Shown here one piece after another: positions 1 to 64,000 of a stretch of DNA of 64,000 nucleotides (the first letter of the stretch is position 1; every line of letters starts with the position of its first letter). Origin of the DNA: an uncultured Thermoleophilia bacterium (lineage in GTDB: Bacteria; Actinomycetota; Thermoleophilia; UBA2241). Made by a program: the position numbers and the translations under genes. The notes under the pieces were generated by a model, which did not search any database, had not been told where the DNA came from, and was given only the letters and a program-made list of their open reading frames with translations. The stretch spans positions 439,032-503,031 of the forward strand of contig CAVPXV010000005.1 in NCBI GenBank assembly GCA_963709845.1. The letters run 5' to 3'.

Positions 1-1
1 G

Positions 2-1849
2 GCGGCCGGCAAAGCGGCGCGCAGCCAGGCCGGGGCGCTCGGCGCGCGCCGCCGCGACGCCGCCGCCACGCGTGTCGTCGAGCTCGACGAGTCGCGCACG
101 CGCGACGCGTCGGACCTCATGCGCACGTCGCTGACGCCGGCCATGGAGTACGGCCCGGCGGTGAGCACGCACACGCCGCGCCTCGTGGACGGCGAGGCGG
201 CCGCCCCGGAGATCTTCGGCGTGCCGTCGCCGCGGCCGTCGGCGCGGCCGCCCGAGCCGGTGGACGCCGCCGACGACGGCGAGCAGCTCTCGCTGGCGCA
301 GGCGGCGGCCGCAGTCCCCGGTGGGGAAGAGGTGGCGCTGGCCTTCGAAGACGCCGAGAAGCGCCACTGGGTGCTACCGGACCCGGGCGTGCTGGAACGG
401 CTCGGGGAGGGCAAGGGCGAGACCGCCGAGACCATCGGGGCGGTCTCGCGACACCTGGTCGAGACGCTCGGCCACTTCGGCATCGAGGCGCACATCATCG
501 GCACCGTCTCGGGGCCTCGCGTGACCCGCTACGAGCTGCAACTGGCGCCGGGCATCAAGGTGAGTCGCGTCTCCGGCCTCAAGGACGACATCGCCTACGC
601 GCTGGCCGCTACCGACGTACGCGTCCAGGCGCCGATCCCGGGCAAGACGGCCGTCGGCGTCGAGGTGCCCAACATCCAGGCCAACTACGTGTCGCTGGGG
701 GACATCCACGGCCTCTTCCCGCCGCACGCCTCGCCCATGGCCTTCTGGCTGGGCAAGGACGTCACCGGCAAGGCGGTCCTCGCCGACCTCGTGAAGATGG
801 TGCACCTGCTCATCGCCGGCACCACCGGCTCGGGCAAGAGCGGCTGCCTGAACGCCCTCATCAGCTCGATCCTGCTGCGCGCCACGCCGGACCAGGTGCG
901 CATGATCATGATCGACCCCAAGAAGGTGGAGCTCTCCAACTTCGACGGCATCCCGCACCTGCTGGCGCCGGTCGTCACCAACATGAAGCAGGCCACCTAC
1001 GTGCTCGACAACATCTGCCGCGAGATGGACAGGCGCTACGACGTGCTCTCGCGCAACGGCTGCCAGGACATCCGCGCGCTCAACAAGAAGCTCGTGCGCG
1101 CCGGCGAGGAGCCGATGCCCTACATCATGGTGATCGTCGACGAGCTGGCCGACCTCATGATGGTCGCGCCCAGCGAAGTCGAGGACTCCATCATCCGGCT
1201 CGGCCAGCTGGGCCGCAGCTCGGGCGTGCACCTCGTGGTCGCCACGCAGCGGCCCTCGGTCGACGTCGTCACCGGGATGATCAAGACCAACATCCCCTCG
1301 CGCATCGCCTTCGCGGTGTCGTCGCAGACCGACTCGCGCATCATCCTCGACCAGGGCGGCGCCGAGAGCCTGCTCGGCATGGGCGACATGCTCTTCAGCC
1401 CGATGGGCAGCAACCGCCTGCTGCGCGTACAGGGCGCGCTGATCACCGCGCACGAGATGCGCCTGCTCACCGGGCACTGGCGGCGCCAGGCCAAGCCGGA
1501 CTTCCGCGAGGATCTCCTCGAGAACCCATCCGGACCCGATGCCGACCAGTCGCAGGCGGCGGCCGGGGGCGACGAGCTCCTTGGCGAGGCCATCAAGACC
1601 GTCGTGAACACCGGCGCCGCCTCCGTCGCCCTGCTGCAGCGCCGCCTGCGCGTGGGCTACGCGCGTGCCGGCCGGCTCATCGACATCATGGAGGAGATGG
1701 GGATCATCTCCGGCTATGACGGCAGCAAGGCGCGCGCCGTGCTCATCGACGAGGAACAGCTGCCGGCGACGCTGGCGCGGCTCGCGGGGGGCGAGCCACT
1801 GCTCGGCGCCGGGGAGGAGCCCGAGCCAGAAGACGTCGCGGGCTCCTGA
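2..1849 (+). CDS. ftsK: DNA translocase FtsK/SpoIIIE, motor + gamma domain (5' end outside window)
   Basis: Walker A GTTGSGKS and Walker B VIVDELADLM in ORF 119..1849. C-terminal winged-helix gamma domain (LLQRRLRVGYARAGRLIDIMEEMGII). Frame is open back to nt 2 with no stop, so the gene starts upstream of the window. Confidence 0.9.
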   Translation, partial: AAGKAARSQAGALGARRRDAAATRVVELDESRTRDASDLMRTSLTPAMEYGPAVSTHTPRLVDGEAAAPEIFGVPSPRPSARPPEPVDAADDGEQLSLAQAAAAVPGGEEVALAFEDAEKRHWVLPDPGVLERLGEGKGETAETIGAVSRHLVETLGHFGIEAHIIGTVSGPRVTRYELQLAPGIKVSRVSGLKDDIAYALAATDVRVQAPIPGKTAVGVEVPNIQANYVSLGDIHGLFPPHASPMAFWLGKDVTGKAVLADLVKMVHLLIAGTTGSGKSGCLNALISSILLRATPDQVRMIMIDPKKVELSNFDGIPHLLAPVVTNMKQATYVLDNICREMDRRYDVLSRNGCQDIRALNKKLVRAGEEPMPYIMVIVDELADLMMVAPSEVEDSIIRLGQLGRSSGVHLVVATQRPSVDVVTGMIKTNIPSRIAFAVSSQTDSRIILDQGGAESLLGMGDMLFSPMGSNRLLRVQGALITAHEMRLLTGHWRRQAKPDFREDLLENPSGPDADQSQAAAGGDELLGEAIKTVVNTGAASVALLQRRLRVGYARAGRLIDIMEEMGIISGYDGSKARAVLIDEEQLPATLARLAGGEPLLGAGEEPEPEDVAGS

Positions 1850-1959
1850 TCGCCGGGGCCGGGCGCGCCGCTCAGTTGTCTTAGCCTCAGCCGCTTACTA
1901 GACTGGACGATCGGATGCCCTGACCGGGGCCGGCGCCGACCGAGGAGACCTCACCCGCC

Positions 1960-2703
1960 GTGTTCGAGATAGGCAACACGCTGCGCGAGGCACGCGTACG
2001 GCGCAACCTCACGCTCCAGCAGGTCGAGGAGGACACGAAGATCCGTGTCAAGTACGTCCAGGCCATGGAGAACGAGGACTTCGACGTCATGCCCGGAGAC
2101 ACGTACGTCAAGGGCTTCCTGCGCACCTACGCGACGTATCTGGGTCTGGACCCCGCGCTCATCATCGATGAGTACCGCTCGCGCACCGGGGGCGCGCCCG
2201 TGCGCCTGGAGCCTTTCGGGGGCACCTCGACGCTCGGCAAGCCGCACAGCCACCGGGGTCGCAACACGCTCGCATTCGTCGCCGTCATCTGCCTGCTCGT
2301 GCTGGCTGTGATCTGGATCCTGGGATCTCACGGTGGCCAGCCGAAGACCCCGGTGACCAAGCCGAGCGCGCTCGGCATCCAGAGCGGGTCGCCCTCGCCG
2401 ACGGCGTCGCCCACCAGGTCGGCCACGCCGGCGCCCGTGCTGGCCAACGTCCTCAAGGTCGCCGCCGTCAACGGTGACTGCTGGGTCCAGGTGAAACGCG
2501 GCTCCGCCCAGGGAACGACCCTCTACACCGGGACGATCACCAAGGGACAGGCGAAGCGGTTCAAGGGCGCGACGCTCTGGATGCGGCTGGGCAGCCCCAC
2601 GATGGTCAAGCTGACTGTCGCGGGTAGACCCCAGCCGCCGCTGACCGGCGCCAACCCGGCCGACTACATCGTGAGCCACGGAAAGGTGAAGAGGACGACC
2701 TGA
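1960..2703 (+). CDS. RodZ-like cytoskeleton protein (N-terminal XRE-type HTH, TM segment, Ser/Pro-rich linker, DUF4115-like C-terminus)
   Basis: GTG start. N-terminus LREARVRRNLTLQQVEEDTKIRVKYVQAMENEDFD is typical of RodZ. Hydrophobic stretch LAFVAVICLLVLAVIWIL, then Pro/Ser/Thr linker and a beta-rich C-terminal domain. Confidence 0.7.
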   Translation: MFEIGNTLREARVRRNLTLQQVEEDTKIRVKYVQAMENEDFDVMPGDTYVKGFLRTYATYLGLDPALIIDEYRSRTGGAPVRLEPFGGTSTLGKPHSHRGRNTLAFVAVICLLVLAVIWILGSHGGQPKTPVTKPSALGIQSGSPSPTASPTRSATPAPVLANVLKVAAVNGDCWVQVKRGSAQGTTLYTGTITKGQAKRFKGATLWMRLGSPTMVKLTVAGRPQPPLTGANPADYIVSHGKVKRTT

Positions 2704-2704
2704 C

Positions 2705-3196
2705 ATGAGCAAGGAATCGTCGTTCGACATCGTCTCCCGGGCGGACCTCAACGAGGTGCGCAACGCGGTCAACATGACGCAGAAGGAGATCGCCACCAGG
2801 TACGACTTCAAGAAGAGCGCCAGCGCCGTGACGCTGGAGGGCGACGCCCTCGTGCTCGTCTCCGACAACGAGGGCAAGCTCAAGCAGGTCGTCGACGTCC
2901 TCGAGGACAAGCTGGTGCGCCGCAAGGTGCCGCTCAAGGCCCTGCAGTACGGCCGGATCGAGGAGGCACTGGGGGGCACGGTGCGCCAGCGCGTACCGAT
3001 CGCCCAGGGCATCCCCGATGAGAAGGCGAAGGCGATGAACAAGCTCCTGCGCCAGCGCTTCAAGAAGGTGAAGGTGCAGATCCAGGGCGACACCGTGCGC
3101 GTGTTCTCGTCGAGCAAAGACGAGCTCCAGGCCGCGATGGCGGCGCTGCGCGAAGAGGACTGGGGCATCCCCCTTCAGTTCGTCAACTATCGCTGA
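2705..3196 (+). CDS. yajQ: YajQ/UPF0234 family nucleotide-binding protein
   Basis: 163 aa with MSKESSFDIVSRADLNEV...DALVLVSDNEGKLKQV...GDTVRVFSSSKDELQ. Full-length match to the DUF520/YajQ fold pattern. Confidence 0.85.
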   Translation: MSKESSFDIVSRADLNEVRNAVNMTQKEIATRYDFKKSASAVTLEGDALVLVSDNEGKLKQVVDVLEDKLVRRKVPLKALQYGRIEEALGGTVRQRVPIAQGIPDEKAKAMNKLLRQRFKKVKVQIQGDTVRVFSSSKDELQAAMAALREEDWGIPLQFVNYR

Positions 3197-3197
3197 G

Positions 3198-4493
3198 GCG
3201 GCCACGGGCGCCGGGTTCTTCATCCAGACGCTCGGGTGCCCGAAGAACGAGGCGGACTCGGACGCGCTGGCGCGCCGGCTGCGTGCCGCCGGTCACCGGT
3301 CGGTCTCGCCGGCGGCGGCGTCCCTCGTCGTCGTCAACACCTGTGGCTTCATCGACGCCGCCAAGGAAGAGTCTATCGCCGCGATCCTCGAGGCCTCGGA
3401 GTACGCCCACGCGCGCGGCGCGAAGGTCGCCGTCGTCGGCTGCCTCGTGGAGCGCTACCGCGAACAGCTCGCGGCGGAGCTCCCCGAAGTCGACGTCTGG
3501 TGCGGTCTCGACTGGAGTCCGCTGCTCGCCCAGCTGGGGGCCGAGAGCGGCGAGGCGGCGCCCGGCGCCGTTGCCGTGCCGCGCCGCCCGCGCCCGGTGA
3601 GCGCGTTCATCAAGATCTCCGACGGCTGCGACCGGCGCTGCGCCTACTGCGCTATCCCGCTGATCAAAGGCGAGTACGAGACCGTGCCCGCGGTCGAGAT
3701 CGTCCGCGCCTCGCGCGCGGCCCTCGCCGCCGGCGCCCTCGAGCTGGTCCTCGTCGGCCAGGACACCTCACGCTGGGTGCAGCCCGGATGGGGCGGGCTC
3801 GGGCGCCTCCTCGCGGAGCTGACGGCGCTCGCGCCCGCCCCGGCGTGGCTGCGTCTCCTCTACCTGCAGCCGGACGGCGTCGATGACGGCCTTCTGGAGG
3901 CCCTGGGGCGCTACGCGACGCCCTACCTCGACATCCCCCTGCAGCACGCCTCTGGCGGCGTCCTGAGGCGCATGGGACGCGGCGGGGACGGCGCCGCCCA
4001 CCTCAGCCTTCTCTCACGCGTGCGGCGGGCGCTGCCGGGCGCGGCCGTGCGTTCGACGTTCATCACCGGCTTCCCCGGCGAGAGCGAGGAAGACGTGGAC
4101 GAGCTCGTGGCCTTCGTGCGCGCCGCCGGACTGAGCGCGGCCGGCGTCTTCGCCTTCGACGCGCAGGAGGGGACGCCGGCGGCGCGCCTGCCGGGCCAGG
4201 TGTGGCCGGAGGTGGCCTCTGAGCGCGCCGCCCGCGTCGGGCAGGCGATCGACGAGGTCGCCGAGGGCTTCTGGGCGGGGCTCATCGGGTGCGAGATCGA
4301 CGTCCTCGTCGAGCGCGGCACCTCGCGCGCGGACGGCGTGGCCGTGGGGCGCTGCGCCCTGCAGGCGCCGGACATCGACGGGCGCGTGCTGCTTGCCGGC
4401 GCCCCCATGCGCCGTGGACAGCTCGTGCGCGCGTCCGTGACCGGGAGCGTCGGGTATGATGTCGAGGCCGTAGCCGGGAGCACGAAGCCGTGA
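3198..4493 (+). CDS. rimO: Ribosomal protein S12 methylthiotransferase RimO (radical SAM MTTase with C-terminal TRAM); start codon unclear
   Basis: Conserved N-terminus FIQTLGCPKNEADSDAL...VVNTCGFI lies in frame upstream of the ORF-track start 3447. Radical SAM CDRRCAYC and a C-terminal TRAM domain are present. There is no ATG/GTG/TTG in frame between the yajQ stop and the conserved N-terminus. Confidence 0.8.
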   Translation, partial: AATGAGFFIQTLGCPKNEADSDALARRLRAAGHRSVSPAAASLVVVNTCGFIDAAKEESIAAILEASEYAHARGAKVAVVGCLVERYREQLAAELPEVDVWCGLDWSPLLAQLGAESGEAAPGAVAVPRRPRPVSAFIKISDGCDRRCAYCAIPLIKGEYETVPAVEIVRASRAALAAGALELVLVGQDTSRWVQPGWGGLGRLLAELTALAPAPAWLRLLYLQPDGVDDGLLEALGRYATPYLDIPLQHASGGVLRRMGRGGDGAAHLSLLSRVRRALPGAAVRSTFITGFPGESEEDVDELVAFVRAAGLSAAGVFAFDAQEGTPAARLPGQVWPEVASERAARVGQAIDEVAEGFWAGLIGCEIDVLVERGTSRADGVAVGRCALQAPDIDGRVLLAGAPMRRGQLVRASVTGSVGYDVEAVAGSTKP

Positions 4494-5083
4494 GCAGCCA
4501 GCTGAACCTCGCCAACGCCATCACCATCGCGCGGATCCTGCTCATCCCGGTGTTCCTGGTGCTGCTGCTGTCGGGCATCCCCGAGCCCTACGGGGACATC
4601 GCCGCCGCCGCCGTGTTCATACTGGCGGCGGCCACCGACAAGCTGGACGGCTACGTGGCGCGCCGCAGTAAGCAGATCACCACCCTAGGCCAGTTCCTCG
4701 ATCCGCTCGCCGACAAGCTCCTGATCGCGGCGGCGCTCATCGCCCTCGTCAGCCAGGGGAGGGTGGCGGCCTGGGTCGCCACGCTCATCATCGTCCGCGA
4801 GATCGCCGTCAGCGTCCTGCGCATCGTCGGCGTCTCGCAGGGCGTGTCGATCCCCGCCGACAAGTACGGCAAGCTCAAGACCGTCCTCCAGATCGTCTAC
4901 ATCGTGTACATCCTCGTGCCCACGGAACAGATCGCGCGCTTCATCCACGTGTCCACCGACGTCGCCATCGTGATCCAGTGGGTCCTCGCCGCGGTGGTGG
5001 TGGTGGTCACGCTCGCCAGCGGCGTGCGCTACTTCCTCAACGCCCGCGGCGTGATCCGCATGCCGGGCAGCGTGCCGCGATGA
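4490..5083 (+). CDS. pgsA: CDP-diacylglycerol--glycerol-3-phosphate 3-phosphatidyltransferase
   Basis: CDP-alcohol phosphatidyltransferase signature DKLDGYVARR...GQFLDPLADKLL with multi-TM hydrophobicity. Start overlaps the rimO stop. Confidence 0.85.
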   Translation: MSSQLNLANAITIARILLIPVFLVLLLSGIPEPYGDIAAAAVFILAAATDKLDGYVARRSKQITTLGQFLDPLADKLLIAAALIALVSQGRVAAWVATLIIVREIAVSVLRIVGVSQGVSIPADKYGKLKTVLQIVYIVYILVPTEQIARFIHVSTDVAIVIQWVLAAVVVVVTLASGVRYFLNARGVIRMPGSVPR

Positions 5084-6330
5084 ACCCGCGGGCGCCGCGG
5101 GCGGCCGTCGTGCTGAGCGGCAACGAGCTGCTCGACGGCCGCACGCAGGACACCAACGGCGCCTTCGTGAGCGCCGACCTCAGCGGCCGCGGCGCCAAAG
5201 TCACCAGCGTGCTCACGGTGGCGGACGACGCCGAGCGGCTCACGGCGGCGCTGCGCTTCTCCCTCGCCGCCGAACCCGATCTCCTCGTCGTCGGCGGCGG
5301 CCTGGGCACGACGCACGACGATCTCACCGCCGCCTGTCTGGCTACGGCGCTGGGGGCGGGCCTCGAAGAGCACGCCGAGGCGCTGCGCATGGTGGAGGAG
5401 CGCGTGCGCGTCGTCGCCGAGCGACGGCACCTGGACTTCGACGAGGTCTTCTCCCTCGCCCGCCGCCAAGCCCTGTTGCCGGCCGGGGCGGCGCCCGTGC
5501 CCCCGGCCGGCGTCGCCCCCGGGATCGCCGCGAGGCGCGGCCCCACTCGCATCTACGCCTTCCCCGGCGTGCCCTGGGAGTTCGAGGCCATGTGGGCGGC
5601 GGTCGCCGCGGGTCTCGCAGCCGCGGACTTCTTCCCCGACGCGGTCGTGCGCGTGGTGCGCGTCTTCGGCGTCGGCGAGCTGCAGGTGGGCCCGCTGCTG
5701 GAGCCGTTGCCGCGTGACCTCCTGGAGACGGGGATCAACGTGGGCAGGGGAGAGGTGACCGTCCGCCTGCGCTACCTGCGCGACGAGGCATCGGCGGCGC
5801 AGGCCGACGCCGTGGTCGCGGCGCTGCGCGCCGGGGCGCCGGTGTTCAGCAGCGACGGGCGCACGGTGGACGAGATGGTCGCCGATCTGCTGCGCGCCCG
5901 CGGCGAGACGGTGGCGCTGGCGGAATCGTGCACCGGCGGCATGCTCAGCGCCCGTCTCACCGAGCGTCCCGGCAGCTCGGACTACGTGCTCGGCGGGGTC
6001 GTCAGCTACGCCGACGCGGTCAAGACGAGCCTGCTGGGCGTGCCGCCGGCGTTGCTCGCCGGGTATGGCGCCGTGTCGGAGCAGGTCGCCGCCGCCATGG
6101 CCGAAGGCGCGCGCGAGGCCACCGGGGCGGATCACGCCCTCAGCGTCACCGGCATCGCCGGCCCGGACGGGGGATCGCCCGAGAAGCCGGTCGGCCTCGT
6201 CTACCTAGGCTGCTCCTCGGCGACCGGCACGAGAGTCGTGCGCGGGTCGTTCCCGGGCGACCGCGCGACCGTGCGCGAGTTCAGCGTCACCGCCGCGCTG
6301 CATCTGCTGCTCGCCGCGCTGACGCGATGA
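5080..6330 (+). CDS. cinA: Competence/damage-inducible protein CinA (MoCF-binding domain + C-terminal PncC-like amidase domain)
   Basis: MNPRAPRAAVVLSGNELLDGRTQDTNG N-terminus and C-terminal LAESCTGGMLSARLT CinA motif. ATG overlaps the pgsA stop (ATGA). Confidence 0.85.
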   Translation: MNPRAPRAAVVLSGNELLDGRTQDTNGAFVSADLSGRGAKVTSVLTVADDAERLTAALRFSLAAEPDLLVVGGGLGTTHDDLTAACLATALGAGLEEHAEALRMVEERVRVVAERRHLDFDEVFSLARRQALLPAGAAPVPPAGVAPGIAARRGPTRIYAFPGVPWEFEAMWAAVAAGLAAADFFPDAVVRVVRVFGVGELQVGPLLEPLPRDLLETGINVGRGEVTVRLRYLRDEASAAQADAVVAALRAGAPVFSSDGRTVDEMVADLLRARGETVALAESCTGGMLSARLTERPGSSDYVLGGVVSYADAVKTSLLGVPPALLAGYGAVSEQVAAAMAEGAREATGADHALSVTGIAGPDGGSPEKPVGLVYLGCSSATGTRVVRGSFPGDRATVREFSVTAALHLLLAALTR

Positions 6331-6881
6331 GCGCCCGCGGGCAGGCCGCGACGCTTCGCCTGTTCGTGGCCTGCGAGCTTCCCGCCGAGGTCGTCCGCGG
6401 CATCTCGGCTTGGCAGCGCACGGCGCTCGCCGGCCGCCCCGACGTGCGCGCCAATCACGCGCTGCACCTCACCCTGGTCTTCCTCGGCAGCCTGCCGGAG
6501 GAGCGCGTCCCCGAGATCGGCGCCGTGCTTGCGGCGATCCCTTTCCCGGCGGCGTCCGTCAGCGTCGAGGCGCCGGCCTTCCTGCCGGCGCGCGGCCTCA
6601 AGCGCGTGGTCGTTCTGCCGCTGCGCGAGAGCGGGGGAGAGCTGGCCGCCCTGCAGACGCGCGTCGGCGACGGGCTCGCGCGCGCCGGCCTGTACTCACC
6701 CTCGGCGCGCCCGTGGCTGCCACACGTCACGGTGGCCCGATTCCGCCGTCCGGGTCACCCGTTTCCCCTGCAAAACGTGAACATTCCGCGGTTTGGTGTC
6801 GTCCGGATGGTCTTGTATAGTAGCCTCCTGGAGCGGGCAGGCGCCGTGCACACCCCCCTGGCAGACTTCCACGCGTCCTGA
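6327..6881 (+). CDS. thpR: RNA 2',3'-cyclic phosphodiesterase (2H family, LigT/ThpR)
   Basis: Two H-x-T-x motifs (HLTLVFLG and HVTVARF) at the expected spacing. ATG overlaps the cinA stop. Confidence 0.8.
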
Positions 6882-6900
6882 GCGAGAGAGGAGCGCTACG

Positions 6901-7977
6901 TTGGACAAGGACAAAGCCCTCGAGGCGGCCGTCACGCAGATCGAGCGACAGTTCGGCAAGGGCAGCGTCATGCGTCTCGGCGACCACCCCGTGAGCGACG
7001 ACATGCTGTTCGTGCCGACGGGGTCTCTCGCGCTCGACATCGCCCTCGGCGTCGGCGGCATCCCGCGGGGCCGCATCATCGAGATCTACGGCCCCGAGTC
7101 GTCGGGCAAGACGACGATGGTCTATCACCTCATCGCCGAGGCCCAGCGTCTCGGTGGCCAGGCTGCGTTCATCGACGCCGAACACGCCATGGACCCCATC
7201 TACGCCAAAGCCATCGGCGTCGATGTGGACAATCTGCTGGTGTCGCAGCCCGACTACGGCGAGCAGGCGCTCGAGATCGCCGAGATGCTGGTGCGCAGCG
7301 GCGCGCTCGACATCGTCGCCATCGACTCCGTGGCGGCGCTCACCCCGAAGGCCGAGATCGAGGGGGAGATGGGCGACAGCTTCGTCGGCCTGCAGGCCCG
7401 ACTCATGAGCCAGGCACTGCGCAAGCTGGCGGGCTCGCTGAACCGTTCGGGCACCATCTGCTGCTTCACCAACCAGCTGCGCGAGAAGATCGGCGTGATG
7501 TTCGGCAACCCCGAAGTCACGACCGGTGGTAAAGCGCTCAAGTTCTACGCCACCATCCGCCTCGACATCCGCCGCATCGAGACGCTCAAGGACGGCACCG
7601 AGGCGGTCGGCAACCGCGTCCGCGTCAAGGTCGTCAAGAACAAGGTCGCGCCGCCGTTCAAGCAGGCGGAGTTCGACATCATGTACGGGCAGGGCATCTC
7701 GCGCGAGGGCACCCTGCTCGACCTCGGCGTGCTCCACGACGTCGTCGCCAAGAGCGGCGCCTTCTTCAGCTACAACGACGAGCGCCTCGGGCAGGGCCGC
7801 GCCAACGCCAAGGTGTTCCTCAAGGACAATCCGGACATCGCCGACGCCATCGAGGCCCAGATCCGCGAGAAGGCCGGGTTGCCGGTCGCGGCCGCCCCGG
7901 CCCCCGGCGCCGCTCCCGTGGAGCCGGCCGTGGCGGTGCCGGCGGGCGTCGATCCGGTCACCGGCGAGGTCCTCTAG
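6901..7977 (+). CDS. recA: Recombinase RecA
   Basis: [29 protein letters not shown]-terminus, Walker [10 protein letters not shown] and the full RecA core. TTG start preceded by GAGAGAGGAG. Confidence 0.95.
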
Positions 7978-7987
7978 AGGCCGGCCC

Positions 7988-8638
7988 GTGCCCGTCGTCA
8001 CCGCCCTGCGCGCCACGCGCCGGGGAGCGGTGGCGCTGCACGTCGACGGCGAGTATGTCTGCGTCATCGGCGAGGCGTTCGTGGCGCGCTGGCGCCTCTT
8101 CAAGGGGCGCGAGCTCGCCGCCGAGGACGTGGCCGCCATCCGCCGGCAGTCCTCCGCCGAGCGGGTCCTCGGCGACGCCTACCGGCTCCTCGGCCACCGG
8201 GCCCGGAGCCGTGCCGAGCTCCGGCGCCGCCTGCTGCAGAAGGAGCACGAGGAGAGCGTGGTCGACGAGGCCGTGGCGCGGCTCGTCGCCGAAGGCCTCC
8301 TCGACGACGCGCAGTTCGCGCGCAGCTACGTGGCCGACAAGCGTGCCCTGAGCGGCTGGGGCGAGCAGCGCATCCGCCGCGGGCTGGCCGAGCTGGGCGT
8401 CGACGCCGCCTCCGCCGACGCCGCCCTCGGCGCGGCCACGGAGGCGTCGGGCGACGAAGAGCTCGAACGCGCGTTGGCGCTGCTGCGCGGCAAGGGCGCG
8501 CCGCGGGCGCCGCTCGAGGCGGCGCGGCGGCGCGCCTACCAGGCGCTCCTGCGCCGCGGCTTCGCCGGCGGCGTGGCCTACGCCGCCGTCCGCCTGTGGA
8601 GCGGCGAGGCACAGGAGAGCGGTGGCGGGCAGGAGTGA
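7988..8638 (+). CDS. recX: Recombination regulator RecX
   Basis: Immediately downstream of recA, in frame with the ORF-track entry 7526..8638. Three-helix-repeat RecX pattern (ALRLLGHRARSRAELRRRL..., YVADKRALSGWGEQRIRRGL). Confidence 0.85.
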   Translation: MPVVTALRATRRGAVALHVDGEYVCVIGEAFVARWRLFKGRELAAEDVAAIRRQSSAERVLGDAYRLLGHRARSRAELRRRLLQKEHEESVVDEAVARLVAEGLLDDAQFARSYVADKRALSGWGEQRIRRGLAELGVDAASADAALGAATEASGDEELERALALLRGKGAPRAPLEAARRRAYQALLRRGFAGGVAYAAVRLWSGEAQESGGGQE

Positions 8639-8678
8639 CGCGGCCGGCGCCGGTGCGCGCGGCGCGCCGGCCGCCGAA

Positions 8679-8708
8679 TTGACTTTGGCGGAGCCAATCG
8701 CCTAACAT
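8679..8708 (+). promoter_or_regulatory. Candidate sigma-70-like promoter upstream of rny (TTGACT-N18-TAACAT)
   Basis: Near-consensus -35 and -10 hexamers sit in the 330-bp recX-rny gap, which is relatively AT-rich for this genome. Confidence 0.3.
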
Positions 8709-8971
8709 CGTCGTGCGCGACGTCTGCGCGTGCTTTGTGTATTTCACTCTCGCTCTTGCATAGCGATACACGCGGCGCTTCGGCGCCGATTGGCTGAGAT
8801 CGGACAGGGGTCGACCATGACAGCTCTGGGAGGTGGCGCCACCGCACACCCGTCCTGACCCCTGGACGCCGACCTAGCTGCAGACCCTGTATCACATGCA
8901 TGTGCGAGCGTGGCACCGGCCGGGCGCGTTGCCCGGCTTTTTGTGTGCCGCGCGACCTGTGAAGGGAATGA

Positions 8972-10513
8972 ATGATGACCGCTGTGTTGGTAGTCCTGAT
9001 CATCGTGGGGTTCGTGGTCGGCATCGGCCTCGGCTATGTGATCCGCCGCAACCTCGCCTCCACCAAGATGGCGAGCGCCGAGCGCGAGGCCGAGAAGCTG
9101 CTCCACGACGCCAAACGCGAGGCCGACGCTACGCTCAAAGAGGCGCGCCTCGAGGCCAAGGAAGAGGTCCACAGGGTCCGAGACGAGGTCGAGGCCGAGC
9201 TTCGCGAGCGGCGCGAGGAGCTGAGCAAGGCGGAGGCCCGGCAGCTGCAGCGCGACGAGCAGCTCGACGCACGCGCCGCCGAGCAGGAGCGCCGCGAGCA
9301 GTCGCTGCGCGACCGCGACGCCACCACGCAGAAGCAGGCCGACGAGGTGCGCCTCGCCCACGAGGAGATCACCATCCAGCTCGAGCGCATCTCAGGCATG
9401 AGCGCCGCCCAGGCCAAGGACATGCTGCTCAAGCAGACGGAGGACGAGGCCCGGCACGAGATGGCCAAGCTCGTGCGCCAGGTGGATGAAGAGGCGCGCC
9501 GCGAGGCCGACCGGCGCGCCAGGAACATCCTCTCGCTCAGCATCCAGCGCACGGCCGCCAATCACGTCGCCGAGACCACCGTCTCCGTGGTCAACCTGCC
9601 CTCGGACGACATGAAGGGTCGCATCATCGGCCGCGAGGGACGCAACATCCGCACCCTCGAGAACACCACCGGCATCGACTTCATCATCGACGACACGCCG
9701 GAGGCGGTGGTGCTCTCCGGATTCGACGGCGTGCGCCGCGAGACCGCCCGCCTCACGCTCACCAAGCTGATCGCCGACGGCCGCATCCACCCGGCACGCA
9801 TCGAGGAGATGTACCTTCAGGCCAAGGCCGAGGTGGAAGCGGCGATGGAAGAGGCCGGCGAGCAGGCCTGCTTCGACACCAACGTGCACGGCGTGGCGCC
9901 CGAGCTCGTCAGGGTCCTCGGGCGCCTCAAGTACCGCACGAGCTACGGCCAGAACGTGCTGAACCACTCGGTCGAGGTCGCGCACCTCGCCGGCGTCATG
10001 GCCGCCGAGCTGGGCGCCAACGTCAAGATCGCCAAGCGCGCCGGCCTCCTGCACGACATCGGCAAGGCGGTCGACCACGAGGTCGACGGCTCACACGCCG
10101 ACATCTCGCAGCAGCTCTGCAAGAAGTACCGCGAGTCGCAGAGCGTCTGCCACGCCATCCAGGCCCACCACCAGGACATCGAGCCGCAGACGGTCGAGGC
10201 CGTGCTGGTGCAGGCCGCCGACGCCATCTCGGCGGCGCGCCCGGGCGCCCGGCGCGAGTCGCTCGAGAACTACGTCAAGCGTCTCGAGTCGCTCGAGCAG
10301 ATCGCCGAGAGCAAGAAGGGCGTGGAGAAGTGCTTCGCCATGCAGGCGGGCCGCGAGGTGCGCGTGATGGTCAAGCCGGGCGAGATCGACGACGACGCCA
10401 CCGCGCTGCTGGCGCACGAGATCGCCAGGGACATCGAGAGCCAGCTCGACTACCCCGGCCAGATCCGCGTCACCGTGATCCGCGAGAGCCGCGCCGTCGA
10501 CATCGCCAAGTAG
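8972..10513 (+). CDS. rny: Ribonuclease Y
   Basis: N-terminal TM helix, coiled-coil, KH domain ([21 protein letters not shown]) and HD domain ([10 protein letters not shown]...LLHDIGK). Confidence 0.9.
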
Positions 10514-10539
10514 GCGACGGCGCGCGGCGCGCGCATCAG

Positions 10540-11862
10540 ATGCACACCTACTACCTGCGCTCGTTCGGCTGCCAGATGAACGAGCACGACGCCGAGCGCA
10601 TCAGGGCGCTGCTCGAAGGTCGTGGGCTGCGGCCGGTGAAGGTGCCCGACGAGGCCGACGTGCTCGTGTACAACACCTGCACCGTGCGCCACAGCGCCGA
10701 TGAACGGCTGGCGGGCCATCTGGGCACGGCGGCCCGCCTCAAGCGCCTCGACCCGGAGCGCATCGTGCTGGTCACGGGCTGCCTGCCGCAGGCCGAGCAG
10801 CGCGACTTCTTCCGCCGCTTCCCGTTCGTCGACGGCGCCCTCGGGCCCCAGAACCTCCACCGCCTGGCCGAGCTGCTCGAGGCTGCCGTGAAGCCGGTCG
10901 CCGCGGAGGCTCCCCCGGCGTTCCTCGACGACGGGCCGGCCATGAGCGGGGAGCTGCCCGGTCGCCGGGAACGGCCCTTCCAGGCGTGGGTGCAGATCAT
11001 GTCCGGCTGCACGAACTTCTGTACGTACTGCATCGTGCCGCGCGTGCGCGGGCCCGAGCGCAGCCGCGGCGCGTCGTCGATCGTCGCCGAGGTGCGCGAC
11101 CTGGTCGCGGACGGGGTGCGCGAGGTCACCCTGCTCGGCCAGAACGTCAACGCCTATGGGCGGGACCTGAGCGCCGCGGGGCGCGCCGGGGCGCCGGACT
11201 TCCCGGCGCTGCTGCGCGCCCTCGACGCGCTTCCGGGGCTGGAGCGCGTGCGCTTCATGACGTCGCACCCCGGGGATCTCACTGACGCCCTGATCGCCGC
11301 CGTCGCCGAGCTGCGCACCGTCTGCGAGCACGTGCATCTGCCGGCGCAGTCGGGGTCGGACGCCATCCTCGCGGCGATGGGTCGCGGCTACACCGCGAAC
11401 GGGTTCGTCGAGCGCGTGCGCTCGCTGCGCGCGGCCGTGCCCGACGTGAGCATCACCACGGACCTCATCGCCGGGTTCCCGGGGGAGAGCGACGCCGACT
11501 TCGAGCGCACCATGGACCTCGTGCGCACGGCGGCCTTCGACGCGGCGTTCACGTTCGTGTTCTCGCCGCGCCGCGGCACCGCCGCCGCGGACCTCCCAAA
11601 CCAGGTCCCCGACGAGGTCAAGCGGGCTCGGGTCGAGCGTCTCATCGGCCTCACCCAGGAGACGGCGCTGGCACGCCGCCGTGCCTGGATCGGCCGCCGC
11701 GCGGAGGTTCTCGTCGAAGGGCCCAGCCGCGACGCGTCGGGGTGGCGCGGGCGCACGCGGCAGAACGTGACGGTCAACGTGGCGGGGGCCGCCGAGCCCG
11801 GTGCTATAGTTCACGTGGAGGTCGTGGGCGCGACCTCGACCACCCTTCGCGGGCGGGTCTGA
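10540..11862 (+). CDS. miaB: tRNA-2-methylthio-N6-dimethylallyladenosine synthase MiaB
   Basis: MHTYYLRSFGCQMNEHDAE N-terminus (MTTase domain), radical SAM CTNFCTYC and a C-terminal TRAM domain. ATG sits in frame within the longer ORF-track entry. Confidence 0.9.
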   Translation: MHTYYLRSFGCQMNEHDAERIRALLEGRGLRPVKVPDEADVLVYNTCTVRHSADERLAGHLGTAARLKRLDPERIVLVTGCLPQAEQRDFFRRFPFVDGALGPQNLHRLAELLEAAVKPVAAEAPPAFLDDGPAMSGELPGRRERPFQAWVQIMSGCTNFCTYCIVPRVRGPERSRGASSIVAEVRDLVADGVREVTLLGQNVNAYGRDLSAAGRAGAPDFPALLRALDALPGLERVRFMTSHPGDLTDALIAAVAELRTVCEHVHLPAQSGSDAILAAMGRGYTANGFVERVRSLRAAVPDVSITTDLIAGFPGESDADFERTMDLVRTAAFDAAFTFVFSPRRGTAAADLPNQVPDEVKRARVERLIGLTQETALARRRAWIGRRAEVLVEGPSRDASGWRGRTRQNVTVNVAGAAEPGAIVHVEVVGATSTTLRGRV

Positions 11863-11888
11863 CCAGACGGACTCAGGAGGTGCCGGCC

Positions 11889-12695
11889 ATGCAAGGGTGC
11901 ATCTGCCCCCATCCTCCGCTCCTCATCCCCGAGGTGGGAGGGGCCTCGCGCGCCAAGGTGGCGAAGACCGTCCAGGGCATGCAGGAGCTCGCCGCCTCCG
12001 TCGGGGAGCCCGAGACCATCGTCGTCATCTCGCCGCACAGCGAGGGATACGGCACCTCGCACGTGGTCCGCACGGCGCGCCGCCTGCGCGGCGACTTCGG
12101 GCGCTTCCGTCACCCCGAGGCGTCGTTCGCCTACGACGCCGACGTGCCGTTCGCCGAGCTCCTGCTGGCGCTGGCCGGCGACTATCACAAGCTCCGCCTC
12201 GTGCCGGACGACAGTGAGATCCTCGACTGGGGCGTGCTCGTGCCCCTCAGCTTCCTGCCCAGCGTCCCCATCGTCTCCCTGTCGATCGTCAACGAGTACG
12301 CCGAACATCGCACCCTCGGACAGCTCGTGCGCCGCTGCGCCGAGGAGCTGGGCCGCGACACCCTGTTCGTCGCCTCCGGCGACCTCTCGCACGCCCTCAC
12401 GCACGAGGCTCCGGCGCCCTACGATCCTCGCGGCAAGCTGTTCGACGATGAGGTCGTGCAGCTGCTCGGGACCGGCGACTTCCTCGGCCTGACGCGCATG
12501 GACTCCATCCTTCTCGAGGGCGCGGCGGAGTGCGGTCTGCGCAGTTTCATCACCCTGGGCGGCTTCCTCGGCGACGACGCGCTCGTCGATCCGCGGGTCA
12601 TGAGCTACGAGGGCCCGTTCGGGGTGGGCTACATGGTGGCGCGTTTCGGTGCCGCGCGCCGCGCTCGCGATGAGGCCGGCGAGGCCGATGGCTGA
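11889..12695 (+). CDS. Memo/LigB-fold protein; candidate AmmeMemoRadiSam system protein B
   Basis: Sits directly upstream of an AMMECR1 gene and overlaps it. Shows the VVISPHSEG (aromatic-ring-opening dioxygenase / Memo-like) pattern. Assignment to the Memo rather than LigB clade is inferred from context. Confidence 0.55.
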   Translation: MQGCICPHPPLLIPEVGGASRAKVAKTVQGMQELAASVGEPETIVVISPHSEGYGTSHVVRTARRLRGDFGRFRHPEASFAYDADVPFAELLLALAGDYHKLRLVPDDSEILDWGVLVPLSFLPSVPIVSLSIVNEYAEHRTLGQLVRRCAEELGRDTLFVASGDLSHALTHEAPAPYDPRGKLFDDEVVQLLGTGDFLGLTRMDSILLEGAAECGLRSFITLGGFLGDDALVDPRVMSYEGPFGVGYMVARFGAARRARDEAGEADG

Positions 12696-13263
12696 GGCAC
12701 GTCACGGCGCGCCCGGGCCGGCCGACTACGCCCGCGCCTGCGTCGAGAACCTCGTCTGCGGCCGCCCGCTTCCCGAGCCCCCAGCCGGCGAGTTCTTCGC
12801 GCAGGCAGCTTCATGCTTCGTCTCGCTCAAGAAGCGGGGTGCGCTCCGCGGCTGCATCGGCACCCTCGAGCCGGCGGAGCGCGACCTCGCCGCCGAGATC
12901 GCGCGCAACGCCTGCTCGGCGGCCATGCGCGACCCGCGCTTTCACCGCGTGCGCGAGGACGAGCTCGAGGACTTGTCCTGTTCGGTGGACGTCCTCAGCG
13001 CCAGCGAGGCTTGCTCGCTCGAGGACCTCGACCCCTGCGAGTACGGTGTCATCGTGACCTGCGGCCTGCGCCGCGGCGTCCTGCTGCCGGACCTCGAGGG
13101 GATCGACACCGTGGGGCAGCAAGTGGGGGTCGCGCTCCAGAAGGCGGGGATCAGCCCGGACGAAGCCTTCGAGGTCGCCCGCTTCACGGTGTGCCGGTAC
13201 CGCGAAGGCGAGGCCCCGCGCGGCGCTGCTGCGGAGACGGAGCACCCAGAGCCGGATGGCTGA
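12688..13263 (+). CDS. AMMECR1 domain protein (AmmeMemoRadiSam system protein A)
   Basis: Conserved CFVSLKK.GALRGCIG core and C-terminal GVLLP motif. Start overlaps the upstream stop (ATGGCTGA). Confidence 0.8.
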   Translation: MAEARHGAPGPADYARACVENLVCGRPLPEPPAGEFFAQAASCFVSLKKRGALRGCIGTLEPAERDLAAEIARNACSAAMRDPRFHRVREDELEDLSCSVDVLSASEACSLEDLDPCEYGVIVTCGLRRGVLLPDLEGIDTVGQQVGVALQKAGISPDEAFEVARFTVCRYREGEAPRGAAAETEHPEPDG

Positions 13264-14179
13264 ACCGCTGTTCGCCCTGTTCGGGGCGACGGCGCTCGGC
13301 AAGACCGAGGTCGCCCTGGCGCTTGCCGAGACGCTCGGGGCCGAGATCGTCGTCGCCGACTCCATGCAGGTGTACCGCGGCCTGCCCATCGTCACCAATC
13401 AGCCCGACGAGGCGCAGCGGCGACGCGCGCCGCATCACCTTGTCGGCTTCGTCGATCCGCGCCGCGAGTTCACGGTCGCGGAGTACGCGCGCCGCGCACA
13501 CGAGGTCATCGACGGGTTGCTCGCGGCGGGCCGCCGGGTCGTCGTAGAGGGCGGCTCGGGACTCTACTTGCGCGCCGCGCTCGGCGACCTGCGCTTCGCT
13601 CCGGCGCCTTCCCCTGGCGCGCGAGAAGCGCTCGAGGCGCGCTGGGCGCGCGACGCGGACGGAGTCATAGCAGAGCTGCGGGCGCTGGACCCTGCGACCT
13701 GCGCCCGTCTCGACGTGCGCAACCCGCGGCGCGTGCTCCGCGCCCTCGAGGCGGTGCAGGCCGCGGGCCGGCCGCTCCAGGCCGCGGAGGCCGACCAGCT
13801 GTGGCGGCCGGCAGAACGCTACCCACACCGCCTCGTCGCCTTGCTGCCCGACGCCGATCGCGAGGCGCTGCGGGCGGCGATCGACCGCCGCGTCGATCGC
13901 ATGCTCGCCGCCGGCGCGCTCGAGGAGGTGGCGGCCTGTCGCGCCGCGGGCACGCTCTCGCGCACGGTGATGCAGGCGATCGGCGTGCGCGAGCTCTGCG
14001 CTTGCCTCGACGGCGAGCTCACGTCCGCCGAGGCGGCCGCGAGGATGAAGACGCGCACGCACGCTCTGGCCCGCCGCCAGCTGACCTGGATGCGCAAGCT
14101 GCCCGCCTCCGCGCTGGTGGCGGCGTCGGGGCGGCCGGCGGCGCAGGTCGCCGCCGACATCCTGCGCGGAGCGTCCTGA
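13256..14179 (+). CDS. miaA: tRNA dimethylallyltransferase MiaA
   Basis: P-loop FGATALGKTEVAL, DSMQVYRGLPIVTNQP and downstream IPP-transferase motifs. Confidence 0.9.
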   Translation: MAEPLFALFGATALGKTEVALALAETLGAEIVVADSMQVYRGLPIVTNQPDEAQRRRAPHHLVGFVDPRREFTVAEYARRAHEVIDGLLAAGRRVVVEGGSGLYLRAALGDLRFAPAPSPGAREALEARWARDADGVIAELRALDPATCARLDVRNPRRVLRALEAVQAAGRPLQAAEADQLWRPAERYPHRLVALLPDADREALRAAIDRRVDRMLAAGALEEVAACRAAGTLSRTVMQAIGVRELCACLDGELTSAEAAARMKTRTHALARRQLTWMRKLPASALVAASGRPAAQVAADILRGAS

Positions 14180-14250
14180 GGCCCATGGTACGATGTGCAC
14201 TTCAGTCGCGCGCAGCGGCCGACGTGTCGTCTCACAGGAGGTCGTGACGG

Positions 14251-15120
14251 GTGCAGTCCACGTGGCAGGGTCTCGGCAAGGTCCGCTTCTCCAAGTGGCA
14301 GGGCCTCGGCAACCACTACATCGTGCTCCACGCTGAGGAGCTCCCGTTCGCGCTCACCCCGGAGCGGGTCAAGCTGCTCTGCGACCGCAACCTCGGCATC
14401 GGCTCGGACGGGATCATGGTCATCGGCGCGCGCACCGGCGAGGACCGCTTCGAGGTGCGCATCTTCAACCCGGACGGCAGCGAGGCGGAGATGTGCGGCA
14501 ACGGGGTGCGCATGGTCGCGCGCAAGCTGCGCATGGAGGGATCGGTGCGCGGCGACTCCATGGTGCTCGAGACGCCGGCCGGCGAGATCGTGCCCAAGCT
14601 GGGCGACGGCTACATGGTCACCGTGGACATGGGCATCGCCCGGTTCGGCGGCGAGAAGCTCAGCGGCTTCGAGGGGGAGTGCGTCGAGGAATCGCTGCAC
14701 GCCGCCGGCCGCAGCTTCACGTTCACGTTCGTCGACGTGGGCAACCCGCACGCCGTCATCCAGTCGCCGTGGCCGCTCGAACTCGTGCCCCTGCATGAGG
14801 TCGGGCCCATGATCGAGGAACACCACTACTTCCCGCGCAAGGCCAACGTCGAGTTCGTCAAGGTCCTCGGCGAGCACGACGCCAAGTTGCGCGTGTGGGA
14901 GCGCGGCGTGGGGGAGACGAGGGCCTGCGGCACGGGGGCGGTGGCCACCGCCGTCGCGCTCGTGCGCACCGGCCAGTGCACCTCGCCGGTGTCCGTCGAG
15001 CTGCCCGGCGGCAAGCTCGTCGTGGACGTGGGGCCGGACTGGCGTGTGTTCATGACCGGTCCGGCGGAGGAGATCTACCACGGCGACCTCTCGCAGGAGT
15101 TCCTCGATCACCTCGAGTAG
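14251..15120 (+). CDS. dapF: Diaminopimelate epimerase
   Basis: GTG start after AGGAG. Both catalytic Cys regions (FNPDGSEAEMCGNG and GETRACGTGA) are present. Confidence 0.9.
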   Translation: MQSTWQGLGKVRFSKWQGLGNHYIVLHAEELPFALTPERVKLLCDRNLGIGSDGIMVIGARTGEDRFEVRIFNPDGSEAEMCGNGVRMVARKLRMEGSVRGDSMVLETPAGEIVPKLGDGYMVTVDMGIARFGGEKLSGFEGECVEESLHAAGRSFTFTFVDVGNPHAVIQSPWPLELVPLHEVGPMIEEHHYFPRKANVEFVKVLGEHDAKLRVWERGVGETRACGTGAVATAVALVRTGQCTSPVSVELPGGKLVVDVGPDWRVFMTGPAEEIYHGDLSQEFLDHLE

Positions 15121-15156
15121 CGCCCCCTCGCCCACGTCCAGCATCCCAGGAGAGCG

Positions 15157-16320
15157 ATGAGATTCTCACAGCGCGTGCAGAGCCTGCCGCCGTACCTGTT
15201 CGCCGGCATCGAGCGCAAGATCGCCGAACGGCGGGCGTCCGGCAGGGACGTCATCAGCCTCGGGATCGGCGATCCCGACCTGCCCACGCCAGCGCACATC
15301 GTGGCGGCGCTGGCCGAGGCGGCCGCCGACCCGGCGACGCACCAGTATCCGAGCAACCAGGGCGAGCCCGCGTTCCGCGAGGCTGTGGCCGGGTTCTACT
15401 CCACGCGCTTCGGCGTGGAGCTCGACCCGGCCTCCGAGATCATCCCGCTCCTCGGGGCGAAGGAGGGCGTCGCGCACATCTGCCTCGCCCTCCTCGACCA
15501 GTGCGACGTCGCCCTCGCCGCCGACCCGGGCTATCCCGTGTACACCACGGGGCCCCTGCTCGCCGACGGCACCGCCGTCGCCCTGCCGCTCCTGCCCGAG
15601 CTCGGCTTCCAGCCCGACCTCGAAGCCATCGAGCCGAGCGTGCTCGCCAAGGCCAAGATGGTCTTCGTCAGCTACCCGAACAACCCGACGGGCGCCGTCA
15701 TCGAGGACGATTTCTTCGCTCGCCTCGTCGCCTTCGCGCGCGAGTACGACCTGGTGGTGGTGCACGACAACGCCTACGCCGACATCACCTACGACGGCTA
15801 CGTGGCGCCGAGCTTCCTCGGGACGCCCGGCGCCAAGGACGTCGGCGTCGAGATGTTCAGCCTCTCCAAGAGCTACAACATGACCGGCTGGCGCTCCGGC
15901 GCCGTCGTCGGCAACCGCGACGTCGTGGACGCCTTCTGGCGCCTCAAGACCAACATGGACTCCGGCATGTTCGCGGCCGTGCAGCGCGCCAGCGTCGCGG
16001 CCCTCAGCGGCTCGCAGGAGTGCGTCGCCGAGATGTGCCGCGTGTACCGCCGCCGCCGCGACCTCCTCGTGGAGGCGCTGCGCGCGGTCGGCGTGCAGGT
16101 CACGCCTCCCAAGGGCACCATCTATCTATGGGTGCCGGTGCCGCAGGGATACACGTCCGCCGGCTTCACCGAGCAGGTGCTCGAACAGGCGGACGTCGTG
16201 GTGACGCCGGGCGCCGCCTACGGCGCCTGCGGCGAGGGCTACGTGCGCCTCTCGCTCACGGTGCCCGACGACCGCCTGCGGGAGGCCGTGCGGCGCATCG
16301 AGGAGCGCGTACGCCTGTAG
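15157..16320 (+). CDS. dapL: Class I/II PLP aminotransferase, probable LL-diaminopimelate aminotransferase (DapL-type)
   Basis: N-terminal LPPYLFAGIERKI motif characteristic of DapL. PLP lysine region SLSKSYNMTGWRSG. Adjacent to dapF. Confidence 0.7.
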   Translation: MRFSQRVQSLPPYLFAGIERKIAERRASGRDVISLGIGDPDLPTPAHIVAALAEAAADPATHQYPSNQGEPAFREAVAGFYSTRFGVELDPASEIIPLLGAKEGVAHICLALLDQCDVALAADPGYPVYTTGPLLADGTAVALPLLPELGFQPDLEAIEPSVLAKAKMVFVSYPNNPTGAVIEDDFFARLVAFAREYDLVVVHDNAYADITYDGYVAPSFLGTPGAKDVGVEMFSLSKSYNMTGWRSGAVVGNRDVVDAFWRLKTNMDSGMFAAVQRASVAALSGSQECVAEMCRVYRRRRDLLVEALRAVGVQVTPPKGTIYLWVPVPQGYTSAGFTEQVLEQADVVVTPGAAYGACGEGYVRLSLTVPDDRLREAVRRIEERVRL

Positions 16321-16330
16321 AGGCCTCACC

Positions 16331-17665
16331 GTGACGCCCGTCGAGGCACAGGGCGCGGAGAACGGCGCGACGACGCCGCGCCCGCGCGCCGTGGTCTTCG
16401 CCGTGATGCGCGGCGGTCACGGCGGACCCGGCGAGGACGAGCCGCTCAACGAGATCAAGGAGCTGCTGCGCTCGGCCGAGATGGACTGGGCCGCCGACGT
16501 GATCCAGCACCGTGACCTGCCCGATCGCCATACCTACCTGGGCAAGGGCAAGATGACGGACCTCAAGGCGGCGGTCGTCGACAGCGGGGCGACCGTAGCC
16601 GTCTGCGAGGACGATCTCAGCCCGGCGCAGGTGGGGGCGGTGCTCGATGCGGTCGACGTAGACGTCCTCGACCGCACCGAGCTCATCCTCAGCGTGTTCA
16701 GCAAGCACGCGCACACCCTCGAGGGCACGTTGCAGGTGCACCTGGCACAGCTCGAATACGAGCTCACGCGCATGCGCGGCAAGGGTCTCGTGTTGTCGCG
16801 TCTCGGCGCCGGCGTGGACATGCGCGGCCCCGGCGAGACCAAGATGGAGGTCGACCGGCGTGTGGTGCGCAAGCGCATCCAGACTCTGCGCCGGCGCATC
16901 GACCAGATGGCGCGGACGCGGCGCACGCAGCGTGCCCGCCGCGTCCGCTCGGCCGTGCCCCTGATCGCGCTCGCCGGCTACACCAACGCCGGCAAGTCGA
17001 CCTTGCTGAACGCGCTCACCGACGCCCACGTGTCGGTCAACGACCGTCTGTTCGAGACGCTCGACCCCACGTCGCGCTCGTACCGCTTCCGCGATCGCGA
17101 CTACGTCGTCACCGATACGGTCGGGTTCATCCGCAAGCTGCCGCACACGCTCGTCGACGCCTTCGCCTCGACGCTCGAGGAGACCACGCTTGCCGACGTG
17201 GTACTCGTGGTCGCCGACGCCAGCCTCGAGCCCTCCGAGATCGCCGTGCGCGAGGAGACCGTAGCCGAGGTGCTCGACATGATCGGCTCCCGGGCGCCGC
17301 GCGTGGTCGTGTTCAACAAGATCGACCGTGTCGACGCGGGCAGGCTGATGCGCCTGCATGCCTTGTACCCGGAGGCGGAGTTCGTCTCCGCGGCCCGAGG
17401 CGAAGGTCTCGGCGCCCTCCAGACGCGCCTCGCCGACTTCTTCGACCGCGCTCTGCGGCCGGTCCGCCTGCTGTTCCCCTATACGGAGACCGCCGCCATG
17501 CATCGCCTGCGCGGCATCGCCAGCGACGTCCGCGAAGAGCACAGGGAGGACGGCGTGATCTTCGAGGCGCGCCTGCCGGTCGCCGAAGCGGGCCGCTACG
17601 CCCGCTTCGTCACGGACATCGACTCGGAAGACGCCGACGTCGAAGGGAGCGCCGGTGAGCGCTGA
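16331..17665 (+). CDS. hflX: GTPase HflX
   Basis: HflX N-terminal domain plus G-domain (G1 GYTNAGKSTLLNALT, DTVGFI, NKID). Confidence 0.9.
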   Translation: MTPVEAQGAENGATTPRPRAVVFAVMRGGHGGPGEDEPLNEIKELLRSAEMDWAADVIQHRDLPDRHTYLGKGKMTDLKAAVVDSGATVAVCEDDLSPAQVGAVLDAVDVDVLDRTELILSVFSKHAHTLEGTLQVHLAQLEYELTRMRGKGLVLSRLGAGVDMRGPGETKMEVDRRVVRKRIQTLRRRIDQMARTRRTQRARRVRSAVPLIALAGYTNAGKSTLLNALTDAHVSVNDRLFETLDPTSRSYRFRDRDYVVTDTVGFIRKLPHTLVDAFASTLEETTLADVVLVVADASLEPSEIAVREETVAEVLDMIGSRAPRVVVFNKIDRVDAGRLMRLHALYPEAEFVSAARGEGLGALQTRLADFFDRALRPVRLLFPYTETAAMHRLRGIASDVREEHREDGVIFEARLPVAEAGRYARFVTDIDSEDADVEGSAGER

Positions 17666-17706
17666 GTTCCTGAGCTGCGACGACTGCGGCCGCGCGAGGG
17701 ATCATC

Positions 17707-18144
17707 GTGCCGGTCAAGCTGCTCACGCCGCAGGCGCGGTCACCCGAGCGCGCCTACGAGCACGACGCCGCGTTCGACCTGTACGCGGCGGAGGCGGCGC
17801 GACTCGCGCCGCTCGCGCGCGCCGTCGTGGGCACGGGCATCGCACTGGGCTTGCCCCCGGGCCTCGCGGCCCTCACGCTCCCGCGCTCCGGGCTCGCCGC
17901 GCGCCATGGCGTCTCGATCGTCAACGCTCCCGGCCTCATCGATCCCGGGTATCGTGGCGAGGTCCGTATCATCCTGCTCAACACCGACCACCAGACGCCC
18001 TTCGAGGTCGCCGTGGGAGATCGCCTCGCGCAGTTGCTCTTCCTGGCGTTGACCGATGTATCCTTGATGACCACGCAGGCGCTGGACGATACGCACCGCG
18101 GCGAGCAGGGCTTCGGCTCGAGCGGCAAGGGGGAGAGGGCATGA
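17707..18144 (+). CDS. dut: dUTP diphosphatase
   Basis: dUTPase motifs (AAFDLYA, RSGLAARHGVSIVNAPGLIDPGYRGEV, GDRLAQLLF). GTG start. Confidence 0.85.
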   Translation: MPVKLLTPQARSPERAYEHDAAFDLYAAEAARLAPLARAVVGTGIALGLPPGLAALTLPRSGLAARHGVSIVNAPGLIDPGYRGEVRIILLNTDHQTPFEVAVGDRLAQLLFLALTDVSLMTTQALDDTHRGEQGFGSSGKGERA

Positions 18145-18659
18145 CTACGGGGTACGAAGGCGACACCAGCATGACGACATCGGTGGGGCGCGACCCGGCG
18201 CCCGACGTCGCGCCCGCCGCCGACAAGCCTACGATACGTGTAGCAGGCATGCTCGTCGACGAGGGTCGTATTTTGATGGTAGAGCAGGCCCGCGGGGAGG
18301 AGAGGTACTGGCTCCTGCCGGGAGGCGGCGTCCAGTTCGGCGAGACGCTCACCGACGCGCTGCGCCGCGAGTTCCTCGAGGAACTCGGCCTGCGCGTCGG
18401 CGTCTCGAAGCTCCTGGCGATCGTCGAGTCGATCTCACCGGACCCGGACTACGCGAAGCACGTCGTGCACCTGGTGTTCGAAGTATCGGCGCCGCACGAC
18501 TCGACGCCGGAGCCCGGCGAGGAGAAGGTCATCAGCGCCGCCTATCTCGACGAGAGCACGTTGCAGCGCCTCGACGTGCGCCCGCCGATCACGGAATTCC
18601 TCGCCGCCTGCGTGCGCGAGCTGCCCTCGTCGCCGCAGTATCTCGGCCGGCGCTGGTGA
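18141..18659 (+). CDS. NUDIX hydrolase
   Basis: Nudix box GGGVQFGETLTDALRREFLEELGL. ATG overlaps the dut stop; shares a frame with ORF 17655..18659. Confidence 0.75.
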   Translation: MTTGYEGDTSMTTSVGRDPAPDVAPAADKPTIRVAGMLVDEGRILMVEQARGEERYWLLPGGGVQFGETLTDALRREFLEELGLRVGVSKLLAIVESISPDPDYAKHVVHLVFEVSAPHDSTPEPGEEKVISAAYLDESTLQRLDVRPPITEFLAACVRELPSSPQYLGRRW

Positions 18660-18781
18660 CGGCCTGGCGCGTCAGTCGACGGCGCGGGGACTCGCGGGGA
18701 GGCTCGACGGCTCCTCTCACAGCCCGGACCGCAGCCTGAGAGCGCCGCCTCGAGCACCTCAGTGGCCGCGGTGCGCCTCGA

Positions 18782-18810
18782 TTGCAGCGCACGATAATCT
18801 CCGTTATGTA
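18782..18810 (+). promoter_or_regulatory. Candidate promoter (TTGCAG-N17-TATGTA) in a 620-bp gene-free gap; possible sRNA or orphan promoter
   Basis: The only AT-rich patch in the 18660-19280 gap (cgataatctccgttatgtaaag). No protein-like ORF lies downstream on the + strand before the convergent apt gene. Confidence 0.2.
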
Positions 18811-19280
18811 AAGCTGGCCAGTGAGAGGCGCCGATGCCCGCCTCAGGCCGCGCGGCTTGGCCGTCTCCCCTCCCGACTCTGCCACCGGATGCAGTGGCGG
18901 CTGTATCGACTCGTCCCTGCGGGCGTGCGGGCTTCTTCGCGCGGAGCGCGTGCGTTGCTCCGGGTCCTTACGGCCGCGAGCCACCGGAGCTGCGCGCGCC
19001 ACGTCGCCGGACTTCCGCGTCGTCTCAGGCGGCGCGCATCCATCTCGCCCCCGCGTTGATCCCCCAGCGTCGGCCGGCGGTTACGTGCGCCTCGGATCCG
19101 ACAATCTTGCGGGAGATCGTCCAGGGCAGCGGCGGATGCTGGGACGGCGGTCCCAGGGTGACTGAGCACGCACTCGCCGTCGACGACCCGGCGGGTAGGC
19201 GCTGCGCGGCCGCGAGACGAACAGGTGTTCGCCTCTGGATCGGACGGACGGCTGCTCGCCGGCGCCGCGCGGCGCCGCGA

Positions 19281-19808
19281 TCAGTACGTGATCAGGCTGA
19301 AGACGTCGTAGCCCTTGATCTTCTCGCGGCCGTTGAGGTCGGCGAGCTCGATCAGGAAGGCACAGCCGACGACCGTGCCTCCGAGCTGCTCGACGAGGTC
19401 GATCTTCGCCTTGGCGGTGCCGCCGGTGGCCAGGAGATCGTCGTGGACGAGCACGTTCTGCCCCGGCTTGATGGCGTCCGCGTGGATCTCGAGGCGATCG
19501 GTGCCGTACTCGAGGTCGTATTCCGCCGCGATCGTGCGGTACGGCAGCTTGCCCGGCTTGCGCGCGCAGACGAAGCCGGCGCCGAGGCCGTAGGCGACCG
19601 CGGCGCCGAGGATGAAGCCACGCGCCTCCGCCCCGAGCACGACGTCGACGTGCTTGCCGGTGCCGTACTCGATGATGCGGTCGACGGCCTCACGCAAGGC
19701 TACGGGGTCCTGCAGCAGCGGCATGATGTCGCGGAAGAGGATGCCCTCCTTGGGGAAATCCGGGATGTCGCGTACGTGCTTGCCGAGGTCGATGCGGCCG
19801 TCGGTCAT
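19281..19808 (-). CDS. apt: Adenine phosphoribosyltransferase
   Basis: 175 aa with the PRPP-binding VLVHDDLLATGGTA motif and an Apt-type N-terminus. Confidence 0.9.
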   Translation of the reverse strand: MTDGRIDLGKHVRDIPDFPKEGILFRDIMPLLQDPVALREAVDRIIEYGTGKHVDVVLGAEARGFILGAAVAYGLGAGFVCARKPGKLPYRTIAAEYDLEYGTDRLEIHADAIKPGQNVLVHDDLLATGGTAKAKIDLVEQLGGTVVGCAFLIELADLNGREKIKGYDVFSLITY

Positions 19809-19823
19809 GGAGTCTCTCCTTGG

Positions 19824-20522
19824 TCAGCGGCCGTCGCGGCCGCCGCTGAGGCGCCGCACGCCGCGCGCGAGCAGCAGCTGGCGCAGCTGCGTGGTCGCCT
19901 GGACGATGTCGTCGAGCTGCTCGAGGCCCTCACGCCGGCGCTCCGGCCGGTTCGACTTGAGCGCCGGCAAGAGCACCTGCTCGATGAGCCCGACCTCACG
20001 GTCGATGGCGCTCTTGAGGACGCGCAGGTTCTTGGGGCGCAGGCCGAGCGGCGCCAGCTGAGCCGCGGCGCCGACGATGCCGGCGTCGGTCTCCGTGTAG
20101 CGCCGCACGCCGCTCACCTGGCGCGCGCGCACCAGCTCGTACTCCTCGAGCTCGCCGAGCAGCGCCTGGTCGGCGCCGGTCATCTGCACGATCTCCTCGG
20201 CGGTGTACTCGCGCTCCTCGCCCACGCTGAGGAGCGCCGTCTTGCGCAGGCTCTGGCGCGCCGCCGGCGGGCTCGCCGGGCTGCGCTCGAGCTCCCGGCG
20301 GATGACCTTGAGCGGCAGGTACTCGTCGCGCTGCATGGCGAGCACGCGCACCAGCCGGCTGAAGTCGTCCTGCGAGTAGAGGCGGTACCCTGACTTGGTG
20401 CGGCGCGGCGTCACCAGGCCCTGTTCCTCGAGATAGCGGAGCTTGCTGACGCTGATGTCCGGGAACTCGCCGTGCAGGCGCTCCACGACGGCGCCGATGG
20501 TGAGCAGTTTCTCGTCGCCCAC
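19824..20522 (-). CDS. MerR-family transcriptional regulator
   Basis: N-terminal MerR HTH (LLTIGAVVERLHGEFPDISVSKLRYLEEQGLVTPRRTKSGYRLY). Sits downstream of an FHA gene, as in the actinobacterial GarA-FtsR arrangement. Confidence 0.8.
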   Translation of the reverse strand: MGDEKLLTIGAVVERLHGEFPDISVSKLRYLEEQGLVTPRRTKSGYRLYSQDDFSRLVRVLAMQRDEYLPLKVIRRELERSPASPPAARQSLRKTALLSVGEEREYTAEEIVQMTGADQALLGELEEYELVRARQVSGVRRYTETDAGIVGAAAQLAPLGLRPKNLRVLKSAIDREVGLIEQVLLPALKSNRPERRREGLEQLDDIVQATTQLRQLLLARGVRRLSGGRDGR

Positions 20523-20549
20523 GTCGAACAGGAGTTCGGCGGTGTCGCG

Positions 20550-21005
20550 TCATGGCGCGAGGTAGGTGAGCTTGTACTTGCCGATCTGGATCTCGTCGCC
20601 GTCGCTCAGCACGGTGCGCTCGCCGCGGCGGCGATTCACGTACGTGCCGTTGAGGCTGCCCTCGTCGACGATGACCCACTCCCCGCCCTCGCGCTTCACG
20701 ATCGCGTGATTGCGTGAGACGGTGACGTCGTCGAGGAAGATGGTGGCGTCCGGGTGGCGCCCGATGGTCACCTGCTCGCCGCGCAGCGGGAAGGTCTCGC
20801 CGGCGCGGCCGCCGCCGCTGCGGAAGACGAGGCACGCCTCGTCCCCGGCGGTCGCGGTGAAGGCGTTGGCTTCGGCGTCCTCGTCGCCGGGCTGGTAGCT
20901 CATCGTCGTCGCGGAGTCGGGCTGGCCGCCGATGAGGCTGGCGCCACAGCGCACGCAGAAGCTGGCGCCCTCGGAGTTCCGCAGGCCGCACTCGGGGCAG
21001 AACAC
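20550..21005 (-). CDS. FHA-domain protein with N-terminal zinc ribbon
   Basis: GTG start after GGAGGA. CPECG...CVRCG zinc ribbon, then FHA core (GRHPDATIFLDDVTVSRNHAIV...GSLNGTYVN). The upstream ORF-track extension is spurious. Confidence 0.8.
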   Translation of the reverse strand: MFCPECGLRNSEGASFCVRCGASLIGGQPDSATTMSYQPGDEDAEANAFTATAGDEACLVFRSGGGRAGETFPLRGEQVTIGRHPDATIFLDDVTVSRNHAIVKREGGEWVIVDEGSLNGTYVNRRRGERTVLSDGDEIQIGKYKLTYLAP

Positions 21006-21006
21006 C

Positions 21007-21303
21007 TCAGTCCTCCGTGGAGCCCTCGGGGGCCGGCGAGCCCTCGCCGGCCGTCTCCCCCGTCTCCGGCATCTGGCCGGCCAGGATGCGCGACAGCCCG
21101 CGCACATCGTCGGCCGAGATCACCGACTCGCCCTCCGCGTGCTTGCGCTGCAGGCGCATCACGAGCTCGGCGCGCAGGATGTCAAGCTTGCCTTGAAGGA
21201 TGCGCCGCTGGCGCGAGATCTCGCGCTCTTCCGCCTCGAGCTCGGCGACCAGCGCGCGGAGCTCGTCGTCAGACCGTGAGACCAGGTCCACGATATCGTC
21301 CAT
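21007..21303 (-). CDS. Small acidic coiled-coil protein (hypothetical), translationally coupled to the FHA gene
   Basis: 98 aa with heptad-like LRALVAELEAEEREISRQRRILQGKLDIL. Its stop is 1 nt from the FHA gene GTG start. Confidence 0.5.
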   Translation of the reverse strand: MDDIVDLVSRSDDELRALVAELEAEEREISRQRRILQGKLDILRAELVMRLQRKHAEGESVISADDVRGLSRILAGQMPETGETAGEGSPAPEGSTED

Positions 21304-21360
21304 GGCGCATCTCCTCTTGGTAGGTCGAGGGCTGGGCTCAGAAGCGTATCGCAGCGGGCG

Positions 21361-21957
21361 TCAAGGTTCAAGCTCAGGTTGAGGCCGCTCCTCGGCGACC
21401 TCTGGGCCCGCCGCAGGCGCCTCCACACGCACGATGCCGCGTGCCACGAGCCTCTCCATGGCCTCGAGGGCGACGCGCTCGTCCAGCGAGCCGCCGCCGC
21501 TGACGGCCGCGACGACTTCGCCGAGGTTCTGAGGGCCAAGGCCGAGGCGGGCGACGAGCGCGGCCTCGGCCTCACCCTCAGGGTGACCGCCGATGAGGGT
21601 CACGTTCGCCCCGGAGGGCAGCTCCCGGCGAAGCTGCTGCAGCTCGTCGAGGCGGCGCATGCCCTCGATCAGCAGGGACTCGAGCGGGAGGGCCTCGTCG
21701 TCGGCCGCCTCCCCCACCTCTCCCTGCGGATCGAAGTCGAACGTGCCCGTCGAGACCGCGAGGACGGCCAGGAAGGCGGACGCGCCGCTGAGGTGCCCAC
21801 AGGACGCGCCCACGAGGAGGCCGGCGCGGAAGACGAGCGCGCCGGCGAGCGCGCCGCCGGCGTCGCAGACCGTGAGGAGTCCCGTCTTGCCGCCGAGCGC
21901 CGTCATCTGCACGAGGTCCGGCAGCGGGAGCTCGGAGAGGCTGCCCTTCAGGCCCAT
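21361..21957 (-). CDS. DUF4388-domain protein
   Basis: MGLKGSLSELPLPDLVQM N-terminus matches the DUF4388 pattern. Divergently oriented from mglB/mglA. The TTG-extended ORF to 22005 is less likely. Confidence 0.65.
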   Translation of the reverse strand: MGLKGSLSELPLPDLVQMTALGGKTGLLTVCDAGGALAGALVFRAGLLVGASCGHLSGASAFLAVLAVSTGTFDFDPQGEVGEAADDEALPLESLLIEGMRRLDELQQLRRELPSGANVTLIGGHPEGEAEAALVARLGLGPQNLGEVVAAVSGGGSLDERVALEAMERLVARGIVRVEAPAAGPEVAEERPQPELEP

Positions 21958-22159
21958 GGCGGCCGCGGGCGTGCGTTGCGTGTCAGAGGCGTCATGTGCT
22001 ACCAAGCTTCGCAGCGCGGCGCCGGCTTCCTGCCGCCGGCGCCGGCCTCGCGACCAGGGCGGCCGCAGGTCTCATGCTTTCGCGCCCAAAAGTCGATACA
22101 GGGGACGCAGGGCGGGCTGGTATACTTCGCTGGCAACGCACGTGTATTGGAGGGCGTAC

Positions 22160-22645
22160 GTGGCGCGACGCAAAGGACTCGTCATCAACGATCGGCAGCT
22201 CGACCGCTGCGACGAGCTCCTGCAGAAGCTCAAGGACGTCTCCGGGTCCAGCTTCCTGGCGCTGATCAGCACGTCCGGGCAGCCGATCACCACGGCCGCC
22301 GACGCCTACCACCCAGAGACGCTGTCTCTCGCCTCGCTCGCGGCGAGCTCGTTCGCGGCCACGCAGCAGCTCGCCAAGATCCTCGACGAGAGCGAGTTCA
22401 CGCTCCTCTTCCACGAAGGCAAGGCCCTCAATCTGCACGTCTCCCAGGTCAACGAGCAGGTGCTGCTCATCGTCACCTTCGGGCGCGACACGCAGGTCGG
22501 CAAGGTGCGCCTCTACACGCAGCGCGCCATCGAAGTGCTGCGCCAGATCTTCGAAGGTCCTGACGACGGCACCACGCCGACGATGGACGCCGATTTCGAG
22601 GCCACCGCCGGCGACGCCATCGACGACCTGTTCAAAGACGTCTGA
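22160..22645 (+). CDS. mglB: Roadblock/LC7-domain protein, MglB-like GTPase-activating partner
   Basis: GTG start after GGAGGG. Roadblock fold pattern (LQKLKDVSGSSFLALISTSGQPI...LLIVTFGRDTQVGKVRLY). Immediately upstream of mglA. The long 5' ORF-track extension is a GC artefact. Confidence 0.7.
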   Translation: MARRKGLVINDRQLDRCDELLQKLKDVSGSSFLALISTSGQPITTAADAYHPETLSLASLAASSFAATQQLAKILDESEFTLLFHEGKALNLHVSQVNEQVLLIVTFGRDTQVGKVRLYTQRAIEVLRQIFEGPDDGTTPTMDADFEATAGDAIDDLFKDV

Positions 22646-22655
22646 GAGCCTGCCG

Positions 22656-23234
22656 ATGCCGCTGATCAATTTCGCCGCCCGCGAGATCAACTACAAGATC
22701 GTCTACTACGGCTGCGGGCTCTGTGGGAAGACCACGAACCTGCAGTACGTGCACCGCAAGATCAACCCCGACGCGCGCGGCAAGCTGGTGAGCATCGCCA
22801 CCGAGGAGGAACGCACCCTCTACTTCGACTTCCTCCCGCTCACGCTCGGCACCGTCAAGGGCATGCAGACGCGCTTCCATCTCTACACCGTGCCCGGCCA
22901 GAGCTACTACAACGCCAGCCGCAAGCTCGTGCTGCAGGGCGTCGACGGCGTCGTCTTCGTGGCCGACTCGCAGATCACACGCCTGGACGAGAACGTCGAG
23001 AGCTACCTCAACCTCTGGGACAACCTCCTGGGCCAGGGCGACGACCTCACCAAGCTGGGGTTCGTCGTGCAGATGAACAAACGGGACCTCACCGACATCT
23101 TCTCGGTGGAGGACCTCAACGAGCTGCTCAACCACACCCAGTCGCCCGTCGTCGAGTCGAGCGCGGTCAGCGGCGAGGGCGTGTTCGAGACGCTCAAAGT
23201 CGTCTGCAAGCAGGTCATCGCCAAGACCGGCTGA
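22656..23234 (+). CDS. mglA: Ras-like small GTPase MglA
   Basis: End-to-end similarity to Myxococcus/Thermus MglA (INYKIVYYGCGLCGKTTNLQYV, FHLYTVPGQSYYNASRKLVLQGVDGVVFVADSQ, NKRDL). Confidence 0.9.
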   Translation: MPLINFAAREINYKIVYYGCGLCGKTTNLQYVHRKINPDARGKLVSIATEEERTLYFDFLPLTLGTVKGMQTRFHLYTVPGQSYYNASRKLVLQGVDGVVFVADSQITRLDENVESYLNLWDNLLGQGDDLTKLGFVVQMNKRDLTDIFSVEDLNELLNHTQSPVVESSAVSGEGVFETLKVVCKQVIAKTG

Positions 23235-23278
23235 GGGCGGCCGCGGCGTCAGCCGCACCGGCCGCCCGGGGCGGGCAT

Positions 23279-25078
23279 TCACGTCCCGACGCGCTTCACC
23301 CAGTCCATGGGCGCGTAGTGCGACACGAACGCGTCGCGGAACAGCAGCGCGCCGGCGGCGCTGCGCACCGTCCGCTCCACCCTGATGCTGCGTCCGTCGA
23401 TGCCCTGCTGCCAGCGTACGAGGCCCCGCCCCAGGTCGCTGTCGTAGATCACGCGCGGGTGGGCCTTGCCGTAGGCGGGTTTGCGCACGTCGTAGAAGGC
23501 GCCCGTGACGTAGGTCACCTTGCGGCCTGTCCTGCCGATGATCGCCACGGTGACGTGGTCGCCCTGCACCCAGCTGCGGATGGTCAGCGGCCTTGCGGTG
23601 TCGTTGCGGAACCTGAAGTCGGCGCTGCCCCAGGAGACCGTCGCGTCGCGCCCGATCGGGTAGTGCGAGATGTACAGCGAATGCGCGTGCCGCTCGACCA
23701 CGGGCAGCCCCGCGAAGAAGACGGCGTTGAACAGCGTCGTCGCGTACTGGCAGATGCCGCCCCCCACCCCCTGCCGCAGCACGTTGTCGGCGGCGATCAC
23801 CGGCGCGTAGTCGAAGCCCCGGTTGGTGGTGCGCGGCCCGAGCGCCGCGTTGAGCGAGAACGTCGCGCCGGGGCGCACCACGGTGCCATCGACGATGCCG
23901 GCGGCGAGCGCGATGTTCTTGACGCGCGTCGTGTTGCGCGGGTCGAAATAGGTCACGAACTGCGAGCCCTGTGAGGCAAAGCCGTCCGCCGCGAGGGCGC
24001 CGGCCGTGAGCGCAGGCACGGCGGGCTGGACGGCCACGAAGACGCTGCGCAGGCCGCCGCCCGTGACGGCGGCGTCGAGGTCGCCGAGCAGGACGGCCAT
24101 GTCGAGGACCTGCCCCTCGCGGCTCGGCGTGATCGTGACGCTGCCGTCCGAGTGCACGACGAGCCGGGCGTCGACCGGCTTCACCTCGGCCGCGGCCAAC
24201 AGCCGGTGGAGCGCGGCCCTCGCCCGGTCGTTGCGGAACGTGAGCGGGTACTCCGAGGCGTCGGCGCCGGTGTTGACGCTCAGCATCGCCGCCATCTGCG
24301 CCGGGCCGAGGACCACGGACGTGCCTCGGTAGCGCAGCGTCACCGGGCGAGAAAGGTAGGAGGCCGCCGCCGCGGCCCGCGACTGCGCGACGGCCGTGCT
24401 CACCTGCGGCGGCACGGCCTTGAGCGGCAGCGGCCCCGAGTAGCTCCGGCCGGCGGCGACGCTGGCGCGGATGGCGCGCTCGAGCGCGAGCGCGTCCACC
24501 GTGCTGCCCGCCGCCGAGGGCACGACGTCGACGACGCCGCCGCGCACGGTGAGGCGCGCGTCCCGGGCGGGCACGTCCACCTGCTTGCGCACCGCCTCGA
24601 GGGCGGCGTCGTAGGCGCCGGCCGAGACGTCGAGCGCGGGCGCCAGCACGGCGCCGCTCCCGGGCAGCCACACGCTGACGCCGAGCGGCAGCCGGTGACG
24701 GCCGGCGGCGAGGGCGGCACGCACGGTCGCCGCGGTATCGAGCTTCATGCCCAGCGTGCCGAGGGTGAACGAGACCGGCGCGCTGCCCGCGCGCTGCAGG
24801 CGCACCGCGTCGACGCGCGGCGCCAGCTCGCGCGCCAAGGTCGCCCGCGCTTGCGCGGCGCTCTGCCCCTGCAGGCTCACGCCGGCCACCGTGACCCCGT
24901 CGCCGACGCGGCCGTGCATCGCCACCTGGACGGCCGCGAACCCGCTCAGCACGACGAGGAACACGAGGCCGAGCGTCAGCGTCCAAGCGTGCCGTCGGTA
25001 CCAGCCTGCGAACCGGCGTAGGCGACCCGGTGCGGCGGCCTGCACCTCAGGAGTCATGCGATCGTCCATGGCGCTCAT
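23279..25078 (-). CDS. VanW-family protein (N-terminal TM plus repeated peptidoglycan-binding-like domains, C-terminal VanW domain)
   Basis: VanW core GGGICQYATTLFNAVFFAGLPVVERHAHS and FSLNAALGPRTTNRGF. TM helix LTLGLVFLVVLSGFAAV. The ORF-track 1515-aa readthrough is an artefact. Confidence 0.8.
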   Translation of the reverse strand: MSAMDDRMTPEVQAAAPGRLRRFAGWYRRHAWTLTLGLVFLVVLSGFAAVQVAMHGRVGDGVTVAGVSLQGQSAAQARATLARELAPRVDAVRLQRAGSAPVSFTLGTLGMKLDTAATVRAALAAGRHRLPLGVSVWLPGSGAVLAPALDVSAGAYDAALEAVRKQVDVPARDARLTVRGGVVDVVPSAAGSTVDALALERAIRASVAAGRSYSGPLPLKAVPPQVSTAVAQSRAAAAASYLSRPVTLRYRGTSVVLGPAQMAAMLSVNTGADASEYPLTFRNDRARAALHRLLAAAEVKPVDARLVVHSDGSVTITPSREGQVLDMAVLLGDLDAAVTGGGLRSVFVAVQPAVPALTAGALAADGFASQGSQFVTYFDPRNTTRVKNIALAAGIVDGTVVRPGATFSLNAALGPRTTNRGFDYAPVIAADNVLRQGVGGGICQYATTLFNAVFFAGLPVVERHAHSLYISHYPIGRDATVSWGSADFRFRNDTARPLTIRSWVQGDHVTVAIIGRTGRKVTYVTGAFYDVRKPAYGKAHPRVIYDSDLGRGLVRWQQGIDGRSIRVERTVRSAAGALLFRDAFVSHYAPMDWVKRVGT

Positions 25079-25134
25079 TGTACGGCACGGGTTCGCGCAC
25101 GGCGGCCCGCCACCTGCACCGGCGCCCGCTGCGC

Positions 25135-27657
25135 CTAGTCGTTCTCCGCGATCACGTCGCGCACCACCGCGAGCAGGTCCTCGGCCAGGCGCTCCGACTC
25201 GGCGTGGTCCGCGCCCTCGGCGTAGACGTGGAAGACGGGCTCGTCGGCGTCCGGCAGGAGCTGGACCCAGCTGCCGTCGTGCCGCATCCTGATCCCGTCC
25301 AAAAGGCTGATCTCGGCGCCGGCGGCGGCGCGCTGCTGCAGACCCTCCGTCGCCGTGCGCATCACCGTGCCCTTGAGCGACCAGGGGCAGGCCACGGTCT
25401 TGTGTACCAGGGTGCTGGCGGGGATGTCGGCGACCTGCGCGCTGAGGGGCCGCGCCTGCGGCGCCAGCAGCTCCAGCAGCTTGCCCAGGCTCATGACGGC
25501 GTCGAAGGCGGGCAGGAACTGCGGGAAGATGTAGCCGCCGCCGAGCGCCCCGGCGAACACGACGCCGTCCTCGAGTGACGCCTTGGCGAGCTCCGGCAGC
25601 GAGACTTTGGTGCGCACGATCTCGACGCCGAACTCGCCGGCGAGCTGCTCGGCGAGGTGCGTGATGGTGAGCGGCAGCACGATCTTCTCGCCCCTGCCCG
25701 CCTGCTGCGCCACGAGCTTCACGAACAGGAGGAGCGCCTTCTCGAGAGGCACCTCGGCGCCCGAGTCGTCGATGATGTAGATGCGCTCGGCGCCCGGGCC
25801 GATGACCACGCCGAGGTCCGCCTCCATGGTACGCACCAGGCGCTGCACCTCGGCGATGTTGGCGCCGAGCTGCTCCGCGTCGAGGCTCACGTGGCGCTGA
25901 TCGTTGAAGGCGCGCACCGAGAGGACCTCGGCGTCGAGGTCGCCGAGGATGTTGGGCAGCGAGAGCGAAGCGGGTGAGTGCGAGTAGTCGATCACGAGGC
26001 GGTAGGCGCGGCTGCGGATGCGCTCCCCGTCCCACGAGCCTTTGAGGCCGCGCACGTAGGTCTCCATCGCCCTGTCGGGGAACTGGAGCTCGCCGAACTC
26101 GCTGTAGAAGGCGCGGCGGAAGTCCTCGCGCCCGTAGTACTTCTCGATGTCCTTCTGGCGTTTCTCGCTGAGGTTGAGGCCGGGGGGCTCGAACACCTGG
26201 ATCTGGATCATCTCCGGGTCCCAGCTCGAGATGCGCACGTGCATGCCGCCGTCGGCGCTCCCCGTCCTGGCCTCGTACCTGTTGATGGCGCTGCTGGCGA
26301 CGCGCAGATCGCGCACGATGACGCCGGTGGAGTTGAGGCCGCAGATGAGGGCGCGCTTGATGACCCGCGAGGCCGGATGGGCGTCGCGGCTCGTGGTGAC
26401 GCTGGCGCCCTTCTTGAGCGCCGTGCCGTAGGCCATCGCCAGCTTGAGCGCGAGCTCGGCGGTGATGTCGACGTTGATCAGGCCGGTGACGCCGTCCTTG
26501 CCGAAGAGCTGCGCCGTGCCGCGTGACTCCCAGATGATGCTCGAGTTGACCTGCGCGCCGGCCTCGACCGTCTTGAACGGGTAGACCTTGACGTCCGGGG
26601 CGATGTAGGCCTGCTCGCCGATCACGCACTCGTCGCCGATGGCGACGCCCTCGCTGAAGGTGGCGCCGGCCTTGACGTCGCAGTTCTTGCCGACGATGGT
26701 GCCGTACACCTTGGCCGACGAGCCGATGTACGTGTTGGCGCCGATGACGCTGTTGCGCGTCTCGGCGTGCCCTTTGACCACGACGTTGCTGCCCAGGACG
26801 GAGTACCTGCCGATGGACGCCGTGGCGTCGATCTTGGCGTAGTTGCCGATGAACGCCGGACCGCTCATGTTCTCGAGCGAGTCGAGGTTGATGCCGTCGC
26901 CGAGGAAGATGCGGTCGTGAAGCTCGATGCCGGGGATCTCGGCCTCGACCTTGCCGTCGAGGAGGTCGCGGTTGGCGGCGAGGTACTGCGGCAGGCTGCC
27001 GATGTCCTGCCAGTAGCCCTCCGCGACGTAGCCGAAGAGGGGCGCGCCCATCTCGAAGAGCTTCGGAAACAGGTCCTGGCTGAAGTCGTACTGGGTGTCG
27101 GCCGGGATGTGGTCGAAGACCTCGGGCTCGAGCACGTAGATGCCGGTGTTGACCGTGTCGCTGAACACCTGGCCCCAGGTGGGCTTCTCGAGGAAGCGCT
27201 CGATGCGGCCTTCCTCGTCGACGACGACGACGCCGAAGTCGAGGGGGTTCTCGACGCGCTTGAGCGCGATGGTGACCATGGCGCCGCGGCGCTTGTGGAA
27301 GGCGACGATCTCGCTGAGGTCGAAGTCGGTGAGCGCGTCCCCCGAGATGACGATGAAGGTGTCGTCGCGCAGGTGGTCCTCGGCCAGCTTCACGCTCCCG
27401 GCGGTGCCGGCCGGCGCCTGCTCCACGGAGTAGTTCATGCTCACGCCCAGCGACGAGCCGTCGCCGAAGTAGTCGCGGATGACCTTGGGCAGGAACATCA
27501 GCGTGACCACGGTCTCGTCGATGCCGTGCCGCTTGATGAGCTCGACGATGTACTCCATGCAGGGCTTGCCGCAGAGCGTCACCATCGGCTTGGGCTGGTT
27601 GCTGGTGAGCGGGCGCAGCCTGGTGCCCTCGCCGCCTGCCATGACGACCGCACGCAT
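25135..27657 (-). CDS. Sugar-phosphate nucleotidyltransferase (left-handed beta-helix C-terminus) fused to a phosphomannomutase/phosphoglucomutase-like domain
   Basis: ATG after [26 protein letters not shown] nucleotidyltransferase motif with hexapeptide repeats. The C-terminal alpha/beta PGM/PMM-like domain lacks a canonical TASHNP phosphoserine loop ([13 protein letters not shown] instead). Confidence 0.8.
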
Positions 27658-27773
27658 GGGCCTCACCTGTGCTTTCGCTCGAGAGGACTGGACGTCGTGC
27701 GGCAATCGTACCAGAGCGCGGCGAGCGCGGGCCACGTTGCCGCGGGGGGCTCGCCGGAGAGGCGGCGCGGGGC

Positions 27774-28334
27774 TCAGGCGGCAGCGCCGCCCCCTCCCCG
27801 CGCCCGGCGCACGAAGGCGACGGCACGGTGCAGGTACAGAAGACCGCTGGCCACGTAGAGCGTCGCGCCCACGGCGAAGAACGACCAGCCCACGACGCGG
27901 AAGTCGATGATGAACCACTGGATGGCGCAGATCAGGATGAAGTTGCCGGCCTTGCCCCAGCGGCTGATCTGTGGCCCCTGCCGCGTGTAGCGCCGCGTCG
28001 GCGCCACCAGCACCAGGATGACGCCGTCGCGGACCAGGAGCGGAAGCACGGCCCACCAGGGCAGTGTGCCGAAGTACCAGAGCATCGCCACAAGTGTGAA
28101 GAAGAAGAGCCGGTCGACGATGGGGTCCAGCCAGCGCCCGAACTCGCTCTGCAGGTGGTAGCGCCGCGCGATGATCCCATCGGCGACGTCGCTGAGCGCC
28201 GCGAAGAGGACGATCCAGGCCGTCGTCCAGCTGGCGCCGGGCGCGTAGAGGCCGTAGGTCCAGACGACGAAAGGCAGGGCCACGAGGCGCGCGACGGTGA
28301 GGACGTTGGGCACGTGGCGCAGGAGGCGTTCCAT
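27774..28334 (-). CDS. CDP-alcohol phosphatidyltransferase family protein
   Basis: Signature [10 protein letters not shown]...G...DPIVDR with 5-6 TM segments. Confidence 0.8.
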
Positions 28335-28446
28335 TGGCGGGCAGTCTAGCAGGCCGCTGTGGAAGCCGCCGCGCGGCCCCTCACCGGCCCCTCTCCCCCA
28401 CGCCGACGCCTCCGCGTGCCTATGCTAGAATACGGCGCTGTACGGT

Positions 28447-28524
28447 CGGCGTGTGGCGCAGCCTGGTTAGCGCACTAGTCTGGGGGACTAGGGGTCGCCG
28501 GTTCAAATCCGGCCACGCCGACCA
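28447..28524 (+). tRNA. tRNA-Pro (anticodon GGG)
   Basis: Manually folded cloverleaf: 7-bp acceptor CGGCGTG/CACGCCG, D-arm GCGC/GCGC, anticodon stem CTAGT/ACTAG with loop CTGGGGG, T-arm GCCGG-TTCAAAT-CCGGC, encoded CCA. Confidence 0.85.
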
Positions 28525-28932
28525 TCTTCTTTCTCCTGCAAAACCCACACTTTCACGTTACGCTGACCGCAGATTTCTGCCTGCCTAGGTATTCGTAGAG
28601 ACGATCTCTGTCCCGATTTCGGCCGTTTGTCTGGAGTGGCCGCCGACCGTGCGCCGGCGGTCGGCGCGCATCGAGGCCGCGGCACCCCGCACGGCCGAGG
28701 TCGTTGAGATGCGTGTGAGGTCGGCGTGGCCGAGCTGGTCGGCGATCGCCGCAGCCGACGTCGTTGAGTGCCGACGGGGCCAGGAGTGCCGCTGCCGTGA
28801 TGTCGGAGCTGCGGCAGCCCTGCCCCATGCGCAACCTTCTGGAATGTGGGCATTCGGTCATTCGACTCCGGTGAGTACGAGCGGGTGCTCCGCGGCCGCT
28901 GCAGGGAATGATCTCCCTGCTGGACTGCGGCT

Positions 28933-29487
28933 ATGAGGACTCGACGCACAGTGGTCGTGATGACGGTGGCGGTGCTGGCGCTCGCCGGCTTCACCGCGAC
29001 CTACCTGACGAGGTTCACCTTCGGCGACCCGTTCTCGGGAACGTGGACGCTGTCCCCGGACGTCCCCTACGCCGTGGTGATCAAGCTCGCGAGGGGCGGG
29101 TACTGGGTCGCCGTTGCGGACGGACAGACCGACAGTGGTTGGGTCGCCGCCAGGCGCAGCGGATGGGTGTTGACACCCAGAGGTGTGGTCTTGACGACCA
29201 CGCCGGTGTTCCGCTTGTGGAACGGCCATCTGATCGAGACCGACAATGGCCTGAACACGCTCCTCACGAAGATGAGTGGCAGCACTTCGCTACCGCCACG
29301 GCAGTCCCCGGCGGTCTATGGGATCCTCAACGGCATGCGGAAAGAAGTCGGTCACGACCTGGCAGCGCTGCCGGTCGCCGGCATGCAGCGGAAGGCTGAG
29401 CGGCTGGCCGCCATGAGTGCGAGTCCCAGTGTGCGCCGGCACATAGGGCGTTTCGCTACGCCAAACGGCCCGCCGGGGGCAACGTGA
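28933..29487 (+). CDS. Hypothetical secreted/lipoprotein-like protein
   Basis: N-terminal hydrophobic segment VVVMTVAVLALAGF and protein-like composition. Its 3' end runs into the direct repeat at 29442. Confidence 0.4.
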   Translation: MRTRRTVVVMTVAVLALAGFTATYLTRFTFGDPFSGTWTLSPDVPYAVVIKLARGGYWVAVADGQTDSGWVAARRSGWVLTPRGVVLTTTPVFRLWNGHLIETDNGLNTLLTKMSGSTSLPPRQSPAVYGILNGMRKEVGHDLAALPVAGMQRKAERLAAMSASPSVRRHIGRFATPNGPPGAT

Positions 29488-29501
29488 GAGCGGCGGGCCG
29501 C
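29442..29501 (+). repeat. Direct repeat copy A (CATAGGGCGTTTCGCTACGC..GGCCCGCCG-loop-CGGCGGGCC hairpin)
   Basis: Near-identical to 38793..38849, including an identical 9-bp stem and a GGGGCAACG(T)GAGA loop. Confidence 0.6.
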
Positions 29502-30153
29502 AGCGGGTAACAGCGGGGAGTCCCCTCCCTCTCACCGCTATGGCGACGATACAGCACCGGTGACGTGTTGACAGCGATGTCGCCGCTGCGGACAACGCTT
29601 TCGGCGGCCGGCGGTTTGCGCGCTGGATGAGACGCATAGAGAGCCGTCGCACGAGTGTGGAGAAGCAGGGTAGTTCCCCGACGCGGAACGGCCCGTCGCG
29701 CCGGCTAATGGAGGCCAAGCGTGACGGGCCTACGACGCCACTCCTCTCTCCAGACGGTGACGCCGTGCACCATACGTTCCCGCAGCGTGGATGCAGGACA
29801 CGCGAACGGACGTCTCGATGTTGTCCGGTCAGGCTACGTCCGGCCGCGGGTGCGCCGTAGCGCCTGGCAGCCGCCGCGAGGGGTGACGACGAGGCGGACA
29901 CGGTGACAATGCCCCAGGACGCAAAGCGGGCCTGAGGTCGCTCCAGACTCCCAGGCCCGACGCCGTGCCCCCGTAGACTCGGCAATCTCCGATTGTTCCC
30001 CGTTTCGCGGGCGCCAGCCACGCTGCGACCATCGCCGCGCAGGTCTCCTCCTCATGGCGAGGCGCGGCCGGACGGGTCAGGGCCCTTTATTACGTCGCTG
30101 CGCCCACCTAGTATCTGACTGCACCTGCTCAGGCCGGCACGAGGACGGGGGAC

Positions 30154-30441
30154 ATGGCACTGCTCATCATCCAGCACAAGGTGGGGGACTACGCGACGTT
30201 CGTGCAGGTCTTCATGGACGACCAGGAACGCCGCAGAAGGGCGGGCTGCCTGGGCGCGCGGGTCCATCGCCGTGCCGACGACCCTAACGACGTCTGGGTG
30301 GTCCTCGAGTTCGACACGGCCGAGCACGCTCGCGAGCATGCCGAGGGGCTGGAACTGCGCGAGGCCATCAACTGGGCCACGAGCAACGTGTCGATGCCCA
30401 GCTTCGTAGTGCTCGAACAGCAGATGGAGACCGACGCCTAG
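30154..30441 (+). CDS. ABM-domain (antibiotic biosynthesis monooxygenase-like) small protein
   Basis: 95 aa following the ABM pattern (..GCLGARVHRRADDPNDVWVVLEFDTAEHAREH..). Confidence 0.55.
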   Translation: MALLIIQHKVGDYATFVQVFMDDQERRRRAGCLGARVHRRADDPNDVWVVLEFDTAEHAREHAEGLELREAINWATSNVSMPSFVVLEQQMETDA

Positions 30442-30482
30442 CTGGCGCAGACGTTTGACTCGCGTAGGCGGCAGTCACTTTT

Positions 30483-30508
30483 GGCGGCCGAGCCTCCGCT
30501 CGGCGGCC
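30483..30508. terminator. GC-rich hairpin between convergent genes (candidate bidirectional terminator)
   Basis: GGCGGCCGAGC-ctcc-GCTCGGCGGCC stem-loop between the ABM gene (+) and a hypothetical gene (-). Confidence 0.3.
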
Positions 30509-30581
30509 GGTGGAAGACCGCCAGCTCCGACGGTGGCCGCCCGACCCAAGAGGGCGGCGGGCCTCTGCTCGGCGCGAGACT

Positions 30582-30848
30582 CTAGGCGATCCGCACCGCG
30601 CCTTGGGCGCAGAGCTGCCCGCCGATCGCTTCCTCCTCGAGCAGCTGCAGCCGCTCGCGGAGCGCGTTCAGGATGTCGACGCAGAGCGCGAGCTGCTCGC
30701 TCGCTCGACCGATGCCCGCGGCGTTGCCGTCCTTCGCGTCCTGCAGCAGGTCACCCGCCGCCGCCAGCAGGTCGTTGACCGTCGCCGCCACCGTGCCCGG
30801 CACGTCGATCTCGAGGTCAGCGATCCTCTCGTCCAATGCCGTGGTCAT
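30582..30848 (-). CDS. Hypothetical protein (about 88 aa, helical)
   Basis: Start MTTALDERIADLEIDVPG. The upstream part of the ORF-track entry is Arg-rich artefact. Confidence 0.35.
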   Translation of the reverse strand: MTTALDERIADLEIDVPGTVAATVNDLLAAAGDLLQDAKDGNAAGIGRASEQLALCVDILNALRERLQLLEEEAIGGQLCAQGAVRIA

Positions 30849-31188
30849 GCCCGCCCCCCACTCGAATGCTCCGGCGCACCGCCACGTGCGCCGAGGCTCT
30901 GGGCGGCCCGCCGCGCCGTCAAGATGGCGGAGTGCGATGGGCCTGCGCAAACGCTACACCACGCGCAACGGGCGCAGCCCCAACGTAGCCGTCGCCGACA
31001 ACGCCTTTGGCGGCGCGGAGGCGGCGGCGCAGGCGCATCGGCCCTTCCGCCGGCGCTGAAGAGGATTCGCCTGGACTCCGGCCCGTCGGATCCCGTAAAC
31101 GGAGAGCGTCCGCACGGAATCGGATACGTTAGCGGTGCCGACGTCACGCCGTGACGAGGCTCATCACAGGCTCGGGCAGGGGGACACG

Positions 31189-32766
31189 ATGGAGGAGCGC
31201 GTAGCGGGCAAGGGCGATCTGCGGGACGGCCAGATGACGACCGTGCTCGTCGGCGGCAAGAAGGTCCTGCTGGCCAAGGTCGACGGTCGCTTCTACGCGA
31301 CCTCGGCGCGCTGCCCGCACTGGGGCGGGCCGCTGCCCGAGGGTACCCTGAACGGCCCGCGCCTCCTCTGCCCCTGGCACAAGGCCACCTACGACGTGCG
31401 CCGCGGCGACCTCCTGGAGCCGCCGTCCCTCGACGGCATCGCCGCCTTTCGCGTACGCGTCGAGGGCGAAGACGTGTTCGTCGACCGCTCCGAGGAGCCG
31501 CGCCGCGGGCGCACGATGCCCATGTACGCCTGCGACCTCGCGGCCGACGCGCGCGTCGTGGCCGTGATCGGCGGCGGCGGCGGCGCGGCCGCGGCCGTCG
31601 AGGCGCTGCGCCAGGAGTGCTTCATCGGCCGCATCGTGATGATCAGCCCCGAAGAGGAGTGGCCCTACGACCGCCCCAACCTGAGCAAGGACTTCCTCGC
31701 CGGAGAGCTGGACGCGAAGTGGCTGCCGCTGCGCTCGCCGGAGTTCTACGACGAGCACACCATCGAGCATCTCGTGGCGCGCGTGACGGAGCTCGACGTC
31801 GGCACGCGCCGGCTCACGCTCGAGGACGGGAGCACCATGACGCCCGACGCCGTGCTCATCGCCGGCGGTGCGCGGCCTCGCCGCCTGGACGTGCCGGGCG
31901 CGGATCTGGCGGGCGTCTTCACTCTGCGCTCGCAGGCGGACGCCGTGGCCCTCGGCGCCGCCGCCGCCGGCGCCCGGCGCGCCGTCGTCGTCGGCGCTAG
32001 CTTCATCGGCATGGAGGCCGCGGCCAGTCTCGCGCGGCGCGGCCTCGAGGTGATCGTGACCGGTCCCGAGTCGACGCCGTTCGAGCGCATCCTCGGCGAG
32101 GACGTCGGCCGCGTCGTGCAGGCGTGCCACGCCGAGCACGGCGTGCGTTTCGCGCTCGGGCGCGGCGTCGCACGCTTCGTGGGGGAGGGCACAGTCCGCG
32201 CCGTCGAGCTCGACGACGGGACGGCGCTCGACGCCGACCTCGTCGTGGTCGGCGTCGGCGTGCGCCCGGCGACCGAGTTCGTGCGCGGCGTCGAGCTCGA
32301 CGCCGACGGCGGTCTGCCCGTGGACGAGCGCCTGCGCGTCGCGCCGGGCGTGTGGGCGGCCGGTGACGTAGCCCGCTACCGCGAGCCCCACACCGGCCGC
32401 GACGTGCGCATCGAGCACTGGCGCCTCGCCGAGCAGCACGGCCGCGCCGCCGCCGCCGACATCGCCGGCAGGGGCGGGCCGTTCGCCGGCGTCCCCTTCT
32501 TCTGGACGCAGCACTTCGACCTCGAGCTCGGCTACGCCGGCGTCGGCCAGGGCTGGTCGGAGGTCATCCTCACCGGCGAGCCTGAGCAGCGCGACTTCAC
32601 CGCGTTCTACGCCGACGGTGACCGGCTCGTGGCCGCCTGCGGCACCCAGCGCGCCGAGATCGGCGCCTTCGTCGAGCTCATGCGCGAGGGTCGCCTGCCC
32701 GGACCGGGCGACATGCGCGGGCGCCGGCGGGCCGGCCTCGCGGAGCTTCTCGCGCGCCGCGCCTGA
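31189..32766 (+). CDS. Rieske [2Fe-2S] domain fused to an FAD-dependent pyridine nucleotide-disulfide oxidoreductase (AIF/ferredoxin-reductase-like)
   Basis: Rieske CPHWGGPL...CPWHKATYD, then FAD/NAD Rossmann motifs VIGGGGGAAAAVEAL and VVVGASFIGMEAA. ATG after GGGGGA. Confidence 0.85.
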   Translation: MEERVAGKGDLRDGQMTTVLVGGKKVLLAKVDGRFYATSARCPHWGGPLPEGTLNGPRLLCPWHKATYDVRRGDLLEPPSLDGIAAFRVRVEGEDVFVDRSEEPRRGRTMPMYACDLAADARVVAVIGGGGGAAAAVEALRQECFIGRIVMISPEEEWPYDRPNLSKDFLAGELDAKWLPLRSPEFYDEHTIEHLVARVTELDVGTRRLTLEDGSTMTPDAVLIAGGARPRRLDVPGADLAGVFTLRSQADAVALGAAAAGARRAVVVGASFIGMEAAASLARRGLEVIVTGPESTPFERILGEDVGRVVQACHAEHGVRFALGRGVARFVGEGTVRAVELDDGTALDADLVVVGVGVRPATEFVRGVELDADGGLPVDERLRVAPGVWAAGDVARYREPHTGRDVRIEHWRLAEQHGRAAAADIAGRGGPFAGVPFFWTQHFDLELGYAGVGQGWSEVILTGEPEQRDFTAFYADGDRLVAACGTQRAEIGAFVELMREGRLPGPGDMRGRRRAGLAELLARRA

Positions 32767-32961
32767 GCCTCAGACCAGCGCGCGGCCGCCTCAGGCACGG
32801 CCGCCCTGGATCGACGTCTGCCCGGGCGGCGCGCCGGCGTCCCCCCGGCGCGGCCACACAACGCGCCCGCGTTACTCACCCTCGTGCGCGGGGCAAGTGA
32901 AACCTGCGAGACGGCCTGCGAGGCCCTACGGACACGTCGGCGACACAGGAAATGAGCGATC

Positions 32962-33786
32962 ATGGCACGCCCACTCTGGAAGGGAAGCATCAGTTTCGGA
33001 CTCGTCTCCATCCCCGTCCACGTGTACTCGGCGACCCGCGCGCGAGCGCTGCGCTTTCGTCAGCTCGATCGTCGCGACAAGTCCCCGATCCGCGAACAGC
33101 GGATCAACGAGACGACCGGCCGCGAGGTGCTCTGGGAGGACATCGTCAAGGGCTACGAGTACGAGAAGGACTCCTTCGTGATCGTCGAGCCCGAGGATTT
33201 CGAACGCGCCAACGTCAAGGCGACCGAGACCATCGAGATCATGCAGGCCGTGCCGCGCGACGCGCTGGCGCCTGAGTACCTCGAGACTCCGCTGTTCGTG
33301 GTGCCGACCAAGGCCGGCATCAAGGCCTACCACCTGCTGCGCGAGACCCTGCGCCACAGCGACCGGCTGGCGATCGCGACGATCGTCATGCGCGGGCATC
33401 AGCACCTGGCCGCGCTGATCCCCCACGAGGACGTCATGATGCTGGAGCTCCTGCGCTTCGCTCACGAGCTCAAGGCGCTCTCCGATCTCGACCTCGACTA
33501 CGACATCTCGGCGCCGGAGACGAGGCCCGCCGAGATCGAGATGGCGGAACAGCTGGTCGCGGCGCTCGACGCACCGTGGCAGCCCAAGCAGTACCGCGAC
33601 GAGTACCGCGACGACCTGCTGGCGTTCATCGAGCGCAAGGCGAAGAGCGGCGAGAAGCCGGTGCGCAGCGCCGGCCGCGCCGACCGCGGCGAGCCCGCCG
33701 AAGTGGTGGACATCATGGAGCTGCTCAAGCAGAGCGTCGGCGAGGCGCGCGGCCGCGGCCGCTCGCGCCAGCGCAAGGCGAGCTGA
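32962..33786 (+). CDS. ku: Non-homologous end joining protein Ku
   Basis: MARPLWKGSISFGLVSIPVHVYSAT N-terminus and full Ku core. Confidence 0.9.
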   Translation: MARPLWKGSISFGLVSIPVHVYSATRARALRFRQLDRRDKSPIREQRINETTGREVLWEDIVKGYEYEKDSFVIVEPEDFERANVKATETIEIMQAVPRDALAPEYLETPLFVVPTKAGIKAYHLLRETLRHSDRLAIATIVMRGHQHLAALIPHEDVMMLELLRFAHELKALSDLDLDYDISAPETRPAEIEMAEQLVAALDAPWQPKQYRDEYRDDLLAFIERKAKSGEKPVRSAGRADRGEPAEVVDIMELLKQSVGEARGRGRSRQRKAS

Positions 33787-33801
33787 CGAGCAGGCTCAGG
33801 G

Positions 33802-36372
33802 ATGAGCCCGCTCGAGACATACCGCGACAAGCGCGACTTCGAGAAGACGGCGGAACCCGAGGGCCGTGCGTCGCGGCGGCGCTCGCGCGCCGCCGAAGCG
33901 GGCGGCGCCTTCGTCATCCACAAGCACGCGGCGCGCCGGTTGCACTACGACCTGCGCCTGCAGATGGACGGCGTGCTGCGCAGCTGGGCGGTGCCCAAAG
34001 GGCCCAGCCTGGACCCCGCGGTGAAGCGCCTCGCCGTCCACGTCGAGGACCATCCCCTGGAGTACGGCGCGTTCGAGGGGGTGATCCCCAAGGGCGAATA
34101 CGGCGGAGGGACGGTCATGATCTGGGACGCCGGCCTCTGGGAGGCGATCGGCGACGCGCCGGCCGGCTACCTCCGCGGCGAGCTCAAGTTCCGTCTCGAC
34201 GGTCAGCGCCTGCACGGCGCCTGGGTGCTCGTGCGCCTCAAGGGCCGCTCGGAGTCGGGAGAGGGCGCCGGAGACGGCCGCGACTGGCTGCTGATCAAGG
34301 AACGCGACGCCGAGGCGCAGCCGGGCGGCGCCGACCCGTGGGGCGACGAGGACCGCAGCGTGACGAGCCGGCGCACGATGAGCGAGATCGCGGCGGCCAG
34401 TCCACCGCCGGCGGCGCGCGGGCAGGCGTCGCGCACCGCCTCGCGCCGGCCGCGCACCGGTGGGCGGTCCTCCCCACCGCCCGCCGCGGCGAGCGTCACG
34501 CTGGCCACGCTCGTCGACGGTCCGCCCGACGGTGACGACTGGCTGCACGAGATCAAGTTCGACGGCTACCGCATCCTGGCGCGCCTGGACCACGGCCACG
34601 TGACGCTGCTTTCGCGCAACGGCCTCGACTGGACGCACCGCTTTCCGACGCTGGCCAAGGAGGTGGCGGAGCTGGAGACGGACGGCGCCCTGCTCGACGG
34701 CGAAGTCGTCGCCTACCGGGCGGACGGCGTCAGCGATTTCGGCGCCCTGCAGCGCGCCTTGAGCGAGGCCGACGACCGCAGCCTGACCTACATGGCGTTC
34801 GACCTCCTGCACGCCGACGGCGCCGACCTGCGGCGGCTGCCGCTGGCGAGGCGCAAGGCGCGCCTCGCCGAGTTGCTGCGAGCGGGAGAGGCCGGCGGCT
34901 CGGGCATCATCCGCGTCAGCGACCACGTCGCCGGCCACGGGGCGGCCTTCTACGCGGAGGCCTGCCGCCTCGGGCTCGAGGGCGTCGTCTCCAAGCGCGC
35001 CGACAGCGCCTACGCCGGCCGGCGCTCGCGCTCCTGGCTCAAGAGCAAGTGCGGCAAGCGTCAGGAGTTCGTCGTCGGCGGCTTCACGGACCCTGCCGGC
35101 AGCAGGACCGGGTTCGGCGCCCTCCTCGTCGGCGCCCGCGAGGCCGACGGCAGCCTGCGCTTCGCCGGCAAGGTCGGCTCCGGCTTCAGCGACGCCGACC
35201 TTCGGCGCCTGGCGCCGCGCCTGAAGGCCGCGGCGCGCCGGTCCTCGCCGTTCGCCGCGGCCGCCACGGTGCGCGGCGCGCACTGGGTCACGCCGAGACT
35301 GGTGGTCGAGGTCGCGTTCGCGGGCTGGACGAACGAGGGACGCCTGCGCCAGCCCGTGTTCAAGGGCGTGCGCGAGGACAAGCCGGCCGCGGCCGTGCGC
35401 CGCGAAGGCGCGGCCGCCAAGGCGTCCGCGCCCGCGAAGCCGCCGGCGGACCCGGACGCGGGTGCCGGCAAGCGCCCGAAGGCCGGCGCCCCTGTCTCCG
35501 TGGCCGGCGTGAGGATCTCGCACCCCGAGCGCCTCGTGTATCCCGACGTCGGGATGACCAAGCTCGAGGTCGTCAGCTACTACGAGGCGGTCGCGGAGCG
35601 CATGGTCCCGCAGCTCGACGGCCGGCCGCTCACCGTCGTGCGCTGCCCCGAGGGCGCCGCCGAGGAGTGCTTCTTCCAGAAGCGCGCGGCCGCGTCGATC
35701 CCCGACCGGGTCGAGAGGGTGACCGTCGCGCCGGGGCGCGGCAACCGCGGCACCATGGTCTACCCCGCCGTCACGAGCACGGCGGCGCTGATCACGATGG
35801 TGCAGATGGGCGCCCTCGAGTTCCACATCTGGGGATCGCGCGAGGCCACGCTCGAGGCTCCGGACAGGGTGGTGTTCGACCTCGACCCCGCCCCGGAGGT
35901 GAGGTGGGCCGAGGTGCGCACGGCGGCCCTGCGCCTGCGCGACGATCTGCGCGAGCGGGGGCTCGAGAGCCTGGTGATGACGTCCGGCGGCAAGGGGCTG
36001 CACGTCGTCGTCCCGCTGCGGCCGCAGGCCGGCTGGGATGCCGTCGCCGGCTTCGCCCGCGAGGTCGCCGAGGGTCTCGTGGCGCAGTATCCGCAGCAGT
36101 ACGTCGCCACCATGTCGAAGGCAAAGCGCGCCGGCAAGGTGTTCATCGACCACTTCCGCAACGGTCGCGGCGCGACGGCGATAGCGCCGTACTCACTGCG
36201 CGCCCGCGACGGCGCGGCGGTGGCCACGCCTCTGGCGTGGGACGAGCTCGCGAGGACCGCGGGAGGGGCCGTCTGGACGGCGCCGCGGGTGCTCCGCCGG
36301 CTGCGCTCCCGCGAGGATCCGTGGGCTGAGGCGGGCTCGCTCGGCCGGCAGACCTGGAGGCAGCGGCGATGA
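33802..36372 (+). CDS. ligD: Multidomain ATP-dependent DNA ligase LigD (phosphoesterase-ligase-polymerase order)
   Basis: N-terminal PE domain (FVIHKHAARRLHYDLRL), ligase motif I EIKFDGYR, C-terminal primase-polymerase domain (SHPERLVYPDVGMTKLEVVSYYEAVAERM). Confidence 0.9.
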   Translation: MSPLETYRDKRDFEKTAEPEGRASRRRSRAAEAGGAFVIHKHAARRLHYDLRLQMDGVLRSWAVPKGPSLDPAVKRLAVHVEDHPLEYGAFEGVIPKGEYGGGTVMIWDAGLWEAIGDAPAGYLRGELKFRLDGQRLHGAWVLVRLKGRSESGEGAGDGRDWLLIKERDAEAQPGGADPWGDEDRSVTSRRTMSEIAAASPPPAARGQASRTASRRPRTGGRSSPPPAAASVTLATLVDGPPDGDDWLHEIKFDGYRILARLDHGHVTLLSRNGLDWTHRFPTLAKEVAELETDGALLDGEVVAYRADGVSDFGALQRALSEADDRSLTYMAFDLLHADGADLRRLPLARRKARLAELLRAGEAGGSGIIRVSDHVAGHGAAFYAEACRLGLEGVVSKRADSAYAGRRSRSWLKSKCGKRQEFVVGGFTDPAGSRTGFGALLVGAREADGSLRFAGKVGSGFSDADLRRLAPRLKAAARRSSPFAAAATVRGAHWVTPRLVVEVAFAGWTNEGRLRQPVFKGVREDKPAAAVRREGAAAKASAPAKPPADPDAGAGKRPKAGAPVSVAGVRISHPERLVYPDVGMTKLEVVSYYEAVAERMVPQLDGRPLTVVRCPEGAAEECFFQKRAAASIPDRVERVTVAPGRGNRGTMVYPAVTSTAALITMVQMGALEFHIWGSREATLEAPDRVVFDLDPAPEVRWAEVRTAALRLRDDLRERGLESLVMTSGGKGLHVVVPLRPQAGWDAVAGFAREVAEGLVAQYPQQYVATMSKAKRAGKVFIDHFRNGRGATAIAPYSLRARDGAAVATPLAWDELARTAGGAVWTAPRVLRRLRSREDPWAEAGSLGRQTWRQRR

Positions 36373-36408
36373 TCGCCTGCCCCGCGGAGTTCCGGCCGGA
36401 GTAGATGC

Positions 36409-37374
36409 CTAGGGCGCCGTCCGCACGATCTGGTGCAGCGTCCAGCTGTCGCCGAGGTGCTTCTTCCAGCCGTCGCTCGACCTCATCCAGAACATGCGGC
36501 CCGTGACGACCCCGGTCGCGCTCATCGTCACCGTGACGTACCCGTACCGGGGTGAACTGGTGGTCGAGGCGAGGGTCTTGACGTCGCGCGCGTCGAGGGC
36601 CGCGGCGGAGGCGGCGTAGGGCGGCGCGCCCGCCATGCCCTCGGTCACGTAGTCGGTGCCGTCCGCCTGATGATGGCGGCGGTAGTTGTGGATGTCGCCT
36701 TGGGCGACGAGGTCGACGCCGTAGGCGCGGAAGAGCCTCACGAGTGCGTTGCGCTCACTCTTCGCGGTGGTCGCGAAGGCGGCGCCCTGCTTGGGGTCGA
36801 GCAGGGGGTGATGCAGCGCCACGACGATCCAGGCGCGCTTGTCGGCGATGGCGCGCAGCGTGCGCACGAGCCAAGCCGCCTGGGCGCTGTTGCGCGAATC
36901 GCCGACCCCGTAGAACCCGATGCGGCCCGAGTAGCCGGGCTCGTTTGTGTTGAGGACGATGACGTGGAACGGCCCGTCCGTGACCGCGTAGTAGCCCGGC
37001 GCGGCGTGGACCCGGCTGGCGTAAGCCGCGCGCGCAGCGGCGCTGACCGCCTCGTGGTTGCCCATGACGTAGTCGGTCTTCACGCCGACGCTGCCGTAGG
37101 CGGCGAAGAAGGCGTCGTACTTGGCGGCGATCGTCGCTCGCGAATCGCCGCTGCCGAGACAGACGTAGTCGCCGCCCGCGATCGCGTGGTCGGCGCCTTC
37201 GGCGCGCATCGCCCTCGAGACGACCTTCAGCCCGCTCGAGACCGTGGCTCCCGAGGTCGTCCATGGCCGGCAGTCGCCCCAGACCAGGAGCTTGTAGGGC
37301 GTCGCGCCGAGCGCGGTGCCGGGCAGGAGCAGGAAGGGAAGCAGGATCAGGCCGGCCGCCAGCAGACGTCTCAA
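36409..37374 (-). CDS. Secreted calcineurin-like metallophosphoesterase
   Basis: Signal peptide MRRLLAAGLILLPFLLLPGTALG. Metallophosphoesterase motifs (GDxxY..., GNHE, GDIHNYRR). Confidence 0.8.
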   Translation of the reverse strand: MRRLLAAGLILLPFLLLPGTALGATPYKLLVWGDCRPWTTSGATVSSGLKVVSRAMRAEGADHAIAGGDYVCLGSGDSRATIAAKYDAFFAAYGSVGVKTDYVMGNHEAVSAAARAAYASRVHAAPGYYAVTDGPFHVIVLNTNEPGYSGRIGFYGVGDSRNSAQAAWLVRTLRAIADKRAWIVVALHHPLLDPKQGAAFATTAKSERNALVRLFRAYGVDLVAQGDIHNYRRHHQADGTDYVTEGMAGAPPYAASAAALDARDVKTLASTTSSPRYGYVTVTMSATGVVTGRMFWMRSSDGWKKHLGDSWTLHQIVRTAP

Positions 37375-37482
37375 GGAACCTCCTCGTACCGGGGTCCCAT
37401 GATGCGGCGCACGCGCGCGACGCGCAACCCCTCGCGGCGCACTGCGGGCCTTGAGGCGACCACCGACTGGAGGCAGGCCCGG

Positions 37483-38595
37483 CTAGCGCTCCGCTCCGGC
37501 GGCGGCCTGCATCGCTCGCCTGAGGTTCCTCAGCGACTCGTGGAAGAGCGTGAGGACCTGCCGCCAGGCAAGGTCCCAGCTGTCTGGCGGGTAGCGGAGG
37601 CCGAGGTCGGCGAAGACCCGCGTCTCGTCCGCTTGGCCGTGCAGCGGGTGCAGGTTCCGGAGCTTCTGGATGCTGCGCAGTCGCTCCGCGTCGTCGACCA
37701 CGCTGCCGTACTTCTCCGTCACCAGTGCGACCAGGCGAGGCACCGCGCCGTCGCCCGCGTTCCCGTTGGTCGCCGGCACCACGAGCTTGTCCAGCAGGTC
37801 CGCGACCGCCGCCGCGCGCAGACTGAAGTCCTTGTAGTCGACGCAGGGCCCGAAGAGCGCCGCAGCGCTGCGTGCCCGCGGGATCGGCCACGGCCTGCGC
37901 TTGCCCGTGGCCAAGCGAAAGGCGACCGTGAAGAAGTCGATCTCGTCGACCACGCGATCGCCGATGTCCGCCGAGGGTTCGGCCGGGACCCTCTCGACCT
38001 GGACCCTGCGCTTCCAGCAAGAGCGCAGCTTCAAGTCGGGGTTGCAGTCCGGGCCAGGGTGGCGTTCGCCGGAATCGCAGAGCACGCCGGCCAGATTCCG
38101 GCCGAAGGCGCCGCCCTTCACCGCCTGCGTGACGGGATGCACGAAATCCGCGCAACGCAGGCGGTCGTCGGCGACCGCGCAGGTGCGGCAGGCGAAGGCC
38201 GTGGTCATCGCCGGTCCCTCGTCGCCGCAGGCCCGGCACTCCGGCCCGGATCGGCCCGCCTCCACCCAGCGGCAGCGCTTGTGGTCTCCGGCCGTCGCGC
38301 GGAGCTCGTCCACGTTCTCGGCCGAGATGAACAGGTGGATGGGGTCCGAGCCCTCGCACGACAATGCGCCGTCGCGGAACGCCGATTCGATCCCGGGAAG
38401 CGCGTAGCGCAGCATGGTCGGTGTCGCCAGACTCACGCCGCCAGGCGCAAAGCAGCTGTACACCTCGTAGGGAAGGTGTATCTGCACGGCGCGACGGCCA
38501 CCGCCATCACGAGCCACCAGCTGAAGGATCCAGTCGCCGTGAGAGTAGTCGTCGCGAATGAGCCCGGCGCATTGGATCTCGACATCGGCCCGCAT
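37483..38595 (-). CDS. Hypothetical Cys-rich protein (370 aa)
   Basis: Protein-like composition with clustered Cys (CRWVEAGRSGPECRACGDEG, CRTC...C). I recognise no family. The ORF-track extension above 38595 is an artefact. Confidence 0.55.
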   Translation of the reverse strand: MRADVEIQCAGLIRDDYSHGDWILQLVARDGGGRRAVQIHLPYEVYSCFAPGGVSLATPTMLRYALPGIESAFRDGALSCEGSDPIHLFISAENVDELRATAGDHKRCRWVEAGRSGPECRACGDEGPAMTTAFACRTCAVADDRLRCADFVHPVTQAVKGGAFGRNLAGVLCDSGERHPGPDCNPDLKLRSCWKRRVQVERVPAEPSADIGDRVVDEIDFFTVAFRLATGKRRPWPIPRARSAAALFGPCVDYKDFSLRAAAVADLLDKLVVPATNGNAGDGAVPRLVALVTEKYGSVVDDAERLRSIQKLRNLHPLHGQADETRVFADLGLRYPPDSWDLAWRQVLTLFHESLRNLRRAMQAAAGAER

Positions 38596-38792
38596 AGTCC
38601 CCCCGTTCGACCTCGCAAGCCTATCCCGACCATGAGGCACCAACAATGGGAGGAAGACGTAACCTCGGCTGCCCGGACGCGGCGCGGCCAGTCGCCGGCA
38701 CCTGGCAGAGGACGTTCCGCCATGCAAAAAGCGACCCGCCGTTGCCCTGCGGGTCGCTTCGATACATCCTTCGGCCGGAGCGGTGCCCGCTC

Positions 38793-38849
38793 CATAGAAC
38801 GTTCCGCTACGCGGGGCGGCCCGCCGGGGGCAACGAGACGGCGGGCCGC
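38793..38849 (+). repeat. Direct repeat copy B (matches 29442..29501)
   Basis: CATAGAACGTTCCGCTACGC..GGCCCGCCGGGGGCAACGAGACGGCGGGCCGC, lying 9351 bp downstream of copy A in the same orientation. Confidence 0.6.
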
Positions 38850-39011
38850 GGGTGCAGCCGGGACTACCCCAGCCGCGCCTTAGCGGCAAGGATACGACAG
38901 CGACGACCGCTTCAAGGCTTTGTAGCCGCCGCCGACAACGCTTCCTCGAAGCGAGCAGGTGACGGCAAGATCCCCCTGCTTGCCATCACCGCCTCCCGGC
39001 GCGGGTCCTGC

Positions 39012-39200
39012 TCAGCGCTCGCGCGCCTTCCGCTTCACCTGCCTGCGGTCCAGGTAGAAGCGACCGCCGATCGTCTTCCCCCACAAGTCCCCGGCCACGA
39101 CCATGCGCCGGATCTCGAAGACGTCGATGCAGAGCAACTCGGCGGCCTCTCTCGTGGTCATCACCGGACATTCGGCTTGCGATCGCTGCTCCAGGGCCAT
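39012..39200 (-). CDS. xis: Excisionase/Xis-like HTH DNA-binding protein
   Basis: 62 aa with TTREAAELLCIDVFEIRRMVVAGDLWGKTIGGRFYLDRRQV (excisionase-family HTH pattern). Strong RBS GAGGAGGGA. Confidence 0.55.
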   Translation of the reverse strand: MALEQRSQAECPVMTTREAAELLCIDVFEIRRMVVAGDLWGKTIGGRFYLDRRQVKRKARER

Positions 39201-39844
39201 GTCCGTCCCTCCTCGCGGTCAAGCGCCGGCCACGACCATGCATTCAACCCGATCCGGGATTCACCTCTAGCGAGACGCCCCTTGCGCCGGAACGTGGAGG
39301 GTCAGCGGCTTGACGAGAAAGGCGACGGCCACGCGGTGGCGGCCATGCCGGCCCCGAGCAGGGGCCTGCGCGTGCCGCCGGTCGGGATCGTCCCACGGAA
39401 GAGGCCCGGCGCGCCGGTAAGGCTTCGCGGCTTCGCAACGGGCCTGTACGGACCCTATACCACGCGATCCCGAATGCAGCCACATCGTCGTCGTTGCCGA
39501 CAACGCTTTGGGTCGTCGGTGAGACGCGGGGGTGACGAAACGCAGAGGCGACCCGTCTGCCCCGGGACGGGTCGCCTCGATAGATACATCGACCCTGGCG
39601 CCAGGCTGCTGCATAGGACGTTTGGCCATGCCGAGCGGCTCGGGGGCGCGGGGCGGGCACGCGCGACCCGCCCCGCGATGGGGGTGTACGTCGGGGGGCG
39701 CGGGGGCGGGCAGGTCCTTGGCCCCCCGACGCAAGCGCTGCTTCGCCGCTGCCGGCCTCCCTCCTGCACAGCGAAGTAGTATGCAGCGTGAGGGCGCCGC
39801 CCGAGCGCCAGACTGTCCCCGGTCGTTCCCGAAGGAGGCGAGCG

Positions 39845-40143
39845 ATGATGACTACCGACCCCGCAGCTGCGGATCTGGTGGGTCTGCAGTTCTCCGTCTA
39901 CCCCCTACGCCAGGCGCACGTGCGCCCGGCCATCCAGGCCGCCGTCGGCGCCGCGGCAGCGGCCGGCGTGAACGTCAACGTGGGCCGCCTCAGCACCTTC
40001 GGCCCGGGCGACGAGGACTCCGTCTTCGCCGCGGTGCGGGCGGCGTTCGACGCGGCCCGTTCGTTCGGACCCGCGGTGATGGTGGTGACCCTGTCCAGCG
40101 GCCTCCCGAGCGAGCGAGACCGTCGGGGAGATCGAGCGAGCCG
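39845..40143 (+). CDS. MTH1187/YkoF-family small ligand-binding protein; 3' end uncertain (possible frameshift)
   Basis: MMTTDPAAADLVGLQFSVYPL...GRLSTFGPGDEDSVFAAVRAAFDAA...AVMVVTLSSG fits the family. The annotated ORF continues as Arg/Ala-rich junk to 40426. Confidence 0.45.
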
Positions 40144-40781
40144 CGCACGACTGAGCCGGCGGGACCGACCTCATCGTGCAGGCCGCGCGTCTCACCCCGT
40201 CAGCTTGGCCTTGAAGGCCGCGAGCTCCACGTCGGTCATGGCGACGGCGGCGGCGGGGGCGACGAGAAGCTCGCCCTGCTCCGCCGGGGCCATCGCGGCG
40301 CCTCAAGCAGGCCCCGCCGGCAGCCCTGCCAGTCTTGCGGCCACGCGCGTGAGCAGGGCCAGCCCGGCTGCCCGCCGGGCGCCGCTGTCGTTTGGCCCGG
40401 CCGCGAACGGGTCGCTGTGCCAGTAGCGCTCGGCGCGGCCCTGCGCCCAGCCCACGCCGATGAACTCGAGGCGCAGCGTGGAGCGCGGCTCGAGGGGGCG
40501 CTCCCGGGCTGCGCTCGAGGCGTCGCGCTCGGCTGGGTCGTCAGCGTGAACGGCTGTGCGCCGAACGCCAGCCAGCGCTCGCCGGACGCGGCGAAACAGC
40601 GCGCGTGGCCGGCGTCGCGCCTCTCCTCGGGATCGTTCAGCCAGCGCCACTCCATCGCGACACCCCGCATCTCGGGCTTGTGGCCAGCGTGCCGTCTGGG
40701 GAAGCCGCGTCGGTCTGACCCTGTAGAGTCTACCCGTCCTCGCGTGGCGCCGCCGGGCCGGGCGTTGCGGAGCCGCACGCT

Positions 40782-41066
40782 TCACTCCGGCAGCGGCTCC
40801 GCATCGTCCTCGGAGGTCTCGGCGTGGCGCAGGGCCTCGATCTCGCGGAGCCGGTCCTCGAGGCCCTCCAGCAGCGCGATCGCGACCGTGACCTGCTCCG
40901 CGGCGCGGTCCTCGCGCCCTTCCTGCAGGCGCGCGTAGGCCGCGTCGAGCGTCGCGTCCAGCGCCACGCGCACGTGCCCGACCGCCCCGCCGCCGGGGAC
41001 GAGAGCGGGGCGCAGATCCCCCATGCGATCGGCCAGGAGAGCCTTGATCCTCTCGACGTCGTCCAT
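40782..41066 (-). CDS. Hypothetical small acidic protein
   Basis: 94 aa, helical and acidic (MDDVERIKALLADRMGDL...), with non-artefactual composition. Confidence 0.35.
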   Translation of the reverse strand: MDDVERIKALLADRMGDLRPALVPGGGAVGHVRVALDATLDAAYARLQEGREDRAAEQVTVAIALLEGLEDRLREIEALRHAETSEDDAEPLPE

Positions 41067-41592
41067 CGACCCTCTTCCCTTGCGCGTGTGTCCCGAGCGG
41101 AGTCCAGCTTACGGGAAAGACCGCGCCGCGCATCGCACGCTGACGAGCGCCGCTTGCGGCAGTACGCGGCGGCCAGTACGACACCGGCGCGACTCTTGAC
41201 GGCTGCTCGGCGCCGACGTAGGGTTGATAGTGCCGCTCCAGGCAGCCTGCCGCCGCGGCCCAGCGCGTGCGTGACCGGGGATCACGCGCGCCTCGTGAAA
41301 GGGTGCTCGTGGGCACACAGCCCGGCAGTCGCTCTCGCTCTGACCGACTCGCGATCGGGTCGCACCGTCCCACGACGCGCCGACGCCTCTTCCCCATCGC
41401 CCACCACGGGCGCGCCGCGGCGCGCCCGACGCTGTCCGTCATCGCCGAGAGCGCGCCGCGGCGCCCGCGTCCGGACCAGCCGGACGGGAGGTGAGTGCCT
41501 GCCACGCGTGAGTACAGCGCGCCCGGGCGTGACCCAGCCGCTACTCGCGGCTCCGCGCCCACGCGCGAGGGGAACAAAGGGGGAATCGCACG

Positions 41593-43014
41593 ATGAGAAG
41601 GTCACTCGCTCTACTCTGCGTCGTCGCGTGCCTGGCGGTGCTGGCGCTCATGCTCACCGCCGGCTTGGCGTCGGCACAAGACCGCAGCCGCCCGCCCCGC
41701 CGGCGGTCGACTGGACGCAGATGCTCAACTACGACCAGATGTCGCAGATGCTCCAGGACCTGAACACCGCCTACCCGAAGACGACCAAGCTGTTCTCCAT
41801 CGGGCACTCGTGGCAGGAGCGCCAGCTCTGGTGCCTCGAGCTCTCGGCGCCGATCGCGGCCGCCAAGCACAAGACCGGCGTCGCCTTGTTCGGCAACATC
41901 CACGGCGGCGAGCAGCAGGGCGGCATGGGCGCCGCCTACACCGCCTGGTGGCTCGCCACCCGGTACGGCAAGGACGCCACGGCGACCAAGATCCTCGGCA
42001 AGTACAACGTGTACATCGTGCCGCTGATCAACCCCGACGGCTATCAGCGGTCCTTCCTCGTCTCGACGCGCCAGAACATGCGCCCCACCGACGAGAACGG
42101 CGTCGCGGGGCCGTTCAGCGACCCGCGCTTCGACACCAACGGGGACGGCATCATCGCGCAGATCTACCAGCAGAACACGGGGACCCCGCCGGCCGTGGGC
42201 ACGATCGTGACGGGCGCCAACCCCGATCCCACGAACATCACGCCGCTTCAACTCTCCCGCGCAGTCCACGGTGTATGAGAGCCTGAGGCCGTGGCGGCAA
42301 CGGCGTGTGGATGGACCTCGACCGCAACGGCCTCTGGGGCGACGACGACTTCGGCAGCCTCGTCGACATGAACCGCAACTTCGACTACCTGTGGAACTAC
42401 CACGACGTGTCGGTGGTCCCGAACCTGGGCGCCAACGCCTGGACGAGCGCCGGCCCCGACGCGGCCTCCGAGCCCGAGGTCAAGGCCGTCCAGAACTTCC
42501 TCATCAGCCACCCGGTGGCGGCGCTCTCGACGCTGCACACCGGCGAGCAGTCGGTGCTGTGGCCGTGGTGCTACACTCCTGCGCCGACCACCGACGACGC
42601 CTTCATGGGCGCCACGTCCGCGCCATGGCCGCGGCGTGGTCCACGACGACCGGTCGTGGCATGTACACCATGACGTCCTACAACGACTACCCCACCTCCG
42701 CCGAGCTGATCGACTGGGCCTGGGGACGCCTGCACATCCACGCCTACACGCAGGAGGTCTACCAGGGCTACAGCGCCAGCAACCCGGACACCTGGTATCC
42801 GCGCACGACGCCGCCGGACCAGTGGATCTACATGGGCGACTGGCAGGGCCTGCACGAACATCTGGTTCCGCAACACCGGCTCCGCCCAGTTGCAGGGCAA
42901 GGCCTGCCGTTCCAGGACAAGCTGGTGGCCGGCGTCAAGGACAGCTTCGTCGTGATGGCCCTCAGCGAGCCGAACGGGATGGGCGCGATCGTCCCGGACT
43001 GGATCGTCTGGTGA
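41593..43014 (+). pseudogene. Secreted M14-family zinc carboxypeptidase, interrupted by three -1 frame changes
   Basis: Signal peptide in one frame (MRRSLALLCVVACLAVLALMLTAGLASAQ). M14 motifs in three other frames (LFSIGHSWQERQLWCLELS, GNIHGGEQQG, YIVPLINPDGY, DMNRNFDY, later NDYPTSAELIDWAW). Confidence 0.75.
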
Positions 43015-43111
43015 AGTGAGGCGACGCCAAGCGTTCGATTGACACTCTGACAGCCTGACGACGACGACGAGGCCGGGGCCCGGGTACTGGGGCCCCGGCC
43101 TCGTCACGTGA

Positions 43112-43282
43112 CTAGCGGTAGAGGCGCACGAGGACGCTGTAGCCGCACAGCCACACGACGAAGAAGAGGGCGAGGAACAGCGGGATCGCGACGCCGCGGG
43201 TGAACCACAGGGCGACCCCCGCGCTGACGATCAGCCAGATGATGTGCGCGCCGCGGCGCGTCGGCTTGCGTAGTCTCGGCAT
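43112..43282 (-). CDS. Small membrane protein (57 aa), not in ORF track
   Basis: MPRLRKPTRRGAHIIWLIVSAGVALWFTRGVAIPLFLALFFVVWLCGYSVLVRLYR with two predicted TM helices, upstream of the Mth938-like gene. Confidence 0.3.
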   Translation of the reverse strand: MPRLRKPTRRGAHIIWLIVSAGVALWFTRGVAIPLFLALFFVVWLCGYSVLVRLYR

Positions 43283-43358
43283 CCTCGGCGCAGTGTACAG
43301 GAGCGCGGCCGGCCGTGCCCCCGGCGGCGGCCGCGCGTGCGCCCGGCTCCTGCACGGG

Positions 43359-43712
43359 TCAGCAGGTGACGTGGAGGACGGCGTGGACGTCCTTGTCCCG
43401 CGCCTCGGTCACCAGGCGCAGCGCCGCCTCGGTGGGCAGGGCGACCAGCTCGATGCCGCGCCGCTTCGCCTCCTCCCCCACCTCCGGCATGACCGGCAGG
43501 CTGCCGGTCTCCCCGGTGCCCACGATGAGCGTGGCGCCGCCCCACGGGATGTCCTCGGCGAGGGACAGCGGGGTGTGGCCGTAGCGGCCGCGGTAGGGCT
43601 TGGAGGGCTTCTTGACGCGCTTGCGCACCGCGCCGGCGTCGATCACCACGTCGTGCGCGTACCGCCGGCCGTCGATCTCGATCTCGCCGAACTCGATCCA
43701 GCGCGCCTTCAC
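43359..43712 (-). CDS. Mth938-like domain protein (DUF498)
   Basis: 117 aa with MKARWIEFGEIEIDGRRYAHDVVID...TLIVGTGETG pattern. Confidence 0.7.
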   Translation of the reverse strand: MKARWIEFGEIEIDGRRYAHDVVIDAGAVRKRVKKPSKPYRGRYGHTPLSLAEDIPWGGATLIVGTGETGSLPVMPEVGEEAKRRGIELVALPTEAALRLVTEARDKDVHAVLHVTC

Positions 43713-43933
43713 GCTCCACCTCCCGCTGCGTTGCGTCCCCGGAACGAGAAACGGCCCCGGTGGGGGCTACCGCTCCGGGGCCAAGTCCCAGCAAGGGTAA
43801 GACAAGGGACGGCCTGACTCTACAACGAGGCCGCGCGGACGCAAGTGTCTTGCCGTTGACCGCGGCCGGGAGCGGGGCGAAAGACAGTCCGACCGTCCTC
43901 GGGGCGATAGACCGAAGCGCGGGCCGGCCGCCG

Positions 43934-44725
43934 TCAGGGGCAGCCGGCCCGCGTGCTGGCGCTCCGGGCCTGATGCAGGCGCCGGCTCACCAGTGGTCGT
44001 ACTGGTAGCGGTGCAGCTTGCTGAGGAGCTCGTGGGGACGGTCGCCGAGCGGCTTCCCGAGGGACTCCAGCGTCTTCAACAGGCCACGCACGTGGCCGCG
44101 GAACGCAGTCGTGTCGTTCGTGTCCATAGATGCCCTTTCGTTGCTGGCCCCTGATGGTTCCCGCAGGCGGCGCCGCGAAACCCCGACCGCGGCGGCAAGC
44201 TCGGTTCGCACGCACGCGCCAGGACCGGCACCGTACGCGCGACGACCGGCCCCTCGACCGGTCGTGGTGTTGTTCCCGAGTGAGCGCGAGACTACAGGTC
44301 AGAAGCCCACGGCGTCCGACTCCGAGCGTCCGGCCGCCACCGTTCCCGCCGTTGCCGGGGCGGGGACGAGACAGCGACTCGACGAAGTCGTCCGGGACCG
44401 GCAGCTGGCGCAGGAGGATGCCGTAGAGCTTGTCGGCGAGCTCGGGGGCGCAGTTGAGCACCTCCGTCACCTTGCGCAGGCGGAACTCGAGGAAGAAGTC
44501 CGGTTCCACGAGGAGCGCCGCGGCGATCACCGCGAGCACGTTGTCGGCCGGCACCGGCCGGGTCCCCTTGGTGAGGTGGTTGAGGTACCCGGCCGACAGC
44601 TTGGTCTTGTAGGCGAGCTGCCGGTAGCTCAGATGGCGCTCCTCCATCAGCCCCTTGAGGGCCTCCGGAAAGCGCTCCTGCGAGAAGCGGTTCTTGGCGA
44701 TCGGCGTGGTGTACATCGTGTTCAT
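43934..44725 (-). CDS. XRE-family HTH transcriptional regulator; 3' half of the ORF probably non-coding
   Basis: N-terminal Cro/C1 HTH (FPEALKGLMEERHLSYRQLAYKTKLSAGYLNHLTKGTRPV). Beyond about aa 120 the ORF is Arg/Gly-rich and overlaps a better small ORF. Confidence 0.6.
   Translation of the reverse strand: MNTMYTTPIAKNRFSQERFPEALKGLMEERHLSYRQLAYKTKLSAGYLNHLTKGTRPVPADNVLAVIAAALLVEPDFFLEFRLRKVTEVLNCAPELADKLYGILLRQLPVPDDFVESLSRPRPGNGGNGGGRTLGVGRRGLLTCSLALTREQHHDRSRGRSSRVRCRSWRVRANRACRRGRGFAAPPAGTIRGQQRKGIYGHERHDCVPRPRAWPVEDAGVPREAARRPSPRAPQQAAPLPVRPLVSRRLHQARSASTRAGCP
43987..44127 (-). CDS. Small protein (46 aa), possibly DUF397-like partner of the upstream XRE regulator
   Basis: MDTNDTTAFRGHVRGLLKTLESLGKPLGDRPHELLSKLHRYQYDHW with RBS AAAGGG. 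Sits directly downstream of an XRE-family HTH gene. Confidence 0.35.
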   Translation of the reverse strand: MDTNDTTAFRGHVRGLLKTLESLGKPLGDRPHELLSKLHRYQYDHW

Positions 44726-44859
44726 GACACTAAGAGATATCGCCCGCGGCGCCCGGATACTTGAGTGGCAACGCCGCGTGCGTTGTCACAGCGGACAACG
44801 CGAGGAGCTCTCCCCCAGCCTCGAAGGCGGCGTTGCCGCGCCGCGAGGCGGCCCTGGGG

Positions 44860-46565
44860 TCAGCGGTCGAGCAGCTCCCGCAGAGCGGCGGCGAGCTCGG
44901 CCACGGGCACGTCGCGGCGCTCGCCGCCGGCGCGGTCCTTGAGCTCGACGACGCCCTCGGGCGCGCGTTTGCCGACGACCACCTGCGCCGGGCAGCCGAG
45001 CAGGTCGGCGTCCTTGAACTTGATGCCCGGGGCTCAGGTCGCGGTCGTCGTAGAGCACCTCGAAGCCGGCGGCGGCGAGCTCGGCGTAGAGCCGCTCGGC
45101 GAGCGCCGCCTGCGTCTCGTCGGAGGCGCGCACGAGCACGAGGTGCACGTGGAACGGCGCGATCGCCGCCGGCCAGACGATGCCGTTGCCGTCGTGGTGC
45201 TGCTCGATGGCGGCGGCGGCGATGCGCGCCAGGCCGATGCCGTAGCTGCCCATGACGATGTCCTGCTCCTTGCCGTCCTCGTCGAGGTAGGTGGCGCCCA
45301 TGGGGTGCGAGTACTTGGTGCCGAGCTGGAAGATGTTGCCGACCTCGATCACCCGGGCGCCCTCGAGCTGCGTGGGCGCAGCGCGCGCAGGGGTCGCCCG
45401 GGCGCGCCTGGCGCAGGTCGCGGAACTCGGCCTGCGGGATCTGCGCCGGCGAGACGCCGCCGCGGTGGTAGTCGGGCTTGTTGGCGCCGGCGACGTAGGA
45501 GCCCCGGCGCAGCGCCTCGTCGGCGATCACCGGCAGCGAGGTCGGCACGGGGCCGACGAAGCCCGGCTCGATGCCCTGGGCAGCGAGCACCTCGTCGGCC
45601 GTCGCCATGCGCAACTCGGCGCCGAGCGCCTTGCGCAGCTTGAGCTCGCTGAGCTCGTGGTCGCCGCGCAGCAGGACCATGACGGCGCGGCCCTCGCCGC
45701 CCTCCGCGTCCTCGGCGATCACCACGAGCGCCTTCACGAAGCCGCGCGCCGGCACGCCGAGGAAGGCGCTCACCTCGGCGATGGTGCGCGCCCCGGGCGT
45801 GTGCAGCTCGCCCTCGCCGGGCACCTCGGCCGGCGCCTCCGCATCGGCGCCGGCGACGGCCGTCTCCACGTTGGCCGCGTAGCCGCACTCGCGGCAGTAG
45901 ACGATCTCGTCCTCGCCGGCCTCGGCGAAGGCCATGTACTCGTGCGAGACGTCGCCGCCCATCATCCCCGAGTCGCCCTCGACCATCATCACCGCGAGGC
46001 CGCAGCGCGCGTAGATGCGCTCGTAGGCGCCGATGTGCTTGCGGTAGCTCTCCTGGAGGGCCTCGAAGCTCACGTCGAGGCTGTAGGAGTCCTTCATGAT
46101 GAACTCGCGCGTGCGCAGCACGCCGCTCTTGGGCCGCGCCTCGTCGCGCTCCTTGGTCTGGATGTGGTACCAGAGCTGCGGCAGCTGCTTGTAGCTGTGG
46201 ACCTCGCGCGCCGCCAGCCAGGTGATGACCTCTTCGTGGGTCATCGCCAGCGCCATGTCGGCGCCCTTGCGGTCCTTGAGGCGGAAGAGCTCCTCGTCGA
46301 TGGCGTCCCAGCGGCCCGACTGCTGCCAGATCTCGGCCGGGTTGATGACCGGCATGAGCATCTCCTGGCAGCCGATGGCGTCCATCTCCTCGCGGATGAT
46401 GGCGGCGATCTTCTGCATCACGCGCCAGCCGGCCGGCAGGTACACGTAGACGCCGGCGGCGAGCTGGCGCACGAGGCCGGCGCGCACCATCAGCTTGTGG
46501 CTGATGGCCTCGGCGCCGGCCGGATCCTCTTTGACGGTGGGCAGGAGCAGCTGACTGGCGCGCAT
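44860..46565 (-). pseudogene. proS: Proline--tRNA ligase (bacterial type), two frame changes near the 3' end
   Basis: N-terminal 400 aa intact in ORF 44730..46565 (MRASQLLLPTVKEDP..., class II motifs). The anticodon-binding domain continues in ORF 44786..45352 ([18 protein letters not shown]...). The last about 55 aa ([10 protein letters not shown]...LLDR) are in a third frame. Confidence 0.8.
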
Positions 46566-46609
46566 GTGACCTCGCGATGGTGTGGTGTGGCGGGCGAGGC
46601 CCTATGCTA

Positions 46610-48856
<2,247 letters not shown>

Positions 48857-48913
48857 GCCGGCGATTGTATCAGCCGGCGCCGCCCGCCCGATGTCGGGGA
48901 CTGGCGACCGTTG

Positions 48914-50067
48914 TCAGGCTCGCACGAGCCTTCGCGCGTACTTCGTCGCCAGACGCAACGGCCTGTAGGGCCAGTACAGTGCCGTGAAGGCCGGCTTCAG
49001 ATCGAGCGCCACCCAATCCCCGGGGCCGGGCGTAAAGAGCCTTCGCAGCACGGATTCTGCCGCCGCCAGCGCCGAATCCTCGCTGAGCGCCATCCTGGCC
49101 AGGCTGCGCAGCTCGGCGCCGACCCCGGAAGAGCGGCCTTCGTGAAGCTGGAGAAGAGCCGCGCGAGCCAGCGACTCCGCGAGTGGGTCGCCGGAGAGCT
49201 CGGCCTGGACCTCCAGCGGCAGTGGCAGGTCGAGGGCCACACTCACGACGCGCGCGCCGATCAGACCACGGCGCAAGCAGCGCCAGCGGCGGGCGTCATC
49301 GAGGAAGATCCGCCACTGCGTCGGTGTCATCATGCGCATGACTCTCCCCGCGACCACCACTAGTTCAAGCCGGTCCCACTCGTGCCTTGCGCCGTGCACG
49401 CAGAGCATGAGCAGCGTGTCGTCCAGGCTCGGAGCGGCCACCGACCTGTCAAGTAGGTCAATCGAGTCGAGCGTTCGATGAGATGGTCCGCCGGGATAGA
49501 TGTGGCCTTCAGTAGCGTGCCGACGCGCTCGTGCACCTCCAGCAGGCAGTCGAGGGCTGGGCTGTCGAAGGCCAGCTCCCCGCCCTGCGCGAGATGCGAC
49601 GCGTCGTGCTCCGGTGGCCAGCCGCCGCGACGCGTGAACCCTTCCCGCAGCAGCGCTTCCGTCGCGAGCGGCACCTGCTCGTGAGGGACCAGCACGTCGA
49701 GGTCGGCCGGGGCTCTCAAGCCCGGGTCACCGAACGCTTGCACACTCAGCACGGGGCCCTTGTACGGCAGCGCCGTGATGCCGGCGGCAGACAGTAGGTC
49801 GAGCACGCGGCACAGTCGTGAGGACATGAAGAGGCCGCGCTGCACGGAAGATCGGTAGAGGCTCTGCAGGGTGTCCTTGGCGTCGGCCGGGCACAGGGAC
49901 GGATCCAGCGAGAGCACCTGCTTGTAGAGGAGCGCGCTGAGCCGGTGGTCGATGCTCTGCTGGATTACGGTGGGCCAGTCGACGGTGGCCCGAGCCGCCC
50001 GCTCGAGGTCGCTCGTCGAGGCCGCGCCGACCGCGACGCGCGCGCACGCCACCAGGAGCGGCGACAA
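48914..50067 (-). pseudogene. Nucleotidyltransferase-family protein (PF14907-like, RiPP-cluster associated), one frame change near 49400
   Basis: N-terminal part ...ITALPYKGPVLSVQAFGDPGLRAPADLDVLV; C-terminal part LLMLCVHGARHEWDRLEL in the adjacent frame. Confidence 0.65.
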
Positions 50068-50077
50068 GCCGGGCGCG

Positions 50078-51223
50078 TCAGCCAGTGTCCTCTCTCCTAT
50101 CGCCCGAGGATGGGCCGGGCGCCGGCGCCGCCAGTCGCCCGGCCGGGAACAGGCCGTCCTGCTCGGCGAGCTCGCAGAACCAGTAGGCGCCGAGCACGTC
50201 GCCGGAGCGGTAGTAGTTCTGGGCGATGCAGGAGCCGAGGCAGGCGGCGCGCATCAGGCAACGGCCACACACACCGCCGAGGCCGTCGGGCAGACCCTCG
50301 CGGATGCGCACGAGCACCGGGTGCTCGCGCCAAACGTGCGCCAGCTCGCCCTCGCCGGCGCGACCGAATACCAGCTCCGGCACGTGCTCGCCGATGCCGC
50401 ACAGCGCGTAGCTGCCATCGGCCAGCAGGCCCAGGATCCCACGGATGCCGCAGATGCCGCAGCCGTCGCCGCCGAGGTACTCCCCGAGGGGGCGGAAGGC
50501 CGCGGGGACGTCGACGTAGATCGGCAGGGAGAACCGCTGCCGGAGGTCGTCGCGCACCCGCGAGTGAAGCTCCAGGTACTCGCCGATCGACAGCCCCTCC
50601 CCGCTGGCGTAGATGTCCTCGCCGCGCAGCGTCGGCTGGATGAAGTTGATCTTCACGGAGCCGACGCCCAGCTCCTCGGCGAGCTCCAGCACCGCCTCGA
50701 GCTCGCCGACGTTCGTGCGCATCGCGCTCGTGATGAACTGCGTGTCGAGCCCTGCGGCGACCAGGTTGCGCGTGCCCTCGAGCGTGCGCGCATGCGCCCC
50801 GCGCACGCCGCGGATGGCGTCGTGCACGTCCGCGGAAGCGCCGTCGAGGCTCACGGAGACGAAGTCCACGCCGGCCTCCAGGAGGTGCTCCGCCAAGGCG
50901 CTGGTGACCAGGAGGCCGTTGGTCTCCATGTGCCCGCCGAGCCCGTGATGTGCCTGGATGTCCAGCAGCTCGCCGAAGGCCGGGTGCAAGGTCGGCTCTC
51001 CGCCCGTCCACTTGAGCGTCGTCAGGCCGAGCGGCTTGGCCTCCTCGATGGCGGCGTCCAGGGCGGTAGGCGTGAGGAAGCGCGCGGCGCGGCCGCCGCC
51101 CGCCTTCTTGGCAGGTACGATCCAGCAGTGCCTGCAGGCGCAGTTGCAGCCGTCGGTCACGTACACGTAGAGCTGGCGCAGGGGCGGCGTGCTCACGCTC
51201 GCCGGCGACTCCGTCACTTCCAC
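50078..51223 (-). CDS. Radical SAM/SPASM-domain peptide-modifying enzyme
   Basis: Cx3Cx2C cluster DGCNCACRHCW and a Cys-rich C-terminal SPASM region (CGICGI...CGIGE...CGRCLMRAACLGSC). Confidence 0.85.
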   Translation of the reverse strand: MEVTESPASVSTPPLRQLYVYVTDGCNCACRHCWIVPAKKAGGGRAARFLTPTALDAAIEEAKPLGLTTLKWTGGEPTLHPAFGELLDIQAHHGLGGHMETNGLLVTSALAEHLLEAGVDFVSVSLDGASADVHDAIRGVRGAHARTLEGTRNLVAAGLDTQFITSAMRTNVGELEAVLELAEELGVGSVKINFIQPTLRGEDIYASGEGLSIGEYLELHSRVRDDLRQRFSLPIYVDVPAAFRPLGEYLGGDGCGICGIRGILGLLADGSYALCGIGEHVPELVFGRAGEGELAHVWREHPVLVRIREGLPDGLGGVCGRCLMRAACLGSCIAQNYYRSGDVLGAYWFCELAEQDGLFPAGRLAAPAPGPSSGDRREDTG

Positions 51224-52318
51224 CCCGCGATCCCCTCGGCCTCGAGCTCCGCCTCAAAGCGGCGCAGGCAGGCGTCGGGGCTCGGCCGATTGGCGTCGCC
51301 GAGCAGCGAAAGGGCTCCACCGGCGCAGTTGCCGGTGCACGACTCGATGTAGTCGCAGCCCGCGCACTCCTCGAACTCGGCCAGCGCTTTCTGCCGGCGC
51401 GCGCGCAGCTCCTGCAGCGCCGGCGCGCTCTGCCACACGTCCACAAGCCGGTCTTCGCCGATGTGGCCGAGTACGATCTGCGGCAGCGCCACGCACGGCA
51501 CGTAGGCGCCGTCGGCGCGCACCGCAAGTTGCTTCAGCATGCAGCCGCAGCCCACGAGTTTGCCATGCCCTGGGATGGGCTCTCCCGCCTCCCGCGCCAG
51601 CTCCAGGGCGCAGAACATGTGCCAGTCAGCGAGAGGGCCGGCCATGGCAGTCACGCGCCCCGGATAGCGTTCCTCGAGCTCGGCGAGCGTGTGCATGGCC
51701 TGCACCCGCTGCGCCGGCGTGAGGAACATCCCGAGCTCGTACTTCTCGTGGGTGCCCAGCGAGGTGATGGCGTTGGTGCTGAACGTCGGCAGGCCGAGGT
51801 CGTCGAGCAGGAGCGCCGCCAGCGCCGGCAGGTCGTCGAGGTTGGCGCGCGTTCACAGTCACGCGCACGGTCGTCGGCAGCCCGGCCGCCTGCAGCGTGC
51901 GGATCGCGCGCAGTGCAGGCTCGAAGGTGCCGGGGCCGCGCAGGCGCTCGTGCGCCGCTGCGGTGGAGCCGTCCAGGGAGACCTGGACGGACGAGCACCG
52001 CCGCGTCGCCGCCAGCGCCTGCGCGAGCTCAGCCGTGACGAACCACCCGTTGGTGAGCACGCGAAAGCGGATGTTGCGGCTGCCGAGCTCCTCGGCCAGC
52101 TCGACGAAGTCGGGCCGCATCAGCGGCTCTCCGCCCGCCAGCGTGGCTTCGAGGACCTTTGCCTCGGCGAGTTCGTCGAAGAAGGCGAGCCACGCCGACG
52201 TGGGCAGGTCCTCGTAGCGCACGCCCTCGTTCTTCAGGTAGTAGCAGTAGGCGCAGCGCGCGTTGCAGCGGCTGGTGAGCTCCAGGTCGACCTCGAGAGG
52301 CGTGCGCGGCAGCGAGGC
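51214..52318 (-). pseudogene. Second radical SAM/SPASM-domain enzyme, one frame change near 51680
   Basis: Radical SAM half LELTSRCNARCAYCYY...LAGGEPL in ORF 51626..52504. SPASM half (CGCMLKQLAVRADGAYVPCV...CAGCDYIESCTGNCAG) in ORF 51214..51729. Confidence 0.75.
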
Positions 52319-52323
52319 CAGCG

Positions 52324-52623
52324 TCACGAAGCCACCCTCAGCGCACCCGCGTCGGCCAGGGCGCCCAGCAGCTCCACCACCTCGCGGCTCCCCTCCTGGT
52401 CGAAGCCGTCGAAGCCGCGGCGGAGTTCCGCCAGCAGGTCTCCGACCGTGCGTTCGCCGACCACAAGCCTCCACACGGCAACCGTCGAGCGATTCGCGAC
52501 CCACACCTCGCCGGTGTCCGCGTCGAACAGGATCGCCTCGCCGCCATCTTCCTCCCTGAGCACCCAGCTCGGGTTGATGGTGACTCGCGCGCCCGCGTCC
52601 AAATCGGGTCGATCAGCTCGCAT
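52324..52623 (-). CDS. PqqD-family peptide chaperone (RiPP recognition element)
   Basis: 99 aa with WVLREEDGGEAILFDADTGEVWVANRSTVAVWRLVVGERTVGDLLAEL, the PqqD pattern. Confidence 0.7.
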   Translation of the reverse strand: MRADRPDLDAGARVTINPSWVLREEDGGEAILFDADTGEVWVANRSTVAVWRLVVGERTVGDLLAELRRGFDGFDQEGSREVVELLGALADAGALRVAS

Positions 52624-52676
52624 CGTGCCTCCACTCCCCGCGACTCCTCGACGTCTCGCGCCGGAGTCGCGCTACA

Positions 52677-53681
52677 ATGGCCCCGCTGACTTTCACCGCA
52701 ACGTCAGGCGGTGTCAACCGACCTCAGAGGCCATGTTGCCTTCTCATCCTGTCGACAAGAGGAACGCCTCGCGACCGCATCGGGCGCATCTCCTTCGGCC
52801 CACTGCAGTACGAGCTTGTCGCCGCCGACGACTGGGGCGATGCCACACTGGACGACGTACGTCGACACGTCGAGATGCAGACCTTCGAGGGCGCCTCGCT
52901 GCGGCGCGTGATCTACGCCGGTGTCGAGACTACACAAGCGGAACGGCGGATGGTGGATGGGGGCCGTTTGCCAGCCCCCCTCCAGGCTGCTCACGCCGGC
53001 GCCCTGCCGGCGGACGGGTGGCGGGTCACCGGTGACGACGCCGGCAGCATCCTTTGGCTGCACCCGGGTTCGCCCGTCACCTTCTTGACACCCAGCCCCC
53101 TGCCGCCGCCGCTGCGCGCGCGCATCCGCCTGCCCTGGCAGGCGATCGTGCAGGACGTCGTGGGCTACGGTGGCGCCGTCGTGCACGCAGCCCTCGTGAC
53201 GCACGCCGACAGGGCCTACCTGCTCACCGCTCCCCCTGGGGGCGGCAAGACGAGCACCGTCGCACGCCTGCCCAAGGGTTGGACGCTGCTGGGTGACGAC
53301 GGCTGCCTGCTGTGGGCTGGCAGCGGGCAGTTCTTCGCCAGCCCGCTGCCCACGTGGAGCCACGTGCTGGGCGTAGGCGCAGCGCCGGTCGGGGTCGTGA
53401 CATGGCGCGTCGCTGACGCAGTACCAGTGTACGGCCTTGTCCTGCTGACGAAGGCAGCGCGAGACTCGCTCGCAGAGCTGGACCCCCTCGGAGCCACGGT
53501 GGCGTTCTACCGCGCCTTCTCGGAGCACCCCGCTGTCGTTGGCGCGAGGACAGAGCTGCGTGCTCACCTACTCGAGACGGTCGGCGCTCTCGCGGATACT
53601 GTACCTTGCCACGAGGCACGATTGGCCCTCGCTGCGGCACCGCTCGACGATCTCTTCTGCGCACTGGCTGATGCTGGCTGA
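52677..53681 (+). CDS. HPr-kinase-like (HprK C-terminal-like) P-loop protein of RiPP clusters
   Basis: GGAVVHAALVTHADRAYLLTAPPGGGKTSTVARLPKGWTLLGDDGCLL matches the HprK-related kinase core. Confidence 0.65.
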   Translation: MAPLTFTATSGGVNRPQRPCCLLILSTRGTPRDRIGRISFGPLQYELVAADDWGDATLDDVRRHVEMQTFEGASLRRVIYAGVETTQAERRMVDGGRLPAPLQAAHAGALPADGWRVTGDDAGSILWLHPGSPVTFLTPSPLPPPLRARIRLPWQAIVQDVVGYGGAVVHAALVTHADRAYLLTAPPGGGKTSTVARLPKGWTLLGDDGCLLWAGSGQFFASPLPTWSHVLGVGAAPVGVVTWRVADAVPVYGLVLLTKAARDSLAELDPLGATVAFYRAFSEHPAVVGARTELRAHLLETVGALADTVPCHEARLALAAAPLDDLFCALADAG

Positions 53682-54306
53682 GCGCGCCGACAGGGACGTA
53701 CGACACTTCGTCTACCGCGGGCGAAGCATGTGGCCGCTGTTCCGGGACGGTGACGTCCTCATGGTGCGGCCGGTGCGTGGGCGATCGATACGCCTGGGGG
53801 ACTGCGTCGTGTTTTGCTCGCGACCCGGCCTGCCGCCGATAGTCCACCGTGTCGTTGGCCGCACGGGCGGTTACAGAACGAGAGGCGACGCGCACGCCGA
53901 GTACGACGATCAAGTACTGGGCTCGCTAGACGTGATCGGCGTCGTCTCTGCGCGAGTCCGGGCCGGAGCCGTCAGTAGGGTGTCAAGAGGTTGGAGGGGC
54001 CTCGGCGCGGCGAGCATCGCTCGCCAGGCCGCGAAGCTCGATCCTGCGCTCGACTCGCGAGGCGGCGCACTGGCTCGCGTGCTGAGGCGCACGCTGACGC
54101 GGGCGGCGGACAACCTGGGCCGCCGTGTGACCCACGTGCCTCAGCCTCAGGGTCAAGGAGATCGCGTGGTGCGGCTGGAACTGCTGGGGAAGGTCGTCGG
54201 CGTGCACACCATGCGGCACAGGCACATCGACGTCGACGTGTTCTGGCCGTGGACGCTGCTCTTCACAGCTGAAGCCCTCGAGGAGGGTATCTGCGGGCGA
54301 AGCTAG
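53671..54306 (+). CDS. S26/LexA-like signal-peptidase family protein (candidate leader peptidase)
   Basis: GRSMWPLFRDGDVLMV...GDCVVF...PIVHRVV...TRGDAHAEYDDQV...VIGVV, the SPase I / S24-S26 motif order. ATG overlaps the upstream stop. Confidence 0.65.
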   Translation: MLAERADRDVRHFVYRGRSMWPLFRDGDVLMVRPVRGRSIRLGDCVVFCSRPGLPPIVHRVVGRTGGYRTRGDAHAEYDDQVLGSLDVIGVVSARVRAGAVSRVSRGWRGLGAASIARQAAKLDPALDSRGGALARVLRRTLTRAADNLGRRVTHVPQPQGQGDRVVRLELLGKVVGVHTMRHRHIDVDVFWPWTLLFTAEALEEGICGRS

Positions 54307-54333
54307 GCTTCAGCGCCAGACCGCCGCTCAGGT

Positions 54334-54522
54334 CTACCTGCTGGAGCCGACCTGGCAGTTGCCCTGAAAGTGAGTCCCGCCGGTCTGACAGTGGTTGCCG
54401 GAGGCCGCGGTGCTGCCCGTCTCACAGACGCCGGTCGTCACTGTAGAACCGTTGCTGCACGCCCCAAAGACTTCGGGTAGGGACTCAAGTTTGACTAACT
54501 TTGGTGTCTCCCAACGCTCCAC
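54334..54522 (-). CDS. Candidate RiPP precursor peptide (62 aa, 4 Cys in 11-12-residue repeats)
   Basis: GTG start with RBS AAAGGGG. MERWETPKLVKLESLPEVFGA leader-like part, then CSNGSTVTTGV/CETGSTAASGNH/CQTGGTHFQGN/CQVGSSR. Codon usage is A/T-ending (tta, aaa, ttt, aca, tct, tgt), unlike the rest of the window. Confidence 0.6.
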   Translation of the reverse strand: MERWETPKLVKLESLPEVFGACSNGSTVTTGVCETGSTAASGNHCQTGGTHFQGNCQVGSSR

Positions 54523-54895
54523 AGTTCGGCCCCTTTGTGTGCGTTTCCCGCTCGGTTGCGCGCCATCCTACTTCGTTCGGGGTTCCGGACGCAAGAGTCA
54601 GGATGGTGTCAAGCATGCCTTTCGCGACCAGGTCCTCGACGAACGCGAGGAGGTCACCGAGCAAGTCGTCTGGCGCCGCGTCGAATCGCGTGGCCGCTCC
54701 GCCGACCACGTCGCGCAGCGGTCGAGAGCCGTCGATGAGCTCCCAGATCGCCTGCCCTGTCGCGTTGAGCGTGAACAGATCGTCGAGCGGGTCGCCGGCA
54801 TCCGCGTGCAGGGGCGCGAGGACGACGCGGCCGCCGACCAGGCGGGCCGCGACGTCCGGCGAGTGGATCAGGACGGTGTCGGGTGAGAGCGTCAC
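54485..54895 (-). CDS. Second PqqD-family protein
   Basis: GTG start. VLAPLHADAGDPLDDLFTLNATGQAIWELIDGSRPLRDVVGGAATRF pattern. The 3' end overlaps the precursor ORF start in another frame. Confidence 0.6.
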   Translation of the reverse strand: MTLSPDTVLIHSPDVAARLVGGRVVLAPLHADAGDPLDDLFTLNATGQAIWELIDGSRPLRDVVGGAATRFDAAPDDLLGDLLAFVEDLVAKGMLDTILTLASGTPNEVGWRATERETHTKGPNCGALGDTKVSQT

Positions 54896-55074
54896 GGTCG
54901 CGCCATTATGCCACGCCGCGCCCGCCCCTCCTCCCCCACCGGGCGCATTCTCTGTAGTATCTGGGCGGGCCGCGCCCGCCGCAGGGGGAGCGCGGCCCGG
55001 GCCCGAGGAGGCCGGCGCTGAGCGAGGAGCAACGCAAGCCCCAGATCCGCGACGCCCTGCACCTCGTCGACGCG

Positions 55075-56862
55075 GTGCGGCTGGTGTGGCGCGCCGCCCC
55101 GGGCTGGACCGTCCTCACCGTCTCCCTCGCCTTCGTCCAGGGCATCCTGCCGCTGTTCGCCGTCTACCTGATGAAGCTCATCGTCGACGCGGTGACGCAG
55201 GGCATCACGCAGGCCGACCACGCCGCCGCCTTCCGCACCGCCGCCTTCTACATCGCCCTGGCGGCGCTCGTCGGCCTCGCCACGGCGCTCCTGCGCTCGC
55301 TCGGCGCCGTCGCCAGCGAGGCCATGGGCCAGGTGGTCACCGACCACGTCAGCGACCTCATCCACGAGAAGTCCATCGCCGTCGACCTCGAGTACTACGA
55401 GAACGCCGAGTACTACGACACCCTGCAGCGCGCCCAGAACGAGGCGCCCTCGCGCCCCACGCAGATCGTCAACGACCTGCTGAGCACCGGCCAGAGCCTC
55501 ATCTCCGTGATCGCCATGGTCGGCCTGCTGCTCACGCTGCAGTGGTGGGTCGGCGCGATCGTCGTCGCTCACCGCCATCCCCGGCGCCCTCGTGCGCGTG
55601 CGCTACTCGCACCGCCTCTACGACTGGCAGCGCGGGCGCACCTCCACCGAGCGCCGCGCCTGGTACGCGCACTGGCTGCTCACCAGCGGGCCGCACGCCA
55701 AGGAGGTGCGCCTCTTCGGCCTCGGCGAGCTCTTCCGCGGCATGTACAGCGACCTGCGCCGCGTCCTGCGCACCGAGCGCATCGGCATCGCCAAGCGGCG
55801 CGCCGCCGCCGACTTCGCCGCCGGCGCCCTGGCCGTGCTCGCCATCTTCGGCACCTTCGCCTACATCGTCTGGGAGACGATCATCGGCGCCATCAGCCTG
55901 GGCTCCATGGTGATGTACTACCAGGCCTTCCAGACCGGCCTCACCTCGCTGCAGGCCGTGCTCGGCGGCATGGCCGGGCTCTACGAGGACAACCTCTTCC
56001 TCACCTACTACCACGAGTTCATGGCGCTGGAGCCGCGGGTGCTGCCGCCGGCGCAGCCGGCGCCGGTCCCGCGGCCGATGAGCGAGCGGCGTCCACTTCG
56101 AGGCCGTCGACTTCGCCTACCCGGACACGGAGCGCCAGGCGCTCGCCGACGTCACCCTCGACATCCGCCCCGGCGAGGTCGCCGCCCTGGTCGGCCCCAA
56201 CGGCTCCGGCAAGACCACGCTCGTCAAGCTCCTGTGCCGGCTCTACGACCCCACGGCCGGCGCCATCACCCTCGACGGCACCCCGACCGAGCGCCTTCGA
56301 CGTCAGCGAGCTGCGCCGCCAGATGAGCGTCATCTTCCAGGACTTCTCGCAGTACCAGTTCACGGCGCGCGAGAACATCCGCATCGGCAACGTGGAGCTG
56401 GCGGCGGGCGACGCCGGCGGCGGAGGCGGCGGTGGAGGCCGCCGCCCGCGAGGCCGGCGCCGACGAGGTCATCCGCAGCCTGCGCCACGGCTACGAGACG
56501 ATGCTCGGGCAAGCTGGTTCGAGGAGGGCGAGGAGCTGAGCGTGGGCGAGTGGCAGAAGGTGGCGCTCGCCCGCGCCTTCGTGCGCGACGCGCAGATCCT
56601 CGTCCTCGACGAGCCCACGAGCGCGCTCGACCCGGAGGCCGAGTGGCAGATCTTCCAGCACATCCGCGAGCTCGCGCGCGGCCGCGCCGTGGTGCTCATC
56701 AGCCACCGCTTCAGCACCGTGCGCACGGCCGACCGCATCCACATCCTCGACGGCGGCCGCATCGTCGAGAGCGGCAGCCACGACGAGCTCGTCGCCCTCG
56801 GCGGCCGCTACGCGCGCATGTACGAGGTGCAGGCGCGCGCATACACCACCGGCGACGGATAG
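55075..56862 (+). pseudogene. ABC exporter (fused TMD-NBD, MsbA/MdlB-like), at least 5 frame changes
   Basis: TMD in ORFs 55075.. and 55592..56326. NBD motifs split across frames (Walker A GPNGSGKTTLVKLL, Q-loop, signature LSVGEWQKVALARAF, Walker B ILVLDEPTSALD, H-loop ISHR). Confidence 0.8.
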
Positions 56863-56910
56863 TGCGGGTCGCGCCGCGCGGGGCGGCGTCGTTCGTATAG
56901 ACTCAGCACC

Positions 56911-58146
56911 GTGATCGACGCCGGCCCAACCACACGACCAGCATCGCGCCTCTGGAGGCGCTGCACGGCCGGCGCGGCGCCTCGCCGCGGTCGCCTCCGT
57001 CACGCCACCCGCCTGGCCGCCGTCGCGGCTCTCGTGCTCCTCGGGTTCGCCGGCTCGGCCGCCGCCCTGGCGGCGGCCCCGCCGCCCGCCTCAGCCCTCT
57101 CCAAGGGCCTCATCGAGCCCCGCTACGAGCAGTCCACGACGGACCTGGTTCGCGCCAGGCTCATCACGCAGATGGGGTCGCAACTCCACACCGGCTGGGT
57201 GCTCATCAACGTCGATTGGGCCAAGCCTGGAGCCCACGCGCGGCCTCTACGACCCGGTCGAGGTCGCGCGCCTCGACACACTCGTCAACGGCCTGCACAA
57301 GGCCGGCATCAAGGTCATGCTCTCTCCCTGCTACGTGCCGGCGTGGGCCTCGCAGACCTCGTGGTGGACGAAGCCGCCGCCGAGCTACGGCGTCGGGCTA
57401 CCAGCCCTTCTACCCCATCCGCTCGGACGCCCTGCCGGACCTCACCCGTCTGGGCAAGTTCCTTGCCACCCACTTCAGCGGCCGCGTGCAGGCGCTGCAG
57501 TGCTGGAACGAGCCCAACCTGTGGCCGTTCCTCTACCCGCAACGCACCAGCGACGACGCCTACTTCGGGGCGCGCACCTACCTGGGCATGCTCAAAGCGT
57601 TCCACGCCGGCGTCACGCAGGCGCACACCAAGGTCCAGGTCGTCGCCGGCGCCACGGCGCCGATCGGCCTCAACGACTCCATGCGCACCAGCCCTCAGCG
57701 CTTCGCCGGCTTCCTCGCCCGCAACCACGCGGGCAGCTACTTCGACGCCTACTCGCACCACCCGTACACGCCCGGCGGCACCATCTTCCAGCGCCCCGAC
57801 CAACCGCCCAACGACCCTTCGGTGACGGTCACGCTCTACAACCTGAGCACGCTGCTGCGCCTCTTCCCCACCAAGCCCTTCTACCTCACCGAGTACGGCT
57901 ACAACACGCACCCGTCGATGGCGTTCGGCTACTTCACGGTGAGCGCCGCCAAGCAGGCGGTGTACCTGCGGCTGGCGTACGCGCGGGCGCGCAAGTACCC
58001 GCAGGTCAAGGTGCTGTTCTGGTACCTGCTCTACGATTCGCGCCCGACGTCCGGGCCGGCCGAGCAGGGGCGTCTACACGGGCCTACGAGAGGGCAACGG
58101 GACGCGCAAGCCGGCCTGGTACTCGTTCCGCGACCTGCCCAGGTAA
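56911..58146 (+). pseudogene. Secreted GH5-like glycoside hydrolase, 3 frame changes
   Basis: Signal peptide, then WNEPNL (catalytic acid region) and TEYGYN (nucleophile region) split over ORFs 56911.., 57317.. and 57216.. Confidence 0.6.
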
Positions 58147-58208
58147 CGAAAGGGCGCCGCGCGGCGCAGACTCTGCGTCGGCGCGCGGCGCCCCGATCCA
58201 GAACCGTG

Positions 58209-58960
58209 CTACTTCTTGACGGTGAGCGTCGAGCTGTTGCCGGTGGTCGTGGCGGCGAGGTACGGAGCCGCCTTCGTTGCGTTGGTGTAGGCCTGGAAGC
58301 GGTACTTCCCAGCGGAGCCGAGCTGGAGCGTGAGCGAGTACTTGCTGTAGGCGCCGCTATTCGAGTTGGTCGCCGTGTAGGTCTTGTACGTGCTCCATTT
58401 GCCGTTCTTGTAGCGGAAAGCGCTGATGTGCACGGGATTGACGCCCGGCCCGGCCTGCGGCTTGAGCGTGCCGGTGATGGTGAAGTTCTTGTTGATCTTG
58501 ACGGAGGCCGGCACCTTGGGGACGGTCAGCGACGGCTTGACGTGGATGAGCAGCGAGTTGCTGAGGGACGGGATCGTACGGAGGGTTGCCGAGGAATACG
58601 AAGCGGTAGTAGGTGAGCTGCTGGGGGTACACCACGGCGGCGTATTGGCCGGTGGCGTACTGCCCCGGGTCGGTGGTGAGCGTGGCGAGGAGCGTCCACG
58701 GAGAGGGTGACCGGTGGGCGACCACTCCAGACGCACGAACTGGCCGCCGAGGGCCGTGAGCGTGACGTATCCATGAGGGTGCCGGTGACGATCTTGTAGC
58801 CGCCCCAGGTGATGGTCGAGTTGGTCGGGACGGCCGTGAGGCTCGTCGTGTCGGCGGCGGCGATGGCCGGGACGACGAGCATCACCAGCATCGCCGCGAC
58901 GACGACGAGCAACACCGGCACCTTCATCCGGGCGGGCTTGATCGCGGACCTTGCGTTCAT
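58209..58960 (-). pseudogene. Secreted beta-sandwich (Ig-like) protein, 2 frame changes
   Basis: Signal peptide MKVPVLLVVVAAMLVMLVVPAIAAA in ORF 58526..58960. Beta-rich Thr/Ser domain in ORF 58209..58736. Confidence 0.45.
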
Positions 58961-59015
58961 GACATGGCCTCCAATGTCGTCACGGCGTGGCGTGCCTCAA
59001 TCTACGGACGCAAGT

Positions 59016-60698
59016 CTATGCGAGTGGCGCGGCGGAACAAAGGGGGACGACGCTTCTGGCCGCCGCCGTGGGCGGCGCCGAGGAGGCCGTCAGGCGATCG
59101 GCGCTGCCGGCTTGCTCGTCTTGGCCTCGTACTTCTTGCCGCTCCGGCTGTACGAGTAGCCGGACGAATAGGAGGAGTAGTAGCGCCCCTGCCGGTGCTC
59201 GCCGTCGGTGCGCACGATGATGCCGAGCGCGGCGCACGGGAGCTTGCCGAGCTGCTCGGCCGCGCGCTCCAGCATCGGCCTCGTCGCGACGTGCATGTCG
59301 ACCAGGAACACGAGTCCGTCCACCGTCGAGGCCAGCGCCGCCGTGTCGCCCACGGCAAGCAGCGCCGGCGAATCCACGAGCACGATGTCGGCCGTTGAGA
59401 CAAGCGTCTCGATCATGCCGGCGAACCGCCGGGACGCGACGATCTCGCCCGGGTTCGGCGGCAGCGGCCCGCTGGTGAGCACGTAGAGGGAAGTGACGCC
59501 CTCGCTGCCGGCCGCCCATCCCTCGAAGTCCACACCGTTGGCCCCGTTGCCGCTCGAGGTCACCACGACCTTCTGCAGCGCCGAGTCCAGCGGGCCCTTC
59601 CCGGTCGTGACGGTGCTCACGCCGTGTTCGTTGTCGAGCCCGAAGTACTGATGCTGGCGCGGGCGCCGCAGGTCCCCGTCCACGACGATGACCTTCTTGC
59701 CGGCGAGCGCCATGGCCACCGCCAGGTTGGCGACGGTGACGCTCTTGCCCTCGCCCTGGATGCCGCTCGTCACGAGCAGCGAGTGCACGTGGGCATCGAC
59801 GCTCATGAAGTCGAGATTCGTGCGCACGAGGCGGAACGCCTCGGCGGCGTGCCCGTCGGGGTCGCTCAGAGTCGCGACGGTGTGCTCGCCCAAGAGCCGC
59901 TTGGAGATGCGCGGGATGCGACCGAGGACGGGCTGACGAAGGACCTGGGCCACTTCCTCGGAGCGCCGTACGCGCGTGTCGAACTGCTCGAGGAGGAAGG
60001 CCAGGCCGATCGCCAGCGAGGAGCCCGACGCCGAAGCCGAGCACGGCGCTGCGCAGCGGCTTTGGCGAGACCGGCGCTGCGGGCGGCGTCGCCGGCACCA
60101 GCACGCGGAAGTTGCCCGTGGCGGTCGCCTTGAGGATCCTGAGGTCCTGCAGGCGCTGTGCGAGGACGAGGTAGTCGGTGCTCTGCTGGGCCGCTCCCTG
60201 ATAGGACTTGAGCTGCGTCTTGGTCGCGTGCGATGGCCCGCTGGATCTGCGTGGCGGTCTGCTCGCGTGCGCCAGCGCGACGAACGCCACCGCGTAGGCG
60301 TTGGCGGCCGCGGCCGCCAGCCTGGGGCTCGAGCTCGTGGCGGTGATGCGCACCACGTTGCTCGTCGTCGTCGTGGCCGCCGCCCCGGTGTCGGTGACGG
60401 GCTGCGACGAGACCGTGAAGCCGGTGACCGCGACGCCCTTGTCGCGCAGCACTCGAGCGGCTCGCCGCGTCATGTCCGGGCTCGCCAGCACGCTCCCTAC
60501 GCTGGCCAGCTCGAGGTTGCGCGCGGTGGGGTCGGTGTACGTCTGCCCGGTCAGCGGATTGGAGAGGTCCAGCTGCTGCTCGTAGATGAGGTCGGCGCTG
60601 GCCTCATACTGTTTGGTCTGGCGCGCCGAGAAGAAGTAGGCCGAGCCCGTGGCCACAGCGACCACCAGCAGGATGATCCACTTGCGGCGCCAGAGCAC
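59016..60698 (-). pseudogene. Fused Wzz-type chain-length determinant + BY-kinase (polysaccharide tyrosine autokinase), one frame change near 60020
   Basis: N-terminal TM/Wzz part LWRRKWIILLVVAVATG. Kinase part with Walker A GIQGEGKS, VVDGDLRRP and a Tyr cluster YYSSYSSGYSYS in ORF 59090..59953. Confidence 0.8.
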
Positions 60699-61074
60699 GG
60701 CCAGGTAGTCGCCAAGCGTGATGGCTCGGCCCTCGCCAAGTTCGCTCGCCGCGCTGGGCGGAGCCGCCTGGCTGGTGGGCGGGGGAATCGTTTGTGGGGG
60801 TCACTTGATCCCTTCGATCAATCGCGGCGCCACGACCGGCCGCTGGGCACACATGCAGACAGTAGCAGGACGAGACTCCCAGTCCAACCGCGGCGAAGCG
60901 AGGGCTGCCGTGCCGGCAGGACGCATGGCGGGCCACCATCGAGGTGTGACCCTGCTTGTGAACGGAAATTGCGAGCGTCGTCAGCCACTTCACAGTAAGA
61001 TGTGCCCCTGAGGCCGCTAACGGGGGTCCGCGGGCAATGACCGTCACGAGAGGTCGCGCTCAATCGAGACATGC

Positions 61075-62528
61075 GTGCGCCACGGCTGCTGCCGTCGCGC
61101 AGCCGGGCTGCTGCGCGCGCATTCGCTGCGACGTGGCCTCAGCGTCCTCGCCCTCATGGCGACTGACGTCGGGGCGTTCGCTCTGTCGTACGCACTCGTA
61201 TCGCTGGCATCGGGACTCGCGCGACTCGCGGCGTGGCACGGCGTGTCTCGTCGCGGGTTCTTCACCGCCGAGCGTGGCCATCGTGGTGCACATGCGCTGC
61301 TGAAGGGGCTCTACGGTCGCCTCCACGCTCGCCACTCCGCCAGAACGGATCCTCTCTGCGTGGGGCATCGCCGCGTTGGTGACGACGCTGGTGCTCGTCG
61401 TCATCGATGGTGACAGCATCGGGCTCCGGCTTCTCGTCGTGTGGTGTCTCGCCACGGCGATTTCGCTGGCGGCAGGTGGGCCTACGACACGTGCGTGTGG
61501 CTCGCTACGGGCAGGAGGCAGAGCACCCGCCCTGCCCTGCTCCTCGGCAGCCTGGACTCGTGCCAGCGGGCCCTGCCCGTGCTTCCGGCGCTTCCGCCCG
61601 AGAGTCCGGGTCTCGGTCGTCGGCTTCGTCGTGCCGTCGAGAAGAGAGTGGCTCGACCGTGGCACACGGAGGGCCACCCCCGTCGTCGGCACTCTCGACC
61701 AGCTGGCAGGGTCGGCGAGGAGTACGGGAGCGACGAGGTCGTCATAGCGGATCGCGACTCGGTCAACGGGCAGCTGAGCGGCGTCATGGACGCGTGCCGC
61801 ACCCACGGCGTCGGCGCTCAAAATGATGGCGACGGGCTCTCAATCTGAATGGCGACCGCGTGACCTACGTGCCGGGATTCGACTGCCCGATCTTCGTCGA
61901 TGCAGACGAAGCCAGGCCGGGCACGCGAGCTTCCTCGCCAAGCAGGTCCTGGATCGAGTACTCGCTGCGCGTCCTTGCTCCTCCTCCTGAGTCCACTGCT
62001 GGCGGGGCTTGCCCTGGCGATCAAGCTGACGTCAGCAGGGCCTGTGTTCTTCGTCGATGAGCGGGTGGGCATCGGGCAGCAGCCGTTTCGCCTGTACAAG
62101 TTCCGCACGATGGTCGCAGACGCCCGAGAGACGCAAGCCGCTCTCGAGTCCGAGAACGAGGCAGGCGAACGTGCTGTTCAAGATCCAGGAGGACCCCAGG
62201 GTGACGCCGCTGGGTCGCGTCCTGCGGCGGTTCAGCCTCGACGAGCTGCCGCAGCTCGTCGAACGTTCTCAAGGGCGACATGAGCCTCGTGGGTCCCCGC
62301 CCGCTGCCGCTGCGCGATTGCGCGCTGATGGAGGACTGGCAGCGACAGCGGCACGTCGTCCTCCCGGGCATCACCGGGCTGTGGCAGGTGAGCGGCCGCA
62401 GCTGTCTCGACTTCGACGATATGATGGACCTCGATCTGCGCTACATCGAGACGTGGTCGCTGACCAGCGACCTGCACATACTCTGGAGGACTGCCGACGC
62501 AGTCGTCCGTTCGCGTGGCGCCTGCTGA
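61075..62528 (+). pseudogene. Polyprenyl-phosphate glycosyl-1-phosphate transferase (WbaP-like sugar transferase), about 4 frame changes
   Basis: Bac_transf motifs LLLLLSPLLAGLALAIKLTSAGPVFFVDERVGIGQQPFRLYKFRTM, VLFKIQEDPRVTPLGRVLRRFSLDELPQL and MSLVGPRPL...PGITGLWQVSGRS in successive frames. Confidence 0.7.
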
Positions 62529-62563
62529 ATTCCCGCCGGTCGCTCTGTCGAAAGGGATCGCCA

Positions 62564-63501
62564 ATGCCCACATCTGTCGTGACCGGCGGCGCCGGATTCC
62601 TCGGGTCACACCTTTGCGAGTACCTGCTGAAGAAGGGCTCACCGAGTCATCTGCCTGGACAATCTCGATACTGGCACCCTCGAGAACATCGAGCACATGC
62701 GCGACGACGGCTTCGAGTTTCGTGCCGTGGACGTCAGCGAGCTATATCGCCATCGACGAGCCCGTGGACTTCGTCTTTCATCTCGCGAGCCCCGCGAGCC
62801 CGATCGACTACCTGCGACTGCCTCTTCACACGCTGAAGGTGGGCTCCTACGGTACACACAACGCGCTCGGTCTCGCCAAGTTCAAACGCGCGCGGTTTCT
62901 GCTTGCCTCAACTTCCGAGGTCTACGGCGACCCGCTGGAGCACCCCCAGAAGGAGACCTACTGGGGCAACGTGAATCCCATCGGTCCCCGAGGCGTCTAC
63001 GACGAGGCGAAGAGGTATGGTGAGGCGCTGACGATGGCCTACCATCGCCAGCAAGGTGTGGACACGTGCATCGCACGAATCTTCAACACCTACGGACCTC
63101 GCATGCGGGCAAACGACGGTCGGGCAGTGCCGACATTCATTACGCAGGCTCTCAATCATCAGCCTCTCACGGTGTTTGGCAACGGCTCTCAGACACGGTC
63201 ATTCTGCTACGTCGACGACCTCGTCGAAGGCCTCTTCCGGCTCGCGAGCCATGACGTCCACGAGCCCGTCAACCTAGGCAATCCCGACGAGTACACGCTG
63301 ACGGAACTGGCCGAAATCGTGCTCCGAGCTACCGGAAGCTCCAGCCGAGTCGTCTACGAGGCTTTGCCGACGGATGACCCCAAGGTGCGACGCCCGGACA
63401 TCACTCGCGCCACCAAGCTGCTCGGCTGGGCTCCGGGTGTGCCGCTAACTGAGGGGATGACCCACACCGTCGAGTTCGAGCGGCAACGCCGAACTGGCTA
63501 G
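62564..63501 (+). pseudogene. UDP-glucuronate decarboxylase / NAD-dependent epimerase (UXS-like), 2-3 frame changes
   Basis: [25 protein letters not shown] (Rossmann), then [18 protein letters not shown]-type segment and the intact 3' two thirds ([11 protein letters not shown]...). Confidence 0.75.
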
Positions 63502-63633
63502 CTGAATGTCGCCCTCCCGTAATCGCCCCTCGGGCCAGACAGTATCTTCGCCCGGCCCCGCGGAGCGTCCACTCGCTCTTGCGTGCGATTGGCCGAAGCC
63601 AGTCACCTCACGCGATGGAGAAGCCTGGTCTCA

Positions 63634-64000
63634 TCACGCAGTAAGTGCCTCTTCAAGCGCCTTCTCGAATGCCGCCAAGACCGCCCCGCGAGAAAGGTGC
63701 TTCTGCGCGTAGGCGAGAGCGTTTGCGCCAAAGCGGGTCCTGAGATCCTTGTCGTCTGCCAGCGTGAGAATGGCTCGCACCAGGGCCTCCGAATCGTCCG
63801 GCGGAACAACTATGCCACGGTCCTGAACCACGAGAGCGAGCTCGGTGTTCTCGGCGCAGGTCGCCACCACCGGGGCACCACTGGCCAGCATTCCGGTGAG
63901 TTTGGAGGGCATGACGAGATCGGCCGCGCCAGCCTGCTGAGGCAAGAGGTGAATGTCCGCCATATTCAGGAGTTCCGCGAGACGCTCCACCGGTTGGAGA
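63634..64000 (-). CDS. Glycosyltransferase family 1 (GT4-like), C-terminal part; N-terminus beyond window end
   Basis: ADIHLLPQ...PSKLTGMLASGAPVVAT, the C-terminal GT1 nucleotide-sugar binding pattern. Confidence 0.55.
   Translation of the reverse strand, partial: LQPVERLAELLNMADIHLLPQQAGAADLVMPSKLTGMLASGAPVVATCAENTELALVVQDRGIVVPPDDSEALVRAILTLADDKDLRTRFGANALAYAQKHLSRGAVLAAFEKALEEALTA

What the first reader, a model, noticed from the sequence alone, without database searches (positions are those of the whole stretch)
52677..54306. HprK-like protein and S26 peptidase form an overlapping + strand pair convergent on the precursor gene
The S26 ATG (53671) overlaps the HprK-like stop (ATGCTGGCTGA), implying co-translation. 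The pair is transcribed toward the precursor, whose stop lies 27 bp from the S26 stop. HprK-like enzymes phosphorylate lasso peptides in known clusters. An S26/LexA-fold protease inside a RiPP cluster would be an unusual leader peptidase. The -3 residue of the possible VFGA|C site is Phe rather than a small residue, so the cut site is uncertain. A TACAAT hexamer lies immediately 5' of the HprK-like ATG, a possible leaderless start.
Basis: partly seen in the sequence, partly recalled or inferred. Interest (0 to 1): 0.55.

Follow-up and report, generated by a model that had tools for sequence, protein, structure and literature searches.

The report
Kinase-like protein plus soluble signal-peptidase-like protease pair
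Two overlapping genes, a kinase-like protein and a membrane-less relative of signal peptidase, are a conserved and sometimes fused core pair of an uncharacterised peptide natural-product gene cluster (the SynChlorMet cassette), and the protease is probably a type of leader-removing enzyme not yet described for such peptides.

Summary
ORF 52677-53681 (334 aa) and ORF 53671-54306 (211 aa) overlap by 11 nt (ATGCTGGCTGA). They run towards a 62-aa Cys-rich precursor gene (54334-54522, minus strand) whose stop codon is 27 nt away.

The locus is a SynChlorMet (SCM) radical-SAM peptide cassette: ScmF, ScmE, ScmD(PqqD), ScmA and ScmC.
- **Second protein:** it is an unnamed soluble S24/S26-fold protein. 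It carries the ER/archaeal-type Ser19-His59-Asp79 triad (matching SEC11A S56/H96/D122), not a Ser-Lys dyad, plus a family-specific C-terminal domain.
- **Conservation of the pair:** it recurs in about 35 SCM loci, usually with a 4-nt ATGA overlap, and is fused into one ORF in several.
- **Cut site:** 34 precursors share an invariant Gly with A/I/V/T two residues before it. This fits the signal-peptidase -3/-1 rule for a cut at EVFG|AC, not VFGA|C.
- **Leaderless start:** not supported, because TACAAT overlaps the ATG.

I found no paper on the cassette, and a 2023 review of RiPP leader proteases does not mention S26 enzymes. I rate it a new variant of a known kind. All function is inferred.

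The parts
52677..53681 (+). ScmC, the HprK/PEPCK-fold P-loop protein (334 aa). Key residues: H170 (53184-53186); P-loop A185-T193, APPGGGKTS (53229-53255), with K191 at 53247-53249; D207-D208 (53295-53300).
53671..54306 (+). Soluble S26B-like peptidase (211 aa), probably the unnamed 'ScmB'. Key residues: Ser19 (53725-53727), His59 (53845-53847), Asp73 (53887-53889), Asp79 (53905-53907). It has a family-specific C-terminal domain of about 100 aa (residues ~105-211).
53671..53681 (+). 11-nt start/stop overlap ATGCTGGCTGA between ScmC and the S26-like gene, implying translational coupling.
   Evidence: The overlap is conserved in related loci.
54334..54522 (-). ScmA precursor (62 aa). The leader is residues 1-20 (VERWETPKLVKLESLPEVFG). 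The predicted scissile bond is Gly20|Ala21 (codons 54465-54463 | 54462-54460). The core is ACSNGSTVTTGVCETGSTAASGNHCQTGGTHFQGNCQVGSSR, with four CxxG repeats.
   Evidence: TIGR04252 ScmA at E 9e-4. Family portrait from 34 unique precursors.
54307..54333 (.). 27-nt spacer between the convergent stop codons. No terminator-like or unusually stable structure.
   Evidence: Folding gives z-score -0.49.
52324..52623 (-). ScmD, a PqqD-type peptide chaperone. It is divergent from ScmC across a 53-nt spacer.
   Evidence: PF05402 at 3.4e-8 and TIGR04248 at 4.2e-13.
51214..52504 (-). ScmE radical SAM/SPASM maturase, split over two frames (ORFs 51626-52504 and 51214-51729).
   Evidence: TIGR04250 at 3e-48 and 3.5e-53 on the two pieces.
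50078..51223 (-). ScmF radical SAM/SPASM maturase.
   Evidence: TIGR04251 scores 425.5 bits, above the cut-off of 400.
54485..54895 (-). Second PqqD-family protein, upstream of the precursor and overlapping its start by 38 nt.
   Evidence: PF05402 at 2.2e-13. It is also present in the closest relatives L001 and L002.
48914..50067 (-). NTP_transf_5 nucleotidyltransferase-fold protein, split over two frames.
   Evidence: PF14907 at 8e-27 and 5e-6. The same family sits near SCM loci L005, L009, L012, L013, L015 and L023 and is fused to S26-like proteins.
55075..56862 (+). ABC exporter with frameshifts. No C39 peptidase domain is possible, because only 180 nt lie upstream.
   Evidence: PF00005 and the ORF map.
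52663..52678 (+). GGAG (52663-52666), a plausible ribosome-binding site 10 nt before the ScmC ATG, and TACAAT (52673-52678), which overlaps the ATG.
   Evidence: Sequence, hexamer count and no sigma-70-like promoter match.

Best explanation
The two genes are the conserved maturation pair of a SynChlorMet-type radical-SAM RiPP cluster.

Shown:
- ScmC and the S26-like protein are co-located, translationally coupled and in some lineages fused.
- Both keep the catalytic signatures of their superfamilies.
- The precursor family has an invariant Gly with a small or beta-branched residue two positions before it, at the leader/core border.

Inferred mechanism:
1. The PqqD-type proteins (ScmD and a second copy) bind the short W-E/Q-x-P leader of ScmA.
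2. ScmE and ScmF cross-link the CxxG-repeat core.
3. ScmC, an NTP-dependent phosphotransferase of the HprK/PEPCK superfamily, acts on the peptide. The best candidate target is the invariant Ser/Thr five residues after the first Cys. The NTP_transf_5 enzyme may then decorate it further, as in phosphoglycosylated lasso peptides.
4. The soluble ER-type Ser-His-Asp peptidase, working in complex with ScmC in the cytoplasm, removes the leader by cutting after the invariant Gly (EVFG|AC in the window).
5. The ABC transporter exports the product.
For: Cluster identity:
- ScmF scores above its curated cut-off. ScmE, ScmD, ScmC and ScmA all give matches.

Pair conservation:
- An S26-like gene lies next to ScmC in 16 of 18 informative loci from the genome scan and contig look-ups. 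It is directly downstream in 15 of them.
- ScmC is directly upstream of the S26-like gene in 19 of 21 informative metagenome loci.
- The 4-nt ATGA overlap is usual.
- Fusions occur as one ORF in L037-L040, from four samples, and in nine protein representatives below 50% identity.

Protease competence:
- S19 is conserved in 176/177 sequences, H59 in 186/186, D73 in 185/186 and D79 in 179/184.
- The profile aligns these residues with SEC11A S56, H96 and D122.
- There is no transmembrane segment, and the Ser lies 7-22 residues from the N-terminus.
- No other protease and no C39 domain is present in the cluster.

Cut site:
- Gly is invariant in 34/34 precursors.
- The residue two before it is A/I/V/T in 33-34/34.
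- The residue after it is variable.

Kinase-like nature of ScmC:
- H170, GGGK191T and D207-D208 are invariant. HprK_rel_A matches at E 2.3e-6.
- The ScmC pattern scan also retrieved a lasso-peptide kinase locus with order K-B1-B2-C-D-N.

Precedent:
- An HPr-kinase homologue phosphorylates lasso precursors.
- A nucleotidyltransferase glycosylates the phosphate and is sometimes fused to the B2 protease (PMC8498205).
- Here S26-like-NTP_transf_5 fusions exist.
Against: - No experiment on any SCM cassette was found. Every functional step is inferred.
- The window proteins score below the curated cut-offs of the signal-peptidase and ScmC NCBIfam models.
- The ScmC profile finds no HprK or PEPCK in PDB by sequence. 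The relationship rests on fold and a short motif.
- The known lasso kinases target a C-terminal Ser, which these precursors lack.
- Two ScmC loci lack an adjacent S26-like gene (L003, L008), so the protease is not strictly obligatory or may be encoded elsewhere.
- The invariant Gly could be conserved for recognition by the radical-SAM enzymes rather than for cleavage.
- ScmE, NTP_transf_5 and the ABC gene are frame-shifted in this window. This is probably assembly error, since proS is also split, but decay of the cluster is not excluded.
Confidence: 0.55

Rival explanations
1. ScmC is not a tailoring kinase. It is the nucleotide-dependent substrate-recruiting or activating subunit of a two-component leader protease, comparable in logic to lasso B1/B2. 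The final product carries no phosphate.
For: - Tight coupling and recurrent fusion with the protease rather than with the radical-SAM enzymes.
- ScmC is a core component, whereas lasso kinases are accessory.
- The two-domain PEPCK-like architecture has a conserved N-terminal domain of unknown role.
- There is no conserved C-terminal Ser in the precursors.
Against: - The HprK-type catalytic His and Asp-Asp are invariant along with the P-loop, which suggests real phosphotransfer.
- Ser/Thr at Cys+5 is invariant in 34/34 precursors.
- NTP_transf_5 often co-occurs, and in lasso systems it acts on a phosphate.
Confidence: 0.2
2. The S26-like protein is a transpeptidase or cyclase, or a C-terminal trimming enzyme, rather than a leader peptidase. 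From my own knowledge, the S26-family TraF cleaves and cyclises the RP4 pilin TrbC, and SipA assists pilus polymerisation.
For: - Many precursors end in a conserved C-x-x-G-N-G-x-K/R/Q tail with small residues that could also fit an S26 site.
Against: - SipA lacks catalytic residues, whereas this family keeps Ser-His-Asp almost invariantly.
- The C-terminal tails are not conserved in the actinobacterial-type members (window ...CQVGSSR; L001 ...CQSGNTP).
- The leader/core junction motif is universal.
Confidence: 0.08
3. The S26-like protein is a catalytically active but unrelated housekeeping or regulatory peptidase (LexA-like self-cleaving regulator or genuine secretory signal peptidase) that merely neighbours the cluster.
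For: It has the S24/S26 fold, and some sources annotate relatives as 'signal peptidase I'.
Against: - It has no DNA-binding domain and no membrane anchor.
- Adjacency to and fusion with ScmC holds across Actinobacteria-like, Chloroflexota and Desulfobacterota-type MAGs.
- The precursor leader has no hydrophobic signal-peptide core.
Confidence: 0.04

Closest known systems
SynChlorMet (SCM) cassette of TIGRFAMs/NCBIfam (ScmA TIGR04252, ScmC TIGR04249/PF27840, ScmD TIGR04248, ScmE TIGR04250, ScmF TIGR04251)
   Same: The window has all five named components in the typical order ScmC -> <- ScmA ScmF ScmE ScmD. ScmF scores above its curated cut-off.
   Different: - The S26-like gene between ScmC and ScmA matches no SCM-specific model in NCBIfam or Pfam, although it is as conserved as the named parts.
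- This actinobacterial-type version adds a second PqqD and scores below cut-off for ScmC, ScmD and ScmA.
- I found no experimental work on the cassette.
ER/archaeal-type signal peptidases (MEROPS S26B: SEC11A/C, archaeal signal peptidase I, Bacillus SipW)
   Same: - The Ser-His-Asp catalytic residues align in the SM-x-P, HRV and GD...D motifs.
- The fold is the same.
- The predicted site obeys the -3/-1 rule.
   Different: - There is no transmembrane anchor and the protein is predicted cytoplasmic.
- It has an extra conserved C-terminal domain of about 100 aa (AGRxDPxRxxRGGRLAR...WPW).
- The presumed substrate leader is short and hydrophilic, not a Sec signal peptide.
- It is partnered or fused with a kinase-like protein.
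Nickel superoxide dismutase maturation protease SodX (TIGR02754, S26 family)
   Same: It is a small S26-type peptidase that removes an N-terminal propeptide. That role comes from the model's name and my own knowledge, and it makes SodX the nearest functional precedent. It gives a weak sequence match (E 3.9e-4; 2.9e-7 for relative P0044).
   Different: The substrate and context differ. It has no C-terminal domain and no kinase-like partner, and the match is far below cut-off.
HPr kinase/phosphorylase and PEP carboxykinase (PEPCK-like P-loop superfamily)
   Different: - There is no significant sequence match to Pfam Hpr_kinase_C or to PDB sequences.
- The two-domain layout resembles PEPCK more than HprK.
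- The context is a peptide natural-product cluster, not carbon catabolite control.
Lasso-peptide tailoring pair: HPr-kinase homologue (PadeK/PsmK type) plus nucleotidyltransferase (PsmN type)
   Same: - The cluster logic is the same: kinase-like, PqqD chaperone, protease, class-defining enzyme, ABC exporter, NTP_transf_5. Compare L021 K-B1-B2-C-D-N.
- The nucleotidyltransferase is sometimes fused to the protease in both systems.
   Different: - The protease here is S26-like instead of the transglutaminase-like B2.
- The class-defining enzymes are two radical SAM/SPASM proteins instead of the lasso cyclase.
- The kinase-like protein is core and coupled to the protease.
- The precursors have no conserved C-terminal Ser.

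Membership tests
Peptidase family S26 (signal peptidase I), subfamily S26B (ER/archaeal type) | S24/S26 beta-fold catalytic domain | tested here: met
Peptidase family S26 (signal peptidase I), subfamily S26B (ER/archaeal type) | Nucleophile Ser in the S-M-x-P motif | tested here: met
   Ser19 in GRSMWP, conserved in 176/177 family sequences. It aligns with SEC11A Ser56.
Peptidase family S26 (signal peptidase I), subfamily S26B (ER/archaeal type) | General base His (S26B) rather than Lys (S26A/S24), plus the triad Asp | tested here: met
   His59-Arg60 is conserved in 186/186 and Asp79 in 179/184. They align with SEC11A His96 and Asp122. The Ser-Lys dyad of S26A/S24 is not met.
Peptidase family S26 (signal peptidase I), subfamily S26B (ER/archaeal type) | Membrane anchor with the active site at a membrane surface | tested here: not met
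   The highest 19-residue Kyte-Doolittle mean is 1.22 for the window protein and below 1.4 in 23 of 24 family members. The Ser lies 19 residues from the N-terminus.
Peptidase family S26 (signal peptidase I), subfamily S26B (ER/archaeal type) | Score above the curated model cut-off (TIGR02228 51.85 bits; Pfam PF00717 23.3 bits) | tested here: not met
   48.0 bits and 21.2 bits. Relatives score 40-50 bits.
Peptidase family S26 (signal peptidase I), subfamily S26B (ER/archaeal type) | Proteolytic activity at a site with small residues at -1 and -3 | not testable with these tools
   Only the candidate site is seen: Gly at -1 in 34/34 and A/I/V/T at -3 in 33-34/34.
SynChlorMet cassette protein ScmC (TIGR04249 / PF27840) | Match to the family model | tested here: inconclusive
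   TIGR04249 scores 59.9 bits against a cut-off of 125, over residues 159-271 only. The identical protein P0005 and all 10 relatives carry a precomputed PF27840 hit. Full-length alignment shows 25 invariant columns.
SynChlorMet cassette protein ScmC (TIGR04249 / PF27840) | Genomic context with ScmD, ScmE, ScmF and ScmA | tested here: met
   All four are present within 3 kb. The same arrangement is seen in about 35 loci.
HPr kinase/phosphorylase (HprK/P) | C-terminal kinase-domain fold with the P-loop | tested here: met
HPr kinase/phosphorylase (HprK/P) | Sequence membership (Pfam Hpr_kinase_C/N; significant match to solved HprK sequences) | tested here: not met
   No Pfam hit at E<=0.01. There is no HprK among PDB sequence hits at E<=1 or 10. 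Only HprK_rel_A matches, at E 2.3e-6 over 53 residues.
HPr kinase/phosphorylase (HprK/P) | Phosphorylation of HPr Ser46 and pyrophosphate-dependent reversal | not testable with these tools
   No assay is possible. The context argues for a peptide substrate instead.
Lasso-peptide HPr-kinase-like tailoring kinases | Target is a C-terminal Ser of the precursor (PMC8498205) | tested here: not met
   The 34 ScmA precursors end in varied residues (R, P, K, M, V, Q, T, N, A, Y, C, L) and none ends in Ser.
Lasso-peptide HPr-kinase-like tailoring kinases | Cluster contains the lasso cyclase and B2 protease | tested here: not met
   No asparagine-synthase-like or transglutaminase-like gene is in the window cluster. 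Contrast L021.

The most novel reading that the evidence does not exclude
The soluble ER-type S26B-like proteins with this C-terminal domain are a large, unrecognised family of cytoplasmic RiPP leader peptidases: 2,229 representatives at E<=1e-10 among 50%-identity clusters. In SCM cassettes the peptidase works as an obligate complex, or a fusion, with an HprK/PEPCK-fold phosphotransferase. Phosphorylation or nucleotide-dependent capture of the cross-linked core then licenses leader removal. This kinase-gated protease logic has not been described for any RiPP class.
Probability: 0.3. Interest if true: 0.75.

Novelty: new variant of a known kind. Interest (0 to 1): 0.6.

Why it matters
RiPP leader removal is the step that most often blocks heterologous production of genome-mined peptides.
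- **New protease family:** a soluble signal-peptidase-like family with a simple, predictable site (small residue at -3, Gly at -1) would add a class to the known toolbox. A dedicated 2023 review lists none of this type.
- **Missing component:** the result names the missing sixth component of a cassette known only from profile models. It also gives a 34-member precursor family (CxxG repeats, invariant Ser/Thr) as a concrete substrate set.
- **Shared module:** SCM and phosphorylated lasso peptides appear to share a kinase / PqqD / protease / nucleotidyltransferase module.
- **Testability:** the hypothesis needs only four to six genes and one peptide.

Tried and rejected
1. **Literature.** 'SynChlorMet', the TIGR and PF accession numbers, and the HPr kinase + radical SAM + RiPP + PqqD combination each returned nothing. 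The Scm gene names returned only unrelated papers. The Haft 2011 paper was not held under the PMC id I recalled.
2. **Leaderless start.** Rejected, for four reasons:
   - TACAAT overlaps the ATG.
   - No in-frame alternative start exists before residue 66.
   - The hexamer is absent from L001 and L002.
   - The window holds 3 copies against 1.44 expected by chance, and the promoter scan found nothing.
3. **Bidirectional terminator in the 27-nt spacer.** None was found, and the fold is no more stable than shuffles.
4. **Double-glycine / C39 processing at GA|C.** Rejected. The residue after the Gly is E, D, H, V or Y in many precursors, and the ABC exporter has no room for a C39 domain.
5. **ScmC profile and core segment against PDB sequences.** No significant hit. 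Only the fold search links it to HprK and PEPCK.
6. **Contig look-up of the window's own ScmC (P0005).** Not on record. The window's S26-like ORF is not in the 15-billion-protein collection under any of three start codons, so it was probably not called as a gene in the source.
7. **AFDB fold library.** Unavailable, so I could not confirm S26-like proteins in the type SCM genomes (Syntrophobacter, Chlorobium, Methanocella).
8. **More distant short S24/S26 relatives** (P0040, P0043, P0056). Their contexts were uninformative.
Full report
**1. The observation**

The coordinates are exact.
- ORF 52677-53681 (+, 334 aa) ends in TGA at 53679-53681.
- ORF 53671-54306 (+, 211 aa) starts at the ATG inside ATGCTGGCTGA, an 11-nt overlap.
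- A 62-aa ORF on the minus strand (54334-54522) has a GTG start and an AAAGGGG Shine-Dalgarno-like motif upstream. It ends 27 nt from the S26-like stop codon.
- ATG 53671 is the right start. It puts the nucleophile Ser at residue 19, as in homologues (residues 7-22). The upstream in-frame TTG and GTG would add an unconserved extension.

One detail is wrong. TACAAT (52673-52678) overlaps the ATG (52677-52679) rather than preceding it.

**2. What the locus is**

NCBIfam identifies a SynChlorMet (SCM) cassette.
- ScmF (50078-51223) scores 425 bits against a cut-off of 400.
- ScmE is split over two frames (51214-52504).
- ScmD/PqqD is at 52324-52623.
- The HprK-like protein is a sub-threshold ScmC, and the small ORF a weak ScmA (E 9e-4).
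- Pfam adds a second PqqD (54485-54895), an NTP_transf_5 protein (48914-50067, split) and an ABC exporter (55075-56862).
- The protein identical to the window's ScmC (P0005) carries the new Pfam family PF27840 ScmC.

Several genes in the window are frame-shifted, including the essential proS. I therefore read the breaks in ScmE, NTP_transf_5 and the ABC gene as assembly indels rather than decay. ScmC and the S26-like ORF align full-length with homologues and look intact.

**3. Is the pair conserved?**

From the ScmC side, a genome scan, contig look-ups and profile searches of six-frame ORFs gave 18 informative SCM loci.
- Sixteen have an S26-like gene next to ScmC, and in fifteen it lies directly downstream.
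- In the Chloroflexota locus L005 the S26-like gene is upstream of ScmC, with NTP_transf_5 between them.
- L003 and L008 lack it.

From the S26-like side, a metagenome scan gave 21 loci with upstream DNA. ScmC is directly upstream in 19 of them.

Other conserved features:
- The usual junction is a 4-nt ATGA overlap.
- In L037-L040, from four samples, both proteins are one stop-free ORF.
- Nine protein representatives below 50% mutual identity (465-576 aa) are ScmC-S26-like fusions.
- The precursor is convergent, with its stop within -38 to +27 nt of the S26-like stop.

The S26-like gene is as much a core part of the cassette as the named genes. It is probably the unassigned letter 'ScmB'. That is my inference from the order C-x-A-F-E-D.

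**4. The S26-like protein**

- **Conservation:** a 24-sequence alignment (A4) has invariant S19, H59-R60, G72-D73 and D79. In 186 family members S19 is kept in 176/177, H59 in 186/186, D73 in 185/186 and D79 in 179/184.
- **Closest solved relatives:** the profile's best solved-structure matches are human SEC11C and SEC11A (E 1e-7 and 6e-7). Ser19, His59 and Asp79 align with SEC11A Ser56, His96 and Asp122.
- **Best curated model:** the archaeal-type signal peptidase I, at 48 bits against a cut-off of 51.85.
- **Location:** there is no hydrophobic segment.
- **Extra domain:** residues ~105-211 form a conserved extra domain (AGRxDPxRxxRGGRLAR...WPW) with no clear structural match.

The protein is thus a soluble ER/archaeal-type (Ser-His-Asp) S26 relative, not a Ser-Lys enzyme.

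The family is large. It has 25,996 hits at E<=1e-3, 2,229 at E<=1e-10 and 43 at E<=1e-30 among 1.84 billion representatives. Most SCM-type members carry no Pfam annotation.

Shorter relatives sit beside other radical SAM/SPASM + PqqD clusters (L025, L027, L022). S26-like-NTP_transf_5 fusions also exist.

**5. ScmC**

- Invariant residues reproduce the HprK-type pattern: H170, then APPGGGK191T, then D207-D208.
- Sequence-level links are weak. HprK_rel_A matches at E 2.3e-6, there is no Pfam Hpr_kinase hit, and no PDB sequence hit.
- The ScmC pattern scan also pulled out a Novosphingobium lasso cluster with the order kinase-B1-B2-cyclase-ABC-NTP_transf_5.

**6. The substrate**

Thirty-four unique ScmA precursors were collected.
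- They share a short hydrophilic leader (W-E/Q-x-P-x-V/I...).
- A Gly is invariant one or two residues before the first Cys.
- The residue just before that Gly is a large hydrophobic in nearly all (L/F/Y/W in 31 of 34).
- The residue two before it is A, I, V or T in 33-34 of 34.
- The residue after the Gly is variable (A 13, E 9, D 3, H 2 and others).
- The core has mostly four Cys, and 139 of 141 Cys lie in CxxG.
- Ser/Thr sits five residues after the first Cys in 34/34.

Under the signal-peptidase -3/-1 rule (established knowledge for S26 enzymes), the site that fits every family member is after the Gly. In the window that is EVFG|AC, not VFGA|C. A double-glycine/C39 route is excluded by the variable residue after the Gly and by the lack of a C39 domain.

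**7. Mechanism**

Shown:
- the two genes are co-located, translationally coupled and sometimes fused;
- catalytic signatures are conserved in both proteins;
- the junction motif is conserved in the precursors.

Inferred:
1. The PqqD proteins present the leader.
2. ScmE and ScmF cross-link the core.
3. ScmC transfers phosphate, or uses nucleotide to capture the peptide.
4. NTP_transf_5 may decorate the product. In lasso peptides an HPr-kinase homologue phosphorylates the precursor, and a nucleotidyltransferase adds hexose to the phosphate and is sometimes fused to the protease (PMC8498205).
5. The S26-like enzyme removes the leader in the cytoplasm.
6. The ABC transporter exports the product.

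My confidence that the S26-like protein is the leader peptidase is about 0.6. My confidence that ScmC phosphorylates the peptide is about 0.4.

**8. Comparison and novelty**

- The cassette itself is a known bioinformatic entity, so the cluster is a new member of a known kind.
- The protease is different. It fails the membrane-anchor and model cut-off criteria of true signal peptidases but keeps their chemistry.
- No S26, S24 or signal-peptidase enzyme appears in the 2023 review of RiPP leader proteases.
- I found no paper on SCM.
- I therefore rate the pair a new variant of a known kind.

**9. Leaderless start**

This is not supported.
- The hexamer overlaps the start codon, whereas a -10 element for a leaderless mRNA should end about 6-8 nt before it.
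- It is absent in L001 and L002.
- A GGAG lies 10 nt upstream, and no promoter-like match was found.

Noticed in passing
window 44730-46565 (proS), 46607-47932 (gmd), 47966-48856 (fcl), 48914-50067, 51214-52504, 55075-56862, 59016-60698: Many genes switch reading frame mid-gene, including the essential prolyl-tRNA synthetase, whose class II core domain is split between two frames. This points to indel errors in the assembly (long-read style) rather than pseudogenes.
   Followed up: partly
window 48864-48869 (minus strand): A second TACAAT lies 7 nt upstream of the ATG (48856) of the GDP-fucose synthase-like gene. That spacing does fit a -10 element for a leaderless transcript, unlike the copy at ScmC. 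Only 3 copies occur in the window.
   Followed up: no
window 46600-48860 and 57200-62300; L023 13799-17701; L002 9019-9650: The SCM cluster is embedded among sugar-nucleotide and polysaccharide genes (gmd, fcl, Wzz/tyrosine-kinase-like, a likely sugar transferase). L023 has WecA-like and GT4 glycosyltransferases next to NTP_transf_5, and L002 also has gmd nearby. This could hint at glycosylation of the peptide or be mere synteny.
   Followed up: no
window 54285-54360; L001, L009, L011, L016, L023: The S26-like gene and the precursor gene converge with almost no spacer, or even overlap (to -38 nt), and no terminator is found. The 3' ends of the two transcripts must therefore overlap, which allows antisense or transcriptional interference between maturation genes and precursor.
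   Followed up: partly
L025 4352-6439; L022 3978-5822; L027 6775-8405: Other architectures link the same three families:
- a 695-aa radical-SAM protein with a faint ScmC hit (possibly a fusion);
- a stop-free frame in which a radical SAM/SPASM match overlaps or abuts an S26-like match (possibly one ORF);
- a radical SAM/SPASM gene overlapping a short S24/S26 gene.
   Followed up: partly
proteins P0141, P0160, P0191 (623-657 aa): These are fusions of the S26-like peptidase with NTP_transf_5. They mirror the reported fusions of lasso B2 protease with the nucleotidyltransferase. One is from a Candidatus Aminicenantes MAG (NIM89676.1), annotated only as 'signal peptidase I'.
   Followed up: partly
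L001 1800-2063 and 2073-2822; L002 4466-4919; L010 1880-2080 and 5255-5464; L016; L046: Several SCM loci encode two different ScmA precursors, whereas the window has one. The closest relatives (L001, L002) also carry PIN-domain toxin genes beside the cluster.
   Followed up: no
window 54485-54522: The second PqqD ORF overlaps the precursor's GTG start by 38 nt, and its last ~40 residues are unconserved. Its true stop or the local frame may be affected by an indel.
   Followed up: no
window 53671-54306: This exact ORF, with any of three start codons, is absent from the 15-billion-protein collection, although the neighbouring ScmC is present. The peptidase gene was apparently not called in the source annotation.
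   Followed up: partly
L003 126-2242: A ScmC gene at a contig end is followed not by an S26-like gene but by rseP (M50) and dxr housekeeping genes. The window cluster lies beside proS. I did not test whether the two loci share an insertion region.
   Followed up: no

What the first reader, a model, noticed from the sequence alone, without database searches (positions are those of the whole stretch)
54334..54522. Candidate precursor peptide with four C-x(11-12) repeats and atypical AT-rich codons
The ORF translates as MERWETPKLVKLESLPEVFGA|CSNGSTVTTGV CETGSTAASGNH CQTGGTHFQGN CQVGSSR. Its composition (Cys, Thr, Gly, Ser; almost no Arg/Ala/Pro) is the opposite of the spurious Arg/Ala-rich ORFs this genome produces. 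Its codons end mostly in A/T, and local GC drops. It has a GTG start with an AAAGGGG RBS. Each repeat offers Cys plus Thr/Gly acceptors, as in rSAM-installed thioether peptides. A G-A junction before the first Cys could be the leader cut site.
Basis: seen in the sequence. Interest (0 to 1): 0.8.

Follow-up and report, generated by a model that had tools for sequence, protein, structure and literature searches.

The report
Unannotated precursor peptide of SynChlorMet cassette
The small ORF is real: it encodes a 62-residue precursor peptide with four Cys-x-x-Gly repeats, which belongs to a widespread but biochemically uncharacterised gene cassette (SynChlorMet, two radical-SAM enzymes), so it is a new, unannotated member of a known kind.

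Summary
The ORF at 54334-54522 (minus strand) exists exactly as described. It has a GTG start, an AAAGGGG ribosome-binding site, and Cys at residues 22, 33, 45 and 56.

It is not a chance ORF. A profile built from 35 related peptides, with this one left out, scores it at 67 bits (E 6e-20). The next best of 1034 six-frame ORFs in the window scores 11 bits.

The surrounding genes form a SynChlorMet (SCM) cassette:
- ScmF and ScmE, both radical-SAM/SPASM enzymes
- ScmD (PqqD-type) plus a second PqqD gene directly upstream of the peptide
- ScmC, a P-loop protein with an HprK/PEPCK fold
- a soluble S24/S26-like peptidase
- an ABC exporter
- a PF14907 nucleotidyltransferase

The peptide hits the curated ScmA model TIGR04252 only weakly (19.4 bits, cut-off 35). 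It is also absent from the public protein collection, so it is a divergent, unannotated ScmA-like precursor.

Of 81 ScmF loci from other genomes, 55 carry similar small ORFs. The leader is [WY]-x-x-P. The core has 2-19 Cys (mostly 4-5) and the period is about 10-11 residues. Gly follows each Cys at +3 in 85% of repeats, and in 96-100% within the closest subfamily.

The chemistry is unknown. Thioether crosslinking, possibly Cys to Gly(+3), is my inference. The "codons end mostly in A/T" claim is overstated: 26% end in A/T, against 8% in housekeeping genes.

The parts
54334..54522 (-). ScmA-like precursor peptide gene. It has 62 codons plus TAG. The leader is residues 1-21 (54460-54522). The core is residues 22-62 (54337-54459) and holds four C-x-x-G-[SG]-[TS] units.
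   Evidence: Searches give the ORF and translation. TIGR04252 ScmA scores E 9e-4, 19.4 bits. phmmer finds relatives. The leave-one-out profile scores 67.1 bits, E 6e-20.
54530..54536 (-). Shine-Dalgarno-like AAAGGGG, 7 nt upstream of the GTG start.
   Evidence: Read directly from the sequence.
54485..54895 (-). Second PqqD-family (RRE-type) gene, directly upstream of and co-directional with the peptide gene. Its open frame runs 38 nt into the peptide gene.
   Evidence: Pfam PF05402 PqqD scores 50.8 bits over residues 38-95. The same PqqD-then-precursor arrangement occurs in L082, L090 and L001.
55075..56862 (+). ABC exporter (fused TMD-NBD type, no C39 peptidase domain), divergent from the PqqD2-precursor pair. 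The Walker A part of the NBD is not matched in this frame, so a frameshift is probable.
   Evidence: Homologues occur in 49 of 81 ScmF loci.
53671..54306 (+). Soluble S24/S26-like serine peptidase, convergent with the peptide gene. Motifs present: GRSMWP, IVHRV and RGD. There is no N-terminal hydrophobic anchor. Its ATG overlaps the end of scmC by 11 nt. It is the candidate leader peptidase.
   Evidence: Peptidase_S24 E 2e-4; TIGR02228 archaeal-type signal peptidase I 48 bits, cut-off 51.85. It co-occurs only with Trp-type leaders: 11 of 19 against 0 of 36 loci.
52677..53681 (+). ScmC, a P-loop (GGGKTS) protein with a PEPCK/HPr-kinase fold. It is a probable phosphotransferase.
52324..52623 (-). 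ScmD, a PqqD-family peptide-binding protein. Its stop codon overlaps the ScmE start (GTGA).
   Evidence: TIGR04248 E 4e-13. PF05402 scores 34 bits. The overlap is shown.
51214..52327 (-). ScmE, a radical-SAM/SPASM enzyme. It is split by a single extra C at about 51844-51845. After removing one base it reads through with CxxxCxxC and a full SPASM Cys set.
   Evidence: TIGR04250 matches two pieces, profile positions 1-151 and 194-351. The frameshift is mapped.
50078..51223 (-). ScmF, a radical-SAM/SPASM enzyme, intact. It has CNCACRHC and eight C-terminal Cys.
   Evidence: TIGR04251 scores 425.5 bits, above the cut-off of 400. The nearest solved structure is PqqE 6c8v, E 7.6e-14.
48914..50067 (-). 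PF14907 (NTP_transf_5) nucleotidyltransferase, downstream of scmF, read in two frames.
   Evidence: Homologues occur in 23 of 81 ScmF loci and next to the ABC gene in L087 and L088.

Best explanation
The ORF encodes an ScmA-like ribosomal precursor peptide, the substrate of the SynChlorMet (SCM) cassette around it.

Shown here:
- The ORF belongs to a conserved family of small peptides that sit next to ScmF/ScmE genes in many phyla.
- The N-terminal 21 residues form a conserved leader: W4-E-x-P7, hydrophobic 9/10/12, L15-P16, G20.
- The C-terminal 41 residues are four copies of a C-x-x-G unit.

Inferred pathway:
1. The PqqD-type proteins bind the leader. These are ScmD and the extra copy encoded just upstream of the peptide. 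PqqD does the same for PqqA, and StsC for StsA.
2. They present the core to the two RRE-less SPASM radical-SAM enzymes ScmE and ScmF.
3. These enzymes most likely turn each Cys thiol into a thioether crosslink. I put this at about 0.45. The near-invariant Gly at +3 is the best acceptor candidate. That would give a string of small Cys-S-C-alpha(Gly) sactionine rings, like the Cys31-Gly34 ring of streptosactin. I put this specific link at about 0.2.
4. ScmC (HprK/PEPCK-fold P-loop protein) and the PF14907 nucleotidyltransferase may add a phosphate, and perhaps a further group, to a Ser/Thr. The best candidate is the conserved G-S-T of repeat 1.
5. The soluble S24/S26-like peptidase removes the leader near G20-A21|C22.
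6. The ABC transporter exports the product.

The biological activity of the product is unknown.
For: Homology: phmmer against 1.84e9 proteins finds 18 hits at E<=1e-3. Fifteen are 45-102 aa peptides with the same leader and Cys pattern. The leave-one-out profile scores 67.1 bits, E 6e-20, and is unique in the window. TIGR04252 ScmA is the only NCBIfam hit, E 9e-4.

Context:
- ScmF scores above its curated cut-off. ScmE, ScmD and ScmC are recognisable.
- There is a second PqqD, an S24/S26 peptidase, an ABC exporter and a PF14907 gene.
- The same gene set is syntenic in other loci.

Family:
- 55 of 81 ScmF loci carry at least one such ORF, and 10 loci carry several.
- Gly at +3 occurs in 85% of all repeats and in 96-100% at each of the four Cys in the 27-member Trp-type subfamily.
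- The distance from leader Trp to first Cys is 18 residues in 33 of 67 relatives, and also here.

Coding constraint: dN/dS is 0.33 against the L082 paralogue, with synonymous sites near saturation.

Enzymes: both rSAMs have CxxxCxxC and SPASM cysteines once a single base is removed from ScmE. Neither has an N-terminal RRE, since the radical-SAM/family match starts at residue 14-21 of ScmF.

Peptidase: it is found only with Trp-type leaders. Fisher p is 6e-7, not corrected for phylogeny.

Precedents from papers:
- Cys-Gly sactionines made by MftC-like rSAMs with a discrete RRE: StsA/B/C and BlaA (PMC10288494).
- i to i+3 Cys-Gly and Cys-Ser rings in streptosactin (PMC8172795).
- HprK-like kinase and nucleotidyltransferase tailoring a Ser in lasso peptides (PMC8498205).
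Against: - The peptide scores below the curated ScmA cut-off (19.4 against 35 bits).
- No product, transcript or enzyme activity is known for any SCM cassette. No paper in the searchable library mentions it.
- ScmE carries a frameshift in this assembly. If it is real, the cassette is crippled.
- ScmE and ScmF are closer in sequence to AhbD, NirJ, MftC and PqqE than to most known thioether synthases: StsB about 80 bits, PapB at most 52 bits, AlbA 48 bits. Sequence therefore does not decide the chemistry.
- The gene order here differs from most loci, where the peptide gene follows scmF.
- No promoter or terminator consensus was found.
Confidence: 0.85

Rival explanations
1. The precursor and the cassette are as described, but the two radical-SAM enzymes do not make thioethers. 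They would carry out other chemistry on the C-x-x-G units. Candidates are oxidation of Cys to a thioaldehyde or formylglycine-like residue, C-C or C-N crosslinks, epimerisation, or heterocycle formation. In that case the Gly serves only as a conformational requirement.
For: The best non-SCM family matches of ScmF and ScmE are AhbD, NirJ, MftC and PqqE, which are not thioether synthases. The nearest solved structure is PqqE. Two different rSAMs per cassette hint at two different reactions. Full-length similarity is known to mispredict function in this superfamily (PMC10288494).
Against: Cys is the only invariant core residue, and Cys-rich repeat cores beside SPASM enzymes have so far mostly proved to be thioether substrates (PMC10288494, PMC8172795). 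Cys plus conserved Gly is exactly the donor/acceptor pair of StsA, BlaA and streptosactin.
Confidence: 0.3
2. The peptide is the precursor of an intracellular peptide-derived redox cofactor, in the manner of PQQ or mycofactocin. It would not be a secreted natural product.
For: The leader W-x-x-P-h-h-x-L resembles that of PqqA. The machinery is of the PqqD plus PqqE-like type. Most of the ScmF loci returned come from MAGs of lineages I know as anaerobes.
Against: - The core varies strongly between relatives, the repeat number ranges from 2 to 19, and 10 loci have several paralogues. This is unlike a cofactor precursor.
- There is no Glu/Tyr pair and no C-terminal Val-Tyr.
- None of the ORFs scanned between 48.9 and 58.6 kb matched PqqB, PqqC or other Mft families.
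- A dedicated ABC exporter is present in 49 of 81 loci, and a peptidase is present.
Confidence: 0.07
3. The cassette in this genome is decaying and the peptide gene is a relic that is no longer used.
For: ScmE, the PF14907 gene and probably the ABC gene are interrupted. The 44-58 kb part of the window has lower GC3 than the rest.
Against: - The essential proS gene and gmd are interrupted in the same stretch. This points to assembly indels rather than true pseudogenes.
- The ScmE defect is one extra base, and conservation is normal on both sides: 58-63% identity to intact homologues.
- Related contigs from the same kind of assembly have frameshifts at other positions.
- The peptide frame is intact through all four repeats and aligns end to end with relatives.
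Confidence: 0.07
4. The ORF is a chance open frame in a GC-rich genome.
For: Hundreds of spurious ORFs exist in this window: 152 of at least 40 aa in 18 kb.
Against: The leave-one-out profile gives E 6e-20, while all other 1033 six-frame ORFs score at most 11 bits. Relatives sit beside ScmF genes in many phyla. dN/dS is below 1. An RBS is present.
Confidence: 0.01

Closest known systems
ScmA, precursor of the SynChlorMet cassette (NCBIfam/TIGRFAMs TIGR04252, with ScmC TIGR04249/PF27840, ScmD TIGR04248, ScmE TIGR04250, ScmF TIGR04251)
   Same: It is the only family model the peptide hits. The partner genes ScmC, D, E and F are the same. It is a small peptide with a leader followed by Cys-containing repeats. 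No function has been demonstrated for either.
   Different: - It scores 19.4 bits against a cut-off of 35, so automatic annotation does not name it.
- Only 15 of 36 context-defined relatives hit the model at all, even at E<=1, so the curated model covers a narrow part of the real family.
- The peptide gene is not downstream of scmF. It lies behind a second PqqD gene, convergent with the peptidase-scmC pair.
- The host has about 70% GC, whereas the ScmF loci returned from other genomes come mostly from Deltaproteobacteria-type, Chloroflexota and other MAG lineages.
StsA/StsB/StsC (Streptomyces sparsogenes) and BlaA/BlaB sactipeptides
   Same: Both use a discrete PqqD-type RRE and an MftC-like SPASM rSAM, with conserved Cys and conserved Gly in the core. 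The Cys-S to Gly-C-alpha sactionines are proven there (PMC10288494). ScmF and the ScmE N-terminal piece hit the StsB model at 83 and 79 bits.
   Different: StsA has a CxCxC...GxGxG hairpin made by one enzyme. Here the C-x-x-G units are spread evenly with an 11-12 residue period, and there are two enzymes. The scores are far below the StsB cut-off of 625.
Streptosactin (GggA/GggB)
   Same: It has unnested four-residue rings, Cys25-Ser28 and Cys31-Gly34. This is the same i to i+3 C-x-x-G/S geometry as each unit here (PMC8172795).
   Different: It has two rings only. The enzyme is described as more similar to ranthisynthases (PMC10288494). It comes from a streptococcal cluster mined as quorum-sensing-regulated (PMC8172795). 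No HprK-like or nucleotidyltransferase genes are described in that cluster.
Freyrasin (PapA/PapB) and NxxC ranthipeptides (own knowledge, not tested here)
   Same: These are repeat-built cores in which every short unit (CxxxD, NxxC) receives its own small thioether ring.
   Different: The acceptor is a side-chain beta-carbon of Asp or Asn. The PapB model scores at most 52 bits on the ScmE pieces (cut-off 340) and is not among the listed hits of ScmF.
PqqA/PqqD/PqqE (PQQ biosynthesis)
   Same: A trans-acting PqqD works with an RRE-less SPASM rSAM. PqqE is the nearest solved structure to ScmF. The leader has a similar W-x-x-P-h-h-x-L motif (weak).
   Different: There is no Glu...Tyr pair in the core and no pqqB/pqqC among the ORFs scanned. 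The core is a variable Cys repeat.
HPr-kinase-like kinase plus nucleotidyltransferase tailoring of lasso peptides (paeninodin, pseudomycoidin)
   Same: A RiPP cluster contains an HprK-fold protein and a nucleotidyltransferase. There they phosphorylate, and then glycosylate, a Ser of the precursor (PMC8498205).
   Different: No lasso cyclase or B protease was found among the ORFs scanned here. Whether PF14907 is the same nucleotidyltransferase family as in pseudomycoidin was not tested. ScmC has an extra N-terminal domain and aligns best with PEPCK.

Membership tests
ScmA (TIGR04252, SynChlorMet precursor) | Scores at or above the curated cut-off (35 bits) of the equivalog model | tested here: not met
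   The score is 19.4 bits, E 9e-4, over residues 4-50 against profile positions 1-46 of 49. It is the only family hit, but it is sub-threshold.
ScmA (TIGR04252, SynChlorMet precursor) | Encoded in a cassette with ScmC, ScmD, ScmE and ScmF | tested here: met
   ScmF scores 425.5 bits against a cut-off of 400. ScmE matches in two pieces, 164.5 and 180.8 bits. ScmD scores 49 bits. ScmC scores 59.9 bits and carries the precomputed PF27840 assignment. All lie within 4.5 kb of the peptide.
ScmA (TIGR04252, SynChlorMet precursor) | Homologous small ORFs lie beside ScmF orthologues in other genomes | tested here: met
   55 of 81 ScmF loci carry such an ORF at E<1e-3. The leave-one-out profile scores the window ORF at 67.1 bits.
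Sactipeptides | Precursor with leader and Cys-containing core, a SPASM/twitch radical-SAM enzyme, and an RRE (fused or discrete) | tested here: met
Sactipeptides | Cys sulfur to alpha-carbon thioether bonds in the product | not testable with these tools
   This needs MS/MS, NMR or NaBD4 desulfurisation of the modified peptide.
Sactipeptides | Type I hairpin layout, with donor Cys clustered N-terminally and acceptors C-terminally | tested here: not met
   The Cys are evenly spaced at 22, 33, 45 and 56, each followed by its own Gly at +3. Only the unnested streptosactin-like layout would fit.
Ranthipeptides (SCIFF/CteB, PapB, QhpD type) | Maturase matches a ranthisynthase model, or the precursor matches SCIFF | tested here: not met
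   The PapB model scores 18.9 and 51.7 bits on the two ScmE pieces, against a cut-off of 340, and is not among the listed hits of ScmF. The peptide has no SCIFF hit.
PQQ precursor PqqA | Conserved Glu-x-x-x-Tyr in the core, and pqqB/pqqC in the operon | tested here: not met
   The peptide has no Tyr. None of the ORFs scanned between 48.9 and 58.6 kb matched PqqB or PqqC.
Mycofactocin precursor MftA | C-terminal Val-Tyr | tested here: not met
   The C-terminus is ...GSSR.
Phosphorylated lasso peptides | Lasso cyclase (Asn-synthetase-like C protein) and B1/B2 leader protease next to the kinase | tested here: not met
   None of the ORFs scanned between 48.9 and 58.6 kb matched these families. Only the HprK-fold protein, PqqD and a nucleotidyltransferase are shared.

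The most novel reading that the evidence does not exclude
SCM peptides would be a structurally new RiPP class. Each roughly 10-residue C-x-x-G unit would be closed into its own small ring by one of two dedicated radical-SAM enzymes. The ring would be a Cys-Gly(+3) sactionine or a crosslink not yet described. A PEPCK/HprK-fold phosphotransferase and a nucleotidyltransferase would then decorate the peptide. The result is a 'beads-on-a-string' product whose length is set simply by the repeat number. The window would provide a compact four-bead example from a high-GC lineage, with its own peptidase and a second RRE.
Probability: 0.3. Interest if true: 0.65.

Novelty: new member of a known kind. 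Interest (0 to 1): 0.45.

Why it matters
The SynChlorMet cassette has been a named family in curated databases without any product, reaction or function attached. I found no paper on it in the searchable library.

This work supplies three things for a high-GC genome:
- the missing substrate gene, which the exact-sequence look-up suggests was never called in the public record
- the full set of accessory genes
- the finding that the precursor family is much broader than the curated ScmA model

It also defines the repeat grammar of the family:
- the C-x-x-G unit and its period of about 10-11 residues
- a repeat number of 2-19, mostly 4-5
- the leader [WY]-x-x-P, 18 residues before the first Cys

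That grammar gives a concrete, testable target for heterologous reconstitution. If the chemistry turns out to be new, 459 genome loci and 1620 ScmF-like proteins at E<=1e-30 become interpretable at once. If it is ordinary sactionine chemistry, this is one more divergent sactipeptide family.

Tried and rejected
1. The word-indexed protein search with the peptide found nothing. The exhaustive phmmer search was needed.
2. A scan of metagenome contigs with an alignment of the five closest peptides matched 73 pattern stretches, but none was confirmed by tblastn.
3. Literature searches found nothing on this cassette. The terms were SynChlorMet; ScmF plus radical SAM; TIGR04250-52/ScmA/ScmE; HPr kinase plus radical SAM plus RiPP plus SPASM; Syntrophobacter plus radical SAM; CxxG plus radical SAM; and SPASM plus PqqD plus two radical SAM. 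A guessed PMC id for Haft and Basu 2011 is not held. The supplements of PMC10288494 are not held.
4. No sigma-70-like promoter or intrinsic terminator was found in 54200-55150. The RNA downstream of the stop codon folds no better than shuffles, z -0.2.
5. I considered a programmed or conserved frameshift in ScmE, because the closest contig L001 also has a split ScmE. I rejected it. The window's shift is at profile position about 186-205, while L001's is at about 315-339. In addition, proS and gmd are also broken.
6. The source organism could not be identified. The ScmF protein is in the protein collection (NCBI/ENA, 683-kb contig), but its contig is not in the encoding-contig index and was not among the genome loci returned. 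The gene order ftsK, rimO, recA, rny, dapL, hflX, ligD does not settle the phylum.
7. The Pfam hit of the peptide to 'CC domain' (E 0.006, below threshold) was dismissed as compositional.
8. Thr/Ser at +5 as the general thioether acceptor (CteB-like spacing) was rejected as a family rule. It is conserved only in repeat 1.
Full report
**1. The observation**

The ORF lies on the minus strand at 54334..54522. It has 62 codons, a GTG start and a TAG stop. Cys sit at residues 22, 33, 45 and 56, so the spacings are 11, 12 and 11. The composition is dominated by Gly, Thr, Ser and Cys, with only two Arg, three Ala and two Pro.

AAAGGGG lies at 54530-54536, seven bases before the GTG. GTG is the first start codon in the open frame. 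Local GC drops to 0.61-0.63, against 0.706 for the window.

The codon statement is overstated. 26% of codons end in A/T (43% in the leader, 17% in the core). This is still three to five times the 8.2% of eight housekeeping genes in the window. The ORF also uses very rare codons such as TTA, at 0.2 per 1000.

**2. It is not a chance ORF**

An exhaustive phmmer search of 1.84 billion proteins found 18 hits at E<=1e-3, the best at 5.7e-8. Fifteen of them are 45-102 residues long. All fifteen show the same plan: a leader K-W-E-x-P-K-h-h-x-L-x-x-L-P-x-x-x-G-x, followed by C-x-x-G units.

A profile built from 35 relatives, without the window peptide, scores the ORF at 67.1 bits (E 6.3e-20). The best of the other 1033 six-frame ORFs of the window reaches 10.9 bits. 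Against a paralogue in contig L082, dN/dS is 0.33, with synonymous sites nearly saturated.

**3. What surrounds it**

NCBIfam and Pfam identify a SynChlorMet (SCM) cassette:
- ScmF at 50078-51223(-), 425.5 bits, above its curated cut-off of 400.
- ScmE at 51214-52327(-), read in two frames.
- ScmD (PqqD-type) at 52324-52623(-). Its stop overlaps the ScmE start.
- ScmC at 52677-53681(+), which carries the precomputed Pfam assignment PF27840.
- An S24/S26-like peptidase at 53671-54306(+). Its ATG overlaps the end of scmC.
- The peptide gene, convergent with the peptidase.
- A second PqqD gene at 54485-54895(-), immediately upstream of the peptide.
- An ABC exporter at 55075-56862(+).
- A PF14907 nucleotidyltransferase at 48914-50067(-), downstream of scmF.

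The peptide itself hits only one curated family, ScmA (TIGR04252). The E-value is 9e-4 and the score 19.4 bits, below the cut-off of 35. The exact 62-residue sequence is not in the 15-billion-protein collection, although ScmF and ScmC of the same 683-kb contig are. The peptide gene was therefore evidently not called in the public record.

**4. Integrity of the locus**

ScmE is interrupted by one extra C at about 51844-51845. With that base removed, the frame reads through. It then shows 58-63% identity to intact homologues on both sides of the shift, and it has CxxxCxxC and a full set of SPASM cysteines.

The essential proS gene, gmd, the PF14907 gene and probably the ABC gene are also split in the 44-58 kb stretch. 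The related contig L001 has its ScmE shift at a different position. I therefore read these breaks as assembly indels, not as a programmed frameshift or as decay. Only resequencing can prove this. The peptide frame aligns end to end with its relatives.

**5. The family elsewhere**

ScmF has 1620 relatives at E<=1e-30 and 459 genome loci, mostly metagenome-assembled genomes of many phyla.

In the 81 loci fetched:
- ScmD-ScmE-ScmF synteny is general. ScmC occurs in 52 loci, an ABC exporter in 49 and the PF14907 gene in 23.
- 55 loci carry at least one ScmA-like ORF (66 ORFs in all, and 10 loci have several). Usually it lies directly after scmF.

Over 67 peptides:
- The number of Cys runs from 2 to 19, with modes at 4 and 5.
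- The Cys-Cys spacing peaks at 10-11.
- Gly follows Cys at +3 in 85% of units.
- Ala at +6 occurs in 41%.
- The first Cys lies 18 residues after the leader Trp/Tyr in 33 of 67 peptides, exactly as here.

There are two leader types. The Trp-type is W-[EQ]-x-P and mostly has four Cys. The Tyr-type is K-Y-E-x-P...L-G-x-x-A-K-G-x-G and often has more units.

In 27 Trp-type peptides, the window's subfamily, 20 have four core Cys. Gly at +3 is 96-100% conserved at each of the four. Ser/Thr at +5 is conserved (96%) only in the first unit.

The S24/S26-like peptidase was found only in loci with Trp-type leaders: 11 of 19 against 0 of 36. Fisher p is 6e-7, without phylogenetic correction.

The closest relatives are 71-72% GC contigs L001, L082 and L090 (GC). 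They share the window's unusual order, PqqD2 - precursor - peptidase/ScmC - ScmD-E-F. Each carries two tandem precursors, one of them with three Cys.

Only 15 of 36 context-defined relatives hit TIGR04252, even at E<=1. The curated model therefore covers a narrow part of the real family.

**6. How it most likely works**

*Inferred.*
- The PqqD proteins bind the leader and deliver the core to ScmE and ScmF. This follows the logic of PqqA/PqqD/PqqE and StsA/StsC/StsB. PqqE is also the nearest solved structure.
- The enzymes most likely convert the Cys thiols to thioethers.
- The near-invariant Gly at +3 is the best acceptor candidate. Cys-Gly sactionines are proven for StsA and BlaA, which are made by MftC-like enzymes with a discrete RRE (PMC10288494). 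Streptosactin contains exactly such i to i+3 rings, Cys31-Gly34 and Cys25-Ser28 (PMC8172795).
- ScmC and the nucleotidyltransferase may phosphorylate and further decorate a Ser/Thr. The conserved G-S-T of unit 1 is the obvious candidate. The analogy is the HprK-like kinase and nucleotidyltransferase of paeninodin and pseudomycoidin (PMC8498205).
- The peptidase would remove the leader near G20-A21|C22, and the ABC protein would export the product.

*Confidence.* About 0.85 that this is the SCM precursor. About 0.45 that the chemistry is thioether. About 0.2 that the link is Cys to Gly(+3).

*Against.* ScmE and ScmF resemble AhbD, NirJ, MftC and PqqE more than most thioether synthases. Nothing is known experimentally about any SCM cassette.

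**7. Comparison with known systems and novelty**

By context and homology this is an ScmA-like precursor. By the curated score threshold it is not a called member of TIGR04252, and I report both facts.

- It works like a sactipeptide or ranthipeptide system with a trans-acting RRE.
- It fails the type I hairpin layout of classical sactipeptides.
- It fails the sequence criteria for SCIFF/PapB-type ranthipeptides, PqqA and MftA.
- It lacks lasso machinery.

I found no paper on the cassette in the searchable library.

The verdict is a new, unannotated and divergent member of a known but uncharacterised kind. Interest is moderate. The surprise is small for a specialist. However, the locus gives a compact, complete and testable four-unit example of a widespread orphan RiPP system, together with a clear repeat grammar for the whole family.

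Noticed in passing
window 54485-54895 (-): A second PqqD-family gene sits directly upstream of the precursor, in addition to ScmD. Its open frame overlaps the precursor start by 38 nt. The same PqqD-then-precursor pair occurs in contigs L082, L090 and L001.
   Followed up: partly
window ~51844-51845 (-), inside scmE: A single extra C splits ScmE into two frames. Removing it restores a full-length radical-SAM/SPASM protein. The related contig L001 has its ScmE shift at another position, so the frameshift is not conserved.
   Followed up: yes
window 44730-56862: Several genes in this stretch are read in two or more frames: proS (essential), gmd, the PF14907 gene and probably the ABC exporter. 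The genes checked in 1-37 kb give single near-full-length family matches: recA, rny, ligD, hflX, dapL and rimO. This looks like local assembly indels, and GC3 is also lower there.
   Followed up: partly
window 48914-50067 (-): A PF14907 (NTP_transf_5) nucleotidyltransferase lies downstream of scmF. Homologues occur in 23 of 81 ScmF loci. Together with the HprK-fold ScmC, it recalls the kinase/nucleotidyltransferase pair that tailors some lasso peptides.
   Followed up: partly
window 46699-48856 (-) and 62515-63501 (+); L090 9019-9650: GDP-mannose 4,6-dehydratase and GDP-fucose synthase genes flank the cassette. A further GDP_Man_Dehyd-family gene lies at 62.5 kb. The related contig L090 also has a GDP_Man_Dehyd gene near its cassette. 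This may be a sugar donor supply for the nucleotidyltransferase, or just a neighbouring polysaccharide locus (a Wzz-like gene lies at 59016-60698).
   Followed up: no
L082 7273-7509 and 7624-7782; L090 4466-4919; L001 4646-4967: The closest high-GC relatives each carry two tandem precursor paralogues, one with only three Cys. They also have PIN-domain toxin genes next to the cassette. The window has a single precursor.
   Followed up: partly
loci L002-L081: The S24/S26-like peptidase occurs only in loci whose precursor has a Trp-type leader: 11 of 19 against 0 of 36 with Tyr/Phe-type leaders. No phylogenetic correction was made, and some Trp-type loci without it are short contigs.
   Followed up: partly
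alignment A2: The curated ScmA model TIGR04252 detects only 15 of 36 context-defined precursors, even at E<=1 (best 1.8e-6). Most ScmA-like genes beside ScmF are therefore probably left unnamed by automatic annotation.
   Followed up: partly
[not shown]
   Followed up: partly
window 54496-54498 (-), codon 9 of the peptide: A TTA leucine codon is used (0.2 per 1000 codons in housekeeping genes of the window). Other very rare codons (ACA, CCA, CTA, AAA, TTT) are concentrated in the leader. This may affect translation initiation or regulation.
   Followed up: no
window 28447-28521 (+): This is the only Rfam match in the window: one tRNA gene, 62.5 bits.
   Followed up: no
window 56911-58616 (+): Long ORFs downstream of the ABC gene (for example 57216-58616, 466 aa) have no Pfam or NCBIfam match and no tblastn match in the 81 ScmF loci. 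Whether they belong to the cassette is unknown.
   Followed up: no
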